64,000 nt of DNA from Anaerolineales bacterium (GTDB lineage: Bacteria; Chloroflexota; Anaerolineae; Anaerolineales; Villigracilaceae): positions 2,260,136-2,324,135 of the forward strand of contig CP129481.1 of assembly GCA_030583905.1 (NCBI GenBank). Direction: 5' to 3'. The number at the start of each line of letters is the position of its first letter. Positions within the stretch are counted from its first letter, which is position 1. The notes under the pieces were generated by a model. That model was given only the letters and a program-made list of their open reading frames with translations, ran no database searches and had not been told where the DNA came from. A program made the position numbers and the translations under genes. This document shows positions 1-64,000 of this stretch, piece by piece.

Positions 1-2
1 GA

Positions 3-956
3 TGTAGAGATGCTCAGTGACTGGAGAGCGAGCAGGGTGCTGATATCCAAATCTCCGGCGCGTTGTGCGTAGGCTCCCGCCTGCGCTGCCATGCGCTGCG
101 CCTGGGATGCCTTTTGCTGGTTCTGGGCTTCCTGTTCCCTGTCCATTGCCAGTTGTTCACTTGCCTCCGCCTCGGCTTGTTTGGTGAGCGCAAATTGCTC
201 GCGCTCTTCCACCAGCGCCACTTGGGTTTCCAATAACAGCGCGGTATGTTCGGCGTTTTCCGTTTGCCGGAACGCATACAGCATCAGCATGAGACTGAAC
301 AGGGCGAACAGGAGCACGCCGACGATCAGACTTCTTTGCCGTCCGATCGCTCCTTTTCGGCTGGCAATGATGTATTCCGCTTGCAGCGGCGTGACGTGGC
401 GGTCGTCGTAGATGGTTGAATCCGCCATCCAGCGTTCGGCGTCCGTCAGGTCGGAGCCTTGCAGCAGGTGGATGCGTGTTCGCTGTTTGGCGTCCCACTC
501 GGTGGCGCGCTGCAGCAGGCGCGTGTGTTGTTTCACCCAGCCGAGGTCGATCTTGATGCTTTCGATGAGTTGGGCAAGCGCTAGGTTGAAACTTTCCTTT
601 TTGGGGCGCATCAACACCCAATTGGTGGCTGCCAGTTTGGGGTGCATTTTCATCCGTTTGTCCACGTCGCGGTACAAGACCGGGATGATCTTCTTATTCC
701 CCAGAATGGCAAGTTCGAGTTCCTTCGCGCACACTTCGGATTTGATGGAATCCGGGCTGAGGACGAAGACCAGGGCGTCCGCTCCCTCGATGGAGGCGGC
801 GATCTCTGCCATCCAATCGGCAGTGGACGGGATATCCTCCCAGTCCACCCAGGCTTTGATATCCTGCTGTTCGAGGGCGTCATTCAACTTTCGCGCAAAG
901 CGTTTGTCCTTGCGCGAATAGGAAATGAAGACGCTGGTCTTTCGTTCGACGGGCAT
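3..956 (-). CDS. TIR-domain protein with transmembrane helix and coiled coil; partial, runs off the left edge (missing from the ORF track)
   Basis: Manual translation from ATG 956: MPVERKTSVFISYSRKDKRFARKLNDALEQQDIKAWVDWEDI...ADALVFVLSPDSIKSEVCAKELELA (TIR_2 pattern), then TM SLIVGVLLFALFSLMLMLYAF and an Ala/Gln/Glu-rich helix; no stop seen before position 1. Confidence 0.8.
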   Translation of the reverse strand, partial: MPVERKTSVFISYSRKDKRFARKLNDALEQQDIKAWVDWEDIPSTADWMAEIAASIEGADALVFVLSPDSIKSEVCAKELELAILGNKKIIPVLYRDVDKRMKMHPKLAATNWVLMRPKKESFNLALAQLIESIKIDLGWVKQHTRLLQRATEWDAKQRTRIHLLQGSDLTDAERWMADSTIYDDRHVTPLQAEYIIASRKGAIGRQRSLIVGVLLFALFSLMLMLYAFRQTENAEHTALLLETQVALVEEREQFALTKQAEAEASEQLAMDREQEAQNQQKASQAQRMAAQAGAYAQRAGDLDISTLLALQSLSIST

Positions 957-975
957 AAGGGAACTTCGGTTCTTC

Positions 976-2367
976 CTAGCGGGTCAGGAACCAGGCTGCG
1001 ATAAAGCCCGAGTCGGTCGCATCCTTTACGCGGACCCATTGGTTGTTCGCTCCGATCTTTGCCTCGCCGCCTTCCTCGATGATCGTAAACTCATGGTTGA
1101 TCGGCACGCGCTTGATGAGGGTCGAGTCGCTGATATAGGGCTGGCGGCGCAGGGATACCGCTTCCGCCGTGGTGCGAACCTTGATGACCGCGTCCGGGTC
1201 GGTGGAGGTGTACGTCGTTTGGGCGCTGGAGCCGCCTGCGTACTTGACATACCATGCCGCCACATAGCCTTCCTTCTTGTTCCCGTCCTGCACTTTGAGC
1301 CACTGGTTGACCACGCCGACCTTGGCAATCGTCTGTTCGGCGGGTTCAAGGCTGATGATCTGCTCCGTGACGGCGAGCCGGCGGATGAGCGTTTCAGGCG
1401 AGATGACCGGTTTGGAGCGGAAGGACAATTCCTCGGTGGGGAAGAGTGCCAGCGCGCCGACGGGAACGGGAGCCGGAGCCGGGGATGGCGCGGAACCGGG
1501 CGTCGGGGCGGGACCCGGTGCGGGAGCCGGAGCAGGGATTGACGGGGAGGAGGCGGAGTCCTTGCTGTCTGAAACGTACCAGGCAGCCACGTATCCCTGA
1601 TCCCCTTTCGCGTCCTGGATGTGAAGCCACTTTCCATGTGCGCCGAGTTTGGTTTGTACATCCGCTTTTGGTTCGAGGGTTTTCAATTCGGCGCCCATCA
1701 ACATGCGCTTGAACAGATAGCCGTTGACCGACGGCTCGGCGCGCATGGCGAGATCGTCCACGCTGGTGTAGAGCGTGACGCTGTCGGCGGGGACGGGCAC
1801 CTTGGGGATGGTGGGAGGCTTGGGAGGAACGGTGCCGAAGTTATCGAACCACAACACGGCGCTAATCTCGGTTTCGAGCTTTCCACCGTTGAATTTGTAG
1901 CGTGTCGTCAGCAGGACGTCCTTGTCGGGAGCGTCGCCGCTGTATTTGAAAGGGTCGTAAATGACATAGTCATTGCCGCGTTTTTCCTTGACCAATACGA
2001 AATGCGTCTGGATGCCCGCTTGTTTGTTCCAATCCACCTGAAGGATGACGGGTTTGCCCTGTGCCACTGCCGCATCGATCTGTGCCAATGGCGGGGGGAC
2101 GCTCTCGCATGGCTGCATATCGCGGTAGGCGGCATGCGACCAGATATAAGGAAGCACGCTGGGGATAAAAAGCGCCCCCTGAAAACCGCCGGCTTTTTTC
2201 ATTTTGTCATTGACGGTGACAGGGGTTTCGTTATAGCCGATGCCGTTAAGCATCATGGTGACGGATGTGAGCAGGCATCCCCATGAGCCGATGGTTTGGT
2301 TCGATTTTCCAAGAGGGATGTTCTTCCATGCATCGTCGTTCTGGTAAAGGGTATTGGTAACGAACAT
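976..2367 (-). CDS. C39-like cysteine peptidase domain plus three SH3b-like repeats (putative cell-wall hydrolase)
   Basis: N-terminal YQND..W...GCLLTS (Cys), QTHFVLV (His), IYDP (Asp); three repeats ending WLxVxD..G..GYVAAWYV / GFIAAWFL; Pro-Ala linker. Confidence 0.7.
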   Translation of the reverse strand: MFVTNTLYQNDDAWKNIPLGKSNQTIGSWGCLLTSVTMMLNGIGYNETPVTVNDKMKKAGGFQGALFIPSVLPYIWSHAAYRDMQPCESVPPPLAQIDAAVAQGKPVILQVDWNKQAGIQTHFVLVKEKRGNDYVIYDPFKYSGDAPDKDVLLTTRYKFNGGKLETEISAVLWFDNFGTVPPKPPTIPKVPVPADSVTLYTSVDDLAMRAEPSVNGYLFKRMLMGAELKTLEPKADVQTKLGAHGKWLHIQDAKGDQGYVAAWYVSDSKDSASSPSIPAPAPAPGPAPTPGSAPSPAPAPVPVGALALFPTEELSFRSKPVISPETLIRRLAVTEQIISLEPAEQTIAKVGVVNQWLKVQDGNKKEGYVAAWYVKYAGGSSAQTTYTSTDPDAVIKVRTTAEAVSLRRQPYISDSTLIKRVPINHEFTIIEEGGEAKIGANNQWVRVKDATDSGFIAAWFLTR

Positions 2368-2566
2368 ACGGACCTGCCTCCTGAGTTGACGTTAAACTTC
2401 CAGATACAATCCGGTAATTTTACTCCATTTCATTTACACCACCCGTTTTACTTCGGTGTGCTGCGCCGCGCCCCGCCGGAATCGCAAAAGAGATCGTGGA
2501 AACGGGCGCATTTTTTCATTAGTTCTCGCGGGATGTTCGATAAGGGAAGGGATGAAACCAAAGATC

Positions 2567-3307
2567 TCAGCCGGAAGATTGATACTGTCTCAGCCACCAT
2601 TCTGTGCCGGGCAGACCGCTCGCCCTGACCTCCGCCAGCAGGGCGGGAATGTCAAAGTACACGCGGTGCAGGTCGACCTGAAGATCGTTCCCTGACTGGC
2701 TCAGGACGGCATATTCCGCCCAGGGAAGCAGATGCGGCGGGTTGCCGGGCGAATACGCGAACTCGAAGGCATTGCCGACACTGCCGCTGTTGACGACCAG
2801 CCTCTTTCCATAACGGCGGTGCATCTGGATGTGCGAGTGACCGCCGATAAAGACATCGGCGGAGTGACCGTGGAAATAATGATCGAGCGTTTCGGTCGGA
2901 GTGGTGGCAAGGATGATATCGGTGGTGGCAAGCGGCGAACCGTGGAATGCCAGCAGTTTGATCCCGTTCGGAAATTTTATCTCGTGCATGGGCTTGAACG
3001 AACGGATAAAGTCGAAGTCGTCGGCGGTCAGGCGTTCGCGCCCCCAGTGCAGGTCAGGGATCAAATGCGGGGTGATCTCGTATTGCGCCGATCTCTCAGG
3101 CTCGAGGATGGCGGCATCGTGGTTGCCTTTGATGTTAATGCTGTTCACTTCATGCAGCGCCTCAATGACCTCCCGCGGCTGCGGACCCAGGCTGACCACA
3201 TCGCCAAGGCAGACCACTTGATCGGCGCCCTGCTTCTTAATATCTGCAAGGACAGCCTGCAAGGCTGTATGGTTGCCATGTATATCTGATATGAAAGCAA
3301 TGCGCAT
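2567..3307 (-). CDS. Calcineurin-like metallophosphoesterase (YfcE-like)
   Basis: Motifs ISDIHGN, CLGDVV, KGNHD, AFHGSP, GGHSH, NSGSVG. Confidence 0.9.
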   Translation of the reverse strand: MRIAFISDIHGNHTALQAVLADIKKQGADQVVCLGDVVSLGPQPREVIEALHEVNSINIKGNHDAAILEPERSAQYEITPHLIPDLHWGRERLTADDFDFIRSFKPMHEIKFPNGIKLLAFHGSPLATTDIILATTPTETLDHYFHGHSADVFIGGHSHIQMHRRYGKRLVVNSGSVGNAFEFAYSPGNPPHLLPWAEYAVLSQSGNDLQVDLHRVYFDIPALLAEVRASGLPGTEWWLRQYQSSG

Positions 3308-3436
3308 GACGTATCCCTTTGGCGAATGACATCATTGTACACGACGCGCCGAACTTTTGTCGTTGTACTAGAACTTATGGGTGATATGGAGAACGCATCT
3401 TTCCCAAGCCCGTGCCTGACCGCTGCTTCCCCAATT

Positions 3437-3883
3437 TTACCCGCCGCTGACCGTGATCTCGCGTTCGTTCAGCTCCAACTCAAGTTCATCCCCGTAACGG
3501 ATTTGGGGAATCTCGTGCGCGATCACCTCGATCATGGACGGATCCTGGAAGTGTTTCCGTTTTGTCTCCGGGTGCGGATGATACACCCAGCCTGCGTATT
3601 CCACGCCCTTGAAGACGACCTTGCAACGCGAGAAGGAGAACGTCTCCGGCGGGTGCAGATCGGTCCATTCGACGCGCTCGAAGGTGAACTCCGGCGCGGA
3701 CATGGCGAAAGTGAGCGGCGCAATGGAGACGTTAAGCGTGCCGTTATGGAAATTGGAAAGGTCCAAGCCGAGCGCTTGAAAGAAGGGAATTTGTTTTTCC
3801 AATGTGCCGTACGGATAGGCGTCCGAGGGACGCGAAGCGACCTGATGCCCTTGTACCAGAATGCCTTTCAAGCGGATGCCCAT
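3437..3883 (-). CDS. Hypothetical protein resembling the CTP-dependent riboflavin kinase fold
   Basis: LKGILVQG, GTLNV, IEVIA and GDELEL occur in the same order as the motifs of archaeal RibK, recalled from memory. Confidence 0.5.
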   Translation of the reverse strand: MGIRLKGILVQGHQVASRPSDAYPYGTLEKQIPFFQALGLDLSNFHNGTLNVSIAPLTFAMSAPEFTFERVEWTDLHPPETFSFSRCKVVFKGVEYAGWVYHPHPETKRKHFQDPSMIEVIAHEIPQIRYGDELELELNEREITVSGG

Positions 3884-4030
3884 GCGCGGAAGTATATCAG
3901 CGCGGGCAGGGTTTGGGATGGAAAAGGCAGGTTCGAGTTAAGCGCGAAGCGGAAGGCTGGAAATCGGACCCTGTTTTGTGCTACAGTATAGATGCCTGAG
4001 ACCGCCATTCCCTCGGGCAGGAGCAATCTG

Positions 4031-4303
4031 ATGGAAGTGGAAGCAGGAAAGGTGACACACTATTATAGTCATCTCGGTGTGGCGGTATTGACGCTGACCG
4101 ACAGCCTGAAACTGGGGGACAAGATACACATCGTTGGATATTCGACGGATTTTACACAGCGCGTGACCTCCATGGAGGTCGAGCATCACAGCATTATTTG
4201 GGTGAAGCCCGGCGATGATGTGGCGGTGCGCGTCGTACAGCCGGTGCACGTGCATGACACGGTCTATCGGGTGGTGGAAGAGTCGCTGGAGCCGCTGCCG
4301 TAG
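4031..4303 (+). CDS. Small beta-barrel protein (elongation-factor-like / U32 peptidase C-terminal-like)
   Basis: GKVTHYY..LGVAVL.L...LKLGD.IHI.G..TDFTQ.V.SMEVEH pattern; RBS caggag before ATG 4031 (the track starts at 3992). Confidence 0.7.
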   Translation: MEVEAGKVTHYYSHLGVAVLTLTDSLKLGDKIHIVGYSTDFTQRVTSMEVEHHSIIWVKPGDDVAVRVVQPVHVHDTVYRVVEESLEPLP

Positions 4304-4464
4304 CGGATACGATCTCGGAAATCCTTGCCCGATAGACCGTATCTAAAATTCGCATAGGCAAATACGGGCGAGGGGATGGTATTTTTATTGCCGGGAATTA
4401 CCAGCAGTCATGTACGGTCTAATTTTTTTGCGGAGTAACAGGACCGCAGAAACGTGAAAATTCG

Positions 4465-5265
4465 TCACGGGATGATGTAAGACTGCAATTCCATCGTGCC
4501 GTCCAGCCCATCCCCGGCGGTGACGGTTTTGATCAAGCCGATGTTTTCAACATACCAGTTGGTCACATTGAGGGTGAGCGCGTTGCGGCTGGGTTTGTCC
4601 GGGATGTCCACGGTCAGATCCATCGTCGTGCGGCAATCCACGCGGAAGGCGTTGAACGTACCCGCTGTTACGATCACGGATTCAAAGTTTACGGCGGTGC
4701 AATTGTTATTGATGATATTGCGCGCATCATATTGGGCGGCGCCGATCGCCAGCTTGCCTTCGATGGTGACAGACTGCGCCCAGTTATCTCCCGGGTTGAG
4801 CGCGGCGGGCAGGGTGATGCCCGTCTGCGAAACCGTGCGGAACTCCACCCAGACCCCTTCCGAACTGATGCTGATGGACGTGCCGCTGGCGGGGTCCAGA
4901 GCGGTGAGATTGCCGCCCGCGCACTGCCAACTTCCATTGCGGATGATGCCGGAGCCGAAGGTGTCCTGGTCGGTAAAGGTGGTCGGCTGCGCGTTGATGA
5001 TGCGGCGCGTCATGGTATCGTTGATGATGCCCGTTAACCTGTAATTCCAGGTCGCGCCCTGCACGACCGGCAGGTAGCGGTTGGCGCAATCGTTCGCGGC
5101 AGCGGCGGCTTCCAACTGTTCGGCGGCTGGCTGCAGTTCGGGCGTGGGTTGTTCCATCATCAGCGGGACCACGGACTCCGGCGTGGGGGTCTCGGTTCCG
5201 CAGGCAACCAGGGCGAGAAGCAGCATGCTCCCCGCAAGGATTTTCTTCCAGTGACGTTTCATCAT
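4465..5265 (-). CDS. Putative lipoprotein, beta-rich, function unknown
   Basis: Signal peptide with lipobox LALVAC; C-terminal WYVENIGLIK motif. Confidence 0.7.
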   Translation of the reverse strand: MMKRHWKKILAGSMLLLALVACGTETPTPESVVPLMMEQPTPELQPAAEQLEAAAAANDCANRYLPVVQGATWNYRLTGIINDTMTRRIINAQPTTFTDQDTFGSGIIRNGSWQCAGGNLTALDPASGTSISISSEGVWVEFRTVSQTGITLPAALNPGDNWAQSVTIEGKLAIGAAQYDARNIINNNCTAVNFESVIVTAGTFNAFRVDCRTTMDLTVDIPDKPSRNALTLNVTNWYVENIGLIKTVTAGDGLDGTMELQSYIIP

Positions 5266-5384
5266 TTCAGCCTCGCTTTCTCTTTTTGCGAACGGATTCT
5301 GCCATGTGTGGAATGCTGCGCTTCGTCCGCTCCCAGAGTTGATTCCAAGTATATCAGCATGTATCTCCCTCCAACGTTGGGATT

Positions 5385-5660
5385 TCAGGCTTCCTTGATG
5401 ATATGCCCGCCCGCCTCCGCTTCCGCCAGCACGGACAGGATGGTATGCGCCAGTTCCCTCGCTGCGGATTCGCTCAACTCGACCGCCACCCGCGCGGAGG
5501 GACCCTGCGATTCGTCTACGAAATCAATATTCAGGGAATGTTCATAGGGCGCGTCGAAGGGATGGTCATAGGAGACATTCGCCTGCTGCAAGCGGAACCA
5601 GCCTTGCCGCCCCTTGCCGCTGCCTTCCACGCTGATCTTGTGTGTGATCATGGTGCACAT
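5385..5660 (-). CDS. Small conserved protein (DUF6295-like)
   Basis: MCT...GSGKG..GWF.L..A.V.YDHP...EH.LNIDF....GPSARVAVEL pattern recognised from memory. Confidence 0.65.
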   Translation of the reverse strand: MCTMITHKISVEGSGKGRQGWFRLQQANVSYDHPFDAPYEHSLNIDFVDESQGPSARVAVELSESAARELAHTILSVLAEAEAGGHIIKEA

Positions 5661-5783
5661 AGTGATTTCCTTATTCCGTTGGTTGAGTAGGCGGTGTTCG
5701 TCCGCCGTATCGAAACCAACAGGTGACAGAGATGCCCGCCTGATTGCTGGTTTCGATATGCTGCTCGCTGTGCTCGCGCCTAC

Positions 5784-6548
5784 TCAACCAGCGGGCTGTA
5801 GATATTTTTCCAGGAACGCGAAGACCTTCTTCCAGCCGTCCACGGCTTGTTCCTGCCGGTAGTTGGGGCGGTGATAATAAAAGAAGCCGTGCCCTGCCTT
5901 GGGGTACATGTGGAATTCGTAGGTCTTGCCGTGCTTTTTGAGTTCATCTTCGTGGATGCGCACCTGCTCGGGCGTGGGGCTGGAATCTTCTTCGCCAAAC
6001 AAACCCAGGATGGGGCAGGACAGGTCGCGGGTATAGTCGAGAGGCGAAACGGCGCACTTGTCGTTCAATTGTTCGGGCGTCATCACCACGCGTCCGCCCC
6101 AGCAATCCACGATCGCATCGAAGCCTTTCACACGGCAGGCGGCGAGATAGGCGTGCCGTCCGCCGGAGCAGGTTCCGAAGATGCCGACCTTGCCGTTGAC
6201 GTAGTCGAGCGCGCGGACGTGCTGCATGGTGCCTTCGAGGTCGCCGACTGCCTGATCGTCGGGGATGCCGCCGTCGGCGTGAACCTTTGCCGCCACGTCT
6301 TCGGGCGTGCCGTGCCCCGCGCGGAAGTACAGGTTGGGGGTGATGGCGGCATAGCCGTTCAGCGCGAACTTATAGGTGGCTTCGCGATACCAGGCGTCCC
6401 AGCCGGGCATGTGATGCGCCAGCACCACGGCAGGGAACTTGCTTCCGCCCAACGGACGCGCCAAATAGGCGTTGATCGTCTCTCCATTCGCGCCGGTCAT
6501 CGTGACCGTTTCCGCCAGCACGCCTTCGTATTGATCGGTCGTGTACAT
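5784..6548 (-). CDS. Dienelactone hydrolase family protein
   Basis: Nucleophile G-T-C-S-G-G, FGEED, GHGFF; RBS aaggagg. Confidence 0.9.
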   Translation of the reverse strand: MYTTDQYEGVLAETVTMTGANGETINAYLARPLGGSKFPAVVLAHHMPGWDAWYREATYKFALNGYAAITPNLYFRAGHGTPEDVAAKVHADGGIPDDQAVGDLEGTMQHVRALDYVNGKVGIFGTCSGGRHAYLAACRVKGFDAIVDCWGGRVVMTPEQLNDKCAVSPLDYTRDLSCPILGLFGEEDSSPTPEQVRIHEDELKKHGKTYEFHMYPKAGHGFFYYHRPNYRQEQAVDGWKKVFAFLEKYLQPAG

Positions 6549-6599
6549 GGGGTTCCTCCTTGAAGGTTGGTTTCCCTTATTGTAGTGGATTTTTTCGCG

Positions 6600-6679
6600 G
6601 ATTCAGGGTCTCAGGCTCTTCAAAGGGTCTCGTCGTCGGAGTTCGTAGCGGGACGGTTTCTGAGGACGCTGTGTTAGGC
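6600..6679 (-). other. Degenerate attC-like site
   Basis: Minus strand GCCTAAC (R'') + 5 nt + GTCCTCAG, which pairs with CTGAGAC (6614-6608) leaving one extrahelical base; distal GTTRRRY absent. Confidence 0.45.
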
Positions 6680-7229
6680 GTTTTTTTTTGGGGGGGGTAA
6701 TTAAACCTATTAAATTCAAAAGCAATAAAATAGTATAGGCTGTGTTCATCACATAAATCCAAGACTGAGGTGATGATATGGTAACTCTCATAGTAGAGGG
6801 CGTGAAGCAAATTTCTCTAACAACGATATTTGTCATTGGAATTTCAGACCAGATGTAGATTATTAAAAAGGCTGAAAATAGCATAACAAGGAATGTTGAA
6901 AAGATACGTCCTAACTTTTTCTGTACAAAGGAAGTAGCACAAAAGAAGAGGGGAGTGGCGCAAAATAATAAGGTTCCCGCCAAAATGCGAGTGAAAATAA
7001 AACCTGTGCACTGGATGATTTGGAGTGGATTGCGGTCGGGGATTTTGAATAAATCAACGATATTAAATAACAGGGTTATAAATGCAAGGCACAGTGGCAA
7101 GATAACTATCAGTAATGGAGTAAGCCAATTCAAAGAAGGAAAGTACTTAGTTGTTAGTTTAGGGAATTCGAAAGGCGGCGTGAACATTTTCAGCATCATT
7201 GAGTTAGTAATTCTCTGCAAATCTAACAA
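6603..7229 (-). CDS. AT-rich multi-pass membrane protein, probable integron gene cassette ORF
   Basis: Four hydrophobic segments and much lower GC than neighbours; flanked by GTTAGGC / GCCTAAC; the basic C-terminal tail after an A9/C8 homopolymer looks like read-through into attC. Confidence 0.6.
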   Translation of the reverse strand: MLDLQRITNSMMLKMFTPPFEFPKLTTKYFPSLNWLTPLLIVILPLCLAFITLLFNIVDLFKIPDRNPLQIIQCTGFIFTRILAGTLLFCATPLFFCATSFVQKKLGRIFSTFLVMLFSAFLIIYIWSEIPMTNIVVREICFTPSTMRVTISSPQSWIYVMNTAYTILLLLNLIGLITPPKKKRLTQRPQKPSRYELRRRDPLKSLRP

Positions 7230-7232
7230 AAC

Positions 7233-7253
7233 GCCTAACTATTGTTTAGATGG
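7233..7253 (-). other. attI-like integron recombination site
   Basis: Minus strand CCATCTAAA-CAATA-GTTAGGC has the same geometry as class 1 attI (CCCTAAA-ACAAA-GTTAGGC); sits between the cassette and a divergent intI remnant. Confidence 0.6.
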
Positions 7254-7380
7254 TCGTTCACCGTATAACTGCTTATGGACGGTCAGTTCCAACTAACGCC
7301 CTAATTCAATTAGGACATTGGGCAGTCATAGGTTAAAATTGGATAAGCGAATTATAAACTTCCCAAAACCACAGGTCAAT

Positions 7381-7515
7381 ATGCAAAACAGGATAACCGA
7401 TACACCCTCCAAGAGCAAGGAACTTCTCGACCAGCTTCGAGCCCAAATTTGCATCAAGCAATATTCCCCCTGTATCGAACGGTCATCCTATAATCATCCT
7501 ATAACCATCCTATAG
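7381..7515 (+). pseudogene. intI: Integron integrase N-terminal remnant
   Basis: KELLDQLRAQICIKQYSPCIERS matches the IntI N-terminal pattern KLLDQ(L/V)R..IR.K(H/Q)YS.RTE..Y; breaks into tandem repeats and stops after about 35 codons. Confidence 0.6.
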
Positions 7516-7915
7516 TCATCCTATATGCTCGCTATATGCTCCCATATGCTTCCGGGCGCAAACCCAGCACACAAAATCCCGCAAACACCCTTATCCCGCC
7601 CCTAAATTTGTCTGGATGACAAGCATTGCGCCATCCTGGCAACAATCGAGCCCCAATCAACCTCCAACCGAGCACCAATCATCCTGTACTCATCCTGTAC
7701 TGTAGCTCCAATCGAGCTCCAATCAGGCTCCAATCAGGCTCCAACCATCCTACAGCCATCCTGCAACCAAGCTGTAGCCAAGCAAAACGGGATTTGACGC
7801 ACGCTCCATTTCCCCGACCAACTGACTAACCGACCAGTCAGACCATTTAGACGAATCAGACCACTCCGACCATCCGACTAGTCAAACCATTCAGACCAAT
7901 TAGACTAATTAGACT
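7492..7915. repeat. Degenerate 9-11 bp tandem microrepeat tracts
   Basis: (N)CATCCTATA x4, CCAATCAGGCT/CCAATCGAGCT-like units, CAGACCATT/AGACTAATT-like 9-mers; strongly C/A-biased strand. Confidence 0.75.
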
Positions 7916-8393
7916 ACCCAACCTTGATCGTCAAATTCACCACCTCCGCATTGCTAGCCCTCACCAAATTCTCCGGCGTGATCATGATCTCCTCGCCCCA
8001 CTGACCCGCCCCCGTACCCAACAGCGGCTCGTTCATCAATGTCGCCTCGAGGAAAGAACGGAAACCGGCGGGCTGCCAGCCAAAGGCAGGGATCGAACCG
8101 ATCACATATCCCGTCACCTCCTTTACCACCTCGGGCGGAGCCATCTGAATATTGCGCGAACCGATGGCGCGTTTCAGGTTTCCAGAGATGGCGTTCTGGT
8201 CGCCGCCCAGCATCACCAGCACGCACTCGCCCGTATCCACCACACGGAAGATCAGCGTCTTGACCGCCTGCCGTTCGGGAAAACCGAGCGCCATGGCGAC
8301 GTTCGCCGCGCCCTTTTCCGTATCGGGCGGGAAACTGCGCGCCTCATAGGGGATATTGTGCTGGTCGAGATGCAGGTGAGCGGGGAGTTTCAT
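7914..8393 (-). CDS. ybaK: YbaK/EbsC aminoacyl-tRNA deacylase
   Basis: QAVKTLIF, VTGYVIGSIPAFG, GAGQWGEEIMI. Confidence 0.85.
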   Translation of the reverse strand: MKLPAHLHLDQHNIPYEARSFPPDTEKGAANVAMALGFPERQAVKTLIFRVVDTGECVLVMLGGDQNAISGNLKRAIGSRNIQMAPPEVVKEVTGYVIGSIPAFGWQPAGFRSFLEATLMNEPLLGTGAGQWGEEIMITPENLVRASNAEVVNLTIKVG

Positions 8394-8860
8394 AGGTCGA
8401 GTCCTTTGCGGATAATGGCAGTGATCTCCTGCGGCGCGCGCATGATGTCAACCCGCAGCGCGTCCGCCGGTTCTTCGAGCGCTTCGAACTGGCTCTTCAA
8501 CAATTGTACCGGCATATAATGCTCCCTGCGCAGCGCCATGCGCGCCTCGATCTGTTCATACGTCCCCGTCAAGTGGACGAAGCGCACGCCCTTGTCCACC
8601 CGCAGGATGCCGCGATACGCCTCTTTCAACGCCGAGCATGCCAGCACACAGTCGGCATTTTCCTGCAGGACGGCTTTCAGCGCCGCCAGCCATTCGGCGC
8701 GGTCTTCATCATTCAGTGGAATGCCCTGAGACATTTTCATGCGGTTCGCATCGGAGTGGAAATCGTCAGCATCGAAGAACCGCGAGCCCAGTTCCTGCGC
8801 CAGCAGTCTGCCGACCGTGGTCTTTCCCGACCCCGACACACCCATGATGATGATCTTCAC
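8390..8860 (-). CDS. gntK: Gluconokinase
   Basis: MGVSGSGKTT, DADDFH..AN..KM..GIPL.DEDR..WL, VLACSALK..YR, LL.SQF..LE. Confidence 0.9.
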   Translation of the reverse strand: MKIIIMGVSGSGKTTVGRLLAQELGSRFFDADDFHSDANRMKMSQGIPLNDEDRAEWLAALKAVLQENADCVLACSALKEAYRGILRVDKGVRFVHLTGTYEQIEARMALRREHYMPVQLLKSQFEALEEPADALRVDIMRAPQEITAIIRKGLDL

Positions 8861-9784
8861 TTACGCCTGTCTCGATGCCAGATAAATACCAAGCAGGATC
8901 AACGCCCCGCCTGCCATCACGCCCGGTGTTGGCGTCTCGTTCAACAACACATACGCCAGCGCCGCCGAACCGATCGGTTCGGCGAGCGTCACCACCGCCA
9001 CCAGCGTCGCGGAGAGATACTTCAATAACCAGTTATAGGTCGAGTGCCCGAGCAATTGCGGCACCGCCGCCAGCAGGAAGATCCAGCCGTAGATGCGCGG
9101 CGAATAACCAAGCGGGGAGTATCCGCTGGCGAACATAAAGACCAGCAGGATGACCGCCGCCAAGCCGTAAACGAGGAAGATATACGACATCAACGACATC
9201 TGCGGACGCAGCTTACGCCCGATGATGAGATAACCCGTCACCGTCCATGCGCCGACCAATGCCAGGAAGTTTCCCCACATCGCGCGTCCCTGCAAAACAT
9301 CCCCGAGCGCGGGGCAGGTGAGACCCGCATCCCATGTGCACGCATCCGCCAAGCCGATGATGCTCCCGCCGATGAAAGCCAGCGCCAGCCCTGCGATCGC
9401 CAGGCGTGAGATCGTTTCCTTCAACAGCATCGGCGAGAGCAGCGCAACCCACAACGGACCCGTACTCACGAACACCACCGAACTCGCCACGCTGGTGTAT
9501 TCCAGCGAACTGATCCATGTGGCGAAGTGCACAGCGAGGAAAACGCCCGAGAAACCGCCGAGCAGTATTTCGGTGCGTGTGAAGCGGCGGATCTCATCCA
9601 GATGGCGGGTCAGCGCGAGCGGCGCAAGCAGGATCGTGGCGAAGGTCAATCTCAGGGCGGCGATCACAAGCGACGGCGCGCCGTCGTTCTGGGCATAGCG
9701 GATAAAAATGCTCGCTGTGGATACAGCGAGGGTGGCAAGCAGAATGGCGAATGGAACGAGGAAGCGCGCGCGGGCTTCGGTCAC
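8861..9784 (-). CDS. DMT/EamA family transporter
   Basis: About ten hydrophobic helices, ALRLTFA, TLAEPIGS. Confidence 0.9.
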   Translation of the reverse strand: MTEARARFLVPFAILLATLAVSTASIFIRYAQNDGAPSLVIAALRLTFATILLAPLALTRHLDEIRRFTRTEILLGGFSGVFLAVHFATWISSLEYTSVASSVVFVSTGPLWVALLSPMLLKETISRLAIAGLALAFIGGSIIGLADACTWDAGLTCPALGDVLQGRAMWGNFLALVGAWTVTGYLIIGRKLRPQMSLMSYIFLVYGLAAVILLVFMFASGYSPLGYSPRIYGWIFLLAAVPQLLGHSTYNWLLKYLSATLVAVVTLAEPIGSAALAYVLLNETPTPGVMAGGALILLGIYLASRQA

Positions 9785-9935
9785 GGAGTGGTCCTCAATT
9801 TGTATGATTTTTGTATAATAATTGTCTAAATTCTTGCGGGCTGACTGGTTACAAGGTAAAATGAAAACATACCCAAGTTATGGGTAATTATACGCTACAC
9901 TAAAAGTAAATCATCCCAACCAAGGAGAGACACTC

Positions 9936-10538
9936 ATGGCTTTTGAACTTCCCAAGCTCGCTTATGCATACGACGCCCTCGAGCCGCACATCGATGCGCG
10001 CACGATGGAGATCCATCACACCAAGCACCACCAGACCTATATTACCAACCTGAACAACGCCGTGGAAAAGACGCCCGAACTGCAGGGCAAATCGCTCGAA
10101 GAACTGCTGGGCGGCATCAACTCGCTTCCCGAGGCTGTGCGCGGCGTGGTCCGCAATCATGGCGGCGGCACGCACAACCACAATTTGTTCTGGGAGATCA
10201 TGGGTCCCAACGCCGGCGGCGCTCCCTCCGGTGATCTTGCCAAGGCGATCGACGCCTCCTTCAAATCCTTTGACGACTTCAAAGCGGAATTCACCGCCGC
10301 CGCGACCACGCGCTTCGGCTCCGGCTGGGCATGGCTCGTCAAAAAGGGTAGCGGACTCGCCGTGATCTCGACCGCCAATCAGGATTCACCCCTGATGGAC
10401 GGCTTGACTCCCATCCTCGGCATCGACGTGTGGGAACACGCCTACTATCTCAACTACCAGAACCGCCGTCCCGATTACATCACCGCCTTCTGGAACGTCA
10501 TCAACTGGGATGCGGTCGCCGCGAAGTTCTCGGCGTAA
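9936..10538 (+). CDS. sodA: Superoxide dismutase, Mn-type signature
   Basis: [37 protein letters not shown]. Confidence 0.97.
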
Positions 10539-10560
10539 GTTTACACATCGAACAGAACGG

Positions 10561-10605
10561 AATGGTCTGACCGGTCACATACATGACCGGTCAGACCATT
10601 TTTTT
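10561..10605 (+). terminator. Rho-independent terminator after sodA
   Basis: AATGGTCTGACCGGTCA-loop-TGACCGGTCAGACCATT followed by a T run. Confidence 0.85.
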
Positions 10606-10708
10606 AAACCGCCATCCCTTATGACGTTTTGCACCTTGCCACGTTGATAAAGGACGTTATAATAGAACCGTCGCGTTTGATTAAAACCTCACAAGGAGAA
10701 AAAATCCT

Positions 10709-11122
10709 ATGACCCACATTATCACCAGTTTGTGTATTCGTGACCGCGGTTGCATTGAAGTATGCCCGGTCGAATGTATCATCCCCGGTCAGCCGGTTGC
10801 CGAATGGCCCTGGATGTACATCGACCCCGACACCTGCATTGACTGCGGCGCGTGCGTGCCGGAATGCCCGTATTCCGCGATCTTCCCCGAAGATGAAGTC
10901 CCCGCCGCATACACCGCCAAAGGCGGCGAGTATATCAGCAAGGTCGGTCTTACCGGTCACTACGAAGGCACCAACCATCACGGCAAGCAGGTTGTGCTCG
11001 AAACCACTCGGCAGCTTGAAGCTGGTGAAGTGTTGGACCTCACCGCCGACATCAAACCCAATTACGATTTCTTCCAGGGCGGTCCCGGTTACTCCGCCAA
11101 GGACAGCGACGACGGCATGTAA
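10709..11122 (+). CDS. Ferredoxin (7Fe/dicluster type) with C-terminal extension
   Basis: C..D..C.EVCPVECI and YIDPD.CIDCGAC.PECP. Confidence 0.9.
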   Translation: MTHIITSLCIRDRGCIEVCPVECIIPGQPVAEWPWMYIDPDTCIDCGACVPECPYSAIFPEDEVPAAYTAKGGEYISKVGLTGHYEGTNHHGKQVVLETTRQLEAGEVLDLTADIKPNYDFFQGGPGYSAKDSDDGM

Positions 11123-11132
11123 TTCGCCAAAT

Positions 11133-11165
11133 AAAAAGGTCGGGCACATGTGCCCGACCTTTTTT
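11133..11165. terminator. Bidirectional terminator
   Basis: Perfect 32-bp palindrome AAAAAGGTCGGGCACA|TGTGCCCGACCTTTTT between convergent genes. Confidence 0.85.
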
Positions 11166-11173
11166 GATTCCTG

Positions 11174-13594
11174 TTACTGGCTCATGCCGGCGCTCATCAG
11201 GTTCTCGGCGATGAACTCCGCCAGGAAGGTATTGTTCTCCTCCAGCACCACCACCAACGCCAGCGGCGCGCCGCGCCAGTCCGGCACGGTGCCCGCCAGC
11301 AGCCAGGTGACGATGGTCTCATCCAGACTTCCCTGCCCAACGTGACTCCAATACGGCTTGCCCTGCTTGATCAAGGATAACGCCGCTTCATCCGCCGCCT
11401 GAGCTTGTGCCGCTTCGAGGGACTCGCCCAACACCGGAAGGATCACCCAGCCCTGTTCCGGCGTGTTGACCGCAGTCGCGATACGGGGCGCGGGCGCGAT
11501 TCCATGGCTGCTGATGGCTGCCACGGCGAGGGTCATTTGCAAGGGGCTGACGCGCAGATTCCGCACGCTGGTACTGCCCGTATCCGATGCGACCGGCAAA
11601 TTCAACAGTGGCGCGCGGTAAAAGCCGAATTGTTGATAGAGCGTGCGCAGCTGCAGGTCGGTGGGCGGCTCCTCCCCGAACCCCGCGCGGATGAACGGCA
11701 GTCCCGCCGTGCCGATGGGGTACAGTCCCTGTGTGGCGCGGTTGAGCAAGGGGGAGTGCTGGTTTTGCGCCAGCGCTTCACCTTCCTCGGTCAGTTTGTT
11801 GGGATCGTAGGTCGGGTGCGAAGCGATGGCGAGGATCTCGCCGGTTTCGGCATTCACCAGAATGATCGCGCCGCGCCGCAGACCGAGAAGCTGGTCTGCG
11901 CGATTCTGCAAGTTTAGGTCAAGGCTGAGGCGGACATCCAGCCCCGGAGGCGGCGTGCCGTAGATGACTTGATTCCACAGGATCAAGCTGGTGGGGTTTC
12001 CCTGCAAGCCGCGCAAATAACCGTCCAAGCGTGCTTCCAGCCCAGCCTGCCCATAGACGGGATGCGTATAGCCAATTATAGGTCCAAGGCTGGGGTGGAG
12101 ATAACTTCGTATGTACGAGCCGCTTTGTCCCTCCGTGATGTTGATGGGACGGTTATTCCTATCCACAAGTTCGCCGCGCGGCACGTAACGGTCTGCGATG
12201 GCGCGGCGCGGATTGTCGGTGCGGGTGAGCAGGTCGGGTCCGCGGATGATCGCCCACCAGGCAGTGCTGAAGGCGCTGGCGGCAAGTCCCAGCGCGAGCA
12301 CGCCCGCCAGTATGGTGAACGGCTTGGGATCGTGCAGGGAGGCGGGTTCTTCATCCTCCGTGTTGCTGATCGTAAGCAGGATGAACAGCGCGATGAAGGA
12401 CGTCAGCATGGAGGAGCCGCCGTAGGAGACGAAGGGCAGGGTGACGCCGGTGAGCGGCAGCAGGCGGATGTTCCCGCCGATGATAAGCAGGCTTTGCACG
12501 CCGAGGTAGGTCACGATGCCGGCGGCGAGGTAGCGGCGGAAGCGGTCCGTAGCGCGCAGGGAGACGATCAAACCGCGGGAGAGGATCAGCCAGATGGTGG
12601 CGATCAAGCTCAGGCTCCCGATAAGACCCGTTTCCTCCGCTATGGCTGAGTAAATGAAATCGGAGATGGCGACCGGCACGAGCAGCGGACTTCCGATCCC
12701 CAATCCGCGCCCGATGGTGCCGCCGTTGGCAACCGCCAGCAGGGATTGAACGATCTGGTAGGAGTTGCCGCTCGGGTCATCCCATGGGTTCAACCAGCCG
12801 ACCACGCGGACGTGGATGATGTCGATGAAGAAGTAACCGACCAGCAGGGTCAGCGCGAGAAAGATGCTGGAACTGAGCAGGATGCGTCGTTTGCTGGTGG
12901 CGATGAAGATGATGATGGTGAAGATGCAGACGAAGATGGATGCGGTTCCAAGGTCGCGCTGGACGAGCAGCAGCAGAAGCGCCAAGCCGGTGACGACCAA
13001 TGTAGGCACCAACAGAGGGAAGGAAAATAACTGGATGCTGGCGCGGTCGGCGAGGTAGGCGGAGAGGTAGATGACCAGCAGGATCTTGAGCGGCTCGGAG
13101 GGTTGGAAGTACACGCCGCAGCATCCCAGCCACAGGCGCGGACCAAAGCCGAGCGGATTCGTGCCGAAGATCAAGGTCAGCGCGGTGATGAGCAATCCGC
13201 CGCTCAGAATGATGTATTTGTATCTTCTTAAAAAGGAAATATCTTTCAGGAAGCGCAGAGCGAATACGAAGACCAGTACGCTGACCGCCAGCCAGATGGT
13301 CTGACGCAAGCCAAAGGTCGTGTCCAGCCGCCAGACGGTCAGCATGCCCCACCCGCTGAGCAGCGCCGCAGCGGGGAGGATGTACGGATCATGCTCCGAT
13401 AAAAGCCGCATGGTGGCGCGGTGTGCAATACTGACGAGGATGCACCAGGCAAGGAAGCCGACCCAATGGAGCAGGCGGTAATCCACCTCCCAGGAGCGTT
13501 CGCGCACGGCGGGCGACAGCGTGAGAATGATGGATTGAATGAAGAGGAAGAGCGCTGCCCAGCGCAGCAGACGGCTTTGGGTCTGGTTGGTCAT
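11174..13594 (-). CDS. FtsW/RodA (SEDS) protein fused to a degenerate PBP transpeptidase-like domain
   Basis: QPSEPLK, QRDLGTA, DFIYSAIAEETG, LPLTGVTLPFVSYGGSS; then VPRGELVDRN, GLEARLDGYLRG, ASHPTYDPN, LLNRATQGLYP. Confidence 0.9.
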   Translation of the reverse strand: MTNQTQSRLLRWAALFLFIQSIILTLSPAVRERSWEVDYRLLHWVGFLAWCILVSIAHRATMRLLSEHDPYILPAAALLSGWGMLTVWRLDTTFGLRQTIWLAVSVLVFVFALRFLKDISFLRRYKYIILSGGLLITALTLIFGTNPLGFGPRLWLGCCGVYFQPSEPLKILLVIYLSAYLADRASIQLFSFPLLVPTLVVTGLALLLLLVQRDLGTASIFVCIFTIIIFIATSKRRILLSSSIFLALTLLVGYFFIDIIHVRVVGWLNPWDDPSGNSYQIVQSLLAVANGGTIGRGLGIGSPLLVPVAISDFIYSAIAEETGLIGSLSLIATIWLILSRGLIVSLRATDRFRRYLAAGIVTYLGVQSLLIIGGNIRLLPLTGVTLPFVSYGGSSMLTSFIALFILLTISNTEDEEPASLHDPKPFTILAGVLALGLAASAFSTAWWAIIRGPDLLTRTDNPRRAIADRYVPRGELVDRNNRPINITEGQSGSYIRSYLHPSLGPIIGYTHPVYGQAGLEARLDGYLRGLQGNPTSLILWNQVIYGTPPPGLDVRLSLDLNLQNRADQLLGLRRGAIILVNAETGEILAIASHPTYDPNKLTEEGEALAQNQHSPLLNRATQGLYPIGTAGLPFIRAGFGEEPPTDLQLRTLYQQFGFYRAPLLNLPVASDTGSTSVRNLRVSPLQMTLAVAAISSHGIAPAPRIATAVNTPEQGWVILPVLGESLEAAQAQAADEAALSLIKQGKPYWSHVGQGSLDETIVTWLLAGTVPDWRGAPLALVVVLEENNTFLAEFIAENLMSAGMSQ

Positions 13595-13703
13595 CCGTTA
13601 ATGGTACTTCATTTTATGGATCGTGAAAAAAAGAAACATCCCGCCGGGTGATGGTGCGGTCGTATGCCTCCATGCCTGTGCGGGATGTTCGAGTTCGTTC
13701 TGT

Positions 13704-14567
13704 TTACTTGTAATACTTGTTGACCAGCAGGTCCAGTTTTTTGCGGGTTTCGGCAGGGATGACCTTGGGATCGGTGATCAACGCCGTGGCGAGCGCGCTT
13801 CCGCAATGGCAGTCGCGCCCGGATTTCAGTCCGCGCACCAGGTTGCGGATGGCATCCTGCGCGACCTCGGTGTTCTTGTTCAGGGTTTGAATGACCATCT
13901 CCACGGTCACCGGCGATTCGCTTTCATGCCAGACGTCATAGTCTGTGACGTGCGCCATGACCGCATAGCACATCTCGGCTTCGCGCGCGAGGAACGCCTC
14001 CGGCGAGGCGGTCATGCCGATGATGGACATGCCCCAACTGCGATAGGTGTGCGATTCGGCTTTGGTGGAAAAGCGCGGACCTTCGATGGTGATGAAGTTC
14101 CCGCCGCGGTGCGTCGCCGCGCCTGTCTCACGGACGGCTGATTCAAGCTGCGCCGACAGGTCGCCGCAAAACGGATCCGCCACGCTGACGTGGGCAACCA
14201 ATCCATCCCCGAAGAAGGAGCGCGCGCGTTCCTTTGTGTGATCGAAAATATTATCGGGGATGACGATATGACCGGGCGCGTACTCCTCGCGCAATGAACC
14301 GCAGGCGCTGATGCTGATGATGCGTTCCACGCCGAGCGATTTCAAGGCATAGATATTGGCGCGATAAGGGACTTCGGTGGGGGTGATGTGATGTCCGATG
14401 CCGTGCCTGGCGAGGAACGCCACACGCTTCCCTTCCAGCATGCCGATCGTGATGGGCGCGCTGGGCTCCCCGAACGGAGTATGCGGCGTGATCTCTTCGA
14501 CCCCTTCCAGTCCCTTCATATGGTACAGCCCCGAACCTCCAATGATGCCGATGGTCGCATTATCCAT
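13704..14567 (-). CDS. mtnP: S-methyl-5'-thioadenosine phosphorylase
   Basis: IGIIGGSG, FLARHG, YRANIYALK, IEGPRFSTKAES, GMT..PEA.LAREAE, VTDYD. Confidence 0.92.
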   Translation of the reverse strand: MDNATIGIIGGSGLYHMKGLEGVEEITPHTPFGEPSAPITIGMLEGKRVAFLARHGIGHHITPTEVPYRANIYALKSLGVERIISISACGSLREEYAPGHIVIPDNIFDHTKERARSFFGDGLVAHVSVADPFCGDLSAQLESAVRETGAATHRGGNFITIEGPRFSTKAESHTYRSWGMSIIGMTASPEAFLAREAEMCYAVMAHVTDYDVWHESESPVTVEMVIQTLNKNTEVAQDAIRNLVRGLKSGRDCHCGSALATALITDPKVIPAETRKKLDLLVNKYYK

Positions 14568-15036
14568 TTTCTTTTTTTCCTATTCTCAGGGTTGGCTCGA
14601 TGATGATATTTTCAGAAAGACCGACAAGCAGTTGCGCCTCCCCGCAGCGGATCTCATCGCCGGAGGTGATCACCGTCGGCATGGTGATGGGCGTGTCGTT
14701 CAACATGGTCCCATTGGTGGATGCCAGGTCCTCCAGCCACCATTGTCCGTGGTGATAGGTCAACTGGGCGTGGCGGGTGGAGACAGTGTCGTCGGGCAGC
14801 GGGATGTCGCTGCCGGGGTCGCGCCCGAGAGTGATCTCCGGCTGGGAAAATTGTTTCACGGAGGAAGTGCCGCCTCCGTGCCGGACCGTGATGCTGATCC
14901 GCGGAACCCGGCGGCTTGCCAATGTGCTGCTTTGCCGCTGGACCTCGCGGTAGAGGTAGATCAACGCCCAGGCGAGAAATGCAAAAAGAGCCAGCGTGGT
15001 GACCAGCCGCAATGCCAGAACGATGGAACCGCTCAT
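14560..15036 (-). CDS. Membrane-anchored FHA domain protein (FhaB-like)
   Basis: N-terminal TM; LGR, VSTRHA, DLASTNGT. Confidence 0.9.
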   Translation of the reverse strand: MSGSIVLALRLVTTLALFAFLAWALIYLYREVQRQSSTLASRRVPRISITVRHGGGTSSVKQFSQPEITLGRDPGSDIPLPDDTVSTRHAQLTYHHGQWWLEDLASTNGTMLNDTPITMPTVITSGDEIRCGEAQLLVGLSENIIIEPTLRIGKKENG

Positions 15037-15893
15037 TTATCTTCTTCTTTTGGCTTCTTGTTCTTCAAGTCCGCCGTGGAGCGTTCCTTCGTGGAGTGTT
15101 CCTTGAGCGTCGCAGTCGGGCGTTCGGATGCGGTATCGGGTAATGGGGCGGTATCTTTCAGGTCGGGGTGCGGAGGCGGTGTATCCTGCCCGAAGATGAG
15201 CGCCACGCCTGCCAGCGAAATGACATCCCCCGGGTAGAGCACGCTCTGGCTTGTGCGCTGTCCGTTGACAAAGGTCCCGCCGGTGGAATTCAGATCGAAG
15301 ATCACATAGCGTCCCTTGATGGTGCGCAGTTGGGCGTGGTTGCGCGAAACGCGCGGGTCGTCGATGATGAGCTGGTTATCCAGCCTGCGTCCGATATTGA
15401 CCACGGGCAATTTCAAGGGAAAGACCTTCACGCCCTCCACGATCAGGAAAGCGTTCTCCGGCGCCATTTCGTTATCTTCAAGACTTCCGGTGTTCAAAGG
15501 GGTTGCATTTGTTTCTGCCATAGATTCGACCCGATGCGACGCCACAACTTCGGCATCATTTAGTGGAATTTTCTCGTCCGTTGAAACCGTTATGGTGGGG
15601 GCAATTGTAAACCGAAATCCCGCCTCCTGAGCCACCGTTGTGATCGAATTCAACAGAACCGCAAGGATCTTCTGATCCTGCCAATGTTTGGATGTTTCCG
15701 GGTGCATGACCAGTGTATATACATCCGGCGCAATGGATCCATCGGCGGCGACAGTTGCATTGATCTGAATCGCTGCCGCCAGTTTCTGGATGATGATGTC
15801 CTCCACCTTTTTGCCGGGAAGCACATTCAATAGATCCACTTCGATAAGATTTTGCAGGCGGGCTTCGATCTCTCTTAAATTCATACGCGGCAC
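15033..15893 (-). CDS. DUF3662/FHA protein (FhaA-like)
   Basis: N-terminal domain with APDVYTL; C-terminal IGR, VSRNHA, DLNSTGGT. Confidence 0.85.
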   Translation of the reverse strand: MPRMNLREIEARLQNLIEVDLLNVLPGKKVEDIIIQKLAAAIQINATVAADGSIAPDVYTLVMHPETSKHWQDQKILAVLLNSITTVAQEAGFRFTIAPTITVSTDEKIPLNDAEVVASHRVESMAETNATPLNTGSLEDNEMAPENAFLIVEGVKVFPLKLPVVNIGRRLDNQLIIDDPRVSRNHAQLRTIKGRYVIFDLNSTGGTFVNGQRTSQSVLYPGDVISLAGVALIFGQDTPPPHPDLKDTAPLPDTASERPTATLKEHSTKERSTADLKNKKPKEEDK

Positions 15894-15958
15894 TCTGGTG
15901 CCATTATAGAAGGTGCTGGATTATTATGCAAGACTTGTCCAGTCAATGCCGGGCGAAT

Positions 15959-16543
15959 CTACAGATTTTTCCCGCAATTCGGGCAATTTGTCTGCCCAAC
16001 CTTCACCACGAACCCGCAACTCCGGCAGGTGTTCGGCTGCACCCGTCCGAGCGGCGCCCCGCAGGCAACGCAGGATGGCTCGCCGACGGGATTCGCCACA
16101 TGGCAGTATTCGCAGGTTGTGCGCCGCAAATTCTCTGAAAGCTCGGCAGATGCCCCCGCCGCGCGCGCCGCTTTCGAGATCACCTGCCAGACGCGCTCGC
16201 GGAGTTTCAGGCTTTCAAGGTCCTGGGCAATGTCATCCAGCCGCCCCAACAGGCTGAAGGGATTTTTCAACGCTGTGAACGCGCTCACCCCGATGCTGGC
16301 GGCAACCCCGAGCCAGGCTTGCTCGCCCAACTCTACAATGATGCCCTCTTCAAGTGTCTGTACGGTCACGGTCATGGCGGTCTGACCGCCGGAGCGGGCA
16401 TCGGGGCGCGTGCCAACCTGCACCACCACCCGTTCACTCTGCCCGATCATCTGCGCGCGGAAATTGCCGCGGTTGAACTCCCCGATCAACGCCTGCGCCA
16501 CGTCCACTGGTTTGATGTTTCCGTGAAAAATTCTTCGTTCCAT
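15959..16543 (-). CDS. Double zinc-ribbon domain protein
   Basis: Four C-terminal CxxC pairs (CEYC, CVAC, CRSC, CPNC). Confidence 0.8.
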   Translation of the reverse strand: MERRIFHGNIKPVDVAQALIGEFNRGNFRAQMIGQSERVVVQVGTRPDARSGGQTAMTVTVQTLEEGIIVELGEQAWLGVAASIGVSAFTALKNPFSLLGRLDDIAQDLESLKLRERVWQVISKAARAAGASAELSENLRRTTCEYCHVANPVGEPSCVACGAPLGRVQPNTCRSCGFVVKVGQTNCPNCGKNL

Positions 16544-16592
16544 GAAGTGGATTATAATCGCCTTTGCGATTCTCCTTTAGGAATTCTACGAA

Positions 16593-17195
16593 ATGAAGCG
16601 ACACTGGTTTCACATTCTCATCCTTTCCATACTCACAACCCTGCTTCTCACAGGGACATTTTTCGCATCCAACCCGCCCTCGGTCCTGGCTCAACAACCG
16701 ACGAATTCCCCCACCGGCATCTTTATCACCGTACTCTTCGACGAACCGCAGATCAACGTGCGCATGGGACCAAGCTCCACGGTCTATCCCGTTGTCGGGA
16801 CGATGGTATCCGGGTCCACCGCGCCAGCTCTCGGCAGGTCCCCCGGAGGCGACTGGATCCAGATCGAATTCCCGTCCGCGCCGGGCGGCAAGGCTTGGGT
16901 CTATTCCGCGCTGGTTTCCTTATCCCCCGGCACGCTGCAGATCGCCGAACCGCCTCCGACGCCCGTCCCGCCTGCCACATCCACCATCGACCCGACGCTC
17001 GCGGCGCAGTTCGTCATCGTGCCGACCAGCACGCGCCCGCCCACGTTCACGCCGGCTCCGGTGTTGACGGTCCCGTCTTATACGCAGCCCTTCTCGCTTT
17101 ATACGGAAGATTCCATGCCGCTGGCGCTGATCATCATTGCGCTTGCCATTCTGGGTCTGGTGGGCTTCCTGCTTTCGCTTGTCCGTCGTCAATGA
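16593..17195 (+). CDS. Secreted SH3b-domain protein with Pro/Thr linker and C-terminal TM
   Basis: INVRMGP...YPVVG...ALGRSP.GDWIQIEF...AWV. Confidence 0.8.
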   Translation: MKRHWFHILILSILTTLLLTGTFFASNPPSVLAQQPTNSPTGIFITVLFDEPQINVRMGPSSTVYPVVGTMVSGSTAPALGRSPGGDWIQIEFPSAPGGKAWVYSALVSLSPGTLQIAEPPPTPVPPATSTIDPTLAAQFVIVPTSTRPPTFTPAPVLTVPSYTQPFSLYTEDSMPLALIIIALAILGLVGFLLSLVRRQ

Positions 17196-17821
17196 ACGTG
17201 ATACCCGATAAAAGACTGCGCCTGACGCTCTTTGTTGTTCTGATGCTGGCTGGCTTTGGCATTGCATTCCGCCCATCAAATCGTTTGGCGGTGCACGCCC
17301 AACAGCCGACCGGTTCTGTGCCGACCGTCACCGGCACGGCAGCCGGGATGATCGTGGCTGTCAATCTTGATATCAATATCGTCAATGTATATGCCGGTCC
17401 GAGTTCATATTTGTATCCCACCGTTGGCGTTCTGTTAAAGGGGCAGGAAGTGCCTGCTTTCGGCATTTCCGAGGACGGGAACTGGATTCAGATCTATTAT
17501 CCGGGCGTGCCCGATTCGGTCGCCTGGATCTATGGACCGTACGTGAACATCAAGCGGCAGGGACCGTTGCCTGTGCTGAGGTCGCCAGCCACGCCAACGC
17601 CGCTTTCCACGCCGACCCTCAACCCAACGCTGGAAGCCGCATTCATTCCGCCGGTCACTCCAACCCGCCTGCCAACCTTTACACCTCCCGCGCCGCTGAT
17701 CATTGCCACGTTCCTGCCCGATCAGTCGGCGGTCAATCGTGTGCCAGCCGGGTTGATCATCTTCGGTCTTGGTTTCATCGGCGCGCTTGGCACGTTGATC
17801 TCATTCCTGCGCGGACGATAG
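17192..17821 (+). CDS. Secreted SH3b-domain protein, tandem paralogue of 16593..17195
   Basis: ATGA overlap with the previous stop; VNVYAGP...YP.VG...GNWIQIYY...AWI; C-terminal TM. The track's start at 16319 is a spurious extension. Confidence 0.8.
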   Translation: MNVIPDKRLRLTLFVVLMLAGFGIAFRPSNRLAVHAQQPTGSVPTVTGTAAGMIVAVNLDINIVNVYAGPSSYLYPTVGVLLKGQEVPAFGISEDGNWIQIYYPGVPDSVAWIYGPYVNIKRQGPLPVLRSPATPTPLSTPTLNPTLEAAFIPPVTPTRLPTFTPPAPLIIATFLPDQSAVNRVPAGLIIFGLGFIGALGTLISFLRGR

Positions 17822-17823
17822 CG

Positions 17824-17867
17824 GATAATAAAAAATGGACAGCGTACGCTGTCCATTTTTTATTATC
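17824..17867. terminator. Bidirectional terminator
   Basis: Perfect 44-bp palindrome GATAATAAAAAATGGACAGCGT|ACGCTGTCCATTTTTTATTATC between convergent genes. Confidence 0.85.
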
Positions 17868-17876
17868 AATTTCAGC

Positions 17877-18290
17877 TTAGTGTCCACCGCACCCGCAGGA
17901 ACCGCCGCCGCAGCCGCATGAGCCGCCGCCGTCACTGCCGCAGGCACATCCGCCTTCACCGTGGCTGTGTCCGCTCTTGGCGTTGGGGCTGTTGACCGCA
18001 AAGCCTGCGCCGTGATGAGGATCGTTGACGAAGTCAACCGTGGCATCGCGCAGATAATCGATCGAGACTTCATCCACAACCACCTTGACGCCGTTGGCTT
18101 CGAAGGTGGTGTCCGTATCACGGAAGTTGTTGTCGAGCGCCATGCCGAAGTTCACGCCGCAGCATCCGCCGCTGGCAACATACACGCGCAGGGCGAACCC
18201 TTCCAGTTTGCGCTGTTCAAGAATATCTTTAACTGCCTGACTGGCGGCAGGGGTGAGTGTAAAAAGCTGGGTGCTGATCTCTTGGAGCAT
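17877..18290 (-). CDS. A-type Fe-S carrier (IscA/ErpA/HesB) with Gly/Cys-rich tail
   Basis: LRVYV..GGCCG..FGM, VDFVND, F.VNSPNA...CACG; RBS aaaggag before ATG 18290. Confidence 0.88.
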   Translation of the reverse strand: MLQEISTQLFTLTPAASQAVKDILEQRKLEGFALRVYVASGGCCGVNFGMALDNNFRDTDTTFEANGVKVVVDEVSIDYLRDATVDFVNDPHHGAGFAVNSPNAKSGHSHGEGGCACGSDGGGSCGCGGGSCGCGGH

Positions 18291-18517
18291 GGAATTTCTC
18301 CTTTGGTTTGTTAACAATTTTGCTGAATATTATCAGATTTGGATGCCGTTGTCAATTTTACTTCTCAGTATCCGCTCATGGAAGATGTATTGCATGTTTG
18401 GCTTATCTTTCAGGTTCTCTGTGTTTCTTGACACAATCAATTTGCGCCTGTAAAATCCCCCTGCTAAATCTATCGGCGTCAGAGCCGATATTCTTTTTGT
18501 CTCAACGGAGGAGTATT

Positions 18518-20806
18518 ATGCAGTTCGAAATGTTTTTAGCCCCGATGGCTGTCCGAAGTCCGCTGCCTTTGCTGTGGTGGCTTGGACCCATTGCGGCTCT
18601 GATCGCGCTCGGCTTTGCCTTTTACCTGTATCGCCAGTTGATGCAGTTAAGTGAAGGGACCGAGCGTATGCAGGAGATCGCCCAGGCTGTCCGCGAGGGT
18701 GCCATGGCGTACCTGCGCAGGCAATACAAGGTGGTTTCCATTGTATTTGCCGTGTTGTTTGTGCTCTTTTTGGTTCTTTCCTGGCTCCATCTCCAGAATC
18801 CGATCGTGCCGTACGCCTTCCTGACCGGCGGTCTGTTCTCCGGTCTGTGCGGTTATATCGGCATGAAGACGGCAACGAACGCCTCGGCGCGCACCACCTT
18901 CGCTGCCACGAAAAGCCTGAACAGCGCATTGCAGGTTGCCCTGCGCGCCGGCGCTGTGATGGGGCTGGTGGTGGTGGGCTTCGCCCTGTTGGATATCACG
19001 GTCTGGTTCCTGCTCCTGTATAACGTGTTCCCCGTGGCATTCCCCGATTCGTTCGGATTCCTGCTGACCGAGAATCCGCTGCCGACGATCACAGCGATCA
19101 TGCTTAGCTTTGGCATGGGCGCTTCGACCCAGGCATTGTTCGCCCGTGTCGGCGGCGGTATCTACACCAAGGCTGCCGATGTCGGCGCGGACCTGGTCGG
19201 TAAGGTCGAAGCAAACATCCCTGAGGATGATCCGCGCAATCCCGCTACCATTGCCGATAACGTCGGCGACAACGTCGGTGACGTGGCAGGCATGGGCGCG
19301 GACCTGTATGAATCCTATGCCGGTTCCATTCTGGCTACCTCCGCGCTCGGCGTGGCGGCGGTTGGTTTGGACGGCGCGGATGTCCCAATGAGCATGTTGT
19401 TCATCACCGCTCCGATTGCGTTGGCGGCATTGGGCGTAGTGCTTTCGATCATCGCCTTGTACGTGGTCCGCTCGAACGAAGACGCCACGCAGGCGCAGTT
19501 GATCGGCGCGTTGAGCAACGGTCTGTATGTCAGTTCGGCTGGCATCGCATTGCTGTCCCTGCCGGTGTTTTACTTCATGGGTCTTCCCAACTGGCTTGCC
19601 CTTTGGGTGGTTGTGTTGACGGGTCTTGCCGTCGGCATCGCGGTTGGCAAGTTGACCGAGTACTACACATCCCATGCCTTTTCTCCCACCCGCAGGATCG
19701 CTGAACAGGCGAACACCAGCACCGCCACTGCCATGATCGAAGGTATTGCGCTCGGTATGCGCTCCAGCGGCGCGCCGGTGGTGGCTGTCCTTGTCGGTAT
19801 CGTGATCAGTTACTATGTGGCGGGCGGCGCCAGCAACATCCTGATGGGCTTGTACGGTGTTGGTCTGGCGGCGGTTGCCATGCTTTCCACGCTCGGCTTC
19901 ACCCTTGCCACCGATGCATACGGTCCGATCGCGGATAACGCGGGCGGTAACGCTGAAATGTCCGGGCTTGATCCGCAGGTGCGCCACCGCACCGACCAAT
20001 TGGATGCGGTTGGAAACACGACGGCTGCCATCGGCAAGGGCTTTGCGATCGGTTCCGCCGCGTTGACCGCCATGGCGTTATTGGCGGCGTATCTTGAGGA
20101 AATCCGTCTCGTGCTGGGTGAACTGCGCGGCGTGAGTGAATTGATGGTCAATGGCGTGGCTGTGAAGGTCGCCGAATTGACCGTGCAGGACTTCATGACG
20201 TACTACAACGTCAGCCTGCTCAACCCCGCCGTGCTGGTGGGTGTGTTCAGCGGCGTTGCCACGGCATTCTACTTCTCCGCGTTGACCATGAGCGCGGTCG
20301 GACGCGCCGCTGGCGGCATGGTGGATGAAGTCCGGCGTCAGTTCCGCGAGATCCCCGGTATTCTCGAAGGTACAGCTAAGCCCGATTACGCGCGCTGTGT
20401 GGAGATCAGCACGGTTTCCGCCCAACGTGAGATGATCGGACCCTCCGTGCTTGCGATCGTCATCCCGGTGTTGGTCGGCTTGATCTTCGGGGTGGCTGGT
20501 GTGCTCGGCTTGCTGGCGGGGTCCCTCGCTGCGGGCTTTGCGTTGGCGGTGATGATGTCCAATGCCGGCGGCGCATGGGACAACGCCAAGAAATACATCG
20601 AAGCCGGTGAGTATGGCGGCAAGGGTTCTCCCGCCCACAAAGCGGCGGTCGTCGGTGATACCGTCGGCGATCCGTTCAAGGATACGTCCGGTCCCTCGCT
20701 CAACATTCTGATCAAGTTGATGTCCATGGTCTCGGTGGTGTTCGCCGGTCTGATCGTGGCGTTCGATAACGGTCAGGGCTTGTTGATGATGCTGCTGGGC
20801 GGATAA
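18518..20806 (+). CDS. hppA: Membrane-bound K+-dependent, Na+-translocating pyrophosphatase
   Basis: KAADVGADLVGKVE..IPEDDPRNP, DNVGDNVGD, GNTTAA (Ala = K+-dependent type), ADLYESY, GDTVGDPFKDT; RBS ggaggag before ATG 18518. Confidence 0.95.
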   Translation: MQFEMFLAPMAVRSPLPLLWWLGPIAALIALGFAFYLYRQLMQLSEGTERMQEIAQAVREGAMAYLRRQYKVVSIVFAVLFVLFLVLSWLHLQNPIVPYAFLTGGLFSGLCGYIGMKTATNASARTTFAATKSLNSALQVALRAGAVMGLVVVGFALLDITVWFLLLYNVFPVAFPDSFGFLLTENPLPTITAIMLSFGMGASTQALFARVGGGIYTKAADVGADLVGKVEANIPEDDPRNPATIADNVGDNVGDVAGMGADLYESYAGSILATSALGVAAVGLDGADVPMSMLFITAPIALAALGVVLSIIALYVVRSNEDATQAQLIGALSNGLYVSSAGIALLSLPVFYFMGLPNWLALWVVVLTGLAVGIAVGKLTEYYTSHAFSPTRRIAEQANTSTATAMIEGIALGMRSSGAPVVAVLVGIVISYYVAGGASNILMGLYGVGLAAVAMLSTLGFTLATDAYGPIADNAGGNAEMSGLDPQVRHRTDQLDAVGNTTAAIGKGFAIGSAALTAMALLAAYLEEIRLVLGELRGVSELMVNGVAVKVAELTVQDFMTYYNVSLLNPAVLVGVFSGVATAFYFSALTMSAVGRAAGGMVDEVRRQFREIPGILEGTAKPDYARCVEISTVSAQREMIGPSVLAIVIPVLVGLIFGVAGVLGLLAGSLAAGFALAVMMSNAGGAWDNAKKYIEAGEYGGKGSPAHKAAVVGDTVGDPFKDTSGPSLNILIKLMSMVSVVFAGLIVAFDNGQGLLMMLLGG

Positions 20807-20824
20807 ACATATTTTCACAACTTT

Positions 20825-20858
20825 ACACCGCTTCCGACCGGAAGCGGTGTTTTGTTTT
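20825..20858 (+). terminator. Rho-independent terminator after hppA
   Basis: ACACCGCTTCCG-ac-CGGAAGCGGTGT followed by TTTGTTTT. Confidence 0.8.
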
Positions 20859-20907
20859 AACATCTTTGTAATTTTGAATTTGAATGTTGCCGGCTATAAT
20901 TTAAATC

Positions 20908-22206
20908 ATGGATGTCTTGTTGCCTTTTGAGCGCTTAAGAAAATGGGGGATGAAGGGCGGGCTTGCAATTCTTGACCAGGGTGTGTTTTCCGGCGCGAAT
21001 TTTCTATTAACGATCCTGTTGGCTCGCTGGCTGGTTCCGGATCAATACGGTGCCTATGCCATCGGTTTTTCTGCGTTGGTTTTTTTCTTACAACTCCTTT
21101 TTTCCTTTGTTTTGGAACCGATGGCGGTCTTGGGACCATCCTCGCATGGAGAAGATCTGTCGGATTATCTTTCGGCACAGGTCCGCTTATATTTTATTTT
21201 TATCGGGGTATTGGGCTTGATCATTGCCGGTGCAGTATTTATTTATGGTCTTATTGGACAGAACTCCCTGCTCTCCAGCGTGTTGGTAGTATTGGGTCTG
21301 GTTCTTCCATTTCTTCTTTTTCCATGGCTGATGCGCAGGATCTTTTATGTACTTGGAAAACCGGAGATTTCACTGGCGGGCAGCATCGTATATTTGCTGA
21401 TCTTGCTTCTTCTTGTTATAAGCGCAAAATGGGTGGGAGTCCTTACAGGTGCATCCAGTGTGCTTATAGTCGCATCAGCGGGATTATTAAGCGGTTTATT
21501 TCTTGTATTGTTTTTTAGGCGGAATTATGGATACGGAAAGAAAATAACTGTCGGCAAATTGTTTCGTGAAAACTGGGTCTTTGGAAAGTGGTTGGTTCTT
21601 TCAGGAATTTTGATGATCGCCGCTGGACAGGTGCAAATTTACCTTGCAGGGACTATTTTAGGTCTGGAAGAAGCAGGTGTGATATACGCATTGCAGACCC
21701 TTTCCCAACCGATCACACTTAGCATCACCGCGGTGACTGCGGTGATCACTCCCAGTCTTGCCGCTGACTTCGCCAGAGGTGATATTGATTCCCTTAAGAA
21801 AAAGGTAAAGCTCATGACCATCACTTTGGCAGGGCTTGCGATGCTATTCGAATTATTCTTGTTTTTTTTCCGGGTGCCACTTGAGCAAATAGTGTTTGAT
21901 GGAATATTCTCAAACCATGTTGATTTGATCCCAATTTTGGGATTGTGTCCGCTGATTGCCTCGCTATTTTCCGGTATGCAATATGCCTTACAAGCTGCGA
22001 AGCGACCGGATGCGCTGCTTTTTGCATCCCTTATTTGGTTTCCGGTCAGTCTTGGGCTTGGATTGTTTTTTATTCGCTCTTGGGGATTATGGGGGGGGGC
22101 GTGGGCAACGGTTTTAGGCTATCTGGTGCTGGGTGTGACTTTAGCCCTTTTATATTGGCTCTGGCTTGTAAAACGTCCGAATCTTAAGTGGCCCGGGACA
22201 GTATGA
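20908..22206 (+). CDS. Polysaccharide flippase (Wzx/MATE-like)
   Basis: About 12 TM helices; ILDQGVFSGANF..ILLARWL.P.QYG; first gene of the EPS cluster. Confidence 0.8.
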   Translation: MDVLLPFERLRKWGMKGGLAILDQGVFSGANFLLTILLARWLVPDQYGAYAIGFSALVFFLQLLFSFVLEPMAVLGPSSHGEDLSDYLSAQVRLYFIFIGVLGLIIAGAVFIYGLIGQNSLLSSVLVVLGLVLPFLLFPWLMRRIFYVLGKPEISLAGSIVYLLILLLLVISAKWVGVLTGASSVLIVASAGLLSGLFLVLFFRRNYGYGKKITVGKLFRENWVFGKWLVLSGILMIAAGQVQIYLAGTILGLEEAGVIYALQTLSQPITLSITAVTAVITPSLAADFARGDIDSLKKKVKLMTITLAGLAMLFELFLFFFRVPLEQIVFDGIFSNHVDLIPILGLCPLIASLFSGMQYALQAAKRPDALLFASLIWFPVSLGLGLFFIRSWGLWGGAWATVLGYLVLGVTLALLYWLWLVKRPNLKWPGTV

Positions 22207-23414
22207 TGAGAGTTGTAGTTGCACATAATTTTTATCGTCAATCAGGCGGCGAGGACGCCGTATTTACATCTGAAAGCAGTTTATTGGAACAGTACGGACA
22301 TGAAGTGATACGTCATACGGTTTCCAATCAAGACGTAGATTTTCATTCGCGGCTTAAGTTGGCGGGGGCGACTTTATGGAATCATTCCGAATATAAGAAA
22401 ATAAAAAAGTTACTTCGCGAGAAGCGTCCGGATATTATTCATGTTCATAACACTCTCCCCTTGCTTTCTCCTTCGATCTATTATGCTGCTGGGGCGGAGG
22501 GGGTTCCGGTAGTTCAAATGTTGCACAATTACAGGCCGTTTTGTCTAAACGGCGTTTTATATCGTGATGGCCATCTTTGTGAAGATTGCATAGGGCGTAT
22601 TCCCCTTCCAGGCGTTTTGCACAAATGCTATCGGGGTTCGTACGCAGCCTCCGCCGGGGTGCTTTCTCTTAATGTTGCTTATTTTCGATTATTAAAGACA
22701 TATCAAAAGCATATATCGGTTTTTATCACCAGCACTCAATTTGCCAAGAATCTTTTTATTAAGATGGGATTGAAGGAAGACAATATAATAGTGAAGCCAA
22801 ATTTGGTGAAGGTGTTCGATTCTGTTGAAAAAATTCGCGTAGATTCCGAAGCAAGAAGCGGTGCCATATTTGTTGGCCGTTTGGACTCTCGTAAAGGGAT
22901 ATGGACGTTGCTCTCTGCAATTGAACGAACAAATATCCCCCTGACACTCGTGGGTGATGGGGATCTACGCATGGAAATTGAGGAATGGCTGCTGGAAAGG
23001 CCGAATCTAAAAGTTGAAATTACGGGCTGGCTGGATTCGGTTGAAGTTGCCGGTCGGATAAAAAGATCATCCGTGCTTGTCCTGCCATCCGAGTTCTATG
23101 AAAGTTTTGGCAATGTGATCGTTGAAGCTTTTTCGTGCGGGATTCCGGTTGTTACCACGAATATCGGAGCGCAATCGGAATTGGTCCAACATGGACGAAC
23201 CGGCTATTTGTATGCATATGGAGATGTTGATGCTCTGGCAAAGGCTCTGCAGACATTATTGGATAACCCAGAGTTGAGTTTGGTAATGGGAAAAAATGCA
23301 AGGCGTGAGTTTGAAATGAAATATACAGCCGAGCGAAACTATCGCGCTTTAATGGATATATATTCCGGTGTTATTGGTACGAAGTCAGTATTCCCTGACG
23401 GCAATATCGTTTAA
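22203..23414 (+). CDS. Glycosyltransferase family 4
   Basis: PDIIHVHN, LHNYR, FVGRL...KG, PSEFYESFG.VIVEAF..G.PVV. Confidence 0.92.
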   Translation: MMRVVVAHNFYRQSGGEDAVFTSESSLLEQYGHEVIRHTVSNQDVDFHSRLKLAGATLWNHSEYKKIKKLLREKRPDIIHVHNTLPLLSPSIYYAAGAEGVPVVQMLHNYRPFCLNGVLYRDGHLCEDCIGRIPLPGVLHKCYRGSYAASAGVLSLNVAYFRLLKTYQKHISVFITSTQFAKNLFIKMGLKEDNIIVKPNLVKVFDSVEKIRVDSEARSGAIFVGRLDSRKGIWTLLSAIERTNIPLTLVGDGDLRMEIEEWLLERPNLKVEITGWLDSVEVAGRIKRSSVLVLPSEFYESFGNVIVEAFSCGIPVVTTNIGAQSELVQHGRTGYLYAYGDVDALAKALQTLLDNPELSLVMGKNARREFEMKYTAERNYRALMDIYSGVIGTKSVFPDGNIV

Positions 23415-23440
23415 AGTTTCTGTGCTTGGAAGAATTAATC

Positions 23441-24178
23441 ATGAATATAATTGGCCTGAAAATCAGTTTAACAGATTATTCGAACGCAACAGGCTCTGTG
23501 ATGTTGTGGTCGCAGAATGACAAATCTCATTACATTTGTGCCGCCAACGTCCATATGTTGATGGAAGCGCATGACTCGCCGGATTTCGCGAAAATAATCA
23601 ATGGAGCCGATCTCATTGTGTCAGATGGCATGCCGCTGGTGTGGATGATGCGTTTGAAAGGACAGCGGGACCAACAACGTGTCTATGGACCCACCCTGAT
23701 GCTTCACGTGCTTGCGATGGCAGCATGGGAGAATATTCCGGTCGGGTTTTACGGCGGCACGCCGCAGGTTCTTGATGCGCTGGTCGAGCGGATGAAGGAA
23801 CGATATAACGGATTGAATGTCGTTTACGCATATAGTCCGCCGTTTCGGGAACTAAACCGGCAGGAAAAAGAAGAGATTGTGGAAAATATCGACCGGTCCG
23901 GCGTGCGCATTCTGTTTGTAGGGCTTGGCTGTCCCAAACAGGAGATATGGATGGCAGAACACCGCGGAAAGGTACATGCCGTCATGCTTGGTGTGGGGGC
24001 AGCATTCGATTTTCATTCAGGCTTAAAATTACAGGCTCCCTCCTGGATGCAGTGTTTGGGGTTGGAGTGGTTGTTTCGACTGTTGACCGAACCGCGCAGA
24101 TTGTGGAAGCGCTATCTATATCACAACTCCCGTTTTATATTCCTTGCAATAGCCGACCTGTTGGGTTTTCGTCGGTAA
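23441..24178 (+). CDS. WecB/TagA/CpsF family glycosyltransferase
   Basis: ANVH, DGMPLVW, RVYGP.LM, GLGCPKQE, GVGAAFD, GLEWLFRL..EPRRLW.RY. Confidence 0.95.
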   Translation: MNIIGLKISLTDYSNATGSVMLWSQNDKSHYICAANVHMLMEAHDSPDFAKIINGADLIVSDGMPLVWMMRLKGQRDQQRVYGPTLMLHVLAMAAWENIPVGFYGGTPQVLDALVERMKERYNGLNVVYAYSPPFRELNRQEKEEIVENIDRSGVRILFVGLGCPKQEIWMAEHRGKVHAVMLGVGAAFDFHSGLKLQAPSWMQCLGLEWLFRLLTEPRRLWKRYLYHNSRFIFLAIADLLGFRR

Positions 24179-24187
24179 AATCAAATC

Positions 24188-25597
24188 ATGCTGAGAAGAT
24201 TTTCGGTCAATTTTGCGCTTTTTTCCATGGTGGTTGACAGCGTTTTCGTTGCCTTCTCGCTGTGGTTGGCGTCATGGATACGCCCTCAATTAAACCAGGT
24301 GCCCGGAATTGCCCCCATTTCGACGTCCGTGGTTGTGCCTGTATTCCTGTATCTCATTTTTCCGACCATTTGGGTGCTCGTTTATTCGACTGCATCCATT
24401 TATGATGGAAGGAAGTATCTGCGGATTGTCGATGAGTTTTCCGCATTGACCTTGGGAGTGTTGATCGCATCTGTCTCCTCGGCAGGGGTTTTGTACTTTT
24501 CGTACCGCGAAGTTTCGCGCGCTCAATTCGTCGTTTTCGTTCTTCTTGTGTATGCTTTTCACCTGGTGTGGCGGCTTTTTGTCCGTTACTATTTTCGGGC
24601 GCAGAATGTTTTTTCGGAACAACCGCGTCGCGTGCTGGTCGTGGGCACCGGTTCATTGGGGGAAAAGGTCCGTGAGCAGATGCGGCTTGCTCATGTCCCG
24701 AACCTGAAGTTTTTAGGGTTTGTCGATCGAATCAAACAGGAAAAAACTCTGCCGTATTTTCTGGGCGACAGCGATGCCATTGCCTCGGTCATTGCAAAGC
24801 ACCGGATCTCTGATGTGGTCATCGCGCTGCCTCATTCCGAGTATCATCAGATGGGCGAGATCGTTCAGAAGATCGAACGGCTGCCTGTGCAGGTATGGGT
24901 TGCCCTGGGCTTTTTCGATCTGGCATTGTACAAGACCGCGATTGAAGATTTCGCAGGGATACCCATGCTGGATCTGCGCGCTTCTGCAATGGACGATTAC
25001 CAGCGGATGACGAAACGCGCCTTTGATCTCTTTTTCGGTCTTGCCGCGTTGCTGCCTGCCCTGCCTCTCATGGCGGTTGCCGCCCTGATGGTCTATCTCG
25101 ATGACGGTTCGCCTGTTCTATTTCGACAGAAGCGGGCGGGGGAGAACGGACGTTTTTTCAACATGCTCAAATTCAGGACCATGGTCAGGAATGCCGAGCA
25201 GCTCCAGGGTCAGGTGGAGAAGCGCGATGAAAAAGGGAATGTCATCCATAAATCAAAGGATGATCCCCGTGTGACGCGGGTTGGCCGTTTTCTCCGTCGT
25301 TTCAGCTTGGATGAACTTCCACAGCTTTTTAATGTCCTGCGCGGCGATATGAGCCTGGTGGGACCTCGCCCAGAAATGCCTCAATTGGTGGAAAAATACC
25401 AGCCCTGGCAGAGAAAGCGCTTTGCCGTGCCGCCCGGCATGACGGGGTGGTGGCAGGTCAACGGCAGGAGCGACAAGCCGATGCATCTGCATACCGAGGA
25501 TGACCTGTATTACATTCAGAATTATTCGATCTGGCTGGATGTGCAGATCCTGTTCCGCACGGCATGGGTCGTGATCATGGGGCGCGGATCGTATTAG
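24188..25597 (+). CDS. Priming sugar transferase (WcaJ-like undecaprenyl-phosphate phosphoglycosyltransferase)
   Basis: N-terminal TMs, [54 protein letters not shown]. Confidence 0.95.
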
Positions 25598-25611
25598 TTT
25601 GGAGAATTGAG

Positions 25612-26880
25612 ATGCACGGGAAATTTGATAAAGTTTTCGACGGGCTTGTGCTTGGACTGGTCACATTTCTAACCCATTTGACCCTATATGTCTGTTACCT
25701 GGAGGGATTGACACCGAAACGCTCCTGCAATTACGGCTCGGCACAAAGTCAATTGAGCGTATTGTTCTTCATTCTGGTCGTGATCTTCCTTTTCCTGCGC
25801 ATGCGCCGCCTTGAAAGGAATTACTGGGATGGTTGGCGGCGCAATTGGGTCATGGGCGCATTTGTTACAGTGTCGGTCCTGTCGTTGTTTTGGAGCGCCT
25901 ATTTGCCCGCGACGATCTATCGGGCTCTTTTGCTCCTGCTTGTCACGTTCATTGCCGCTTATGCCGGGATGCGCTTTTCTGTAAAGGGTCTGGTTAATTT
26001 TGTGGCGGTTGTGGCGGGAATTTTTGCGCTGGTGAGCTTGTTTACGGCTGTTGCGTTCCCGCGGGTTGGCATCATGACAAATTTCCCTTATGAGGGATTG
26101 TGGCGCGGAGTATTCTGGCACAAGATCTACCTTGGGGCAATGATGGCTCTGGGGTACATTTCCTATCTTGTGATCTTATTTTCACCCTCTGGCGAGTACA
26201 ACCGCAGACAGAAAATATTTTCCGCATTTCTGCTGGCGCTTGGTGTGATCCTCGCAGTATTGAGCGACTCAGCTTCCGGCTTGGTCGTTTTTGCAATTCA
26301 ATCGGCATTGTTCGTGCTGGTTGTGCTGTGGTTGAAATGGGGGCATCTTGTTTCCCGGCGGATATATTTCATCATGCTGGGAGCGGCTTCCTTTGTGGCG
26401 CTATTGATCGTTACAAACCTGGAATTCATCTTTGGGCTTTTCAATCGCTCCGCCAACATGACCGGGCGTATTCCGATGTGGCTGCATGTTCTTGAGGCGT
26501 ATGCGGCTGAGCGCCTGGTGCTTGGCTATGGCTTTGGGACGTTCTGGCTGCAGCCCGGCATCAACCAGAAGGTGCAGGAGGTGGTGGGCTGGGGATATCC
26601 GGTCAAGGTCGCCGACAACGGTTATCTGGATATATTGCTGAATTTGGGCGTGGTTGGTCTGGTGCTGTTGTTGATCATGTTGGTGATCGGTGTTATCCGC
26701 GCGCTCAGGGTTGCACTGGCAGGACGTGACCTGATCCATTTCTTCCCGTTATTTGTGCTGGTTCATATTATTTTTATCAACATCAGCCTGAGCTATTTCA
26801 TGGAAATGGAATCCTTTGTTTGGTTCCTGTTTGTTGCGGTCTTGTTTATGCGTTCCGAGCGCGGACCAGTTCCATCGTAA
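25612..26880 (+). CDS. O-antigen ligase / Wzy polymerase family protein
   Basis: Multi-TM; RGVF.HK..LG, MTGR..MW, GYG...FW, DNGYLDILL.LG. Confidence 0.85.
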   Translation: MHGKFDKVFDGLVLGLVTFLTHLTLYVCYLEGLTPKRSCNYGSAQSQLSVLFFILVVIFLFLRMRRLERNYWDGWRRNWVMGAFVTVSVLSLFWSAYLPATIYRALLLLLVTFIAAYAGMRFSVKGLVNFVAVVAGIFALVSLFTAVAFPRVGIMTNFPYEGLWRGVFWHKIYLGAMMALGYISYLVILFSPSGEYNRRQKIFSAFLLALGVILAVLSDSASGLVVFAIQSALFVLVVLWLKWGHLVSRRIYFIMLGAASFVALLIVTNLEFIFGLFNRSANMTGRIPMWLHVLEAYAAERLVLGYGFGTFWLQPGINQKVQEVVGWGYPVKVADNGYLDILLNLGVVGLVLLLIMLVIGVIRALRVALAGRDLIHFFPLFVLVHIIFINISLSYFMEMESFVWFLFVAVLFMRSERGPVPS

Positions 26881-26887
26881 AGATTTC

Positions 26888-28432
26888 ATGGTGACCGTAA
26901 AAAAGACCCTTTCCGCTGGCGAATGGATCATCCTCCTCCTTGGCATTTCCATCCTCTTTGGCGGACTTGTTCGCTTTTTGCCGGGGCTGCAAGCGGGCTT
27001 TCCGCTCAATGACGGTGGGATGTTCCTCAGCATGGTGCGCGACCTGCGCGAAAGCGGGTATGCTCTGCCGGTCTTCACCTCCTACAATCACTTGCAAATT
27101 CCGTATGCGTATCCTCCGTTTGGATTCTATGCCGCCAGAATCCTTTCGGATGTATTCCGCATCTCCGAATTGGATCTGTTGCGCTGGCTGCCGCCTGTTG
27201 TAAACACCCTGTCCGTTGGTGCGTTCCATCTTTTGGCATCGGAATTACTTGGCTTGAAACTGCGGGGGGCGTTGGCATCCGCTTTTTATGCATTGACTCC
27301 CGGCGCCTTCGGCTGGTTCATCATGGGCGGCGGGCTGACGCGCAGTTTTGGTTCGCTGTTCCTGCTGTTGACCGTCTTTTTTGTGTTGCGTCTCTTTCGG
27401 GAGGGCGGCTGGAAAACTGTCGGGTTGGCGGCGGCTTGCGGCGGGCTGGCAGTTCTCAGTCATCCTGAAGCGGGAATCCATGCGGCGGCGACCTGCATCC
27501 TGTTGTGGATATTCTTCGGGCGTACCTTCCGTTCGTTTCTTGATTCCGTCTTTGTTGCGTTGGGCGTGCTGGCGTTGACAGCGCCCTGGTGGGGGACGGT
27601 CCTGTTTCATCATGGACTTGCGCCGATCCAATCCGCGTTGCAGACGGGTTCGCATGGGGCATCCTTGTGGCAGGCGTTGTATAAGGCGGTCTTTGTCAGT
27701 GAAGGGCTTTTGCCCCTGCTGGTCGTTTTGCGCGTGATCGGGATCGCGTGGGGGCTGTGGCGAAAACAATATTTTCTCGTGGTCTGGGTGGTTTTGCCGT
27801 ATTTAGTGGAGCCGCGCAGCGCGCCGAGTGTGACGTTTTATCCGCTGACGATGCTTGCCGCGCTGGCGTTTGCGGATGCGATCCCGCATTTGATCTCCCG
27901 CCTGAGAAAAATGGAAATGGATCTTGGCGAACTGTATAAGAGCAGGGTTTTCAATGCCGTCTTGTTTCTTGTGCTGACCCTGCTGTTCATTGAATCGGGG
28001 TTGTACGGCTTTCGATTGGTGAACAACAGCCTGAAGCCCGCTGACCTTCAGGCGATGGAATGGATCCGTACCAACACGGACGACAGCGCCTCCTTCCTCC
28101 CGTTGACCGGCGTGCAAAGCCCGGAGATCGATCCATTCGTCGAGTGGTTCCCCGCGCTGACGGAGCGCCGCAGTCAGTCCACAATTCAGGGATTTGAGTG
28201 GCTGTTGGGCGATGCGTTCTACACGCGATATTCCGAGTTGGCTGGACTGCAGCGATGCGCTTCAGTCGCCTGCGTGGAGGATTGGTCGGCGGTGACGGGT
28301 TTGGATTATGACCTTGTCGTCCTCCGCGAAGCCCGCACCGGGGACCTGACCGATTTATTCCGGGATGAAGATGGATATGCAGAAATATATTCTGTGGACG
28401 GAATCGCTGTTTTCGAATTGCGAAGTCCGTAA
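26888..28432 (+). CDS. GT-C (PMT/ArnT-like) membrane glycosyltransferase
   Basis: Multi-TM; NDGGMF, YPPFGF, GGGLTRS.G, LSHPE; C-terminal soluble domain. Confidence 0.65.
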   Translation: MVTVKKTLSAGEWIILLLGISILFGGLVRFLPGLQAGFPLNDGGMFLSMVRDLRESGYALPVFTSYNHLQIPYAYPPFGFYAARILSDVFRISELDLLRWLPPVVNTLSVGAFHLLASELLGLKLRGALASAFYALTPGAFGWFIMGGGLTRSFGSLFLLLTVFFVLRLFREGGWKTVGLAAACGGLAVLSHPEAGIHAAATCILLWIFFGRTFRSFLDSVFVALGVLALTAPWWGTVLFHHGLAPIQSALQTGSHGASLWQALYKAVFVSEGLLPLLVVLRVIGIAWGLWRKQYFLVVWVVLPYLVEPRSAPSVTFYPLTMLAALAFADAIPHLISRLRKMEMDLGELYKSRVFNAVLFLVLTLLFIESGLYGFRLVNNSLKPADLQAMEWIRTNTDDSASFLPLTGVQSPEIDPFVEWFPALTERRSQSTIQGFEWLLGDAFYTRYSELAGLQRCASVACVEDWSAVTGLDYDLVVLREARTGDLTDLFRDEDGYAEIYSVDGIAVFELRSP

Positions 28433-28436
28433 ATTC

Positions 28437-30980
28437 CTATTTCAAAAACTTCTTCTGCCACTCGAACAACTTGTTCAATGCCTCGATGGGGGAAAGCGCG
28501 TTCACATCCAGTTCCTTCAACTCATCTAATAGCGGATTGGTCTCCGGGAACAGCGCCACTTGCTGTGCCGCCTGCGGATTGATCTTCACGCCGCGCGCAG
28601 CAGAACGCTCGAGTTCCGCCATGATCTCGTTCGCGCGCCCGATGACGGGGGAAGGCAGTCCCGCCAGTTGCGCGACATGGATGCCGTAGGAACGGTCTGC
28701 GCCGCCGGGGATGATCTTATGCAAAAACACCACTTTGTTATCCGCTTCGCTGACCGCCACGTTGTAATTGCGCACGCCGGGCAGTAACTCGGCGAGTTGG
28801 GTCAGTTCGTGATAGTGCGTGGCGAATAATGTTTTCGCCCGCAGCTGCGGATGATTGTGGATGTATTCGATGATGCCCCACGCAATGGACAACCCGTCAT
28901 AGGTCGAAGTGCCGCGCCCGATCTCGTCCAGGATCAGCAGACTGCGCGGCGTGGCGTGATGCAAAATGTTCGCCGCCTCCACCATCTCCACCATGAAGGT
29001 GGACTGCCCTGCATGGATTTCATCCTGCGCGCCGATACGGGTGAAGATGCGGTCCACCAAGCCGATTCTTGCCGATGCGGCAGGCACGAACGAACCCATC
29101 TGTGCCATCAACACGATCAGCGCGGTCTGCCGCAGGTAGGTGGACTTGCCGCTCATGTTCGGTCCCGTGATGACGCGCACCACCTCGCCTTTTTCGAAGA
29201 TGACATCGTTCGGGATGTAGCGCTCGGACTTCAACAACTGTTCGACGACGGGATGCCGTCCGTCGCGGATCTCCAGCCCGCCGCCCTCGTGCACCTCCGG
29301 CTTGACGTACCCGTTCAAAGCGGACACTTCGCCCAGCGCAGACAACACGTCCAATTCGGCGATGGCTCTTGCAGTGGACAGTAATTGATGCGCCGCCTTG
29401 GCGATCTCGGCACAAATTTCTTTGAACAAGCGCAGTTCAATTTCGCGGATGCGCTCTTCCGCGTTCAGCACCAGCGTTTCGTATTCCTTCATCTCCGGTG
29501 TGATGAAGCGCTCGGCATTGACCAGTGTCTGCTTGCGGATGTAATGTCCGGGGGCTTTGTCTGCCGCGCCGCGCGAGATTTCGATGTAATAGCCGAAGAC
29601 CTTGTTGTAGCCGACCCTGAGCGTTTTGATGCCTGTTTTCTCGCGTTCCACGCCTTCGAGGTTGGCGATCCAATCGCGGGCATGTTTCGAGGCGTCGATG
29701 ACCGCATCCAGTTCCTGCGAATACCCGGCGCGGATGATGCCTGTGTTCTGCAGGGTGGCGGGCGGATCGTCATCCAGCGCGTTCTGCAGTAACCTCAACT
29801 GCTCCGCACAAACTGACCACTGCCTTCCGCCTTCTGCCTTCTGTTCGCCAATTATCTCTTTCACTTTCGGCAATTGTTCCAGTGTTGCGCGCATCGCGGC
29901 TAGATCGCGCGGCTGTGCCTGACCCGCGATCACGCGGTTGACGAGTCGTTCCAGGTCGGCGAGCGGCTTGAGCGCGTCGCGTAATTCGGCGCGCACCATG
30001 CCCTGTTGGACGAAGTGCTCCACGCCGTTCTGACGTTTCTGGATCTTCTCCACGTGCAGGAGCGGCTGGCTGACCCACTGGTGGATCAGGCGTTTGCCCA
30101 TCGGGGTGATGGTCAGGTCGAGCGTGCCGAGCAGGGAGCCTTTGCGTTGTCCGCGCAGGGTCTCATCCAATTCCAGATTGCGGCGCGTGGAGGCGTCCAG
30201 CGTCATGAACTCGTTCAGGCTGTACGAGCGCAGGGAGTTGAGCAGGTGCAGCGCGTCGGGCTGGGTCTCTTTGAGATATTGCACGATCGCCCCCGCCGCG
30301 CGCACGGAGAGACTGTTCGCCTTGAGCCCGAAGCCGTCCAGCGTGGAGGCGTTGAACTGCGTCAATAGGGTGTCGTTGCATTTGCCCGCTTCGAACTTCC
30401 AGGAAGGCAGTGCGGTGACATGACCGGAGATGCCGTCGGGCAGGGTCTGGCTGTCGGGGTAAAGGATCTCGGCAGGGTGCAGTCTCGTCAACTCGGCGCG
30501 TAAGGCTTCCAGCGGCAGTTCGGTGACGGCGAACTCCCCGGTGGTGACGTCGGTATAGGAAACAGAGGCAGTCTGCCCGTCGAGGAAGAGCGAGGCGAGA
30601 TAGTTGTTCGCATCCCCCGGCAGCAGCCCCGGTTCGGTCACCGTCCCGGGCGTGACCACGCGCACGACCTTGCGCGGAAAGATGCCCTTGCTGGGCTGGT
30701 CGCCGACCTGTTCGCAGATGGCGACGTGATAGCCCTTTTCGATCAGGCGCGCAAGATAATTCTCGACGGCATGATACGGGATGCCTGCCAGCGGCACGCG
30801 CACACCGCCGCCGACCGGGCGCGACGTGAGCACGATGTCCAGTTCGCGCGCGGTGATCTCGGCGTCTTCATCGAAGGTTTCGTAGAAGTCGCCGAGGCGG
30901 AAGAACAGGATGCTGCCGGGATATTCTTTTTTGATATCGAGGTATTGCTGGCGGACGGGGGTGACGTCATCTTTGGGCAT
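28437..30980 (-). CDS. mutS: DNA mismatch repair protein MutS
   Basis: FFRLGDFYETF, ITGPNMSGKSTYLRQ, STFMVEM, LDEIGRGTST, ATHYHEL, SYGIHVA. Confidence 0.98.
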   Translation of the reverse strand: MPKDDVTPVRQQYLDIKKEYPGSILFFRLGDFYETFDEDAEITARELDIVLTSRPVGGGVRVPLAGIPYHAVENYLARLIEKGYHVAICEQVGDQPSKGIFPRKVVRVVTPGTVTEPGLLPGDANNYLASLFLDGQTASVSYTDVTTGEFAVTELPLEALRAELTRLHPAEILYPDSQTLPDGISGHVTALPSWKFEAGKCNDTLLTQFNASTLDGFGLKANSLSVRAAGAIVQYLKETQPDALHLLNSLRSYSLNEFMTLDASTRRNLELDETLRGQRKGSLLGTLDLTITPMGKRLIHQWVSQPLLHVEKIQKRQNGVEHFVQQGMVRAELRDALKPLADLERLVNRVIAGQAQPRDLAAMRATLEQLPKVKEIIGEQKAEGGRQWSVCAEQLRLLQNALDDDPPATLQNTGIIRAGYSQELDAVIDASKHARDWIANLEGVEREKTGIKTLRVGYNKVFGYYIEISRGAADKAPGHYIRKQTLVNAERFITPEMKEYETLVLNAEERIREIELRLFKEICAEIAKAAHQLLSTARAIAELDVLSALGEVSALNGYVKPEVHEGGGLEIRDGRHPVVEQLLKSERYIPNDVIFEKGEVVRVITGPNMSGKSTYLRQTALIVLMAQMGSFVPAASARIGLVDRIFTRIGAQDEIHAGQSTFMVEMVEAANILHHATPRSLLILDEIGRGTSTYDGLSIAWGIIEYIHNHPQLRAKTLFATHYHELTQLAELLPGVRNYNVAVSEADNKVVFLHKIIPGGADRSYGIHVAQLAGLPSPVIGRANEIMAELERSAARGVKINPQAAQQVALFPETNPLLDELKELDVNALSPIEALNKLFEWQKKFLK

Positions 30981-31024
30981 CTGCTAATTTTACTATGGGC
31001 GAATGACTTGGGCTATAATCTCAA

Positions 31025-31108
31025 GTCATTGCGAGGAGGGCGCAGCTCGACGCGGCAATCTCCTCATAAGCGGGGGGATTGCTTCGCCCCTGCGGGTCTC
31101 GCAACGAC
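31025..31108. repeat. REP/RPE-like palindromic element
   Basis: GTCATTGCGAG...GCAATC...GATTGCTTCG...CTCGCAACGAC nested inverted repeats. Confidence 0.75.
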
Positions 31109-31139
31109 ATGAAAGATAGGATGGTGGATGTGATGAGCA

Positions 31140-31218
31140 ATCCACAGATTGCGCCGATGTCCGCAGAGCATTTCCTTGTTTGGGTTTCAATCTGCCCAAT
31201 TCTGCGTCATCTGCGGAT
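31140..31218. repeat. REP-like element of a second family
   Basis: ATCCACAGATTGCGCCGAT ... TCTGCGTCATCTGCGGAT imperfect inverted repeat. Confidence 0.55.
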
Positions 31219-31247
31219 CGATACCGGAATGACATAGGAGCCGATAT

Positions 31248-31994
31248 ATGTATAAACTCGTACTCGTCCGTCATGGACAAAGCACATGGAACCTCGAGAA
31301 CCGTTTCACCGGCTGGACGGATGTGGACCTGACCGATCTCGGCAGGACCGAAGCCGCCGAAGCGGGGAAGTTATTGAAGGACGAAGGCTATGACTTCGAC
31401 ATCGCCTACACGTCCGTGTTGAAGCGCGCCATCAAGACCCTGAACATCATCCAGGACGTCATGGACCGCGACTGGCTGCCGGTCGTGCGCGCCTGGCAGT
31501 TGAACGAACGCCACTACGGCGCACTGCAGGGATTGAACAAAGCCGAAACGGCGGAAAAGTTCGGCGACGAGCAGGTCTTGATCTGGCGGCGCAGTTACGA
31601 TACCCCGCCGCCCGCGCTGGAACCCAGCGACGAGCGCCATCCGAAGTTCGACCGCCGCTATGCCGGGTTGACCGCCGGACAACTGCCTGCCACCGAATCG
31701 CTCAAGATCACCCTGGAGCGCGTCCTGCCGTACTGGCATTCCACGCTCGCGCCGGAGATCAAGGCGGGCAGGCGCGTGATGATCGTCGCGCACGGCAACT
31801 CGATCCGCGCGATGGTCAAATACCTCGATGACATGTCCGAAGCGGATATCGTCGCCTTGAACATCCCGACCGGCTTGCCGCTGGTCTATGAACTGGATGG
31901 GAACCTGAAGCCGCTCAAGAAGTATTATCTCGGCGACCCCGAAGAAGCCGCCAAGAGAGCCGAAGCGGTGGCGAAACAGGCGCAGGTTAAATAG
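31248..31994 (+). CDS. gpmA: 2,3-bisphosphoglycerate-dependent phosphoglycerate mutase
   Basis: [48 protein letters not shown]. Confidence 0.97.
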
Positions 31995-32001
31995 ATGTTC
32001 C

Positions 32002-32033
32002 AGCCCCTAAAGGTTTCAAGACCTTTAGGGGCT
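32002..32033. repeat. Hairpin (REP-like or terminator) between gpmA and the oxidoreductase
   Basis: AGCCCCTAAAGGT-ttcaag-ACCTTTAGGGGCT. Confidence 0.6.
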
Positions 32034-32040
32034 TTATCAA

Positions 32041-35000
32041 ATGACCCTCTCCCCCGACTTTTTCCACGAACTCAAAAAGCGCTTCACGGGCGACATCCGG
32101 CTGGACCCCGCCTCGAAAGCCTTATATTCCACCGACGCCTCGGTCTATCAGATCGAGCCGCTGGGAGTCGCCCTGCCGAAGACGCAGGACGACCTGCATG
32201 CCGCGGTTGAGCTGGCGGCGAAGCACCGCGTTCCCATCCTGCCGCGCGGATCGGGCTCCTCGCTGGCGGGACAAGCCGTGGGGGACGCCCTGATCCTGGA
32301 TTGCTCGCGTCATCTCGATGCCATCCTTTCGATTGATCCCGAGACCCATTCCGCCGTTGTGGAACCCGGCGTGGTGCTGTCCGATCTCAACCGCGCGTCC
32401 GCAGCGTATGGCTTGACCTTCGGTCCCGACCCGGCTTCGGCGGAGCGCGCCACGCTGGGCGGCGTGATCGGCAACAATGCCACCGGCGCGCACTCCATCG
32501 TATACGGCATGTCGGCGGACCATTTGCTCGCGGCGGATGTGATCCTTTCGGACGGGAGTTTGGCGATTTTCGATGATTCGATATTCGATGCTTCGAGAGC
32601 AGGTATGAGCGTTTCGAATACTCGCTTATCGAATATCGTTTCCGCAGTTCAAGATATCCGCACACACCACGCCAACGCCATCAAACAGAACCATCCCAAG
32701 TCGTGGCGCAACTCGGCGGGCTACCGGCTCAATTACCTGCTGCCGTGGAGTCCCTCCGCGCCGCCGCAATGGGATGCGCATGATTTCGGTCTACCAGCGG
32801 CGGTCTACCGCCCAACGTCCACCGTCAATCTGGCGCATCTATTAGCAGGCAGTGAAGGCACGCTGGCAGTCATGCGCCACCTGACCGTCAACCTCGTCCC
32901 CAAGCCACGGCACACGATACTGGGCGTGCTTGCCTATGACAGCATCGCCTCTGCCTGCGACGACGTGCCGCGCCTGTTGGAGTTCAAGCCCAGTGCCGTG
33001 GAGTTGATTCCCCGCATGATCCTCGAGCTGGCGCGCAGCGTACCCGCCTATGCGCGGCAAATGGGCTGGGTGGTGGGCAGTCCCGCCGCGGTGTTGGTGG
33101 TGGAGTTCAGCGGCGACCAGCCGTCGGGGTTGAAAGAGGCGCTGCGCCGTCTGGCTGTGCCACGTCCCGGCAGTCCGGTCAGCGGTCCGCTGTTGACCAT
33201 CGCCGAGAGCGCCGAAGAGCAGGCGCGCATCTGGAACGTGCGCAAGGTGGGGCTGGGCATATTGGATTCGCGCCCGCAGGCGGCGCGACCGCTGGCGTTC
33301 ATCGAAGACTGCGCCATCCCGGTGGAGCGTTTGGGCGAGTTCGTGCGCGAGGTGGAGCGCATGCTCGAAGCGCACGGCACGTTCGGCGGCATCTATGCCC
33401 ATGCCTCGGCGGGCTGCCTGCACATCCGCCCGGTGCTGAACGCGCAGACCGGCGAGGGCGTGCGCGCCATGCGCAGCATCAGCGAACAGGTCTTCGCGTT
33501 GACGATGCGGCTGGGCGGCTCGATGAGCAGTGAGCACGGCGACGGACTCGCGCGCGGGGAATACATCGAACGCACCTACGGGAAGGAAGTCACCGATGCC
33601 ATGCGGCGCTTGAAACATGCCGCCGACCCGCATCATCTTCTGAACCCCAGAAAGATGTTCGACGCGCCGCCGATGGACACGCACCTGCGCTACCGCACAG
33701 ACCAGACACCGCAGGCATGGGAAGCCGCCCTGCACTTCGAGCACGAGCGCGGGCTGAGCGGGGCGGTCGAAATGTGCAACGGGCAGGGCGTGTGCCGCAA
33801 ACAAACCGGCGTGATGTGCCCGTCGTTTCAAGCCACGCGCGAGGAAGGCTTGAGCACCAGAGGCAGGGCGAATTTGTTGCGGGGTTTGTCGAAGATCGAA
33901 TATTCGAATACTCGATATTCGGAACTCGAATTGGCGGCTTTCCAAACGTTGGATTTGTGCCTCGCCTGCAAGGGCTGTACCTCCGAGTGCCCCAGCGGCG
34001 TGGACATGCCCAAACTCAAGTACGAGTTCATGCACCAGTATTACAAGCGTCACGCGCGCCCGTTGCGCGACTACCTGTTCGGCTACTTCCACCTCGCCGC
34101 GCAGGTCTTGAGCCCCATCGCGCCGCTGGCGAACCTCTTCATGGATATGACCTTTTCGCGGAAGATGATCGCACGCCTGCTGGGGCTTGCCGAACAGAGA
34201 CCGTTCCCGCGCTTTACGAAGCCGCGCTTCCGAGCCGACCTGCAAACGGGTCGTTCCAAGTCGGTCATTTTCCTGTCCGATGTCTTTTCGCATTACATCG
34301 AGCCGGAGGTGGAAGAGGCGGCGGTCTTCCTCTTGAACGGACTCGGCTACGACGTAAAACTCCTGCCGGTGATCGGCGCGGGCGCGTCCCTGCTCTCGAA
34401 GGGATTCATCCCAGCCGCGCAACGCCACGCAGAAAAAGTTCTGGACGAGATACAACGTCTGGACGGGGGGGCAGGCTTGAGCGTGGTGGGATGCGAACCG
34501 CCGGAGGTCTATTGCCTCAAGGACGAGTACACGTCCTTATTGCCGGGTCGTCGTGAGGAGATCCGCGCGTTGATCGGACGGGTCTGGCTGGTGGAGGAAT
34601 TCATCCTGCGCGATGCGACCTCACCCCCAGCCCCTCTCCTAGCAGGAGAGGGGGGGAAGTTGGTATTCCAGCCGCATTGCCACCAGCGCGCGCAGGGACC
34701 GGCGGATGACGGCTTGCCCTCCGGCACAGCTGCCACGGTCGAGATGTTGAGGCTGTTCGGCTTCGAGGTGGAAACGCTCGAGGCAGGCTGCTGCGGCATG
34801 GCGGGCACGTTCGGGTATGATGCCGGGCATTACGAGCTTTCGATGAAGGTGGGGGAGTTGGGGGTGCTGCCGAAAATACGTTCGCTTTCCCCCTCCCAGC
34901 CTCCCCCACATCCGAAAGGAACATTTGGAGGAGTGAGGGAAACCCCCGGCACGGATGTGGGGGAGGTGTCACGCAGTGACGGAGGGGGTAGTGGAATCGT

Positions 35001-35118
35001 TTCCAGCGGCGCGGCGTGCCGGATGCAGATCCAGCAGGGGGCGGGGGTGGAGGCGCGGCATCCGCTAGTGGTGGCGGCAGAAGCATGGCGTACAGGTACG
35101 ATCAATCCAGTGAGGTGA
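32041..35118 (+). CDS. FAD-binding (Fe-S) oxidoreductase, GlcD/GlcF-fused type (YdiJ-like)
   Basis: PRGSGSSLAGQA, GPDPAS, GSEGTL, HAS.GCLH.RP, SEHGDG, C..C.GC..ECP, HCHQ, CCGMAG.FG. Confidence 0.92.
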   Translation: MTLSPDFFHELKKRFTGDIRLDPASKALYSTDASVYQIEPLGVALPKTQDDLHAAVELAAKHRVPILPRGSGSSLAGQAVGDALILDCSRHLDAILSIDPETHSAVVEPGVVLSDLNRASAAYGLTFGPDPASAERATLGGVIGNNATGAHSIVYGMSADHLLAADVILSDGSLAIFDDSIFDASRAGMSVSNTRLSNIVSAVQDIRTHHANAIKQNHPKSWRNSAGYRLNYLLPWSPSAPPQWDAHDFGLPAAVYRPTSTVNLAHLLAGSEGTLAVMRHLTVNLVPKPRHTILGVLAYDSIASACDDVPRLLEFKPSAVELIPRMILELARSVPAYARQMGWVVGSPAAVLVVEFSGDQPSGLKEALRRLAVPRPGSPVSGPLLTIAESAEEQARIWNVRKVGLGILDSRPQAARPLAFIEDCAIPVERLGEFVREVERMLEAHGTFGGIYAHASAGCLHIRPVLNAQTGEGVRAMRSISEQVFALTMRLGGSMSSEHGDGLARGEYIERTYGKEVTDAMRRLKHAADPHHLLNPRKMFDAPPMDTHLRYRTDQTPQAWEAALHFEHERGLSGAVEMCNGQGVCRKQTGVMCPSFQATREEGLSTRGRANLLRGLSKIEYSNTRYSELELAAFQTLDLCLACKGCTSECPSGVDMPKLKYEFMHQYYKRHARPLRDYLFGYFHLAAQVLSPIAPLANLFMDMTFSRKMIARLLGLAEQRPFPRFTKPRFRADLQTGRSKSVIFLSDVFSHYIEPEVEEAAVFLLNGLGYDVKLLPVIGAGASLLSKGFIPAAQRHAEKVLDEIQRLDGGAGLSVVGCEPPEVYCLKDEYTSLLPGRREEIRALIGRVWLVEEFILRDATSPPAPLLAGEGGKLVFQPHCHQRAQGPADDGLPSGTAATVEMLRLFGFEVETLEAGCCGMAGTFGYDAGHYELSMKVGELGVLPKIRSLSPSQPPPHPKGTFGGVRETPGTDVGEVSRSDGGGSGIVSSGAACRMQIQQGAGVEARHPLVVAAEAWRTGTINPVR
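34889..34988 (-). repeat. MITE/REP-like element copy, in frame inside the oxidoreductase
   Basis: Reverse complement reads CCCCCTCCG..CACCTCCCCCACATCCG...CGGATGTGGGGGAGGCTGGGAGGGGG, matching 35692 and 49251. Confidence 0.7.
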
Positions 35119-35123
35119 TAACA

Positions 35124-35690
35124 ATGCTCAAACGGACTTCGGATTTCTTCTATTCCATTTCGAAAGGCTGGCTGGCGCTGGTCGCGCTGGCGGTCTTCGC
35201 GGTCTTTATCGGCGTCATCCTGCCGGGGCAGGCGGCGCAGGCAGAGACGTACAGCGCGGAGGCGGGCTCGCCCGATACATCCTTCTTCTATACGCCCGCC
35301 GACCTGTACCGCATGGCGGAGGCGTACGGCGCGGAGGGACGGGACGCCTATATCCGCGCGCGCCTGACCTTCGATGTGGTCTGGCCCCTCGCGTATCTGT
35401 TCTTTCTCGGTACCGCCGTCAGTTGGGCGTTGACGCGCGCCCTGTCCGCAGGGAACCGCTGGCGGTTGCTCAACCTGTTTCCGCTGGCGGGCGTGGTCTT
35501 CGACTATCTCGAGAACGTCTCTGCCGTGCTGGTGATGAGGCACTACCCCGACCCGACCCCGTTCGTGGATGTGATGACGCCGGTCTTCACAGCGCTGAAG
35601 TGGTTCTTCGTCAACGGCAGTTTTGTGATCCTGCTCGCGGGACTGGTCTGGGCGGGCTGGCGTTGGTTGCGGCGTCGTTCGGCGGGGTGA
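35124..35690 (+). CDS. Hypothetical membrane protein
   Basis: Four hydrophobic segments; RBS gaggtg before ATG 35124. Confidence 0.7.
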   Translation: MLKRTSDFFYSISKGWLALVALAVFAVFIGVILPGQAAQAETYSAEAGSPDTSFFYTPADLYRMAEAYGAEGRDAYIRARLTFDVVWPLAYLFFLGTAVSWALTRALSAGNRWRLLNLFPLAGVVFDYLENVSAVLVMRHYPDPTPFVDVMTPVFTALKWFFVNGSFVILLAGLVWAGWRWLRRRSAG

Positions 35691-35691
35691 G

Positions 35692-35817
35692 ACCCCCCTC
35701 CGCCTTCGGCACCTCCCCCAACTCCGACGATTCAAACTCTGAATCATTTTGTAAGCGCTTTATTGTCGGATTTGGGGGAGGATGGGTGGGGGCGGGGGAG
35801 GACGGGTGGGGGCGGGG
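35692..35817 (+). repeat. MITE/REP-like element copy
   Basis: Core CCGACGATTCAAACTCTGAATCATTTTGTAAGCGCTT.ATTGTCG.ATTTGGG.GAGGA.GGGTGGGGGCGG nearly identical to 49298-49379. Confidence 0.85.
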
Positions 35818-35836
35818 TGTGCGGGGTGAGGCGCGT

Positions 35837-36811
35837 TTACGGTTCCCATTGGAAGTGGATCAGCGCGAAGAGCGTCGGCTTGCCTTCTACGTATTCCACA
35901 CCGACCGTCCATGCGCGCCAATCCAACCCGCCGTATTGCTCCGTGCCGGGTTTGTAGATGGTATAGAAATTGATGTTGGCATATTCGGGGGACCAGGGCT
36001 GCAGGGCAAAGGTGGCGAGGTCGAGCGTGTCGTTGCAGTGCATGGAATAATTGCCGCCGAACACTTCCTGTAATTTCGGCAAAGGCTGGGCGGTGAACGT
36101 GCCTTTTGTCTCTTCGCCGCTGCCGGGCGCGGCTCCCCAGCTGACCTCATACTCCGACTGAAATGCCCATTGCGCTTCTTCCGGTGAGTAGTTCGCCACC
36201 GTGCCATAGCGCCACAAGCGCAGGTCCAAGCCGTGGACGGGGCTGACCAGTGCACGGAGCAGGTCGCCGTTGCTGTTGAGCAGGGCGCTCTTTAGATCGT
36301 TGAGCAGACTGGTCACACGCGCATCCGCGCAGAAGGCGGAGGAGGACACGTGCTCGGTCAGGAAGTTGGCATTGACCCAGCCTGTGCCGCCGCCCGGGTT
36401 CTGGATCTCGACCCAGCGGTCTCCGCCCGCGCTGGCGGCTGGACCGGTGCGGTTCACGCCGGACGCCGTTGGCTGGAGCGTGCCGACGATGCTGTTCCCC
36501 ACTCCCGCGCCGGTGCGGATGTTGAGCACATCGCCGGGCAATACCAGCACCACGGCATAGGGATTATTCATGCCGGTCACTGGCGGCAGGGACGTGGCAG
36601 TAACCGCCGGGTTGAGCGTCGGCGCGAGGGTGGCGCTCGGTACGAGCGCCGTCTCTATGACGATGGGCGTGGCGGAGGCGGGGATGAGGGTGGCGGTTTC
36701 AAAGGCAGGCAGGGGGCTGGGGGGAGGCGTGGCGGTCGGCGGAGCTTGCGGGGCGCACGCCGCGGCGGCGAGGGTCACGATCAACATGCAAAACAGGGAT
36801 TTGGTCTTCAT
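35837..36811 (-). CDS. SH3b-domain lipoprotein
   Basis: Lipobox LAAAAC, Pro/Thr linker, VLNIRTGAG...WVEI..P.GGTGWVNA.FL; RBS aaggag before ATG 36811. Confidence 0.8.
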   Translation of the reverse strand: MKTKSLFCMLIVTLAAAACAPQAPPTATPPPSPLPAFETATLIPASATPIVIETALVPSATLAPTLNPAVTATSLPPVTGMNNPYAVVLVLPGDVLNIRTGAGVGNSIVGTLQPTASGVNRTGPAASAGGDRWVEIQNPGGGTGWVNANFLTEHVSSSAFCADARVTSLLNDLKSALLNSNGDLLRALVSPVHGLDLRLWRYGTVANYSPEEAQWAFQSEYEVSWGAAPGSGEETKGTFTAQPLPKLQEVFGGNYSMHCNDTLDLATFALQPWSPEYANINFYTIYKPGTEQYGGLDWRAWTVGVEYVEGKPTLFALIHFQWEP

Positions 36812-36843
36812 GGGTTCTCCTTCCATCTCCATATTAACGCCAA

Positions 36844-37023
36844 ACGGACATATTTTGTGCCCCCCATATATGGGGGGTGGAATCGGCATTTCTGTACGTT
36901 TCAGGGACCCTCAAAGCCGCTGAGACCTCAACACATGTCAACAGATGTCAACACATCTCAACACATCCCAGCACATCCCAACACGGACAAGGAGACCCCC
37001 ATATATGGGATTTGCATTTTTGT
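36844..37023. repeat. Duplicated CCCCCATATATGGG palindrome flanking a 10-mer tandem array
   Basis: CCCCCCATATATGGGGGG at 36860-36877, second copy at 36996-37009; six (C/G)TCAACACAT-like units at about 36927-36985. Confidence 0.65.
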
Positions 37024-37153
37024 CAGGAGGGGGGTGGGAAGGCGGGACAGAGGGGCGCACACTGGCGCATGGGATGCGTTGCAGGATGGTGGAAATTCAT
37101 TAAAAGACGGGTTTTCACCGTATAATTGCGCCATCTAGATTATGAGGTGGGCT

Positions 37154-39910
37154 TTGCGCCGAATTAGTGAGGATACAACCCGCAAGGAAATGATCGACCC
37201 GCAGTTGGAAAGGGCGGGTTGGTATCTTGCTGACCATTCCAGGGTAAAGACCGAAATCCCTGTGGACGGCTACGATGCCGAGCCGTGGAATGGAATTTCG
37301 GATTACACGCTATACCGCGAAAATGGGGAAGTATTAGCGGTGGTCGAAGCCAAGAAGACATCGGTTGACGTCCGCCTGGCAGAAGCACAACTCACGCATT
37401 ATGTGACTGAAATTGAAAAACACCAGAGTTTCCGTCCGTTCGGCTTTTTAGCCAACGGACTGGAAATCCATTTTGTGGATGTAGGAGTTGCTCCCAAGCG
37501 GGAAGTGTTCGGATTCTTCACGCGCGAAGATTTGGAGAACCTGCTCTACATTCGTCAGAATGCGGTGCCGTTGAGTTCGGTTGAAATCAATAATCAAATT
37601 GTTGACCGTTCCTACCAGCACGAAGCCATCCGCCGCGTGGGCGAAGCCTTCGCCAATGGCAAGCGCAAAGCCCTGATCGTCATGGCGACAGGGACAGGCA
37701 AGACGCGTACCACAATGGGCTTGATAGATGTATTCATGCGGGCGGATCAGGCGAAGAAAATCTTATTCGTAGCGGACCGTGACGCACTCGTGGAACAAGC
37801 CATTGACGATGGTTTCCAAAAATATCTTCCAACGGAACCATGTACACGCTTGCACAGTTGGAAAGTGGAAACCAGCCAGCGCCTGTACGCGGTGACGTTG
37901 CAAACGCTGAGCAATATCTTCGAGCAGTTCTCGCCTGCCTTCTTTGACTTGATCGTCTTCGATGAAGTCCATCGCTCGATCTACAACAAATTCAACGAAG
38001 TGCTGGAGTATTTCGATGCCCGCCAGGTGGGATTGACCGCCACGCCCGCCAATTACATCAACCGCGACACCTTTCTTGCCTTCGATTGCACGGATGGCAA
38101 GCCGACCTATCTTTACACCTACGAACAAGCCATCGAAGACAAGTATCTCGTGGATTATGAACTCTACGCCGCGCGGACCAAGTTCCAGCGGCAGGGCATT
38201 CACGGCGTGGACTTAACCGAAGAGGAACGCAACGCCCTGATCGAAAAGGGACTTGACCCCGACGACATCAATTACGAAGGCACAGAACTGGAAAAGGAAG
38301 TCAGTAACCGCGATACGCTTCGTAAACAGTGGGAAGAGATTTGGGACGTGTGCCGAAAAGATTCGTCGGGACAATTGCCAGGCAAGACCATCGTCTTTGC
38401 GATGACACAAGACCACGCCTTGCGTTTGCAGGATGCGTTTTATGAGATGTATCCGCAATTCCCAGACTTGGCGAAGGTCATCACGCATAAATCGGAATAT
38501 CGCGGCACATTGGTGGAAGCGTTCAAGAAGAAGGATTTCCCGCGCATTGCTATTTCCGTGGACATGCTCGATACGGGCATTGATATTCCCGAAGCCGTCA
38601 ATCTGGTGTTCATGAAGCCTGTGCAATCGCCCATCAAGTTACAGCAGATGATCGGGCGCGGGACGCGCGTGCAGGCGGCGTGCAGAAATCTGGCGTTACT
38701 GCCGAACTTCGAGAAGAAGGATTTTCTCATCATTGACTTCTGGGAGAACAATTTCAGCAGGGATGCCAAGGAAGTCGTTGACCAATCTACGCCTGTGCTG
38801 GTGACGATCTTCAACACACGTTTGAAATTGTTGGAGACCTATCTCAAAGACCAGAAAGACCCCGATTGTAAGCAAGTGATCGCTGACCTGCGCGAGCAGA
38901 TTCAGGGCATCCCAACCGACTCGTTTACCATCCGCAAGCATATGCCAGAGATCGAAGAAGCATGGACAGATGCCTTCTGGGACTATCTCATCCCCAGCAA
39001 GATCGAATTCTTGAAATTGAAAGTCGCCCCGCACCTGCGACTCGTCCCTGGCGTGGACGTTGCTGCGGCGACCTTCATCAGCAAAGTGGAACGGTTGAAA
39101 CTACTCAAACGCACAGGCAGGGAAACCAGTGGAACGATTCAATCCATCGTAGAAGATGCCCAGAGTTTGCGCGATACGATTTTGTCTGACGCGGAAATCA
39201 AAGCCAAGAGCATGTGCGTTCCTGAAAAATTGGTGGAGTTCTCGAACAACGAATTGGACCTGCTTCGAGATGTGCTTTCACCGTGTATGAAGAACAAAAT
39301 ACGGTATGACTCTTTCCTGGAACTCGATCTACTGGATTCCATTGCGGTCAGCGGCTACATTTTGCTCACCAAGAGCGGAGAGAAAATGTACGTGGCGGAA
39401 TATCGCCGTTTGGTGGAAGAGCGCATTTTGCAATTGGTGGCGAACCACCCCACAATAAAGGCAATTCAAAACAGTTATGGTAGGGGCGAAGCATTGCTTC
39501 GCCCTTACATCGACGACTGGCAACTGCTCGAACTCGAACGCACACTGACCAAAGAACTCGGCGAAGGCGACCTGGAAGTGACGCCAGAAAACTTGAAGAA
39601 GGTTTTCGCTCACACCGCCGATAGTTTTCTCGGCTTGGTGCGCCAGGTGCTGGACATGCAGTACCTGCCCGATTACAAGGATTTGGTGGCGCGGCAGTTT
39701 GAAACCTATGTGACCCAACACAACTACAACGCTGACCAGATTCGCTTCTTGCGCGCGGTGCAAAGCGTGTTCTTGCAAAAGCGCCACCTCGAAACTGCCG
39801 ACCTATACGAGCCGCCGTTGGATATGTTTGGCGCGGACGCGGTGGAGCGGTGGTTTACGGAGAAGGAAGTGGAAGAAGTGGTTGAGTTTGCAAATAAGAT
39901 GGCGGTATAG
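37154..39910 (+). CDS. hsdR: Type I restriction endonuclease subunit R (EcoAI/EcoEI-like)
   Basis: Nuclease DY.L...AVVEAKK, MATGTGKT, DEVHRS, GLTATP, VDMLDTG.D, QMIGRGTR, EcoEI_R_C-like tail; TTG start after gaggtg (the track starts at 37142). Confidence 0.93.
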   Translation: MRRISEDTTRKEMIDPQLERAGWYLADHSRVKTEIPVDGYDAEPWNGISDYTLYRENGEVLAVVEAKKTSVDVRLAEAQLTHYVTEIEKHQSFRPFGFLANGLEIHFVDVGVAPKREVFGFFTREDLENLLYIRQNAVPLSSVEINNQIVDRSYQHEAIRRVGEAFANGKRKALIVMATGTGKTRTTMGLIDVFMRADQAKKILFVADRDALVEQAIDDGFQKYLPTEPCTRLHSWKVETSQRLYAVTLQTLSNIFEQFSPAFFDLIVFDEVHRSIYNKFNEVLEYFDARQVGLTATPANYINRDTFLAFDCTDGKPTYLYTYEQAIEDKYLVDYELYAARTKFQRQGIHGVDLTEEERNALIEKGLDPDDINYEGTELEKEVSNRDTLRKQWEEIWDVCRKDSSGQLPGKTIVFAMTQDHALRLQDAFYEMYPQFPDLAKVITHKSEYRGTLVEAFKKKDFPRIAISVDMLDTGIDIPEAVNLVFMKPVQSPIKLQQMIGRGTRVQAACRNLALLPNFEKKDFLIIDFWENNFSRDAKEVVDQSTPVLVTIFNTRLKLLETYLKDQKDPDCKQVIADLREQIQGIPTDSFTIRKHMPEIEEAWTDAFWDYLIPSKIEFLKLKVAPHLRLVPGVDVAAATFISKVERLKLLKRTGRETSGTIQSIVEDAQSLRDTILSDAEIKAKSMCVPEKLVEFSNNELDLLRDVLSPCMKNKIRYDSFLELDLLDSIAVSGYILLTKSGEKMYVAEYRRLVEERILQLVANHPTIKAIQNSYGRGEALLRPYIDDWQLLELERTLTKELGEGDLEVTPENLKKVFAHTADSFLGLVRQVLDMQYLPDYKDLVARQFETYVTQHNYNADQIRFLRAVQSVFLQKRHLETADLYEPPLDMFGADAVERWFTEKEVEEVVEFANKMAV

Positions 39911-39916
39911 ATTGCG

Positions 39917-42871
39917 ATGAAGAAAAAAGCCTTGCCCCTAACCCTTGTTCTCATTGGCGCAGCGTTATTGATAACGACTGTGGTCTTTTGGATTGATTCG
40001 AGCACAACCACCGAGCCGCAGAGTTTCGGGAAAACTTTACTCGACTGGGTAACACTCATTGCTGGGCTTGGGGCAAGTATCAAAGGTTGGATGGATTTAT
40101 TTAAGCCTGATAAACCAAAACCACCGACCACGAAAATTGAAGTGAAAGGCGAAAGATCGCAAGTTTCTACTGGCGATAATTCCCCAAATATTCAAACTGA
40201 GACTTACATCGGCACTCAGATTGTTCAACAACCATCAGAGCCAAAAACGCCAAGGTCTCTAAACCAATTACCTTCGCCACCTTTGGATTTTATTGGACGG
40301 GAAAAAGAATTAGCCCAACTTCGCCAGAACATTGAAAAAGGAGTGGTAATTTCAGGTGTTCAAGGTATGGGCGGAATTGGCAAAACTGCACTTGGTTTGA
40401 AACTCGCTGAACAAATTTCACCCAATTATCCAGATGGGCAAATATATCTTGACTTGCGCGGCGCGCATGAGCAGACACCACTTACACCTGAACAAGTTAT
40501 GGCGCACCTGATTCGGAGTTTTCACCCTGAAACCGCTTTACCGCTTGATTTTGGGGAATTAGGCGCAATGTATCGATCTGTGCTAAGCGGTAAGAAAGCA
40601 TTGCTTTTTTACGATAATGCACGTGACGAAAAACAGTTGGATTCATTGTTGCCCCCCAGAGGGTGTACTTTATTTGTCACTTCACGTCAGTACTTTACCT
40701 TGCCTGGACTTGTGGCAATTGACCTGGAGACTCTAGACTCCAAAGACGCAGTTGAATTGGTACAAGAAATATCGTCAAGAGTTAATAATAAAGACGCTGA
40801 AACGCTTGCGAAACTATGCGGTTACCTGCCGCTGGCGATTCGCGCGGCTGTGAGCGTTTTGCCCAGAAGACCCGATTGGTCTCCCACCGAATTGATAAAA
40901 CGGCTGAGTGATAGCAGGGCAAGATTGGGGCTGGTTGAAAGTTCGCTGAGTTTAAGTTACGACGCCCTTGATTCCGAATTACAAAAATATCTGCGCCAAC
41001 TTGGAGTGTTTGCTGCACCCTTTGACAAAGCAGCAATTCTGGCGGTGTGGTTTGATGAAAGAGATTTGCGCTTGCGACAATTAGGGTTGACATTAAGCTC
41101 ATCATCAGGCACAGATGATGAAATTGTCAATAAAAAATCGCCCGAACGGGAAGCAGATGATATTCTCGGTGAGTTATTAAAGACCAGCCTGTTGAAATAC
41201 GATCAAAACACAAATGAATATTATTTTCATGACCTGACACATATATTTCTTGAGGAAAAGGTTCGGCAAGACGAAAATTCTGATGATGTTTTATGGCGAT
41301 ATGCACAGCACTATTTGAAACTTGCAAGCCAGGCTGATGACGATTATCGAAAAGGCGAAGGACAATATCTTGTTGCTATTGCCCGTTTTCGACAATTGTG
41401 GTTACATGTCAATAAAATATCTGAAAGATTATCAATCGAATCAAATTGGAAAAAGCCAATTTCGGCTGAACGATGGTTGGAAAGATCTGCTTACACAGTT
41501 AGTGAAATGCTCACTATTGGCTTAACGCCAAATAACTATATCTCTTATGTCCAACGGAGTCTTAACGCTTCAAGACGAAACAAAAACCAAGAAGTAGAAA
41601 GTTACAATTTGAATAAACTGGGTCTCGCCTACTCCGCCTTGGGGGATGCGCGCAAAGCGATTGAGTACTACGAGCAGGCGCTTGCCATTGCCCGCGACAT
41701 CGGCGATAGAAAGAGCGAAGGCGGTATTCTTGGCAACGTGGGTCTCGCCTACTCCGCCTTGGGGGATGCGCGCAAAGCGATTGAGTACTACGAGCAGGCG
41801 CTTGCCATTGCCCGCGACATCGGCGATAGAAAAACGGAAGGAATGTTTCTTGGCAACGTGGGTCTCGCCTACTCCGCCTTGGGGGATGCGCGCAAAGCGA
41901 TTGAGTACTACGAGCAGGCGCTTGCCATTGCCCGCGACATCGGCGATAGAAAGAGCGAAGGCGGTATTCTTGGCAACGTGGGTGGAGCCTACTCCGCCTT
42001 GGGGGATGCGCGCAAAGCGATTGAGTACTACGAGCAGGCGCTTGCCATTGCCCGCGACATCGGCGATAGAAAAACGGAAGGAATGTTTCTTGGCAACGTG
42101 GGTCTCGCCTACTCCGCCTTGGGGGATGCGCGCAAAGCGATTGAGTACTACGAGCAGGCGCTTGCCATTGCCCGCGACATCGGCGATAGAAAAACGGAAG
42201 GAATGTTTCTTGGCAACGTGGGTGGAGCCTACTCCGCCTTGGGGGATGCGCGCAAAGCGATTGAGTACTACGAGCAGGCGCTTGCCATTGCCCGCGACAT
42301 CGGCGATAGAAAGAGCGAAGGCGGTATTCTTGGCAACGTGGGTGGAGCCTACTCCGCCTTGGGGGATGCGCGCAAAGCGATTGAGTACTACGAGCAGGCG
42401 CTTGCCATTGCCCGCGACATCGGCGATAGACGAAGTGAGAGTTTTTTTGTCAGTAATTTAGGGGCAATAAATCGAACACTTGGTAATCTTGATATTGCTT
42501 TGGATTTTCTAAAACAAGGTCTGGAGATTTCAAAAGAGGTTGGTGATAGGCACGGGGAAGGTGCAGATTGGGATAATCTTGCCAACGTTTATGCTGATAA
42601 GCAGGATTATGAGAATGCGCTCATTGCCTACAAAAATGCTATGGACATCTCTAGAGAAGTTGGCGATCCATCTCTGGAAGCCAATATCGCCTGGAACGTT
42701 GCTACAATTTACTATGAAAAAGAACAGTATGAAATGGCATGTAAATATATGCAAATCACGGTTGACTTTGAGAATAAGATAAATCATCCAAATGCAAATA
42801 CAGACTTGGAAGCCTTGAATAAGGTACGCGCTAAAATTCAGAATATAACCAAGCCCGAGGAACTGAATTAA
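39917..42871 (+). CDS. NB-ARC/STAND NTPase with N-terminal hydrophobic helices and C-terminal TPR array (NLR-like)
   Basis: FIGREKEL, GMGGIGKT, LLFYDNA, LFVTSR, CGYLPLAI, SL.LSY..L, MHD-like FHDL; 40-aa TPR repeats. Confidence 0.9.
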   Translation: MKKKALPLTLVLIGAALLITTVVFWIDSSTTTEPQSFGKTLLDWVTLIAGLGASIKGWMDLFKPDKPKPPTTKIEVKGERSQVSTGDNSPNIQTETYIGTQIVQQPSEPKTPRSLNQLPSPPLDFIGREKELAQLRQNIEKGVVISGVQGMGGIGKTALGLKLAEQISPNYPDGQIYLDLRGAHEQTPLTPEQVMAHLIRSFHPETALPLDFGELGAMYRSVLSGKKALLFYDNARDEKQLDSLLPPRGCTLFVTSRQYFTLPGLVAIDLETLDSKDAVELVQEISSRVNNKDAETLAKLCGYLPLAIRAAVSVLPRRPDWSPTELIKRLSDSRARLGLVESSLSLSYDALDSELQKYLRQLGVFAAPFDKAAILAVWFDERDLRLRQLGLTLSSSSGTDDEIVNKKSPEREADDILGELLKTSLLKYDQNTNEYYFHDLTHIFLEEKVRQDENSDDVLWRYAQHYLKLASQADDDYRKGEGQYLVAIARFRQLWLHVNKISERLSIESNWKKPISAERWLERSAYTVSEMLTIGLTPNNYISYVQRSLNASRRNKNQEVESYNLNKLGLAYSALGDARKAIEYYEQALAIARDIGDRKSEGGILGNVGLAYSALGDARKAIEYYEQALAIARDIGDRKTEGMFLGNVGLAYSALGDARKAIEYYEQALAIARDIGDRKSEGGILGNVGGAYSALGDARKAIEYYEQALAIARDIGDRKTEGMFLGNVGLAYSALGDARKAIEYYEQALAIARDIGDRKTEGMFLGNVGGAYSALGDARKAIEYYEQALAIARDIGDRKSEGGILGNVGGAYSALGDARKAIEYYEQALAIARDIGDRRSESFFVSNLGAINRTLGNLDIALDFLKQGLEISKEVGDRHGEGADWDNLANVYADKQDYENALIAYKNAMDISREVGDPSLEANIAWNVATIYYEKEQYEMACKYMQITVDFENKINHPNANTDLEALNKVRAKIQNITKPEELN
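41621..42430 (+). repeat. 120-bp tandem repeat x7 encoding TPRs
   Basis: Lines at 41641, 41761, 41881, 42001, 42121, 42241 and 42361 are identical; variation is confined to two sites. Confidence 0.97.
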
Positions 42872-44670
42872 TGCTCACCGACCCTAAACTCCGCAGCCAA
42901 GTAGACGCCCTCTGGGATAAGTTCTGGACGGGTGGATTGACGAACCCGCTCGATGCGATCGAGCAGTTTTCGTATTTGTTGTTCCTCAAGCGGTTGGATG
43001 ACCGCGAGAACGCGGCGGAAAGACAGGCAAAACGCAAGGGGACGACGTATCAGCCCAACGTTAAGAAAGAGATGCGTTGGAGCGTCTGGAAGCAGATGAA
43101 GGCGGAAGAGATGCTCAAGCATCTTAAGTCGGTCGTCTTCCCGCAGTTGGCGAGTCTCACTGATGAAGCATCATCATTTGGTATCTACATGCGCGGGGCG
43201 GAGTGCAAGATCAATAAGCCGAGTCTGCTGGTGGAGGCGGTGAACCTGATCGACCAGATGGAGATCAGCCAGCAAAATCAGGATGTGCAGGGCGACCTGT
43301 TCGAGTACCTGCTGAGTCATTTGAGCATCGCCGGGCGCAATGGACAGTTCCGCACGCCGCGTCACATCATCCGCATGATGGTGCAGATGCTCGACCCCAA
43401 GCCGCGTGAACGCATCGGCGACCTGGCGGCGGGCACGGGCGGATTTTTGATCAACGCGCACCAGTATATTTTGGAGAAGGCGACGTCGAAGAACATCCTT
43501 GAATTCGATGCGGACGGCAGCGCACATCATCTGATCGGCGACCTGCTGAAGGATGACGAGCGCAAGTTCATGAATAGCAAAAAATATCTGCGCGGCTTCG
43601 ACAACGACTCAGGCATGACCATGCTGCGCATCGGCTCGATGAACCTGATGTTGCACGGCATTCAGGAGCCGCAGTTCTTTTACATGGACACGCTCTCCAA
43701 GGGCTATGGGGAGGTGGGCGAGTACGATGTCATTTTGATGAACCCGCCCTTCAAAGGCGCGGTGGACAAAGGCGACGTGCATCCCGACCTGCCCAGCGAT
43801 ACGACCAAGAGCGAGTTGCTCTTTTTGCATTTGATTTTGCGCGCGCTCGATATGGGCGGACGCGCGGCGGTGATCGTGCCCGATGGCGTGCTGTTCGGGT
43901 CGAGCCGCGCCCATGTGGAACTGCGCAAACGCCTCATCGAAGAGAATCGGCTGGACGGCGTGGTCTCGATGCCTTCGGGCGTCTTCAAGCCCTACGCGGG
44001 CGTCAGCACGGCGGTGCTGTTCTTCACGCGCGGCGCACAGACGAAAAACATTTGGTTCTATGACATGGCGCACGATGGTTTTTCGCTGGATGATAAGCGG
44101 ACAAAAGTGGATGAGAACGACATCCCCGATATTTTGGATTGTTGGAAGAAGCGGGGGGATAAGAAGTTCATAGAGAGTAGAGAACAGAGAATCGTGGAGT
44201 TGCGGAAGGAGTTGACTCCGTTGAAGGAAAAGAGATTGAAGTTGCAAGCGGAAGTCAACCGCCTCACGTTCGAACTGGCAATTGCCCCTGTTTCTGACGG
44301 CTCTTCTGCCCCGCAACCTGTCACCGCAGAGACGCGGAGCGACGCAGAGAAAACCAAAGAAAAACTCGGCGCTCTCGGCGTCTCCGCGGTCAATGCTCTT
44401 GCTGATGCGCAAGAACAACTCTCTACTCTCCAATCTCTACTCTCTTCTCCGCAAGGGGAACTCGACCGCCTGACCCGCCAATTCTGGGTGACCAAGGAGC
44501 AGGTCAAGGCGAACAAGTACGATCTCTCTGCCAGCCGTTACCGCCAAGTGGAAGCGGACGCGGCGTATCACGAACAGCCGTCTGTGACGCTGGAACGTTT
44601 GGCGCGGTTGGAGAGTGTGATGTTGGATGAAATTGCGGAATTGAAGAAAACGATGAAGGCTGAAGGATGA
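42871..44670 (+). CDS. hsdM: Type I R-M methyltransferase subunit M
   Basis: GQFRTPRHII, DLAAGTGGF (motif I), NPPF (motif IV), VPDGVLF, FKPYAGVST, YDLS..RY. Confidence 0.95.
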   Translation: MLTDPKLRSQVDALWDKFWTGGLTNPLDAIEQFSYLLFLKRLDDRENAAERQAKRKGTTYQPNVKKEMRWSVWKQMKAEEMLKHLKSVVFPQLASLTDEASSFGIYMRGAECKINKPSLLVEAVNLIDQMEISQQNQDVQGDLFEYLLSHLSIAGRNGQFRTPRHIIRMMVQMLDPKPRERIGDLAAGTGGFLINAHQYILEKATSKNILEFDADGSAHHLIGDLLKDDERKFMNSKKYLRGFDNDSGMTMLRIGSMNLMLHGIQEPQFFYMDTLSKGYGEVGEYDVILMNPPFKGAVDKGDVHPDLPSDTTKSELLFLHLILRALDMGGRAAVIVPDGVLFGSSRAHVELRKRLIEENRLDGVVSMPSGVFKPYAGVSTAVLFFTRGAQTKNIWFYDMAHDGFSLDDKRTKVDENDIPDILDCWKKRGDKKFIESREQRIVELRKELTPLKEKRLKLQAEVNRLTFELAIAPVSDGSSAPQPVTAETRSDAEKTKEKLGALGVSAVNALADAQEQLSTLQSLLSSPQGELDRLTRQFWVTKEQVKANKYDLSASRYRQVEADAAYHEQPSVTLERLARLESVMLDEIAELKKTMKAEG

Positions 44671-45857
44671 ATATGAATCAGCCATTCGTTGAGTTGCAAG
44701 AAGTTTGTCGGTTTATCAGCGGCGGAACGCCAAGCACAAAAGTTCCTGAATATTTCATGGGAACGATTCCTTGGATTACTGGCGCAGATATGAACGGCAA
44801 CGTGATAACTAAAGCGCGACAATACATTACCGAAGAAGCAATTCAGAACTCGGCAACAAATATTGTTCCAAAAGGAAATATCTTGCTTGTCACTCGCACT
44901 GGTGTTGGCAAAGTTGCCATTGCTGGTGTTGATATTTGCATAAGCCAAGATTTTACGGGATTGGAACTCGACAAAACAAAAGTAGATGAATGGTTCTTGC
45001 TCTATTATTTGCGCTCTCAAGAAGAAGCCCTTACTTCTCAACAGCGTGGTGCGACCATTCAAGGAATTACAAGAGATGTAGTTGAAACTCTAAAACTTCC
45101 CCTGCCCCCGCTGACCGAGCAAAAGCGGATTGCGTCCCTACTGGCGCGGGCTGACCGTCTCCGCTCCCTGCGGCGGACAGCGCACGATCTCGGCGAGTCC
45201 CTGCTCCAGTCCGTGTTTTTGGAGATGTTTGGGGATGAACAAAAGCAAAACTATGTAACGATTCAAGAGTTGATGGACTCAGAAGTCATTATTGATATGC
45301 AAGACGGAAATCATGGTGGTGACTATCCAAGAACATCAGAATTTGTTTCTGAAGGCATACCATTTCTAACTGCAACTAATGTAATTGGCAACCGAGTTTT
45401 TCTTGACGCTGCTCCTAGATTGAAACCAGAAAGAGCGCATAAATTACGAATTGGTTGGGTAAAGCCAAATGATGTTTTGCTGTCTCATAACGCTACAGTT
45501 GGACGTGTTGCTATCATGCCATACTTTGAAGGCGAAGTTGTACTTGGCACATCATTAACTTATTACAGATTAAATCCTGAAATTCTTTTACCCCGATATT
45601 TTTCTGGTCTTTTGCAGTCAAGGCATTTTCAATCCCAACTTGAAAGTTTTATGGGGCAAACAACGCGCAATCAAGTTCCAATAACTCGCCAAAGGGAATT
45701 GTTTGTTCCTGTTCCGCCACCGCTGAATCTGCAAGAAGAGTTTGCGGGCATGGTGGCGCGGGTCGAGTCGCTGCGGGGGAGGATGTCCGAGGCGGGGAGG
45801 CAGGTCGAGGGGTTGTTTGAGAGTCTGTTGGCGAAGAGCTTCGGAGGAGGAAGGTAA
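44667..45857 (+). CDS. hsdS: Type I R-M specificity subunit S
   Basis: TRD1 (GGTPST..PEYF.G.IPWI), central PLPPLTEQKRI, TRD2, terminal PPPLNLQEEF...LFESLL. Confidence 0.93.
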   Translation: MNMNQPFVELQEVCRFISGGTPSTKVPEYFMGTIPWITGADMNGNVITKARQYITEEAIQNSATNIVPKGNILLVTRTGVGKVAIAGVDICISQDFTGLELDKTKVDEWFLLYYLRSQEEALTSQQRGATIQGITRDVVETLKLPLPPLTEQKRIASLLARADRLRSLRRTAHDLGESLLQSVFLEMFGDEQKQNYVTIQELMDSEVIIDMQDGNHGGDYPRTSEFVSEGIPFLTATNVIGNRVFLDAAPRLKPERAHKLRIGWVKPNDVLLSHNATVGRVAIMPYFEGEVVLGTSLTYYRLNPEILLPRYFSGLLQSRHFQSQLESFMGQTTRNQVPITRQRELFVPVPPPLNLQEEFAGMVARVESLRGRMSEAGRQVEGLFESLLAKSFGGGR

Positions 45858-45860
45858 AGA

Positions 45861-46976
45861 ATGCCATTCGAAACTGCTCGTGTCGCGTTGTTAGGTGAGT
45901 TAGCTGTCGTAATCTCTGGATATTCGCCAAAACCAAGCGAAAGACAAAGGGTTGGAAAATATCTATTACTAGGTGGACGAAATATTGGTGATAGAAGGAT
46001 ATCTTTAACTGTCAAAGATTCTTATATTGAAGATGTAGATAAAGTCAGTTTTCGAAGCGCTATAGCCCGAGCAGGTGATATTATCGTTTCAACACTTTTT
46101 AAAGATCGAAAAATTTATTTTTTCAGAGAAAGTGACCTACCATCTGTAGTCAATAATAGCTGCAAAATAATTAGAGCAACAGCGAACAATGATTATATTC
46201 TGTCATATTTGAGAACTGAGAAAGGACAAAAACAATTTCTTTCGGATGCAGATAATACTGCTAAGGGAGCCTTGATTCCATTCATATCCACAAAAGATAT
46301 TCTAAATATTGAAATACCAATCTTGCCTTTTGAAGAACTACAGCATTTGGGTGATAGCTACATTCAAAATGCTACTTTAGATGATTTGGTTGTAATTCGT
46401 GATGAACTCAAGAGCAAAGAGAAAGAAGTGGCAGTACTTCAAAGTAGACTGACTGATATAACGACTTATTACGAAGACAGATTAAAGAAAGTAGAAACGC
46501 GAATAACAAATTTAGAGTCTATTCCAATAGTTGAGAGACCATTAAAAGTGTTTTTATGCCATTCAAGTTCAGATAAGCCTTATGTTAGGAATCTATATGA
46601 AAATTTAACCGAATTACCAAATGTTGATCCTTGGTTGGATGAAAAAAAACTCTTACCAGGTGATGATTGGCAATTGGAAATCGAAAATGCAGTAAGAACA
46701 TCTGACGTTGTTCTTGTGTGTCTATCCAAAATGTCAACAACCAAAGAGGGATTTGTTCAAAAAGAAATAAAATACGCTTTGGATGTTGCTGAAGAAAAAC
46801 CACCAGGCACCATCTTCATTGTCCCCTTGAAAATAGAAGAATGCTTAGTTCCCAAACGACTTAACCAATTTCAATGGCTTGATTATTTTGCTGATGATGC
46901 AAATGAAAAGCTACTCAAATCTCTTGAAAAACGTGCTCGAACATTGGGAATTGAGTTTAGATATGAAAGCAGATAA
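45861..46976 (+). CDS. HsdS-like TRD fused via a coiled coil to a C-terminal TIR domain
   Basis: N-terminal LGEL..ISG..P...RNI...GDIIVS...DYILSYL...GALIPFIS.KDI.NIEIP..P; C-terminal KVFLCHSSSDK..V..LY..L...DPWLD..KLLPG.DW..EI..AVR.SDVV.VCLS......GFVQKEI. Confidence 0.85.
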   Translation: MPFETARVALLGELAVVISGYSPKPSERQRVGKYLLLGGRNIGDRRISLTVKDSYIEDVDKVSFRSAIARAGDIIVSTLFKDRKIYFFRESDLPSVVNNSCKIIRATANNDYILSYLRTEKGQKQFLSDADNTAKGALIPFISTKDILNIEIPILPFEELQHLGDSYIQNATLDDLVVIRDELKSKEKEVAVLQSRLTDITTYYEDRLKKVETRITNLESIPIVERPLKVFLCHSSSDKPYVRNLYENLTELPNVDPWLDEKKLLPGDDWQLEIENAVRTSDVVLVCLSKMSTTKEGFVQKEIKYALDVAEEKPPGTIFIVPLKIEECLVPKRLNQFQWLDYFADDANEKLLKSLEKRARTLGIEFRYESR

Positions 46977-47152
46977 TCTTTTTGTATTTATTTACCATAC
47001 TCTGCAAGAAGAGTTTGCGGGTGTGGTAGCACGGTCGAGTCGCTACGTGGGCGGATGTCCGAGGGCGGGAAGCAGGTCAAGAGGTTGTTTGAGTCCCTGC
47101 TGGCGGAGTGTTTTGGAATAACATAATTGTCGTAACTATATAGGAGGCTGAA

Positions 47153-48028
47153 ATGAGTATTTTTGATTTCATCGGTAATTTATTTTTTATCCTGTTGGGA
47201 ACAATTTTTCAATTATTCGTGGAAAAATTCAAAGGTAAGCAGAAATTTGTTAGTTGGTTATCCTTTGTACTTATAAGTGTTGGGATGTTTTGGCTCGGAT
47301 TGGAAATAGGCACAAAAGGTTCTTTTGAACTCGTTAGTGATAGTGGACGGAAAAACGTTGAGATTTCTGTACCAATGACAAATTGGGATGTAAACGGTGA
47401 GACCATAGGAAATTCAATTTTAGGCAACAACTCTCATCACGGGGAATTTGAATTATCTTCTGTTCAAGCGGAAAATTCTTACACAAGACCTGAGCAACAG
47501 TTGATATATTCTTGGGATTCCTTAGGCGCCTTTATTGAGCTAAATGGGATGCCCTTGCGTGGAGTTCAGTCTGTTATTTCAATCTTCCCCGTAGAAACAA
47601 AGTACTATGCTGAAAAAGTGTTTTGTCACTATACAGCAAAATATGATGGACGATATTACTCAAGTGTTGAACAGTATATCCCTTTTCGTCAGCCTGTAAT
47701 TATGATCTGGGACTTTACTGGAAGTGTTGACCCATCTGCTTTTGACATAACAGAAGAAGATCGAGCTTATCTAGAAAATTCAATTGACCTCCTTCATCAA
47801 AAAGGCTCAAGTTTTACTTATTATACGAGAAGACTTAGAGAACTTTGGCAATGGCAGGAATTAGTTGCAAACAGTTATGACCCAAACACAGTAGAGAAAC
47901 TTATTGTCACCTGTAATACTTCAGCAACAAAAGAATATCGTGGTGGCAATACAGGTGATCGATTTGTGTTCAGAGGTGAGTTTAATTTCGGTGACGTTAT
48001 AGTTTATCCGTATGAACAAGTAAAATGA
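47153..48028 (+). CDS. Hypothetical protein with two N-terminal TM segments
   Basis: AT-rich 291-aa ORF, RBS aggagg, lies between hsdS-tail copies. Confidence 0.75.
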   Translation: MSIFDFIGNLFFILLGTIFQLFVEKFKGKQKFVSWLSFVLISVGMFWLGLEIGTKGSFELVSDSGRKNVEISVPMTNWDVNGETIGNSILGNNSHHGEFELSSVQAENSYTRPEQQLIYSWDSLGAFIELNGMPLRGVQSVISIFPVETKYYAEKVFCHYTAKYDGRYYSSVEQYIPFRQPVIMIWDFTGSVDPSAFDITEEDRAYLENSIDLLHQKGSSFTYYTRRLRELWQWQELVANSYDPNTVEKLIVTCNTSATKEYRGGNTGDRFVFRGEFNFGDVIVYPYEQVK

Positions 48029-48369
48029 AGTCCTTCTTACAAGAAGAGTTTATGTGTACGGTGGCGCGAGACGAGTCGCTGCGGGGCGGATGTCCGAGGG
48101 CGAGAGGCAGGCGCCGTGTCGAGTTCATCGAGACATCGAGGGGTTGTTTGAGTCCCTGCTGACGCAATCTTTTGACGGTAGACGATGGATGACGGAAAAC
48201 TACTCTCTACTCTCGAATATCTAATCTCTGCTCTTGCGGGCGTGGTGGCGACCGAAGGGAGTGTCGAGTCGCTGCGAGGGAGGATGGGCGAGTCCACGAG
48301 GCAGGTCGAGGGGTTGTTTGAGTCATTGCTGAGTGAGAGTTTTGGAACATAAAAACAAAGGAGAAAATC

Positions 48370-48666
48370 ATGTCTGCTGAACATTTTGAAGCACTGGAAG
48401 CCGTTTATGAGGAAGTCATTGACTCCATGCCAGATACATTTGACGCGCATGAGTTTATTCTGAAACTCGCGCAAAGGCATCAACGCCTTTATGTTCAAGC
48501 TCTCATTGAATATGCCGAAAGTGAAAGACCATTTCAGATTGCTCATGGGCAAATCGCACAACGTTTACGCAATTTTCCAAATCTCGTTGCTTATGATGGA
48601 GAACACAATAGTAAGGATATTTTTCTCCAAGTTAACTCTGCATCGCTATGGCGCAAGGTAAGATAG
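48370..48666 (+). CDS. Hypothetical 98-aa protein
   Basis: RBS aaggag; lies between hsdS-tail copies. Confidence 0.75.
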   Translation: MSAEHFEALEAVYEEVIDSMPDTFDAHEFILKLAQRHQRLYVQALIEYAESERPFQIAHGQIAQRLRNFPNLVAYDGEHNSKDIFLQVNSASLWRKVR

Positions 48667-48851
48667 CGATTATGCAGGATGAGTTTGCGGGCGTGGTGGC
48701 GACCGAAGGGAGTGTCGAGTCCCTGCGGGGGAGGAATAGCATCCCCTTTGGGGACTCGGCGTTTGAGCCTCGCGAGGCGAGGAGGCAGGTGGAGAATCTT
48801 TTCGAGTCATTACTTGCTCAATCATTTGCAGCAGGATAAGGAGTTGAGAAC

Positions 48852-49163
48852 ATGCAAGTCTACATAAATTATCCCAATCCACACTTTACAATTCACAAGA
48901 ATTCTTCCTGTCCGCAAATCCATATACACCAAAAGAGCGGGCAACGGATCGTAAAAGTCAATCCGGTAACTTTGAAGAATGTTCTCAGTCAATTTATCAA
49001 TGATGCCTACGATTTCAAATCCGAAGCGCAATGGAATGATTTGTGGTTGGATGTGTCGTTGTCCACGTATGAGCAGGAAATTGGATTCGTTCATGTAATT
49101 CAAGCATTAATTGGTCAGCGATACAAACCGCTTGGAAATGCGCCGATAAGTGACCATTGCTAA
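48852..49163 (+). CDS. Hypothetical 103-aa protein
   Basis: RBS aaggag; AT-rich; lies between hsdS-tail copies; Cys/His residues near both ends. Confidence 0.72.
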   Translation: MQVYINYPNPHFTIHKNSSCPQIHIHQKSGQRIVKVNPVTLKNVLSQFINDAYDFKSEAQWNDLWLDVSLSTYEQEIGFVHVIQALIGQRYKPLGNAPISDHC

Positions 49164-49250
49164 TGCAAGTCGTGTCGACTGCCCGATAGGGCGTGTCGAG
49201 ACATCGAGGGGCTGTTTGAGAGTCTGCTGGCGGAGGCGTTTGAGCAATAA

Positions 49251-49590
49251 CCCCCTCCGCCCTGCCTGCGGCGGGCACCTACCCAAAGGGCACGCTGTCC
49301 CCCAAATCCGACGATTCAAACTCTGAATCATTTTGTAAGCGCTTCATTGTCGTATTTGGGAGAGGACGGGTGGGGGCGGTAGGTGAAAATCAAGTGACAG
49401 TCACCTTTGCGAAGCACCCTTTAGGGCACAGGTGACTGTCACTTTTGGTGCAAGGCGGAATTGCGCGGGTATGTGAAGGGCACGGCTTGTGCCACGAAGT
49501 GGTACCTCCGTGCCCTTGGGCGGCAAGACGCCGCCCCTACGTGTGTGTAGGGGCGGATTGGGTGGGGGCGGGCGACAGGACGTCGCCCCT
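49251..49590. repeat. Cluster of REP/MITE-like elements
   Basis: Copy of the 35692 element (49251-49379); AAGTGACAGTCACC..GGTGACTGTCACTT (49392-49444); AGGGCACGG..CCGTGCCCT; GTAGGGGCG..CGCCCCTAC. Confidence 0.75.
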
Positions 49591-49978
49591 ACTTATTGTT
49601 ATACAAAGCTCCGGCGATCACGGCAAAGACCAATACCGCCAGCCCGGTCACTTGTTCGGGGAAGGCATAGCCGAGGATCGTGCCGCCCATTGCCATTGCC
49701 CAGAGCGGGTAGGCAAGCAGGGTCAGGATCACGTTGAGCGTTTTGCCTTCGCCTTCGGTGCCCTGCCAGCGCAGGAACAACGCCAGCGCCCAGCAGATGA
49801 CCGCCCAGGTCCCTTCAAAGGTCGGCGCGAGGGACTTGCCGAGCACATAGATGCTGATGACCTCGCCCGGCACGTGCGCGGCGACTTTCCCCAGAAAATC
49901 TTGAAACTGCTCGAGGGCGGTCCGGGCTTTGGGTCTCACCTGCCCCATGCCGCCGATGGTCTTGTATAGCGTTGCCAT
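49589..49978 (-). CDS. Hypothetical membrane protein
   Basis: 129 aa, four hydrophobic segments, RBS aaaggag. Confidence 0.7.
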   Translation of the reverse strand: MATLYKTIGGMGQVRPKARTALEQFQDFLGKVAAHVPGEVISIYVLGKSLAPTFEGTWAVICWALALFLRWQGTEGEGKTLNVILTLLAYPLWAMAMGGTILGYAFPEQVTGLAVLVFAVIAGALYNNK

Positions 49979-50070
49979 TCTTTCTCCTTTTGTGTGTGAT
50001 TCGAACTTGCATTGACACCTTAGATTATAAGGATTTCAACGCGGAATTCAAACCCGGCGGTGCTCCAGGG

Positions 50071-50949
50071 TCACCTGCCGAACATCTCGCGGATGAGCGG
50101 GCGGATCGCCTCCCAGTTCGGCGCGAGCACCTGCGCACCCTGCGAGGTCTGGAATGGGATGACCATCTCGCGCGTAATACTGCGGTTGTCCAAGCCGGTG
50201 AGCAGGGCGCGCAGCATGGCAAACCCGAGGCGCGGGTACTGCCAGGCGGGCAGGTTGGTCTCGACCGCGCGGAAGAGCGGCGGCAGGATTTCGGGCAGTT
50301 TGCTCCACGAGGCGGGCTGGATGATCTTCTTGATCACGGCGGTCAGCAGGACTTGCGTGCCAGCCATGCGCCCGAAGTCGTCGCCCATGCTCCTGTCGCG
50401 GGCAAAGGCAAGTGCCTGGAGTCCGTTCAGATGGTGGGTGCCAGCCGGAAGTCCGCCCTGAGGCGCCGCCAGTTCGACATCCACTCCGCCCAGCGCATCC
50501 ACAAGGAAGATGAGTTCGGTCATGCGGATCAGCGCATAGTAGCGGACGGGCACGTTGAAGTTCTGGCGGATGGTTTCAAGCGCCGCCTCGGACCCCGCCC
50601 CGGGCTGGTCTGCTTCGGCGAAGAAATACGCCGTGTTGATTCTTTGTTCGCCCACGCCGGGAATCGGCACCCACAGGTCGCGCGGGATGGAAAGCATGCC
50701 GACGTACGGCTGGAGCGGGACGATGGTGGTCAGGATGATCGTATCGGTGCGCCCGGTGCCCCCGCGCTCGGGGGAGGCATCTGTGCCGAGCAGGAGGATA
50801 TTGGTGCGCAGGGGCGCGAGGAAGTAGGCAGCAATGAACAGGGATGCGAATACCAGCCAGTTCCATCGTTTGGGGCGTTTTTGTCGCGGCACGGCGCGCA
50901 CTGCCTGCATGCGGCTCATGCGGTCGGTGGGTCGGGTGTCTTCGAGCAT
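50071..50949 (-). CDS. LCP (LytR-CpsA-Psr) family protein
   Basis: NILLLGTD, RTDTIIL, SIPRDLWV, RINTAY, VDALGGV, ALAFARDR..DDFGR. Confidence 0.92.
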   Translation of the reverse strand: MLEDTRPTDRMSRMQAVRAVPRQKRPKRWNWLVFASLFIAAYFLAPLRTNILLLGTDASPERGGTGRTDTIILTTIVPLQPYVGMLSIPRDLWVPIPGVGEQRINTAYFFAEADQPGAGSEAALETIRQNFNVPVRYYALIRMTELIFLVDALGGVDVELAAPQGGLPAGTHHLNGLQALAFARDRSMGDDFGRMAGTQVLLTAVIKKIIQPASWSKLPEILPPLFRAVETNLPAWQYPRLGFAMLRALLTGLDNRSITREMVIPFQTSQGAQVLAPNWEAIRPLIREMFGR

Positions 50950-51045
50950 GGGAAAAATTGTACAGAGGCAGTATGAAGCGATGATGAGAGATAATCTTCA
51001 TGCCAAAAGAAAGAATTAACCGTATAATGTGGGTATTCCATTCAC

Positions 51046-51378
51046 GAGGTGGGCTGTTGCGCCGAATTAGTGAGGATACAATCCGCAAGCGGATGATCGA
51101 CCCGCAGTTGGAAAGGACGGGTTGGTATTTGCGCGACTTCTCAAATGGGGAAATTATTGGGTGGTAATTTTATGATTACATTGTTCAGTACGATAACCCT
51201 TGTTAGTTTCGCTTCCTGTGCGCCGTGCCAAGTATGTTCTTGCAGAAGCGCCATCTCGAGACCACCGACTTATACGAACCGCTCTTGGACATGTTTGGCA
51301 CGGATGCAGCGGCGCGGTGTTTTACGGAGAAGGGGTGTAAGAAATGGTGGAGTTTGCTAACCGATTGGCGATTCAATA
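51046..51378 (+). pseudogene. hsdR: Internally deleted hsdR remnant (5' about 90 bp joined to 3' about 200 bp)
   Basis: 51046-51130 matches 37144-37225 (GCGCCGAATTAGTGAGGATACA...ATGATCGACCCGCAGTTGGAAAGG); 51207-51370 matches 39743-39905 with frameshifts. Confidence 0.88.
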
Positions 51379-51429
51379 ATTTTGAGCCATTACACCGATT
51401 CGATTGCCACGAGATGAAAAGGAGACAAA

Positions 51430-53043
51430 ATGAATGGCAAAATTAGCTTCATTCCAAATGCAGATTTGGGCAGATATCTTCAATCCCTTGACTCTGTGCG
51501 ATTCCTTGAATCAAATGAGATTGCTTGTAATGTCCAAGCAAAATTAGAAATTTTTACGTCTTTGATGTTAGGTAGAACTATCCCTGTCGGTGAGCACCAG
51601 TTCATTGATTCGTACGGGCTTCTGTCGAATGCGTATCACATGATTAAAGCCTTAGATAAGTTGCCAAAAACAGATCGCTCCCAAATTGAACATATATTTC
51701 CTTTTCAACTTTATTTCCGAGGCGAATATAAGACCATAGATGGTTTGATTGCCGCAAAACTGGGCGACCCTAATTACAAACTTTCTTTGTGGCGTTATTT
51801 AAGCAAACCTGATGACCAAAAAATGCTAGATAATCGCCAAAAGATAAAGGCAAAAGTGGAAGATGGTACTTTTAAGTACGAGGATGACGATCTCGTGCCA
51901 AACAAAGATTATGATGCAGCAAAAATGCTTCACAAAGTTCGAAATCACTTCTTTCACGGCGAAAGAGAGCAAATCTACACACTCTACGGTTCTAAGACAA
52001 TTGGGATTGCACCTTACATTGGGCTTCTTGAAGCAGGAATTTCGAGGATTAGTAATCTGACTAGAAAGGATTTGAACAGTCAGATTAAACATCAAGCAAA
52101 GCTAATGGATAAGGGAATAATTGCCACAGAGATACTCGATCCTAAGTTAAAAGAAATAGCCGTTGAACTAATCATGATTCTGAGGCAACTAAAGAAACTT
52201 GGATTGATGACGGGAAATCGCTCTAATATCCGAATCGGTAATGCGAGAATTAGGTCACGGGGGAAAGAAAAAATTCAAAAGTTCAGAGAGATTGTAAACA
52301 ATGATCTAATGTATGACGCCATACTTGAAATTTTTGATTTGCTTTACAATAGTTCAATTGCTAAATCGTGTTTTGCACATAGCGAAAGTGTTTCATCAGC
52401 TCGGAGTATTACTGATAATCATTATGTCCAAGCGGCAATAGCACTTTCTACAATGGCAAAAAACGAGATTACCGATCAGGCAGACTTGAAAGGGAATTAC
52501 TTTAACCCGCCCTGGATACAAGATTTTACGTTCAACCTAAACGTGCCTTCCGAGGCAAAACTTATGCTTGATTCTATGCCATGGGAGCGTGTTTGGGAGG
52601 CGTTTTTGGATACAAAATGGCGAGATACTGTTTCTAATTTAAACGGTATTCTCTTGAAATGGGACAAATTTATCAATGACCCAACTACATCTGAACAAGA
52701 ATATATGGATGTGACCTACGAGTTGGATTATGCTTACGATGCACATATAGACAATATAAGCAGGATTCTTAAAGAGTCAGGGTGGAATTTTGTTAAAAAC
52801 CAGAAAACCAACCAAACCATAATTAAGTTTTTACCTTGGGTAGGTGGGTTAGCTACTAAGGCAGTAGCAAAGATTGCTCTTGATCGCGTTGGCATAGATC
52901 CATTTTGGGAGGAAACAATACCAGATTCAATTGGTACCGCAACGGGAATTGGCATAAATAAAACTATCGAACCTGTTGGCAAATGGATAACTAAAGGTTA
53001 CATTAGAAAGACATTTGCCCGCTTGGTTTTGCCAGAAAAATAA
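51430..53043 (+). CDS. Hypothetical 537-aa protein
   Basis: Long AT-rich ORF with RBS aaggag; no family recognised. Confidence 0.85.
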   Translation: MNGKISFIPNADLGRYLQSLDSVRFLESNEIACNVQAKLEIFTSLMLGRTIPVGEHQFIDSYGLLSNAYHMIKALDKLPKTDRSQIEHIFPFQLYFRGEYKTIDGLIAAKLGDPNYKLSLWRYLSKPDDQKMLDNRQKIKAKVEDGTFKYEDDDLVPNKDYDAAKMLHKVRNHFFHGEREQIYTLYGSKTIGIAPYIGLLEAGISRISNLTRKDLNSQIKHQAKLMDKGIIATEILDPKLKEIAVELIMILRQLKKLGLMTGNRSNIRIGNARIRSRGKEKIQKFREIVNNDLMYDAILEIFDLLYNSSIAKSCFAHSESVSSARSITDNHYVQAAIALSTMAKNEITDQADLKGNYFNPPWIQDFTFNLNVPSEAKLMLDSMPWERVWEAFLDTKWRDTVSNLNGILLKWDKFINDPTTSEQEYMDVTYELDYAYDAHIDNISRILKESGWNFVKNQKTNQTIIKFLPWVGGLATKAVAKIALDRVGIDPFWEETIPDSIGTATGIGINKTIEPVGKWITKGYIRKTFARLVLPEK

Positions 53044-53079
53044 GAATTTTTCAATACAAATACGGAAGAAGGATATGTC

Positions 53080-53757
53080 ATGAATTACTATGAGCTGCTT
53101 AGCAAATTCCCAAATCTTATCGGCGATAATGATGCCTTAATAAAGATCGTGCAAGAACCTGATGCTATCAAGGACTGGCAAGAACAGCGCCAAAAAGAAC
53201 TTGCCAGTAAAAACCTTCCGCAAAATTGGGCTGATATTGGTGTCGTATTTCATGATCCGTATTTTTTCGTTGTCCGTGACTTGGTTCAATTTCCTAATGG
53301 ACGTTTGAATGGTTATTGTCGTGTTCTAAGTGAAGCTAATCTGAGCGGAGGGCATGGGGCGGTTGTTTTGCCTGAATACGAAGGTAAAGTAATGTTGTTA
53401 CACCAGTATCGCCATCCAACGCGTAAATGGCACTATGAAGTTCCGCGTGGATATGGCGAATTGAACACTCCTGCTGAAGAAAATGCCCGAAAGGAAGTTG
53501 AAGAAGAAACAGGTGGAACAATTGAAAAGCTTGTGAATTTAGGGGAGTTCTATAATAATACTGGTTTTGAGGGTGGAGCGGTTTCGTTGTTTTATGCCAA
53601 GTTGTCATCCATAGGCCAGCCAAACGAAGATGAAGGCATTGAGTCCTTCGTCTGGCTCACTGTCAAAGAACTCGAAGAATGGATAGCCAACGAGAAGATC
53701 ACCGATGGCTTTACCATTGCCGCGTACACCAAAGCCAAACTCAAAGGATTGATCTAG
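53080..53757 (+). CDS. NUDIX hydrolase (ADP-ribose pyrophosphatase-like) with N-terminal extension
   Basis: HQYRHP..KW.YEVPRG, NUDIX box GYGE...AEENARKEVEEETG, I.DGFTIAA. Confidence 0.9.
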   Translation: MNYYELLSKFPNLIGDNDALIKIVQEPDAIKDWQEQRQKELASKNLPQNWADIGVVFHDPYFFVVRDLVQFPNGRLNGYCRVLSEANLSGGHGAVVLPEYEGKVMLLHQYRHPTRKWHYEVPRGYGELNTPAEENARKEVEEETGGTIEKLVNLGEFYNNTGFEGGAVSLFYAKLSSIGQPNEDEGIESFVWLTVKELEEWIANEKITDGFTIAAYTKAKLKGLI

Positions 53758-53909
53758 GAGGGATTCTTGCTATGAGCGGAATAGATAAGTTCTATGGTTA
53801 ATTAAGGAAGAAATCTATTCGGTTTCGTTTTCCCAATGGCAATAAGACTCCGAATCCGCTGCCCCAGAACTACCGCCATGTGAAAGCCGTCCGCGGACTG
53901 CTGAATTTT

Positions 53910-54354
53910 ATGCCCAGGGGACACCACATTGCAAGTATTGGCTTCAAAATCAGTGAGGAGGCCTTTGTGGTTCTGTCCAACCTTGAAAATGACCTGAAGT
54001 GGCGAAACGAATGGGTTGATACCCGGAAAACTTCAGAGGGTCCGATTGGACCTAGCACCTGTTTCGGTCTGGTTGCCAAAGCGTTTGGACGGCAGGCTCG
54101 AGACGGTCTACGAGACGATCCAATGCGAACCAAATCGGATTGTGGCGTGGAAAGCCATGTCGGGACCGCTTCCGCTGACATTCCGGAGGACCGTCGAGCG
54201 CGTCGAAGGCGGTACCCGCCTGACCATCAGATACGAAGTGGAACCGCGTAGCTTCCTAAAGCTGCTTATGCCGCTCATCGCTGGCTCGGTCACGCGACAA
54301 CATACAGGTGACCTGCGTAAGGTGAAGGAACTGCTGGAAACCCGCGCGTTGTGA
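53910..54354 (+). pseudogene. Frameshifted SRPBCC (polyketide cyclase-like) gene
   Basis: N-half EEAF..LSNLEND.KWR.EW..T.KTSEGPIG in one frame; C-half RLETVYE...EPNR.VAWK..SGPLP in the next; shift near 54090. Confidence 0.7.
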
Positions 54355-54455
54355 GCATGTTCTGAACATGTCAACAAACACCCGATCACGGGGTTATCTT
54401 GTCATAGCAGATATTTCCGACTACACATCGCTCGTTGCCAAGACAGATCTCAAAA

Positions 54456-54570
54456 ATGAGCGAAACTCAGATAACCCGAAGAAAACCCGAACAGGCCGCG
54501 AAACTCTTGCGCAAAGCCGATGAAGAAATGACAAGGGGCAAATCGGTGGAAGATTCCTACCCGGGAAAAG
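54456..54570 (+). mobile_element. Possible IS3-family OrfA N-terminal fragment
   Basis: RRKPEQ.AKLLRKAD....GKSVE resembles IS3 OrfA starts; short and degenerate. Confidence 0.4.
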
Positions 54571-54654
54571 CCACAACCTGCCTTGCAACCGGCAAAACCA
54601 AAGTCCCGCCTCAAAGCGGGACTTTGGTTTCTTGATAATGGAACTATCTTTTCC

Positions 54655-55851
54655 TCACTCGTATCGAAACCTCATCACGCCCACTGCAAAAAAGACAGCC
54701 GCAAACCCGAGCAGGACTCCCGCCTCGGGCAGAATTTCCATCAAGCCTCCGCCGCGCAAGCCCAGGTCCAACATGCCTTCCATCGCCCAGGTGGTGGGGA
54801 GGATTCTTACAGTATTCTGCACCGCAGGTGGGAACAGTTCCAGTGGATACATACATCCGCCCATCATGGCGAAGAGCATGCCGAACATGACGCTCAATCC
54901 GACGGCTTGCCCTGTGGTCTTGATGAACGTTCCCAATGCAGTGCCGAACGCTGCCGCCGCAAGCGCGGATGCGAATAACAGAACGAACAGGGCAAAGGGT
55001 TCACGTCCCCAATTGAGTTTCATCGCAAAGATGCCGAATCCAACCAGTAGAAACATTTGAATCAACGCCATCCCCACCTGACCTGAGATCGTGCCAAATA
55101 AAAATGTCGATTTACGCGCTGGGGTTGTCAGCATACGGCGCAACGTCCCTCCCTGACGTTCGGACGCGAACAATGCCGAGATCCCGAACAATGGGATAAA
55201 CACCCACGTGATCAATTGCCCGGCAGACGTATTGGTGCGCGGGTCATAATCGATTCCATCTGGCGTTGTGCTTTCGATCACAGTCACACGTTCTGGCGCA
55301 TCCTTCTGAATGGACTGCGCCATTTCCAAAGAGTTCTCGAAGTATGTTTGCTTCTCTGCGCCTGAGGCGAAAGGCTGTTTTGCCTCACGCACATTGACTG
55401 CATTCTGCGCCGCGGAGATGGAACTGCTCACCCTTCGGATCGCTGTCAGCACAGCCCGCTCGGCAATGGTTGCATTCAGGTTATTTGGCTGTTGAAATAA
55501 TTCGACCTCTGCTGAGCCGTTTTGCAGTAATTCGATGTCGATACCAGCAGGGATAATAAACACAACCGAGGCGCGGCGGTTTTCGAATTGGCTTTCAGCC
55601 TCTTCACGCGCAACAATTTCTGTGCGGACGGCGGACGAGTTTTCGAGATCAGAAATAATCTGCTGTGAAATGGATGTTTGTGCCTCATCCACGACCAGCA
55701 AGCGGATGCGGTGATCGTCATCCCCTGACGGGACCCCACCTGCAATCAGGAAAGTAAAGGTGATGGGTAAAATAAGGAAGAATAGCCACTCTGATTTACT
55801 TGCAAATCGAATGACGGCGTCCTTCCATGCGATGGCAAATATTTTTTTCAT
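54655..55851 (-). CDS. ABC-2 type exporter permease
   Basis: N-terminal TM, large loop, ERQGGTLRRML.TP, GGCMYP. Confidence 0.92.
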   Translation of the reverse strand: MKKIFAIAWKDAVIRFASKSEWLFFLILPITFTFLIAGGVPSGDDDHRIRLLVVDEAQTSISQQIISDLENSSAVRTEIVAREEAESQFENRRASVVFIIPAGIDIELLQNGSAEVELFQQPNNLNATIAERAVLTAIRRVSSSISAAQNAVNVREAKQPFASGAEKQTYFENSLEMAQSIQKDAPERVTVIESTTPDGIDYDPRTNTSAGQLITWVFIPLFGISALFASERQGGTLRRMLTTPARKSTFLFGTISGQVGMALIQMFLLVGFGIFAMKLNWGREPFALFVLLFASALAAAAFGTALGTFIKTTGQAVGLSVMFGMLFAMMGGCMYPLELFPPAVQNTVRILPTTWAMEGMLDLGLRGGGLMEILPEAGVLLGFAAVFFAVGVMRFRYE

Positions 55852-57107
55852 TTCTGTACCAACCCATTCCGATTGAATAACACAACTGCAACTCCAAACA
55901 AGACAGTTCCCATAACGAGCAGGGCGGTGACGGGTTCTGTTAGATTTTTCAAAGTGCCACCGAGGGCTAACGTTGTAAAACCGTCCAAGCCCCAGGCATT
56001 GGGCATGATCTTGCTGATGGTTTGAATGAACGGCGGGAAATTCTCAAGATCGATGAAACTACCGCCCAAAACGCTGAAGATCAACATGACAACGGTACCT
56101 GTATTGGCAACCTGTGCAGGTGTATGGGCAAAGGCCGTGATCAGCATTCCCCAGCCTGTCGCACCGAAGACCGCCGCAAGGATCAGGACAATCACTCCGA
56201 GCGCATCCCCCCATCTGACTTGAAAGAACAGGGTCGATATGAGGATCAATATGCCGACTTGGGCAACGCCCATGAAGAAGATACCCAGTACTTTGCCGCC
56301 CAAAACCTGTGTGGTCTGTGTGGGGGCGATCATCAGCCGCGGCAATGTGCCTCCCGCGCGTTCAGCCAGAATCGAGCGTCCGCCATAGGAGACGGTGTAC
56401 ATCAGGAACATCAATGCCATGCCAGGCGCAAAGTAGGAGAGCAGGTCGAGCTCGACAGCATCAGAGCCTTCTATATTTGTTTTAAGTGTGATGGCGGACG
56501 ATTCGGCTTCAGCTGCATTTTGAAATAACTTGCTCGCTTCTTTCTCAGCGTTGAGCGGATTCAACAACCCATCATTCATCAACCCGACAATGGATGTCAT
56601 GCCGCTCGTTCGTCCCTCCTCGACACGTGAGATAAATTCATCCACAACGGCTTTGACGATGCCTGCGCTGGTGGGACTGGATGGATTCGTATACATTTCA
56701 ATTTTTACAGGTTCGGGTTGGACGTAACCTTGAGAAAACCGTGTGTCTTCTGCCGGGATGATCGAACGGGTGAATCCTTCAGGGATGATGACAACGGCAG
56801 CAGCTTTATCCTCGTCCATTAAACGGCGGGCAGCTTCGGGGTCGGAGGAAGCGCTGGGCTCCATCAACCCCGATAGTTCTTCCGAGTTGAATAGATCTTC
56901 GAGCGCATTCCCCAAATCCCCTTGATCCAAATTGACGATGACGACAGGAATGTCAGATAGTCCTGTGGAGCCGCCACTGAAACGCCCCGTGACAAATCCC
57001 ATGCCGATGGTGAGGAGAAAGGGTGCGAGGAGCATGAACGTAAGCGCGACGCGGTCGCGGAACATGAGCTTGAGGTCTTTGATACCGATGAGTAAAAGCT
57101 TTTTCAT
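55848..57107 (-). CDS. ABC-2 type exporter permease
   Basis: ER.GGTLPRL.IAP, LGGSF, P.AWGLDG. Confidence 0.92.
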   Translation of the reverse strand: MKKLLLIGIKDLKLMFRDRVALTFMLLAPFLLTIGMGFVTGRFSGGSTGLSDIPVVIVNLDQGDLGNALEDLFNSEELSGLMEPSASSDPEAARRLMDEDKAAAVVIIPEGFTRSIIPAEDTRFSQGYVQPEPVKIEMYTNPSSPTSAGIVKAVVDEFISRVEEGRTSGMTSIVGLMNDGLLNPLNAEKEASKLFQNAAEAESSAITLKTNIEGSDAVELDLLSYFAPGMALMFLMYTVSYGGRSILAERAGGTLPRLMIAPTQTTQVLGGKVLGIFFMGVAQVGILILISTLFFQVRWGDALGVIVLILAAVFGATGWGMLITAFAHTPAQVANTGTVVMLIFSVLGGSFIDLENFPPFIQTISKIMPNAWGLDGFTTLALGGTLKNLTEPVTALLVMGTVLFGVAVVLFNRNGLVQK

Positions 57108-57203
57108 AATTTAACTTTCATATGTCATTGCGAGCACATGTTGTGAAGCAATCGTATATTCAATGAGGAGATTGCTTTCCGATGGCTCGCAACGACATGG
57201 ATG

Positions 57204-58148
57204 TTAGTCACGCAACGCTCTACCAGTAAGATGCAAAAAAACCGCTTCGAGATTCGGCTCGCGGATATCAATGGAACGGATCTTGATGCCGCGCTCATTG
57301 GCTTTGCTGACAACCGATGCGAGAACATCTTCTGCTGCTGGTGTAATGATCGAGACCTCGTGATCGACTGCAATGGCTTCGAGCACGCCGTCCAAGCTTT
57401 TGAGCGATTCAGCCAACGCTTCGGTGTCTTCATTTTCGTTGATGTGCAAAATGAGCGTATCGGTTTGCCCGACCTGTTTGGTCAGTTCATCCTGTGTGCC
57501 GAGCGCGATCAGTTCACCATGATCGATGATGCCAACGCGGTCCGAGAGTTCCTCGGCTTCTTCCATATAGTGCGTCGTATAAAGGACGGTCATGCCCTGC
57601 TTGTTCAGGTCTTTGACCGTATCCAGGATCGCGCGGCGTGATTGCGGATCGATGCCGACGGTGGGTTCGTCCATGAATAGCAGACGCGGCTTGTGGAGCA
57701 GCCCCACGCCAATGTTGACGCGTCGCTTCATGCCTCCCGAATAGGTTTTGACCTGGTTTTTGGCTTTATCCACCAAACCGATCTGCTCCAACACTTCATC
57801 CACGCGGCTGTTGAGGGACTTGCCGCTCAACCCGTACATCTGCCCCCAGAAGATGAGATTTTCGCGCGCGGTCAAGTCTTCGTAGAGGGCGAGTTCCTGC
57901 GGCACAACGCCAATGACCTGTTTGACAGCCATCGGCTCCTTCGAGATGGAATGACCGCCAATGGACGCATCGCCTGCGATGGGTGTGTATAGGGTCGACA
58001 ACATCGAGATGGTGGTGGTCTTGCCTGCTCCGTTCGGACCGAGCAGGCTGAAGATCTCGCCCTCTTTGATATTAAAGGTGATGCCTTTGACGGCGGCAAA
58101 ATCACCATAATTCTTTTGGAGGTCTTTTACCTCGAGAATGGATTCCAT
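57204..58148 (-). CDS. ABC exporter ATP-binding subunit (DrrA/LnrL-like)
   Basis: GPNGAGKTT, YSGGMKRR, DEPTVG, TTHYMEEAE; RBS caggag before ATG 58148. Confidence 0.95.
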   Translation of the reverse strand: MESILEVKDLQKNYGDFAAVKGITFNIKEGEIFSLLGPNGAGKTTTISMLSTLYTPIAGDASIGGHSISKEPMAVKQVIGVVPQELALYEDLTARENLIFWGQMYGLSGKSLNSRVDEVLEQIGLVDKAKNQVKTYSGGMKRRVNIGVGLLHKPRLLFMDEPTVGIDPQSRRAILDTVKDLNKQGMTVLYTTHYMEEAEELSDRVGIIDHGELIALGTQDELTKQVGQTDTLILHINENEDTEALAESLKSLDGVLEAIAVDHEVSIITPAAEDVLASVVSKANERGIKIRSIDIREPNLEAVFLHLTGRALRD

Positions 58149-58172
58149 AACTTGCTCCTGCAACATCTGTGC

Positions 58173-58538
58173 TTACGATCTTCGCAAGCGACCCAGGATC
58201 AAACCAAGGCCAAGGACAATGAGGATGATGGGCCAGTACGTCCTCAGGTTGAGATCGATCGCATTGCCAAACAGCAGGCTCACGAACATCAGAAGCATGA
58301 ACAGACCGACCAATGCGGGTACCATCGTACCCATTTCAAATAAATCATTTGTAGAACGGTAGCGGTTGTATGCGCTGATAAGTGCGCCGAAGGCGGGGAA
58401 AAGGATCAAGAGTGCCCACCAATTCAATACGAAAGGCAGGACGTTAAGTTGATTGAGCAGGATCATTGCCCCCGCAACGATTAATACCAGTCCAATCCAA
58501 AAACTTGTGTTGCCGCTGATAGATTTGTTTTCTTCCAT
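58173..58538 (-). CDS. LiaF/LiaI-like small membrane protein
   Basis: G..LI..G...LL..L, WWAL.LL, YWP.ILIVLG pattern. Confidence 0.7.
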   Translation of the reverse strand: MEENKSISGNTSFWIGLVLIVAGAMILLNQLNVLPFVLNWWALLILFPAFGALISAYNRYRSTNDLFEMGTMVPALVGLFMLLMFVSLLFGNAIDLNLRTYWPIILIVLGLGLILGRLRRS

Positions 58539-58550
58539 TTTGTCTCTCCT

Positions 58551-58633
58551 TTTTGATGAAGGAATTGTAGAATACCTTTATCGGGATGTCATCAAGAGAC
58601 AGATGGATTTCTCAATCAATCAAAAGTTGGATT
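58551..58633 (-). promoter_or_regulatory. Duplicated upstream regulatory region, copy 1
   Basis: Highly similar over about 83 bp to 61346-61428; both lie just upstream of minus-strand start codons. Confidence 0.75.
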
Positions 58634-58736
58634 GAGAAGGTCATAATATTGTATGCAGTTCTCGTTCAAGTTGAAATTTACGCATGAAAACATATTAAGT
58701 TTCCACCTCCCTGTAAAGAGTGTGGATTTCACAAAA

Positions 58737-59366
58737 CTATTTAATTTGAATGACCTTCTTTTTTACTGCCTCGGTTACCGCTGATGTGCGATCAGTTACT
58801 CCCAATTTGGAAAAGATATGGACGAAATGAGATTTAACAGTTGCCTCGGTAATGAACAATATCTTTGCTATTACCTTATTAGAATTGCCTTGCGATGCAA
58901 GCTCCAACACTTCAATTTCACGGCTGCTCAATATATTTTTAGAAGAATTTGTCAAACGCCGCGTTACTCTTTCTGCCACACGCGGCGCTAGCGACATCTC
59001 GCCCCTTGCTGCATTGCGAATCGCTTGAAATAGTTGTTCAGGGGGAGTGTCTTTTAGTAAATAACCAATTGCTCCAGCTTCGAGTGCCGGCAATATATCT
59101 GCATCTGTTTCATAAGTAGTAAGTACTAAAATATTTGCCTTTGGCAACTTGTCTCGAATAAGTTTTATCGCCCCCAGTCCGTCTAAATTGGGCATTTGCA
59201 GGTCCATGAGAATTAAATCTGGGACGAGAGAGATTGCCAGCTTGGCAGCCTCTTCGCCGTTTTCGGCATCAGCGACTATATCAAAATCCGGTTGTGATGA
59301 TAATAAAGCTCGCAACCCACTGCGGACAACAGGGTGGTCATCAGTAATTATTATGTTAATCGTCAT
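58737..59366 (-). CDS. NarL/LuxR family response regulator
   Basis: IITDDHPVVR.G, LMDLQMP..DG, GYLLK, LS.RE.EVL...GNSNK.IA..LFITEATVKSH. Confidence 0.95.
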   Translation of the reverse strand: MTINIIITDDHPVVRSGLRALLSSQPDFDIVADAENGEEAAKLAISLVPDLILMDLQMPNLDGLGAIKLIRDKLPKANILVLTTYETDADILPALEAGAIGYLLKDTPPEQLFQAIRNAARGEMSLAPRVAERVTRRLTNSSKNILSSREIEVLELASQGNSNKVIAKILFITEATVKSHFVHIFSKLGVTDRTSAVTEAVKKKVIQIK

Positions 59367-60549
59367 TTTCTTCTGAAACAGGAATAGAAACAGCAATTGC
59401 TGTTCCTGTTCCTCGCTCACTTTCTATGTTTAGTGTTCCATTCAATTCTTCTGCTCTGTCTCGCATTGTTCTCATTCCGAAACCATTCTTGATTTTTGAA
59501 GGGTCAAACCCCAGTCCATCATCGGCAATATCCATCACAAAAATATCTTCCATAAACGAAAAGGTGATATTGACGTTTTTAGCTTGAGCATGTTTATTTA
59601 TATTCTGCATGGCTTCCTGTGAAATGCGGAGTAGTGCCGTTTCGGTAGATGATGTGAGAGAGCGCGGATTACCCGTCACTTTCATCTTTACCTGTATATT
59701 ATTTTCTGCAGACCAACGTGCCGCTAATTCTTCAACAGCCTCGATAAGAGAAGCGCTTTCAAATTGTTCCGGTTGCATGTCCCAAACGATCCTGCGAATC
59801 TCGTCAAGCCCTTCCCGTGCAGCATCTTCGGCTTGTTGAACTTCTGATTGGACTGCTCCCGGGTTGCTGTGCTTTGCCGCAGAGAGATGCATGATAATGG
59901 ACGTGAAATGTTGGGCAAGCGTGTCGTGAATGTCACGGGCGATGCGTTGTCGTTCAGTCAGCCGACCCGCTTCCCGTTCAATCCTCATCAAATCTGCCCG
60001 GGACCGGGTTAATTCATCAATAAGACGTTGGCGTTTTGTACTCTGTATTAAGATGGATGAAATAAAAGCACCAATGATCGTCGAGATGATCAGCATACCT
60101 AGGATGATCAATAGGATTGCGAACCAATGCTCAGTTGGATATAACATGATATATAGAACATAAAGACCTAAAGTCTGAAAAACAGTTATTCCAATTGACC
60201 ACCGAATGGGGAATCGGCTAAAAATTAATGGAAAGAATATCCCTATCAACAAAAGCGAATCGGCGGCGAGTGAGAGCAAACCACCCCAGATTACCCATCC
60301 TGGTACCAGATAAAGTGCGCCGCGTTTAGGATTATCCCAAATGCGCAAATTTGAAATGGTTATAAATGGGATGTACCATACACCCAATGCCGCAGAAAGA
60401 ATAAGAAAGAACGAAAAGTTTATGATTTTAGGTTCACGGTTGTATACAAATATGATGTTCAAGATAAGAAAACTGTAGGCTGAAAAGTGCCATACCCAAT
60501 CCCATTGTTCCCATACCTCGGGGGGTTTGCTTTTTTGTATTTTCGTCAT
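59356..60549 (-). CDS. Membrane sensor histidine kinase (HisKA_3, DesK-like)
   Basis: N-terminal TMs, ERQRIARDIHDTLAQ, QEAMQNI.KHA, DDGLGFD, GFGM..M. Confidence 0.93.
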   Translation of the reverse strand: MTKIQKSKPPEVWEQWDWVWHFSAYSFLILNIIFVYNREPKIINFSFFLILSAALGVWYIPFITISNLRIWDNPKRGALYLVPGWVIWGGLLSLAADSLLLIGIFFPLIFSRFPIRWSIGITVFQTLGLYVLYIMLYPTEHWFAILLIILGMLIISTIIGAFISSILIQSTKRQRLIDELTRSRADLMRIEREAGRLTERQRIARDIHDTLAQHFTSIIMHLSAAKHSNPGAVQSEVQQAEDAAREGLDEIRRIVWDMQPEQFESASLIEAVEELAARWSAENNIQVKMKVTGNPRSLTSSTETALLRISQEAMQNINKHAQAKNVNITFSFMEDIFVMDIADDGLGFDPSKIKNGFGMRTMRDRAEELNGTLNIESERGTGTAIAVSIPVSEENDD

Positions 60550-60626
60550 GATGGCATTATACCTTGCGATATCTGGCTGTGTTTTTTGTGCCCAGAATAT
60601 CGCAAGGTAATGGTTTGAACTTACTT

Positions 60627-61328
60627 CTAAGCACCCGGTGCCAGAAATATGAGCATTGTTGCAAAGGGCTCCGCAATGAGGACAACAAGACTATGCCCAA
60701 GAATGACTGGAGTAAGACTGCGCTTGCCCCATAAGAACAATCCGCCCAGCAATAATCCATAGATCACGCTAAAGACAAATGAAAAGGCATTGAAGCCCCA
60801 GATCGTGTGATAAAGTGCAAAGATCAAGGCGGGGACAATTACCTGCACCCATTTCGATGAGCCGATTTTATTCAACTGATTCATCATGAAGCTGCGCGTA
60901 ATTAAATCTTCCAGGAGTGCGCCGCCCGCCGCTAATAATGCAGTCAGAATGCGGAAGCCATTGATCTGAGTTATGTTGGCATCCGGGTCAAATTGAAGTG
61001 TGCTGGATAGGAATAGAAGCGCCCATGCTATTCCCAGTATTAGTCCCGCAATGTTCGCACCGATTCCAGAAGGTGCACCTAGTCCGTGGGATTTAAGAAA
61101 TTCGCCAATGGATGTGCTCTTAATCATCCTAAAAATTACGGCAAGGATGATCATAAAGGCGACACAGAACCAAATTAGAACGCCAGTAACGGAACCTTCC
61201 AGAGATAAACTCCGACGAAGCAGGTGTGGGAGCGGACCGAAGTTGGGTCCGACCAGCACCAGCAATAGAAGCGTAACAATTGCGATCCTTCGCCAAACGG
61301 TACTTCTTTCATTAGTTGTAGTATTCAT
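60627..61328 (-). CDS. CPBP/CAAX (Abi) intramembrane protease-like protein
   Basis: Multi-TM; LEDLITRSF (variant of EExxxRG), FALYH, GHSL. Confidence 0.8.
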   Translation of the reverse strand: MNTTTNERSTVWRRIAIVTLLLLVLVGPNFGPLPHLLRRSLSLEGSVTGVLIWFCVAFMIILAVIFRMIKSTSIGEFLKSHGLGAPSGIGANIAGLILGIAWALLFLSSTLQFDPDANITQINGFRILTALLAAGGALLEDLITRSFMMNQLNKIGSSKWVQVIVPALIFALYHTIWGFNAFSFVFSVIYGLLLGGLFLWGKRSLTPVILGHSLVVLIAEPFATMLIFLAPGA

Positions 61329-61345
61329 TTCTACCTCCATGTAGA

Positions 61346-61428
61346 TTTTGATGAAGGAAGTGTAGAATACTTTTACTAGGGTGTAATCAAGAGAGAGATG
61401 GATTTATCAGTCAATCAAAAGTTGGATT
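61346..61428 (-). promoter_or_regulatory. Duplicated upstream regulatory region, copy 2
   Basis: TTTTGATGAAGGAA.TGTAGAATAC...ATCAAGAGA.AGATGGATTT.TCA.TCAATCAAAAGTTGGATT shared with 58551-58633. Confidence 0.75.
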
Positions 61429-61430
61429 AA

Positions 61431-62004
61431 TTAGAGAAGCCCCCTTCGATCGGGTCCTTCCTTCACAGCTTCCATTGAATAGTCCTGATACCTGCCATAC
61501 CAGCGATAGAAGGTGCTTTTGGGAATACCCAACTCCGCCAGCGTTTTCTTGACCGGCAAGCTGGAATGTTCCACCAGAAGGATGATCTCGCGTTTTTCTG
61601 CCGGGTTGTGGCGCATACTGGCAGGCGCTAGTCCTCCCATGTTGTGTCCTTGCCCAGCAAGCTTTTTTTGAGTACGCGATTCTTGAGCGACAGTTCCGCC
61701 ACCAACTGCTTGAGCTGTTCGATCTCGCTGCGCATCTCGTTTACTTCGCGGCTGTCTGCTTCACGGCGGCATAGTTCTGCGATGCTGGTTTCGCCCCGCA
61801 GGCCTTCCAAGACAATCCGCATCTTTTCTTCCGCGTTATACTTCTTGCGGGTCTTGCGGCGGATCTCCCGTACGACGGACTCCACGGGTACATTTTCTTC
61901 GTTCATGGTCTACTCCTTGGTCTTCCTGATTTAATCAGATTTTTGACCGGGAGTTACACCTTATTTTTTCCACCATCCTGTCCCACTAGTTCTGACACCG
62001 GACA
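61431..62004 (-). mobile_element. Truncated IS3-family element (OrfA with internal deletion, OrfB N-terminus only)
   Basis: RRKTRKKY.AEEK.RIVLEGLRGE.SIAELCRRE; LKQLVAELSL.NR.LKKS; OrfB MRH.PAEK.EII.LVE.S.LP...TL..LGIPKSTFYRWY; probable left end TGTCCGG at 62004. Confidence 0.8.
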
Positions 62005-62757
62005 CGGACGAAGAAAACTTTCCTCGTTGTAGTCCGTATCGATGAACCAGCAAGCGATACCTGCGGCACTGTCGCTGCGGACCTCACCACTGCTCGGGTC
62101 GAAGACATCCACACTATTGATCTTGATCTGGATCTGTCCGTTGGGTAAGTCGATCTTTTCGATATCCGGCTTGCCAAAGATAACGAAGAGATTGCCCTTG
62201 CCGGTGTTCTTGAGGTCATCTGCCATTTTTAGGGCGATACGTTCCAAGCCGGGGTTGGCTTTATTGCTTGAACTGGATAAGCGCTCCAGCAGTTCATGTT
62301 CGCGCTTCCCGTCTTTCGGTGCCACCTCTGTCAGCCAGATCAGGGTCTCCACCGCCTCCACCTGACAGAAAAATGGTCTGACATTCGTAAACGGATAGTG
62401 TCGCCAATGTTGAAGTAAACGAGCCGTCTCCGGCGTCACTTTCCAGTCATTCGGGTCGGGGATCATCCGCCGCTTATCGATATACTCCCTGACCAGGTTG
62501 ATCGTGCCGGTGGGATCATACTGCTGGTCCGCGGTCGAGAGTCCCTTGCCTTCGTCCATGACCAAAGCAAGTCGTTCGCCTTGTTTCTTGGACCGTTTCT
62601 GCTTCCTTGGCTTGGGGATGGGCGTGATGAATTCCGCGCTGCGGCGACGCTCAATGATCTGCTGTGTTGGCTGCCCATTCTTGTCCAACTCGAAGTGACG
62701 AGATGGATACTCATACGGGGAGTTGAGAATGGGCTGGCTGAAAAAATCATGTTCCAT
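61954..62757 (-). pseudogene. Type III R-M scar: Res N-terminus fused in frame to Mod C-terminus, truncated by the IS
   Basis: PILNSPYEYPSRH.EL..GQPT, PFFCQ.EAVETLIWLTEVAP, RIALKMA (TGxGKT missing), then DDLKNTGKGNLFVIFG.PDI, DVFDP..GEVRS, IACWFIDTDYNEESF. Confidence 0.8.
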
Positions 62758-63296
62758 GCGACGATCCTTGATAGTCGATTATGATGACCAACGAGATGCC
62801 CTGTACTAAAAAAAACAACCGCCCACGCAATGGAATATGCGCAGGCGGTAGGATTGTGCTATGATTTCCCTATCCGCTACGCGCCCTATCGCGTAGTCCA
62901 TTCGCCTCACAGGATGCCAGTCCTGTGAGGCTTCTCGCTTAAGTATAGACGAGAGCCATGTATTTGTCGAACAAAATAACTTAATTGTAAGGTTTGCAAA
63001 CCTGTCCACCATATCGAGCAACAGCTGGTCGGAGATGGGTCGGAGTTCCACGCAGACGTGAGTCGCACGCGCATTGCGCGTTACACTAATGCTTCCTGGG
63101 CAACCAGATAGACACGCTGTTCCTCGGTAAGGGTGAGAATCGGCAGTTCGTTCGCCAGTTTGAGTTCTAGGGAGAGATTCGCGCGCCGCCGCCATCGCGG
63201 TCGCTGCGCAAAGAGGATTGTTTGGGAAGTAAGCAGGGATATTACGAGCAGCGGTCGATTTTTCCGGTTTCAGAAATAATCCCCAGCCTCATCGAA

Positions 63297-63340
63297 AAGT
63301 AAAATCGCGCCGAAATTATTTTTTCGACGCGATTTTACTT
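63297..63340 (-). terminator. Probable terminator hairpin
   Basis: AAGTAAAATCGCGCCGAAA..TTTCGACGCGATTTTACTT downstream of the TPR gene. Confidence 0.55.
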
Positions 63341-63378
63341 TGTGTTTGATGGATCTGCTGGTGCACTTGTGGGACCGC

Positions 63379-63999
63379 TTAATGGACTATCTTCTGTAGC
63401 GCCAACTCAATAGCCTGTTCCAATTCCATGGATCGCCCGGTTTTCCATGCTGATGTCGCGGCCGATTCCGGCAGGGATTTGCGCGCGGGAGCGATCATCC
63501 GTTCAACGCGTGCCTGCTCGGATGGCGGAAGTGGGGCGCCGATCGAATCGCGCAGGGCGGATGAAAAACCAGCTAGTTTCAAAGCCAGTTCCAGTTTGGA
63601 TTCTGCGGCTGCCAATCCGCCATAATCTTCAAGCAGGTAAGCAATGGCTGTCTTATCTCCCAGCTCGCGGCTGATCATTAAACTTTCATCGAGAACAGAG
63701 CGGACATCCGCAAACTCGCCCTCATCCAGCATGACATCTGCCAGGGTGTTAAGAGAGAGAGCCAGTCCGGCTTTATCGCCCAGTTGCCGGCGGATCATCA
63801 AGCTTTCGTGAAGCAGCCGACGCGCTTCGGCATATTCCATCTGGTCGCTGGCAACACATGCCTGATTATTTAGCAGCTGTCCGACTGCCCAGCGATCTCC
63901 TATTTTTCGGAATAGAATCAGGCTTTCCTCGTTCATCTGCCAGGCGGCGGCGAGGTCTCTTTGGAAGCGGGCGATAATGCCAAGGTTGTTAAGGAGCGT
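63379..63999 (-). CDS. TPR-repeat protein C-terminus (ATPase/MalT-like regulator type); partial, runs off the right edge
   Basis: Frame is open from 63999 (TLLNNLGIIAR...); 40-aa repeats ESL.I.R.LGD; typical tail AAW..G..M.LEQAI.LAL. Confidence 0.8.
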   Translation of the reverse strand, partial: TLLNNLGIIARFQRDLAAAWQMNEESLILFRKIGDRWAVGQLLNNQACVASDQMEYAEARRLLHESLMIRRQLGDKAGLALSLNTLADVMLDEGEFADVRSVLDESLMISRELGDKTAIAYLLEDYGGLAAAESKLELALKLAGFSSALRDSIGAPLPPSEQARVERMIAPARKSLPESAATSAWKTGRSMELEQAIELALQKIVH

Positions 64000-64000
64000 C

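What the first reader, a model, noticed from the sequence alone, without database searches (positions are those of the whole stretch)
51019..51378. Second, hollowed-out hsdR: only the two ends and the -10 box remain
Seen: ACCGTATAAT and the first ~90 bp of hsdR are repeated (37117/37144 versus 51019/51046) and joined to a decayed copy of the last ~200 bp; about 2.5 kb of the middle is absent. As at the intact locus, a foreign AT-rich gene follows the hsdR end. Inference: conserved R-M gene ends act as landing pads here too, and the scar may supply the promoter for the passenger pair. The direct repeats bracket about 14 kb that could be deleted or amplified.
Basis: partly seen in the sequence, partly recalled or inferred. 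Interest (0 to 1): 0.62.

Follow-up and report, generated by a model that had tools for sequence, protein, structure and literature searches.

The report
Gutted restriction gene still heading defence cargo
This is the dead shell of a second restriction-enzyme gene (hsdR): its start and its last ~80 codons survive, in front of two foreign defence-type genes that outlived it, and related bacteria show similar shells often enough to suggest that these gene ends serve as docking and expression points for swappable immune genes.

Summary
Window 51046-51132 matches the intact hsdR 5' end (92% nt) and 51205-51360 matches its 3' end (81.5%). ACCGTATAAT lies at the same distance upstream in both copies.

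The relic reads as HsdR residues 5-31 joined in frame to residues 841-922 at a 'YL.D' microhomology. It was later broken by three stop codons and a 1-nt deletion. It is not a recent copy of the intact gene:
- A same-genus genome has a full hsdR at this exact LytR-adjacent site.
- The two closest homologues of the 537-aa passenger sit behind open hsdR tails.

The slot behind hsdR differs in all twelve same-genus loci examined. Five further genomes carry hollow hsdR genes. Extra hsdR tails and hsdM heads bracket cargo, and four genomes have hsdM-hsdS hollowed in the same way.

The most likely reading is a decayed type I operon whose embedded cargo (537-aa protein plus NUDIX) survived.

Embedding of defence genes in type I loci is already known. 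The recurrent end-preserving scaffold may be a new variant of that pattern. I found no evidence for deletion or amplification of the 14-kb interval.

The parts
51000..51028 (+). Promoter-like site of the dead hsdR (ATGCCA-17 nt-TATAAT). The conserved ACCGTATAAT box is at 51019-51028.
   Evidence: Best sigma-70-type match in 50800-54700, 10 of 12. The (C)CGTATAAT box stands at a fixed distance from the SD in the G000 intact copy, the relic, G020, G001 and G041, although the surrounding upstream DNA has diverged. Function is not tested.
51046..51143 (+). hsdR head stub: SD GAGGTGGG (51046-51053), TTG start (51057), codons for HsdR aa 5-33.
   Evidence: 92% nt to 37144-37230. tblastn gives 83% over aa 5-33. 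Alignment with relatives shows the same SD and TTG start.
51126..51204 (+). Deletion junction and the most decayed part of the tail. The head (..GWYL) runs in frame into tail residues from about aa 841 (YLPD..) at an imperfect 12-nt microhomology. In-frame stops TAA 51165-51167 and TAG 51204-51206.
   Evidence: Both tblastn pieces lie in the same frame and overlap at 'YLRDFS'. Nucleotide comparison: TATTTGCGCGAC against TACCTGCCCGAT.
51205..51378 (+). hsdR tail remnant (about aa 866-922) ending at the native stop TAA 51376-51378. It carries a 1-nt deletion near 51333 and a resulting stop at 51338-51340.
   Evidence: 81.5% nt to 39738-39894. Global alignment runs to the end of the gene. The tail ends '..AIQ*' like the tails that precede NUDIX-type cargo in G023 and G059.
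51379..51429 (+). 51-nt spacer with the passenger's RBS AGGAG (51420-51424). It has no credible promoter or terminator of its own.
   Evidence: the only other + strand match, at 51404-51431, overlaps the ATG. The spacer is homologous to the one behind an open hsdR tail in metagenome contig L039.
51430..53043 (+). Passenger 1: 537-aa protein of unknown family, GC 0.38-0.40.
   Evidence: No Pfam or PADLOC hit. Rare family, 18 clusters in 5.8 billion proteins. A NUDIX gene of about 225 aa follows it directly wherever an intact copy's downstream gene could be read. Found in only 1 of 81 genus genomes.
53080..53757 (+). Passenger 2: 225-aa NUDIX hydrolase.
   Evidence: PF00293. 65% identical to NUDIX genes in the cargo of G023 (embedded between hsdR and hsdM) and of G021 (not hsd-linked).
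50071..50949 (-). LytR_cpsA_psr core gene, divergent from the relic and sharing its 107-nt upstream region.
   Evidence: PF03816. 70% aa to the G020 orthologue, which sits next to a full-length hsdR.
37117..39910 (+). Reference copy: intact hsdR with its ACCGTATAAT box (37117-37126). The real start is probably TTG at 37154.
   Evidence: ResIII, Helicase_C, HSDR_N and EcoEI_R_C domains. PADLOC type I REase.
39917..45857 (+). Rest of the intact operon: NB-ARC/TPR cargo (39917-42871), hsdM (42871-44670), hsdS (44667-45857).
49298..49379 (+). 82-nt hairpin repeat, twin of 35714-35795 (94%). The pair brackets the 13.6-kb block that holds the intact locus.
   Evidence: third copy at 84% elsewhere in the genome. 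No Rfam family.

Best explanation
Window 51019-51378 is the relic of a second type I restriction subunit gene (hsdR). That gene once headed an operon of the form hsdR - embedded cargo - hsdM - hsdS, at the position where a same-genus genome (G020) still has a full hsdR next to LytR.

An illegitimate recombination at a short 'YL.D' microhomology removed codons ~32-840 in frame. The frame then decayed (three stops, one 1-nt deletion), and hsdM/hsdS were lost without trace.

What survives is exactly what borders other genes:
- the promoter/SD/start region, shared with the divergent LytR gene;
- the last ~80 codons, which abut the cargo.

The cargo is a horizontally acquired, low-GC pair (537-aa protein plus NUDIX hydrolase) of defence-island type. 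It remains intact and is most likely transcribed from the retained hsdR promoter.

Shown: the anatomy, the orthology of the site, the ancestral linkage of this cargo to an open hsdR tail, and the recurrence of such shells in the genus.

Inferred: the order of events, promoter use, and the idea that the conserved hsd gene ends serve as homology arms for cargo exchange.
For: - **Anatomy.** Head and tail are in one frame and joined at a microhomology, with later stops.
- **Site orthology.** G020 aligns contiguously across LytR and the intergenic region into the start of a full hsdR (72% nt; LytR 70% aa, HsdR at least 751 aa).
- **Not a fresh copy.** The tail is only about 80% identical to every other tail, including the one in the same genome. 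The head's 'TTGCGCGAC' matches relatives rather than the intact copy.
- **Cargo was behind a working hsdR.** The 87% and 71% homologues of the 537-aa protein are preceded by open hsdR tails (93-94% aa) and, in L039, by the same spacer. G062 has hsdR-NUDIX-617 aa (a distant homologue of the 537-aa protein)-333 aa-NUDIX-hsdM-hsdS, tightly packed.
- **Recurrence.** Hollow hsdR genes occur in G096, G041, G052, G059 and G064. Extra tails stand ahead of cargo in G075, G059, G071 and G080. hsdM head stubs follow cargo in G005, G041, G064, G075 and G096. hsdM-hsdS is hollowed to 'M head + S tail' in G041, G064, G096 and G052.
- **Promoter.** The box is conserved, it gives the best match in the region, and nothing intervenes before the cargo start.
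- **Mobility of hsdR.** HsdR is 85-94% aa identical between species whose core proteins are 66-72% identical.
Against:
- Promoter consensus rules for Chloroflexota are uncertain, and the intact copy lacks a recognisable -35 element.
- The 5' stub could be kept only because it overlaps the LytR control region.
- No hsdM or hsdS relic is detectable downstream, so the former presence of those genes here rests on relatives.
- An in-situ deletion cannot be told apart from replacement of the gene body by an incoming 'tail + cargo' fragment.
- The in-frame bias is not significant: 3 of 4 independent hollowing events are in frame, p about 0.11.
Confidence: 0.78

Rival explanations
1. The tail and cargo arrived together as one unit. 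A donor fragment 'hsdR tail - 537-aa gene - NUDIX' recombined into a resident hsdR: a homologous or microhomologous join near the head, and an illegitimate join downstream. This replaced the gene body and hsdM/hsdS in a single step, so there was no simple internal deletion.
For: - The last ~60-100 nt of tails and the following spacer co-vary with cargo type.
- Tails are stacked ahead of successive cargos in G059, G071, G075 and G080.
- In G064 the hsdR 'hole' is filled with two genes.
- The same 66|847 junction occurs in G096 and G041 with different heads, different cargo and different chromosomal neighbours.
- The tail block at aa ~800-895 is the best-conserved stretch of hsdR at nucleotide level, 90-92%.
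Against: - The junction lies at a plausible intragenic microhomology and is in frame, which a plain deletion explains most simply.
- The positional orthologue in G020 is full length.
- Nothing in the window marks a right-hand join.
Confidence: 0.22
2. The 5' stub is retained only because it overlaps the promoter or operator region of the divergent core gene LytR. The passenger pair is expressed from its own promoter in the tail or spacer.
For: - The LytR start codon (50949) is about 70 nt from the -10 box.
- The pair exists elsewhere with its own upstream region and no hsdR (L017; L040 and L043).
Against: - No promoter-like site at 9 of 12 or better on the + strand between 51029 and 51403. The one at 51404-51431 overlaps the ATG.
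- None in the intact tail either.
- This idea does not explain why the tail is kept here and in other genomes where the upstream gene is co-oriented (FADox in G041).
Confidence: 0.2
3. The relic is a recent intragenomic duplicate of the two ends of the intact hsdR, made by recombination within this genome and kept similar by gene conversion.
For: The head is slightly closer to the same-genome intact copy (90%) than to G041 (87%) or G020 (84%) over 83 nt. An 82-nt repeat also pairs the two loci.
Against: - The tail is only 80% identical to the intact tail and equally distant from all relatives.
- The upstream regions are unrelated apart from the 10-mer.
- The site is orthologous to the G020 hsdR.
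- The head comparison rests on about 5 nucleotide differences.
Confidence: 0.05
4. The relic encodes a functional small protein or leader peptide: a mini-HsdR, or the 55-aa ORF at 51000-51167.
For: Equivalent head-tail fusions in G096 (171 aa), G041 (131 aa) and G052 (444 aa) have open frames.
Against: In this window the homologous frame is cut by TAA 51165, TAG 51204, a 1-nt deletion and TAA 51338. The tail is at 53-56% aa identity, as expected for neutral decay.
Confidence: 0.03

Closest known systems
Defence genes genetically embedded in type I R-M, BREX, DISARM and Hma operons ('guilt-by-embedding', Payne et al. 2024, bioRxiv 10.1101/2024.01.29.577857). The classic case is PrrC inside the EcoprrI hsd locus.
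   Same: Foreign defence-type genes sit between hsdR and hsdM on the same strand, packed as one operon. This holds at the intact locus here and in every relative examined.
   Different: That study required intact host systems and excluded pseudogenes, and its text does not mention recombination. Here the host system is dead and only its gene ends remain around the cargo. The ends themselves (hsdR tails, hsdM heads) are duplicated and mosaic.
Ordinary decay of R-M operons and defence islands, including cassette-like variation of the enterobacterial immigration control region (Sibley and Raleigh 2004, from my own knowledge).
   Same: Turnover at a fixed chromosomal slot between conserved genes, with pseudogenes and fragments of restriction genes left behind.
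   Different: In the immigration control region the conserved flanks are housekeeping genes. Here the conserved flanks are the ends of the restriction genes themselves, and they are kept even when the rest of each gene is gone.
Integron cassette arrays and CALINs (attC clusters lacking an integrase).
   Same: Rows of promoterless or compact cargo genes behind a fixed upstream promoter, each preceded by a short repeated sequence.
   Different: There is no attC-type structured site and no integrase gene within or beside the loci examined. The repeats are coding-gene ends with scattered, not fixed, breakpoints (aa 790-881), which points to homologous plus illegitimate recombination.
Homology-facilitated illegitimate recombination (de Vries and Wackernagel 2002, from my own knowledge).
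   Same: One conserved anchor (the hsdR tail block, 90-92% nt between species) plus a microhomology join would produce exactly the observed truncated tails: a variable 5' edge and the native 3' end.
   Different: This mechanism has never been shown in Anaerolineales, and no competence or transfer route was examined here.

Membership tests
Functional type I restriction subunit HsdR | N-terminal PD-(D/E)xK nuclease domain (HSDR_N) | tested here: not met
   Only aa 5-33 remain. The intact protein's HSDR_N match lies at aa 52-114, which falls inside the deleted part.
Functional type I restriction subunit HsdR | SF2 helicase/translocase motor (ResIII/DEAD plus Helicase_C) | tested here: not met
   The motor spans aa 154-510 in the intact copy. 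It is absent from the relic.
Functional type I restriction subunit HsdR | Uninterrupted reading frame | tested here: not met
   TAA 51165-67, TAG 51204-06, a 1-nt deletion near 51333 and TAA 51338-40.
Functional type I restriction subunit HsdR | Partner hsdM and hsdS genes in the same locus | tested here: not met
   No HsdM or HsdS similarity in 53700-54700, even at E up to 50.
hsdR pseudogene derived from the EcoEI_R_C-type hsdR lineage of this genus | Significant, collinear similarity to both ends of hsdR, with the native start signals and the native stop | tested here: met
   E 2e-27 and 5e-36. SD, TTG start and stop are all aligned with orthologues.
hsdR pseudogene derived from the EcoEI_R_C-type hsdR lineage of this genus | A full-length gene at the orthologous position in a relative | tested here: met
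   G020: FADox - LytR(-) - hsdR (at least 751 aa, up to the contig end), aligned contiguously across the junction.
Embedded cargo of a type I R-M operon (Payne et al. 2024 sense) | Cargo lies between genes of one R-M system on the same strand | tested here: inconclusive
   This is true of the intact locus and of homologous cargo in G062, G023 and G052. At the relic only the hsdR shell remains on one side.
Embedded cargo of a type I R-M operon (Payne et al. 2024 sense) | Cargo belongs to defence-associated families or neighbourhoods | tested here: inconclusive
   The pair is conserved and sits beside AbiEii, TIR, PIN/MazE and HsdR-like genes elsewhere. There is no PADLOC model hit beyond a marginal PDC-S07 match, and no functional test.
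Sigma-70-type promoter driving the cargo | -35 and -10 hexamers with 16-18 nt spacing, conserved in orthologues | tested here: inconclusive
   The relic scores 10 of 12. The -10 box is conserved in five head sequences. The intact copy has no -35 match.
Sigma-70-type promoter driving the cargo | Transcripts that start just downstream and read into the cargo | not testable with these tools
Integron / CALIN | attC recombination sites and (for integrons) an intI integrase | tested here: not met
   The repeats around cargo are hsd gene ends. No integrase or recombinase domain was found among the ORFs flanking the loci that were scanned. attC models were not run.

The most novel reading that the evidence does not exclude
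The ends of the hsd genes may form a recombinase-free cassette platform. The elements are the hsdR head with its promoter, the hsdR tail, the hsdM head and the hsdS tail.

These 100-300-nt blocks stay 85-92% identical between species whose core genes are only ~70% identical at protein level. They could therefore act as portable homology arms through which defence cargo is swapped, stacked and moved between species.

The platform survives as a hollow scaffold after restriction itself is lost, and it goes on supplying the promoter for the cargo. The relic in this window would be one such scaffold in late decay.
Probability: 0.35. Interest if true: 0.75.

Novelty: new variant of a known kind. Interest (0 to 1): 0.52.

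Why it matters
Embedding of immune genes inside restriction operons is used as a discovery principle, but how the cargo gets in, moves and outlasts its host operon has not been described.

This locus and its relatives give a concrete, testable picture. The conserved ends of hsdR, hsdM and hsdS are what persists and what is duplicated around cargo. That is the pattern expected if these ends act both as recombination arms and as expression signals.

There are two practical consequences:
- Annotation pipelines that demand intact host systems will miss cargo behind such shells. Short hsdR-tail or hsdM-head relics could be used as beacons for unannotated defence genes.
- The relic flags the pair of a 537-aa protein and a NUDIX hydrolase, and a wider 'NUDIX-X-NUDIX' cargo type, as candidates for functional testing.

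Tried and rejected
- **Transcript and read evidence.** There was therefore no RNA start mapping and no check for deletion or amplification joints across the 14-kb repeats.
- **First tblastn over relatives' loci.** It returned nothing because I assumed one file per locus. It was redone correctly.
- **hsdM/hsdS relics downstream of the NUDIX gene.** None found.
- **An hsdM head hidden between DUF3800 and the second tail in G075.** None seen by eye. A simple circular-intermediate (Campbell) model is therefore not supported there.
- **Rfam families for the 82-nt repeat and the whole 33-58 kb stretch.** Only chance-level hits. Its fold is not convincingly better than shuffled sequence in one of the two copies.
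- **Homology between SH3_350 and the 363-aa ORF after the G001 locus.** None.
- **Homology between the G023 529-aa cargo protein and the 537-aa passenger.** None by BLASTP.
- **Gene conversion between the two heads.** The 90% vs 84-87% difference rests on about 5 nt, so I make no claim.
- **In-frame bias of hollowing deletions.** 3 of 4 independent events, not significant.
- **Literature.** Searches for a described hsdR-end cassette mechanism found only the embedding paper.
- **Not attempted.** Structure prediction of the 537-aa protein, which is the subject of another finding of this scan.

Full report
**1. The observation**

- Window 51046-51132 matches 37144-37230, the start of the intact hsdR, at 92% over 88 nt (E 2e-27).
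- Window 51205-51360 matches 39738-39894, the end of the same gene, at 81.5% over 157 nt (E 5e-36).
- These are the only copies in the 4.13-Mb genome.
- ACCGTATAAT lies at 37117-37126 and 51019-51028. In both copies it is 17 nt before a GAGGTGGG Shine-Dalgarno sequence and 27-28 nt before a TTG that alignment with relatives identifies as the real start.
- About 72 nt in the relic replace about 2.5 kb of the intact gene.
- Both hsdR ends are followed by low-GC genes: 0.38-0.47 against 0.60-0.68 in the flanks.

**2. Anatomy of the relic**

Translation shows one original frame: LRRISEDTIRKRMIDPQLERTGWYL, which is HsdR aa 5-31, runs straight into RDFSNGEIIGW*FYDYIVQYDNPC*FRFLCAVPSMFLQKRHLETTDLYEPLLDMFGTDAAARCFTEKG, which is aa 841-908. 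The numbering follows the 922-aa ORF. After a 1-nt deletion it continues as V*EMVEFANRLAIQ* up to the native stop at 51376-51378.

The join lies at 'YL.D', which occurs in both the head (YLADHS) and the tail (YLPDYK). At nucleotide level this is TATTTGCGCGAC against TACCTGCCCGAT.

The event was therefore an in-frame loss of codons ~32-840, probably by microhomology-mediated illegitimate recombination. Neutral decay followed: TAA 51165-67, TAG 51204-06, a deletion near 51333 and TAA 51338-40. No nuclease or motor domain is left, so this is a pseudogene.

**3. Surroundings**

The intact locus comprises:
- hsdR (37154-39910);
- an NB-ARC/TPR STAND gene (39917-42871);
- hsdM (42871-44670);
- hsdS (44667-45857);
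- a half-hsdS/TIR fusion, a 291-aa gene and hsdS tail fragments.

The relic lies divergent to the core gene LytR_cpsA_psr (50071-50949, minus strand). It is followed after 51 nt (RBS AGGAG at 51420-24) by a 537-aa protein with no Pfam or PADLOC hit, and then by a 225-aa NUDIX hydrolase. ABC-2 permease genes follow on the other strand. No hsdM or hsdS relic is detectable in between.

**4. The relic is a decayed orthologue, not a fresh copy**

- A same-genus genome (G020) has FADox - LytR(-) - hsdR. Its nucleotide alignment runs contiguously across LytR and the intergenic region into the hsdR start (72%). Its hsdR is open for at least 751 codons, up to the contig end.
- The relic's tail is about 74-80% identical to the tails of all full-length copies, including the one 11 kb upstream.
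- The relic's head carries 'TTGCGCGAC' like the relatives, not 'CTTGCTGAC' like the intact copy.

**5. The cargo once sat behind a working hsdR**

The 537-aa family is rare: 18 clusters in 5.8 billion proteins. It occurs in 1 of 81 genus genomes.

A NUDIX gene of about 225 aa follows it directly wherever an intact copy's downstream gene could be read.
- Its two closest homologues (87% and 71% aa, contigs L039 and L042) are each preceded by an open hsdR tail that is 93-94% identical to the intact HsdR. In L039 the spacer is also the same.
- More distant homologues (60% and 51%) are not hsd-linked. One of them lies among AbiEii and helicase genes.

G062 shows what the live operon probably looked like: hsdR - NUDIX232 - 617 aa (a distant homologue of the 537-aa protein) - 333 aa - NUDIX231 - hsdM - hsdS, tightly packed. 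Related 'NUDIX-X-NUDIX' cargos occur in G023 and G052 and on a JGI contig. In G021 a related cassette (PycTM-378/166 aa-epimerase-NUDIX) that keeps only the distal NUDIX lies away from hsd genes.

**6. The slot behind hsdR is hypervariable**

| Genome | Cargo between hsdR and hsdM |
|---|---|
| G000 | NB-ARC/TPR |
| G064 | NB-ARC/TPR |
| G024 | NACHT 597 aa + 894 aa |
| G001 | KAP-AAA-HEPN, 800 aa |
| G005 | 399 aa + hsdM head stub + CBS 285 aa |
| G058 | 790 aa |
| G023 | NUDIX-PycTM-529 aa-epimerase-NUDIX-IS200 transposase |
| G075 | DUF3800 + tail + 558 aa |
| G096 | TIR 517 aa |
| G041 | HAD-312 aa-radical SAM |
| G052 | DUF3800-NUDIX-449 aa-NUDIX |

Sources.

HsdR itself is 85-94% identical among species whose FADox and LytR proteins are 66-72% identical. 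The hsd genes therefore move or recombine between species.

**7. Hollow scaffolds recur**

Hollow hsdR genes in the 81-genome search:

| Genome | Retained parts (aa) | State |
|---|---|---|
| G096 | 1-66 \| 847-922 | open ORF |
| G041 | 1-66 \| 847-922, same junction as G096 | open ORF |
| G052 | 6-367 \| 842-922 | open ORF |
| G059 | 6-40 \| 873-922 | out of frame |
| G064 | 6-70, then two genes, then 863-922 | body replaced by two genes |

G096 and G041 share the junction but differ in head type, cargo and chromosomal neighbours.

Additional tails stand ahead of successive cargos:
- G075: hsdR - DUF3800 - tail 881-922 - 558 aa.
- G059: hollow hsdR - MazE/PIN - tail 837-922 - NUDIX.
- G071 and G080: paired tails starting at aa 790.

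hsdM head stubs follow cargo in G005, G041, G064, G075 and G096. In G041, G064, G096 and G052 the hsdM-hsdS pair is reduced to 'M head + S tail'.

Tail 5' edges fall at eight or more different positions, but all within aa 790-881 of 922, whereas their 3' ends are the native stop. This region coincides with the best-conserved nucleotide block of hsdR (90-92% between species). It is followed by a last 100 nt that is only 70% conserved and that co-varies, together with the downstream spacer, with the cargo type. The relic's '..AIQ*' ending belongs to the tail variant that precedes NUDIX-type cargo in G023 and G059.

**8. How it most likely works**

Shown:
- the relic is a dead hsdR at an ancestral hsdR site;
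- its cargo was formerly embedded behind a live hsdR;
- across the genus the parts of hsd genes that abut cargo are retained and duplicated, while their interiors are lost.

Inferred:
- (a) The cargo is now transcribed from the hsdR promoter.
  - Support: the -10 box is an island of conservation in diverged upstream DNA.
  - Support: ATGCCA-17-TATAAT is the best match in 3.9 kb.
  - Support: no usable promoter or terminator lies between it and the cargo start.
- (b) The conserved tail and head blocks act as homology arms for cargo exchange. Illegitimate joins would create the truncated extra copies.
- (c) Deletions that spare the promoter and the cargo are the ones that persist.

A rival reason for keeping the 5' stub is its overlap with the LytR control region.

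**9. The '14-kb bracket'**

Three direct-repeat pairs flank 13.6-13.9 kb: an 82-nt hairpin element at 94%, the heads at 92% and the tails at 81.5%. The longest perfect runs are only 38 nt and 25 nt. A metagenome contig from another sample reproduces window 49427-53903 exactly. Other assemblies simply break at the repeats. I found no evidence for deletion or amplification, and the question remains open.

**10. Comparison with what is known, and verdict**

Embedding of defence genes in type I R-M operons is established (Payne et al. 2024; PrrC). That work filtered out pseudogenised hosts and does not address mechanism. Literature searches found no description of hsd gene ends as repeated cassette borders.

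Earlier notes of this scan report the same idea for hsdS tails in this genome, and cargo-sparing decay in other genomes. I treated these as leads. My own independently show the hsdS tail arrays.

The relic itself is an ordinary pseudogene. The recurrent, end-preserving scaffold around cargo is a new variant of a known pattern and is moderately interesting.

Noticed in passing
window 35714-35795 and 49298-49379; third copy at genome C1:2386457-2386537: An 82-nt element with an 18-bp terminal inverted repeat, 94% identical between the two window copies. The pair brackets the 13.6-kb block that holds SH3-gene - hsdR - NB-ARC/TPR - hsdM - hsdS - cassettes. No Rfam family. Its role (integration scar, MITE-like element or terminator) is unresolved.
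   Followed up: partly
window 36927-37043: A run of 10-nt periodic repeats (CTCAACACATG-type, 36927-36984) just upstream of the intact hsdR. The ~95-nt stretch 36950-37043 recurs at four other places in the genome at 87-93% identity, so it is a dispersed short repeat.
   Followed up: no
L024 (G041) 9957-10156; L026 (G064) 4912-5106; L023 (G096) 5458-5854; L025 (G052) 11478-12617: In four same-genus genomes with a hollow hsdR, the hsdM-hsdS pair is hollowed as well: the hsdM head (aa 1-25, 1-54, 1-56 or 1-333) abuts the hsdS tail (from aa ~348-354 to 392-394). Only the gene ends that border cargo slots remain.
   Followed up: partly
L023 (G096) 8962-9477 and L024 (G041) 6341-6736: Two species carry a mini-hsdR with the same 66|847 junction and open frames (171 and 131 aa). 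They differ in head/promoter type, downstream cargo (TIR protein versus HAD-312 aa-radical SAM) and upstream neighbour (CO-dehydrogenase flavoprotein-like gene versus FADox). Either the hollow scaffold moved as a unit or its parts recombined afterwards.
   Followed up: partly
L029 (G062) 4339-8574; L012 (G023) 5985-10525; L025 (G052) 8559-11473; JGI contig with P0005: A recurrent 'NUDIX - variable middle gene(s) - NUDIX' cargo. The middle is a 617-aa distant homologue of the 537-aa passenger plus a 333-aa gene, or PycTM + 529 aa + epimerase, or a 449-aa gene. It looks like a family of multi-gene candidate defence systems built around two different NUDIX hydrolases.
   Followed up: partly
window 37154-39910 compared with relatives: HsdR is 85-94% aa identical (81-88% nt) between species whose neighbouring core proteins FADox and LytR are 66-72% identical. 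This implies recent exchange or homogenisation of the hsd genes within the genus.
   Followed up: partly
window 45861-46976: A 371-aa protein that joins a single HsdS-type target-recognition domain to a TIR domain, 3 nt after hsdS (PADLOC Specificity_I plus TIR hits).
   Followed up: no
window 54016-54354: A 112-aa ORF that matches only the C-terminal part of an SRPBCC/Polyketide_cyc2 domain (E 2e-4), in the ~900-nt gap between the NUDIX gene and the ABC-2 permease genes. It is possibly a truncated gene that marks the right edge of the lost hsdM/hsdS region.
   Followed up: no
L028 (G059) 869-1461 and L031 (G071) 734-1326: The same MazE-PIN toxin-antitoxin pair (71 + 125 aa) lies between two hsdR tail copies in two species. 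A MazE-PIN-NUDIX row also precedes a truncated homologue of the 537-aa passenger on metagenome contig L020.
   Followed up: no

Follow-up and report, generated by a model that had tools for sequence, protein, structure and literature searches.

Two genes, here called A and B, lie on the same strand in the 64,000-nucleotide stretch of Anaerolineales bacterium DNA that was analysed (the window). They are separated by 36 bp, and both are preceded by a Shine-Dalgarno-like AGGA(G) located 5-6 nt upstream (Table 1). The GC content of the pair is 39.7%, compared with 53.2% for the window. A sequence-only reading of the same DNA had described two AT-rich co-oriented genes at this spacing, and its coordinates proved to be exact. 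A and B are not chance open reading frames: the homologues of A number 18 close and 134 distant ones, and those of B at least 301.

The pair sits immediately behind an internally deleted hsdR gene. When the upstream DNA was searched by tblastn, positions 51057-51155 corresponded to HsdR residues 1-33 and were 83% identical to the intact HsdR encoded at 37142-39910 of the same window, and positions 51126-51376 corresponded to the final ~80 residues, broken by stop codons. The hsdR scar that had been noticed from the sequence was thereby traced to the first ~33 and the last ~80 codons of the gene. The remnant was 82-87% identical at the nucleotide level to the hsdR ends of another locus, L014, and marks the ancestral gene order hsdR-(NUDIX2)-A-NUDIX.

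Table 1. Coordinates of the A-B locus and of the segments distinguished within the two proteins (window positions)
Feature	Position	Strand	Description	Basis
hsdR remnant	51057..51376	+	internally deleted, with stop codons	tblastn against the window's HsdR and L014 HsdR
Ribosome-binding site of A	51420..51424	+	AGGAG, 5 nt before the ATG of A	read off the sequence
Gene A	51430-53043	+	537 aa, ATG start	ORF calling
N-terminal conserved domain of A, aa ~12-145	51463..51864	+	pLDDT 85-94 over most of it	alignments
Second half of the A core, aa ~263-440	52216..52749	+	N263-R264-S265, D303/Y306-N307 and H439 conserved	alignments
Clade-specific C-terminal tail of A, aa 450-537	52777..53040	+	missing from most of the superfamily; low pLDDT	
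Ribosome-binding site of B	53070..53073	+	AGGA, 6 nt before the ATG of B	read off the sequence
Gene B (NUDIX)	53080-53757	+	225 aa, ATG start	ORF calling
Helical N-terminal extension of B, aa 1-~50	53080..53229	+	conserved in all partners; helices 3-9, 27-43 and 48-51	
NUDIX box of B, aa 124-146	53449..53517	+		alignment to solved ADP-ribose pyrophosphatases; family alignments

Protein A and its relatives

Protein A matched no model of Pfam (2025), NCBIfam (June 2026) or PADLOC (2023), even at E<=10 with core-only sequences, and neither phmmer nor a profile search retrieved anything from the PDB sequences. The AF2 model of A (pLDDT 74, pTM 0.77) gave only noise in Foldseek, with best E values of 0.75 (PDB) and 0.2 (BFVD). 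The large protein, in which the sequence-only reading had recognised no motif, matches no housekeeping family, nor any other, and its predicted structure has no analogue. It belongs to a previously unnamed superfamily of 134 representatives whose domain is absent from Pfam, NCBIfam, PADLOC and the PDB. The superfamily is characterised by a ~440-aa helical core with invariant residues and a B-type NUDIX gene behind it, and both were found here. In the superfamily alignments, D21, R24, G48, D60-S61, R136, R264, Y306-N307 and H439 of the core are invariant, and within the N-terminal domain the same holds for S119. The conserved polar residues are equally compatible with an active site, which is a point against the explanation that we favour below.

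The tail that follows the core is built from a beta-hairpin, a hairpin rich in Gly and Ala (aa 468-512) and, at its end, the motif W519-x-T-x-G-x-I-R526. Gly and Ala make up 0.24 of residues 468-512 vs 0.11 of the remainder of A. The Gly/Ala richness had been pointed out before; the amphipathic character ascribed to the same stretch is weak. In the window's subclade, the tail is weakly hydrophobic/amphipathic (Kyte-Doolittle maximum 1.16, helical hydrophobic moment <=0.44, which is unremarkable), and none of its segments reaches the hydrophobicity of a TM segment. The equivalent segment of the relatives P0010-P0018 is hydrophobic, with Kyte-Doolittle values of 1.5-2.1. Since the window's tail lacks TM hydrophobicity, the label 'membrane-active' rests on these relatives. 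The tail is a candidate membrane-active effector element, the case for which is weak in the window's own subclade.

Other members of the superfamily are fused to additional domains. Among the long A relatives (n = 20), TIR/SEFIR was found in eight, a two-TM head in four, PNP_UDP_1 in two, NNH1 in two and Metallophos in one. These TIR, two-TM, purine-nucleosidase, NNH1 and metallophosphoesterase heads are N-terminal, and heads of A relatives match CBASS 'Effector' HMMs. Three different heads were observed on A cores that are 53-61% identical to each other. In locus L023 the gene order is CHAT-A-CHAT-NUDIX, the A-like gene being placed between CHAT proteases. The window's clade carries the Gly/Ala-rich C-terminal hairpin instead. 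When metagenomes were scanned with the fused clade of A, two loci were obtained. A link to bSEFIR was rejected, as the match of P0056 beyond its TIR region vanished when the core was scanned alone. With a TIR-A query against phage, plasmid and IMG/VR sequences, the matches were confined to the TIR heads.

The NUDIX protein B and its pairing with A

B is a NUDIX protein (Pfam PF00293, 40.8 bits vs a cut-off of 21.1, E 2.7e-10). Its structure was predicted with database homologues, and the AF2 model had a pLDDT of 92.9. Foldseek returned 470 PDB matches at E<=0.001, and the best 50 of the 470 were all Nudix hydrolases. The match to NDP-sugar/ADP-ribose hydrolases had an E value of 2e-12 and a target-normalised TM of 0.76-0.82, with ~175/225 residues aligned. 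The best matches were a Bdellovibrio NDP-sugar hydrolase (one entry solved with ADP-ribose) and the ADP-ribose pyrophosphatases of M. tuberculosis and E. coli; the GDP-mannose hydrolase YffH was also among them. In structural terms, B is a pyrophosphatase of the NDP-sugar/ADP-ribose type, and its homologues are annotated by JGI as ADP-ribose pyrophosphatase. Solved ADP-ribose pyrophosphatases align to B from residue 47-68 onward, in agreement with the N-terminal extension of ~60 aa that had been proposed; we place it at ~50-60 aa.

The box of B reads G124-x5-T-x7-K-E139-V-E-E142-E143-T-G-G vs the canonical GX5EX7REUXEEXGU. No variation was seen in the B subfamily at the metal-binding residues E139, E142 and E143. 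B departs from the canonical box at its first Glu and its Arg, two positions that vary across the family. The description of this box as intact therefore holds for the three glutamates but not for the first Glu and the Arg. With TIGR00052 (32.3 bits vs 79.55) and NudE NF008736 (32.1 vs 169), B stayed below the NCBIfam cut-offs. ADP-ribose pyrophosphatases have a signature proline about 15-16 residues past the Nudix box. At this position B reads N-T-G-F, compared with S-P-G-F in the Bacillus methanolicus enzymes (8zr8, 'methanol dehydrogenase activator'; 8wv3/9jax, 'ADP-ribose pyrophosphatase'). The 'NTG' is invariant in the B subfamily, save for the diverged NUDIX2 and L017 rows. Given the replacement of the first Glu and the Arg, and a Thr in the position of the signature Pro, ADP-ribose is not established as the substrate of B. 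In L022, B and RmlC are joined in one protein, and in L020 an epimerase gene lies between A and B; both point to NDP-sugars rather than ADP-ribose. B did not significantly match the PADLOC candidate system PDC-S07, which contains NUDIX: the score was 14 bits (E 0.0069), and none of its stretches passed by itself. In a sludge metatranscriptome (n = 1), a single 106-nt contig covered the 3' end of B, which is too little to claim transcription.

When the readable independent loci were scanned with HMMs, the A-like gene was followed by a B-subfamily NUDIX gene on the same strand in 15/15 loci. The two genes were directly adjacent in 12 of the 15, the extremes of their spacing being an overlap of 4 bp and a gap of 47 bp. 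The stand-alone group 1 of the superfamily (45 representatives) is represented by one read context. The pairing spans Chloroflexota, Patescibacteria and Streptomyces, where one plasmid carries the pair, and persists at 22-25% A identity. The two genes thus co-occur elsewhere; the lack of such co-occurrence, like a match of the large protein to a housekeeping family, had been named by the sequence-only reading as a ground for rejection. Relatives with heads keep the same partner: the TIR-A protein P0054 has a B-type NUDIX 15 bp downstream that is 45% identical over its full length, and the NUDIX partner of the two-TM-A protein P0038 is 65% identical. Three systems have a second NUDIX paralogue (NUDIX2) upstream of A, and one has a HIT gene. 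L007 is a decayed copy in which A and B are degraded together. Some B-like NUDIX genes on Streptomyces plasmids have no A-like gene beside them.

Could the NUDIX be the effector and A its sensor? B, activated by A upon infection, would then deplete an essential NDP-X pool (such as NAD+, ADP-ribose or an NDP-sugar). This might deny phages the sugar-nucleotides with which they glycosylate their DNA as a protection from the restriction enzymes encoded nearby or, in another variant, make NAD+ loss irreversible through the destruction of ADP-ribose. Such a role would suit the stand-alone A proteins, the window's included, which have no recognised enzymatic effector, and the invariant catalytic glutamates in an NDP-sugar/ADP-ribose hydrolase fold. 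The RmlC fusion, the epimerase neighbour and the recurrent position of hsdR beside the pair (window, L014/15, L004/5 and the P0005 contig) fit as well. However, B is kept unchanged beside relatives that are already armed with TIR, two-TM or CHAT, and the constant part of a modular system is normally not the effector. The A family's own hydrophobic hairpin takes the place of its relatives' effector heads, and besides the ~50-aa extension B has no recognisable regulatory domain. We regard B as unlikely to be the effector.

The two genes have evolved in a decoupled manner. Pairs whose A proteins share 22-25% identity have B proteins that are 64-65% identical. When the window was compared with L014 at the DNA level, the hsdR 3' end was 82% and B 73% identical, and A was replaced between these flanks. 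The difference in identity fits a diversifying sensor that is tied to B via a diffusible substrate and not a co-evolving interface. The operon structure would suit a type II toxin-antitoxin system, in which a co-evolving antitoxin neutralises the toxin by direct binding; the decoupled phylogenies (65% vs 22%) and the retained catalytic residues of B argue against simple binding. An enzymatic toxin-antitoxin system would accommodate the decoupling. A would be a toxin that uses or makes NDP-X, or that nucleotidylates or ADP-ribosylates a target, and B its hydrolytic antidote, as DarG reverses DarT. The tight two-gene operon, the joint decay in L007 and the invariant polar residues of A, which are compatible with an active site, are in line with this, as are the extra hydrolases NUDIX2 and HIT and the decoupled phylogenies, which would be natural for an antitoxin directed at a small molecule and not dependent on binding. 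If A were toxic, though, the added TIR, PNP, two-TM and CHAT heads would be redundant, and A resembles no known transferase or toxin fold. We consider an enzymatic toxin-antitoxin pair improbable.

Genomic neighbourhood and distribution

The window contains a type I R-M system, a STAND NTPase and a TIR protein as defence genes, and the pair itself is flanked by LytR and ABC-transporter genes. In most loci, the neighbours of the A-NUDIX pair are defence genes (R-M, AbiE, DISARM-like, TIR and toxin-antitoxin), which is the defence-island setting that had been suspected. Elsewhere the pair was found next to AbiEii and PrimPol, a type I REase with a Ppl/LmuB-like ATPase, type IIG R-M/DrmMI-like and DrmD-like genes with a PD-T4-6-like kinase, a ThsB-like TIR-WD40 protein, MazE/PIN and HEPN_AbiU2. 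A ThsB-like TIR gene adjoins the pair in L011/12 and lies within ~5 kb in the window and in the P0005 contig. In the contexts read, no nucleotidyltransferase/cyclase or other conserved signal synthase was seen beside A and B, and no phage structural genes were found near the pair. A role in defence is suggested here through guilt by association.

The module is rare. When 185,579 species genomes were scanned, one N-terminal A fragment was found, in a Chloroflexia MAG, and the 18 close homologues of A were recovered among 5.8 billion proteins. The module occurs mainly in activated-sludge Chloroflexota, in Patescibacteria and on Streptomyces plasmids, and so mainly in poorly studied phyla. In the plasmid search, the sole match of A was a group-1 relative on a Streptomyces plasmid, and B was present on Streptomyces, Embleya and Vibrio plasmids. 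No relative of A or B was found in 50,697 phage genomes or in IMG/VR.

A metabolic or housekeeping role of the pair, for example the salvage of sugar-nucleotides or ADP-ribose with an accessory protein, in variable regions of the genome, is very unlikely. It would explain the JGI label of the B homologues, the RmlC and epimerase genes linked to B, the solitary B-like genes on plasmids and the LytR and ABC-transporter genes in the window. The extremely patchy occurrence just described, the atypical GC content and the defence-gene neighbours in most loci stand against such a niche function, as do the replacement of A as a cassette and the fusion of A relatives to TIR, PNP, Metallophos, NNH1 and two-TM heads.

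Still further down in probability, and hardly credible in our view, is a counter-defence function for a phage or prophage, in which the NUDIX would destroy host immune signals such as TIR-derived ADP-ribose to the benefit of the mobile element. Phage NUDIX, Macro and NADAR proteins have been proposed to degrade ADP-ribose-derived signals (PMC9503650), and the pair is AT-rich and horizontally acquired. Yet neither the phage genomes nor IMG/VR hold a relative, phage structural genes are missing nearby, and the A core is fused to suicide effectors (TIR, two-TM and CHAT), a signature of host immunity.

Proposed function and comparison with known systems

We propose, with a probability of roughly 45%, that the two genes make up a horizontally mobile module against phages, in which A would be a sensor/scaffold with an effector and B a nucleotide-hydrolysing brake. 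A would provide the constant, helical sensor/scaffold core (~440 aa) of a modular immune protein. Its polar constellation of D21, R24, D60-S61, R136, R264, Y306-N307 and H439 may form a pocket for a nucleotide-derived ligand, and within this explanation an active site is less likely. The core would drive a cell-killing element joined to it. For the window's clade, this is presumed to be the Gly/Ala-rich C-terminal hairpin, which probably acts by perturbing the membrane; in the relatives, killing would be done by the N-terminal TIR, purine-nucleosidase, metallophosphoesterase, NNH1 or two-TM heads or by the flanking CHAT proteases. B, the invariant partner, is predicted to be an active pyrophosphatase of the NDP-sugar/ADP-ribose type whose most likely substrate is the NDP-X to which A responds; by hydrolysing it, B might set an activation threshold or reset the system. 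A would fire only when NDP-X surges, or when B is overwhelmed in infection, for example by ADP-ribose-type products of NAD+ cleavage.

From the sequence, an effector with a nucleotide-processing module had been postulated. The module is supported, with the change that A would be a sensor/scaffold carrying a variable effector and not simply an effector. The suggested link to TIR-derived ADP-ribose gains support from the TIR-fused A relatives, P0054 with its NUDIX and the fold of B, and is still conjectural. A more specific proposal, which we hold to be somewhat unlikely, is that the A core is a new-fold receptor for nucleotide ligands. Together with the NUDIX, it would form a 'synthase-less' module that senses externally made NDP-X, with the NUDIX setting the threshold and the interchangeable effectors (TIR, nucleosidase, phosphoesterase, two-TM, CHAT or C-terminal hairpin) leading to abortive infection. 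The NDP-X would come from the infection or from other NADase defences (ADP-ribose, a TIR product or a phage sugar-nucleotide). If so, the module would be a second-layer sensor that couples the different defence systems of one island.

If the defence assignment is true, the family is built on a domain absent from the four libraries named above, and it would be the first system with a NUDIX hydrolase as its constant partner. It would bear on how nucleotide-based immunity stays silent and resets, and might show whether one defence system senses the ADP-ribose-type products of another. The natural swapping of heads offers experimental handles, with one core joined to a TIR, a nucleosidase, a two-TM head or a hairpin.

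The literature search found no description of the A-NUDIX pair. The phage NAD+ module NARP3, also made of two genes, has no relation to it. Among the known hydrolases, B resembles NudF/ADPRase, YffH/NudK, NudE, the Bdellovibrio NDPSase and T. thermophilus Ndx2 in its fold, its ExxEE ligands and the E-x-P-x-G lead-in. It differs from NDP-sugar/ADP-ribose pyrophosphatases in its additional ~50-aa helical N-terminus, the replaced Glu and Arg of the box, the Thr for Pro and its obligate partnership with A. In plants, NUDT7 is a negative regulator of TIR/EDS1 immunity. A NUDIX that restrains ADP-ribose-linked immunity is a conceptual parallel, which, in a eukaryotic and non-homologous context, serves as an analogy alone.

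The TIR domains fused to A relatives, the ThsB-like TIR genes nearby and the ADP-ribose/NDP-sugar fold class of B recall Thoeris. In Thoeris, the TIR protein ThsB produces ADP-ribose-derived signals, to which a ThsA-type effector (SIR2/SLOG, Macro, TM or caspase-like) reacts. Unlike in Thoeris, SIR2, SLOG and Macro domains are missing from A, TIR is optional in the A-NUDIX systems, and the ThsA/ThsB models of PADLOC, NCBIfam and Pfam matched neither A nor B. We know of no Thoeris type with a NUDIX as core gene, and no paper on one was found in the literature search. The CHAT (caspase-like) proteases around the A-like gene in L023 recall TIR-activated caspase-like immunity (bioRxiv 10.1101/2024.10.24.620036).

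Kaur, Burroughs, Iyer and Aravind 2020 (PMC7159879) described modular conflict systems in multicellular bacteria, which are built around NTPases (STAND, MoxR-vWA and GTPase). In that paper, Nudix appears once, in a list of effector domains that act on ADP-ribose/NAD+ and are joined to the vWA component. These systems likewise combine a constant component with variable effectors (TIR, PNPase, caspase/CHAT-like and NACHT N-terminal helical effectors), and they share Chloroflexota and Actinomycetota as hosts. In contrast, A has no P-loop and matches none of their domains, and the A-NUDIX pair is not described there.

The interchangeable TIR, two-TM, purine-nucleosidase and phosphoesterase/endonuclease heads on a constant domain resemble the signal-dependent effectors of CBASS, Pycsar and type III CRISPR, in which an effector head is joined to a domain that senses nucleotides, such as SAVED, STING or CARF. 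The A core is unlike SAVED, STING, CARF and SLOG in sequence and predicted fold and, unlike in CBASS and Pycsar, no conserved CD-NTase, nucleotidyltransferase or cyclase was seen in the contexts read. In type III CRISPR, ring nucleases accompany Csm6/Csx1. The A-NUDIX pair similarly has a dedicated nucleotide hydrolase beside the putative sensor; whereas ring nucleases are accessory, its hydrolase is a NUDIX and obligatory.

Gene pair and defence island

An ORF listing returned A, the gene for the 537-aa protein, and B, the NUDIX hydrolase gene of 225 aa behind it, as two co-oriented genes with a spacing of 36 bp, as the sequence-only reading had described them. A Shine-Dalgarno-like AGGA(G) was read from the sequence ahead of both genes. 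The pair was described as AT-rich, and its GC content was 39.7%, compared with 53.2% for the window. Its location directly behind an hsdR scar was also confirmed, with both ends of HsdR encoded there. The first segment is 83% identical to the intact HsdR of the window and the second contains in-frame stops. Because only the first 33 and the last ~80 residues are encoded, the scar represents an internally deleted hsdR.

Coordinates of the features in the window and at the compared loci
Feature	Sequence	Position	Strand	Remark
hsdR, intact	window	37142-39910		
STAND-type NTPase	window	39917-42871		984 aa; NB-ARC E 6e-6; ~10 TPR repeats
hsdM	window	42871-44670		
Repeats of hsdS end	window	45730-49245		ends near 45845, 47117, 48175, 48346, 49243
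HsdS-TRD::TIR	window	45861-46976		371 aa; one HsdS target-recognition domain, TIR_2 (E 6e-25)
Two-TM ORF	window	47153-48028		291 aa; no family match
hsdR scar	window	51057-51376		
HsdR start	window	51057-51155		residues 1-33
HsdR end	window	51126-51376		last ~80 residues
A	window	51430-53043	+	537 aa
B	window	53080-53757	+	225 aa
SRPBCC/Polyketide_cyc2-like gene	window	53880-54354		N-terminal part in frame of 53880
C-terminal ORF of this gene	window	54016-54354		profile positions 55-142 only
Decaying copy	L007	6889-10265		
A, split	L007	7854-9050, 9080-9478		
B, split	L007	9568-9990, 9951-10265		
hsdR, NUDIX2, A-like gene, NUDIX	L014	3525-9248		gaps 4-22 bp
Epimerase/dehydratase	L020	4195-5199		NAD-dependent
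NUDIX-RmlC fusion	L022	2578-3864		RmlC E 9e-61
CHAT, A-like, CHAT, NUDIX	L023 (NZ_CP033582.1)	54167-62435		WP_123082970.1 (A-like), WP_254211850.1 (NUDIX)

A and B form the closing end of a ~17-kb island with the order hsdR, STAND (NB-ARC+TPR) NTPase, hsdM, hsdS, HsdS-TRD::TIR fusion, small cassettes, a GC-rich LytR gene, the hsdR scar, A and B. At other loci the flanks comprised AbiEii plus a PrimPol-helicase, a type I restriction enzyme accompanied by a Ppl/LmuB-like ATPase, and a type IIG R-M/DrmMI-like methylase together with a DrmD-like SNF2-PLD helicase and a PD-T4-6-like kinase. A ThsB-like TIR-WD40 protein, MazE/PIN, HEPN_AbiU2, integrases and transposases were also encoded there. Searches of 50,697 phage genomes and of IMG/VR found neither A nor B; that the pair serves as a counter-defence of a mobile element is hardly credible.

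Within the island, a type I R-M operon is intact except that the STAND-type NTPase is inserted between its hsdR and hsdM. The HsdS-TRD::TIR protein shares its TIR subtype with the TIR heads on A-relatives such as P0056. The ORF following it starts with two hydrophobic helices, and the two genes may pair a TIR with a TM effector. The final ~120 nt of hsdS, encoding ...QEEFAG.VARVESLRGR...GLFESLLA.SF.., are repeated at least 5 times, with identities of 62-96%. Every repeat marks the end of a small cassette (HsdS-TRD::TIR, the 291-aa two-TM ORF, a 98-aa and a 103-aa ORF), and the region looks like a cassette array recombined into the hsdS 3' end.

Just downstream of B, an SRPBCC/Polyketide_cyc2-like gene is apparently split across two frames, either as a frameshifted pseudogene or through an assembly error; 1-nt deletions at 54159 and 54387 were seen in one metagenome contig. 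The organism was detected in sludge and bioreactor metagenomes, and the relatives were annotated as Chloroflexota/Anaerolineales. In the sludge metatranscriptome X21, a 162-nt contig matched the 3' end of B (53686-53791) at 95-99% and diverged past 53791; probably, a close relative of B with a different downstream context is transcribed in situ.

Pairing of A-like genes with B-type NUDIX genes

Conserved pairing was checked at loci with readable flanks. In 15 of 15, a same-strand NUDIX of the B subfamily followed the A-like gene, confirmed by HMMs of both families. The spacing ranged from a 4-bp overlap to a 47-bp gap in 12 of them. The close family contributed the window, P0008 (L001-3), the P0005 contig, P0017 (L004/5), P0012 (L006), P0013 (L008), P0016 (L009/10) and P0014 (L011/12). 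A decayed copy, P0009 (L007), had frameshifts in both genes. Distant stand-alone relatives were P0023 (L014/15), P0153 (L016) and P0026 (L017-19), the last with a degenerate NUDIX. The pairing extended to the two-TM-headed P0038 (L020), where a single epimerase gene separates the two genes, to the TIR-headed P0054 (L022), and to one context of group 1, the large stand-alone group of 45 members, on the Streptomyces plasmid pADI95-16a (L023), with the order CHAT-A-CHAT-NUDIX. B was missing only where the A-like sequence was a gene fragment (L013) or lay at the end of a contig (L021). NUDIX2, a second, paralogous NUDIX, lies upstream of A in three systems, one of which also has a HIT hydrolase.

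Some of these loci showed further features. In the decaying copy at L007, NUDIX2 is still intact, and the copy adjoins a MazE/PIN pair and a DDE transposase. At L014, an EcoEI-type, apparently orphan hsdR is packed in one direction with the three genes behind it, which raises the question whether an HsdR-type motor is part of some versions of the system. The L023 operon comes from Streptomyces sp. ADI95-16. An Embleya plasmid (L024) carries a full-length B-like NUDIX and a divergent TPR-CHAT neighbour, with no detectable A-like gene. P0027, a group-1 A-like protein, and P0192, a B-type NUDIX with 66% identity to B, each had a longest contig of 5502 bp, which hints that their genes are neighbours.

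The two partners diverged at different rates. B of the window was 64-65% identical to its counterparts at L014, L016 and L020, whereas the corresponding A proteins shared 22-25%; inside A's own family, the B partners were only 49-53% identical. Nucleotide identity between the window and L014 was 87% in the hsdR 5' end, 82% in the hsdR 3' end and 73% in B, with the A gene exchanged between the conserved hsdR 3' end and B. A fast-diverging, exchangeable A next to a conserved enzyme argues, from sequence comparison, for a diversifying pressure on A and for a link between A and B that would run via a substrate and not via a tightly co-evolved interface.

Predicted properties of B and A

B matched the Pfam NUDIX family with an E value of 2.7e-10. 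Its nearest curated families were YffH/AdpP and NudE, with 32 bits lying far under the cut-offs of 79.6 and 169, respectively. By both sequence and fold, the closest solved proteins were NDP-sugar/ADP-ribose pyrophosphatases: a Bdellovibrio NDP-sugar hydrolase (entry 5c7t, with bound ADP-ribose), Bacillus methanolicus enzymes, T. thermophilus Ndx2, the M. tuberculosis and E. coli ADP-ribose pyrophosphatases and the GDP-mannose hydrolase YffH. The AF2 model of B (pLDDT 92.9) aligned to them in Foldseek over ~175 residues with E values of about 2e-12 and target-normalised TM scores of 0.76-0.82. The proposed N-terminal extension was found as an additional helical module of ~50 residues, kept in every partner. 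The NUDIX box, which had been called intact, has the sequence G124-x5-T-x7-K-E139-V-E-E142-E143-T-G-G. Its three metal-binding Glu are invariant, but the box is non-canonical, as neither the first Glu nor the Arg is constant in the family. ADP-ribose pyrophosphatases carry a Pro after the Nudix box; in the sequence alignment, B has a Thr at this position. These neighbours and the invariant metal-binding Glu make B, as predicted from sequence and model, very probably an active NDP-X pyrophosphatase of the sugar-nucleotide/ADP-ribose class. It belongs to a separate NUDIX subfamily of at least 301 members.

For A, no match was obtained in Pfam, NCBIfam, PADLOC or PDB. The AF2 model, built with 17 homologues, was of moderate confidence (pLDDT 74, pTM 0.77) and largely helical, and Foldseek against PDB and BFVD gave no match. 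The close family is very small, with 18 proteins among 5.8 billion, and 185,579 species genomes contained only one fragment. A profile search over 1.84 billion representatives found 134 relatives, 71 at E<=1e-10, sharing A residues ~12-450. Over 105 distant full-length members, D21, R24, G48, D60-S61, S119 and R136 in the N-terminal domain and R264, Y306-N307 and H439 further on are invariant or nearly so, which suggests a candidate ligand pocket or active site. The tail (450-537) is restricted to A's clade. It combines a beta-hairpin with a Gly/Ala-rich hairpin, modelled at low confidence, and carries W-x-T-x-G-x-I-R as a terminal motif. In the window it is rich in Gly/Ala, yet not TM-like; the equivalent segment is clearly hydrophobic in P0010-P0018, which form the family's more distant half.

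Exchangeable heads, proposed mechanism and known systems

Twenty long A-relatives were scanned for N-terminal heads. TIR/SEFIR heads were present in 8, purine-nucleoside-phosphorylase-type nucleosidase domains in 2, the NACHT N-terminal helical domain 1 in 2 and a calcineurin-like phosphoesterase in 1; a further four A-relatives had two strongly hydrophobic N-terminal helices. P0025, P0049 and P0052 carry three different heads on cores of 53-61% identity. CBASS effector HMMs were hit by the heads of the A-relatives. Behind the TIR-headed P0054, the NUDIX follows after 15 bp and shares 45% identity with B along the whole protein, including the extension. Thus B is constant across the loci and the killing module is variable; therefore, the A core and B were assigned to sensing and regulation, and the heads, the tail and CHAT to execution. 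B as the effector itself, depleting nucleotides, is possible but unlikely.

The best-supported reading, to which we give a probability of roughly 0.45, is that the A core senses a molecule, most plausibly an NDP-X small molecule on the invariant polar residues, and would thereby switch on the attached effector, while B would hydrolyse the sensed molecule as a brake or reset. No signal synthase was conserved with A and B in the neighbourhoods read. ADP-ribose-type NAD+ cleavage products are the obvious candidates for the signal because of the TIR links and the fold of B. At L022, the NUDIX is fused to a full RmlC-type cupin (dTDP-4-dehydrorhamnose 3,5-epimerase), followed by a multi-TM protein. 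This fusion and the L020 epimerase are two independent links of B to sugar-nucleotide enzymes, so sugar-nucleotides are still in play as the signal. That A and B are an enzymatic toxin-antitoxin pair is distinctly unlikely, and that they belong to non-immune metabolism is very unlikely.

We rate the pair as a putative modular abortive-infection-type system built on A's protein family, which appears to be undescribed so far; the literature searched held no description of the pair. None of the tested features defining membership in a known system was present for A and B: a cyclase, ThsA and ThsB were absent, as were SAVED, SLOG and CARF domains, and PADLOC had no matching model. In its logic of an effector head on a sensor domain, the pair resembles CBASS, Pycsar and type III CRISPR, where B would be an off-switch like the ring nucleases, and TIR, CHAT and ADP-ribose connect it with Thoeris.
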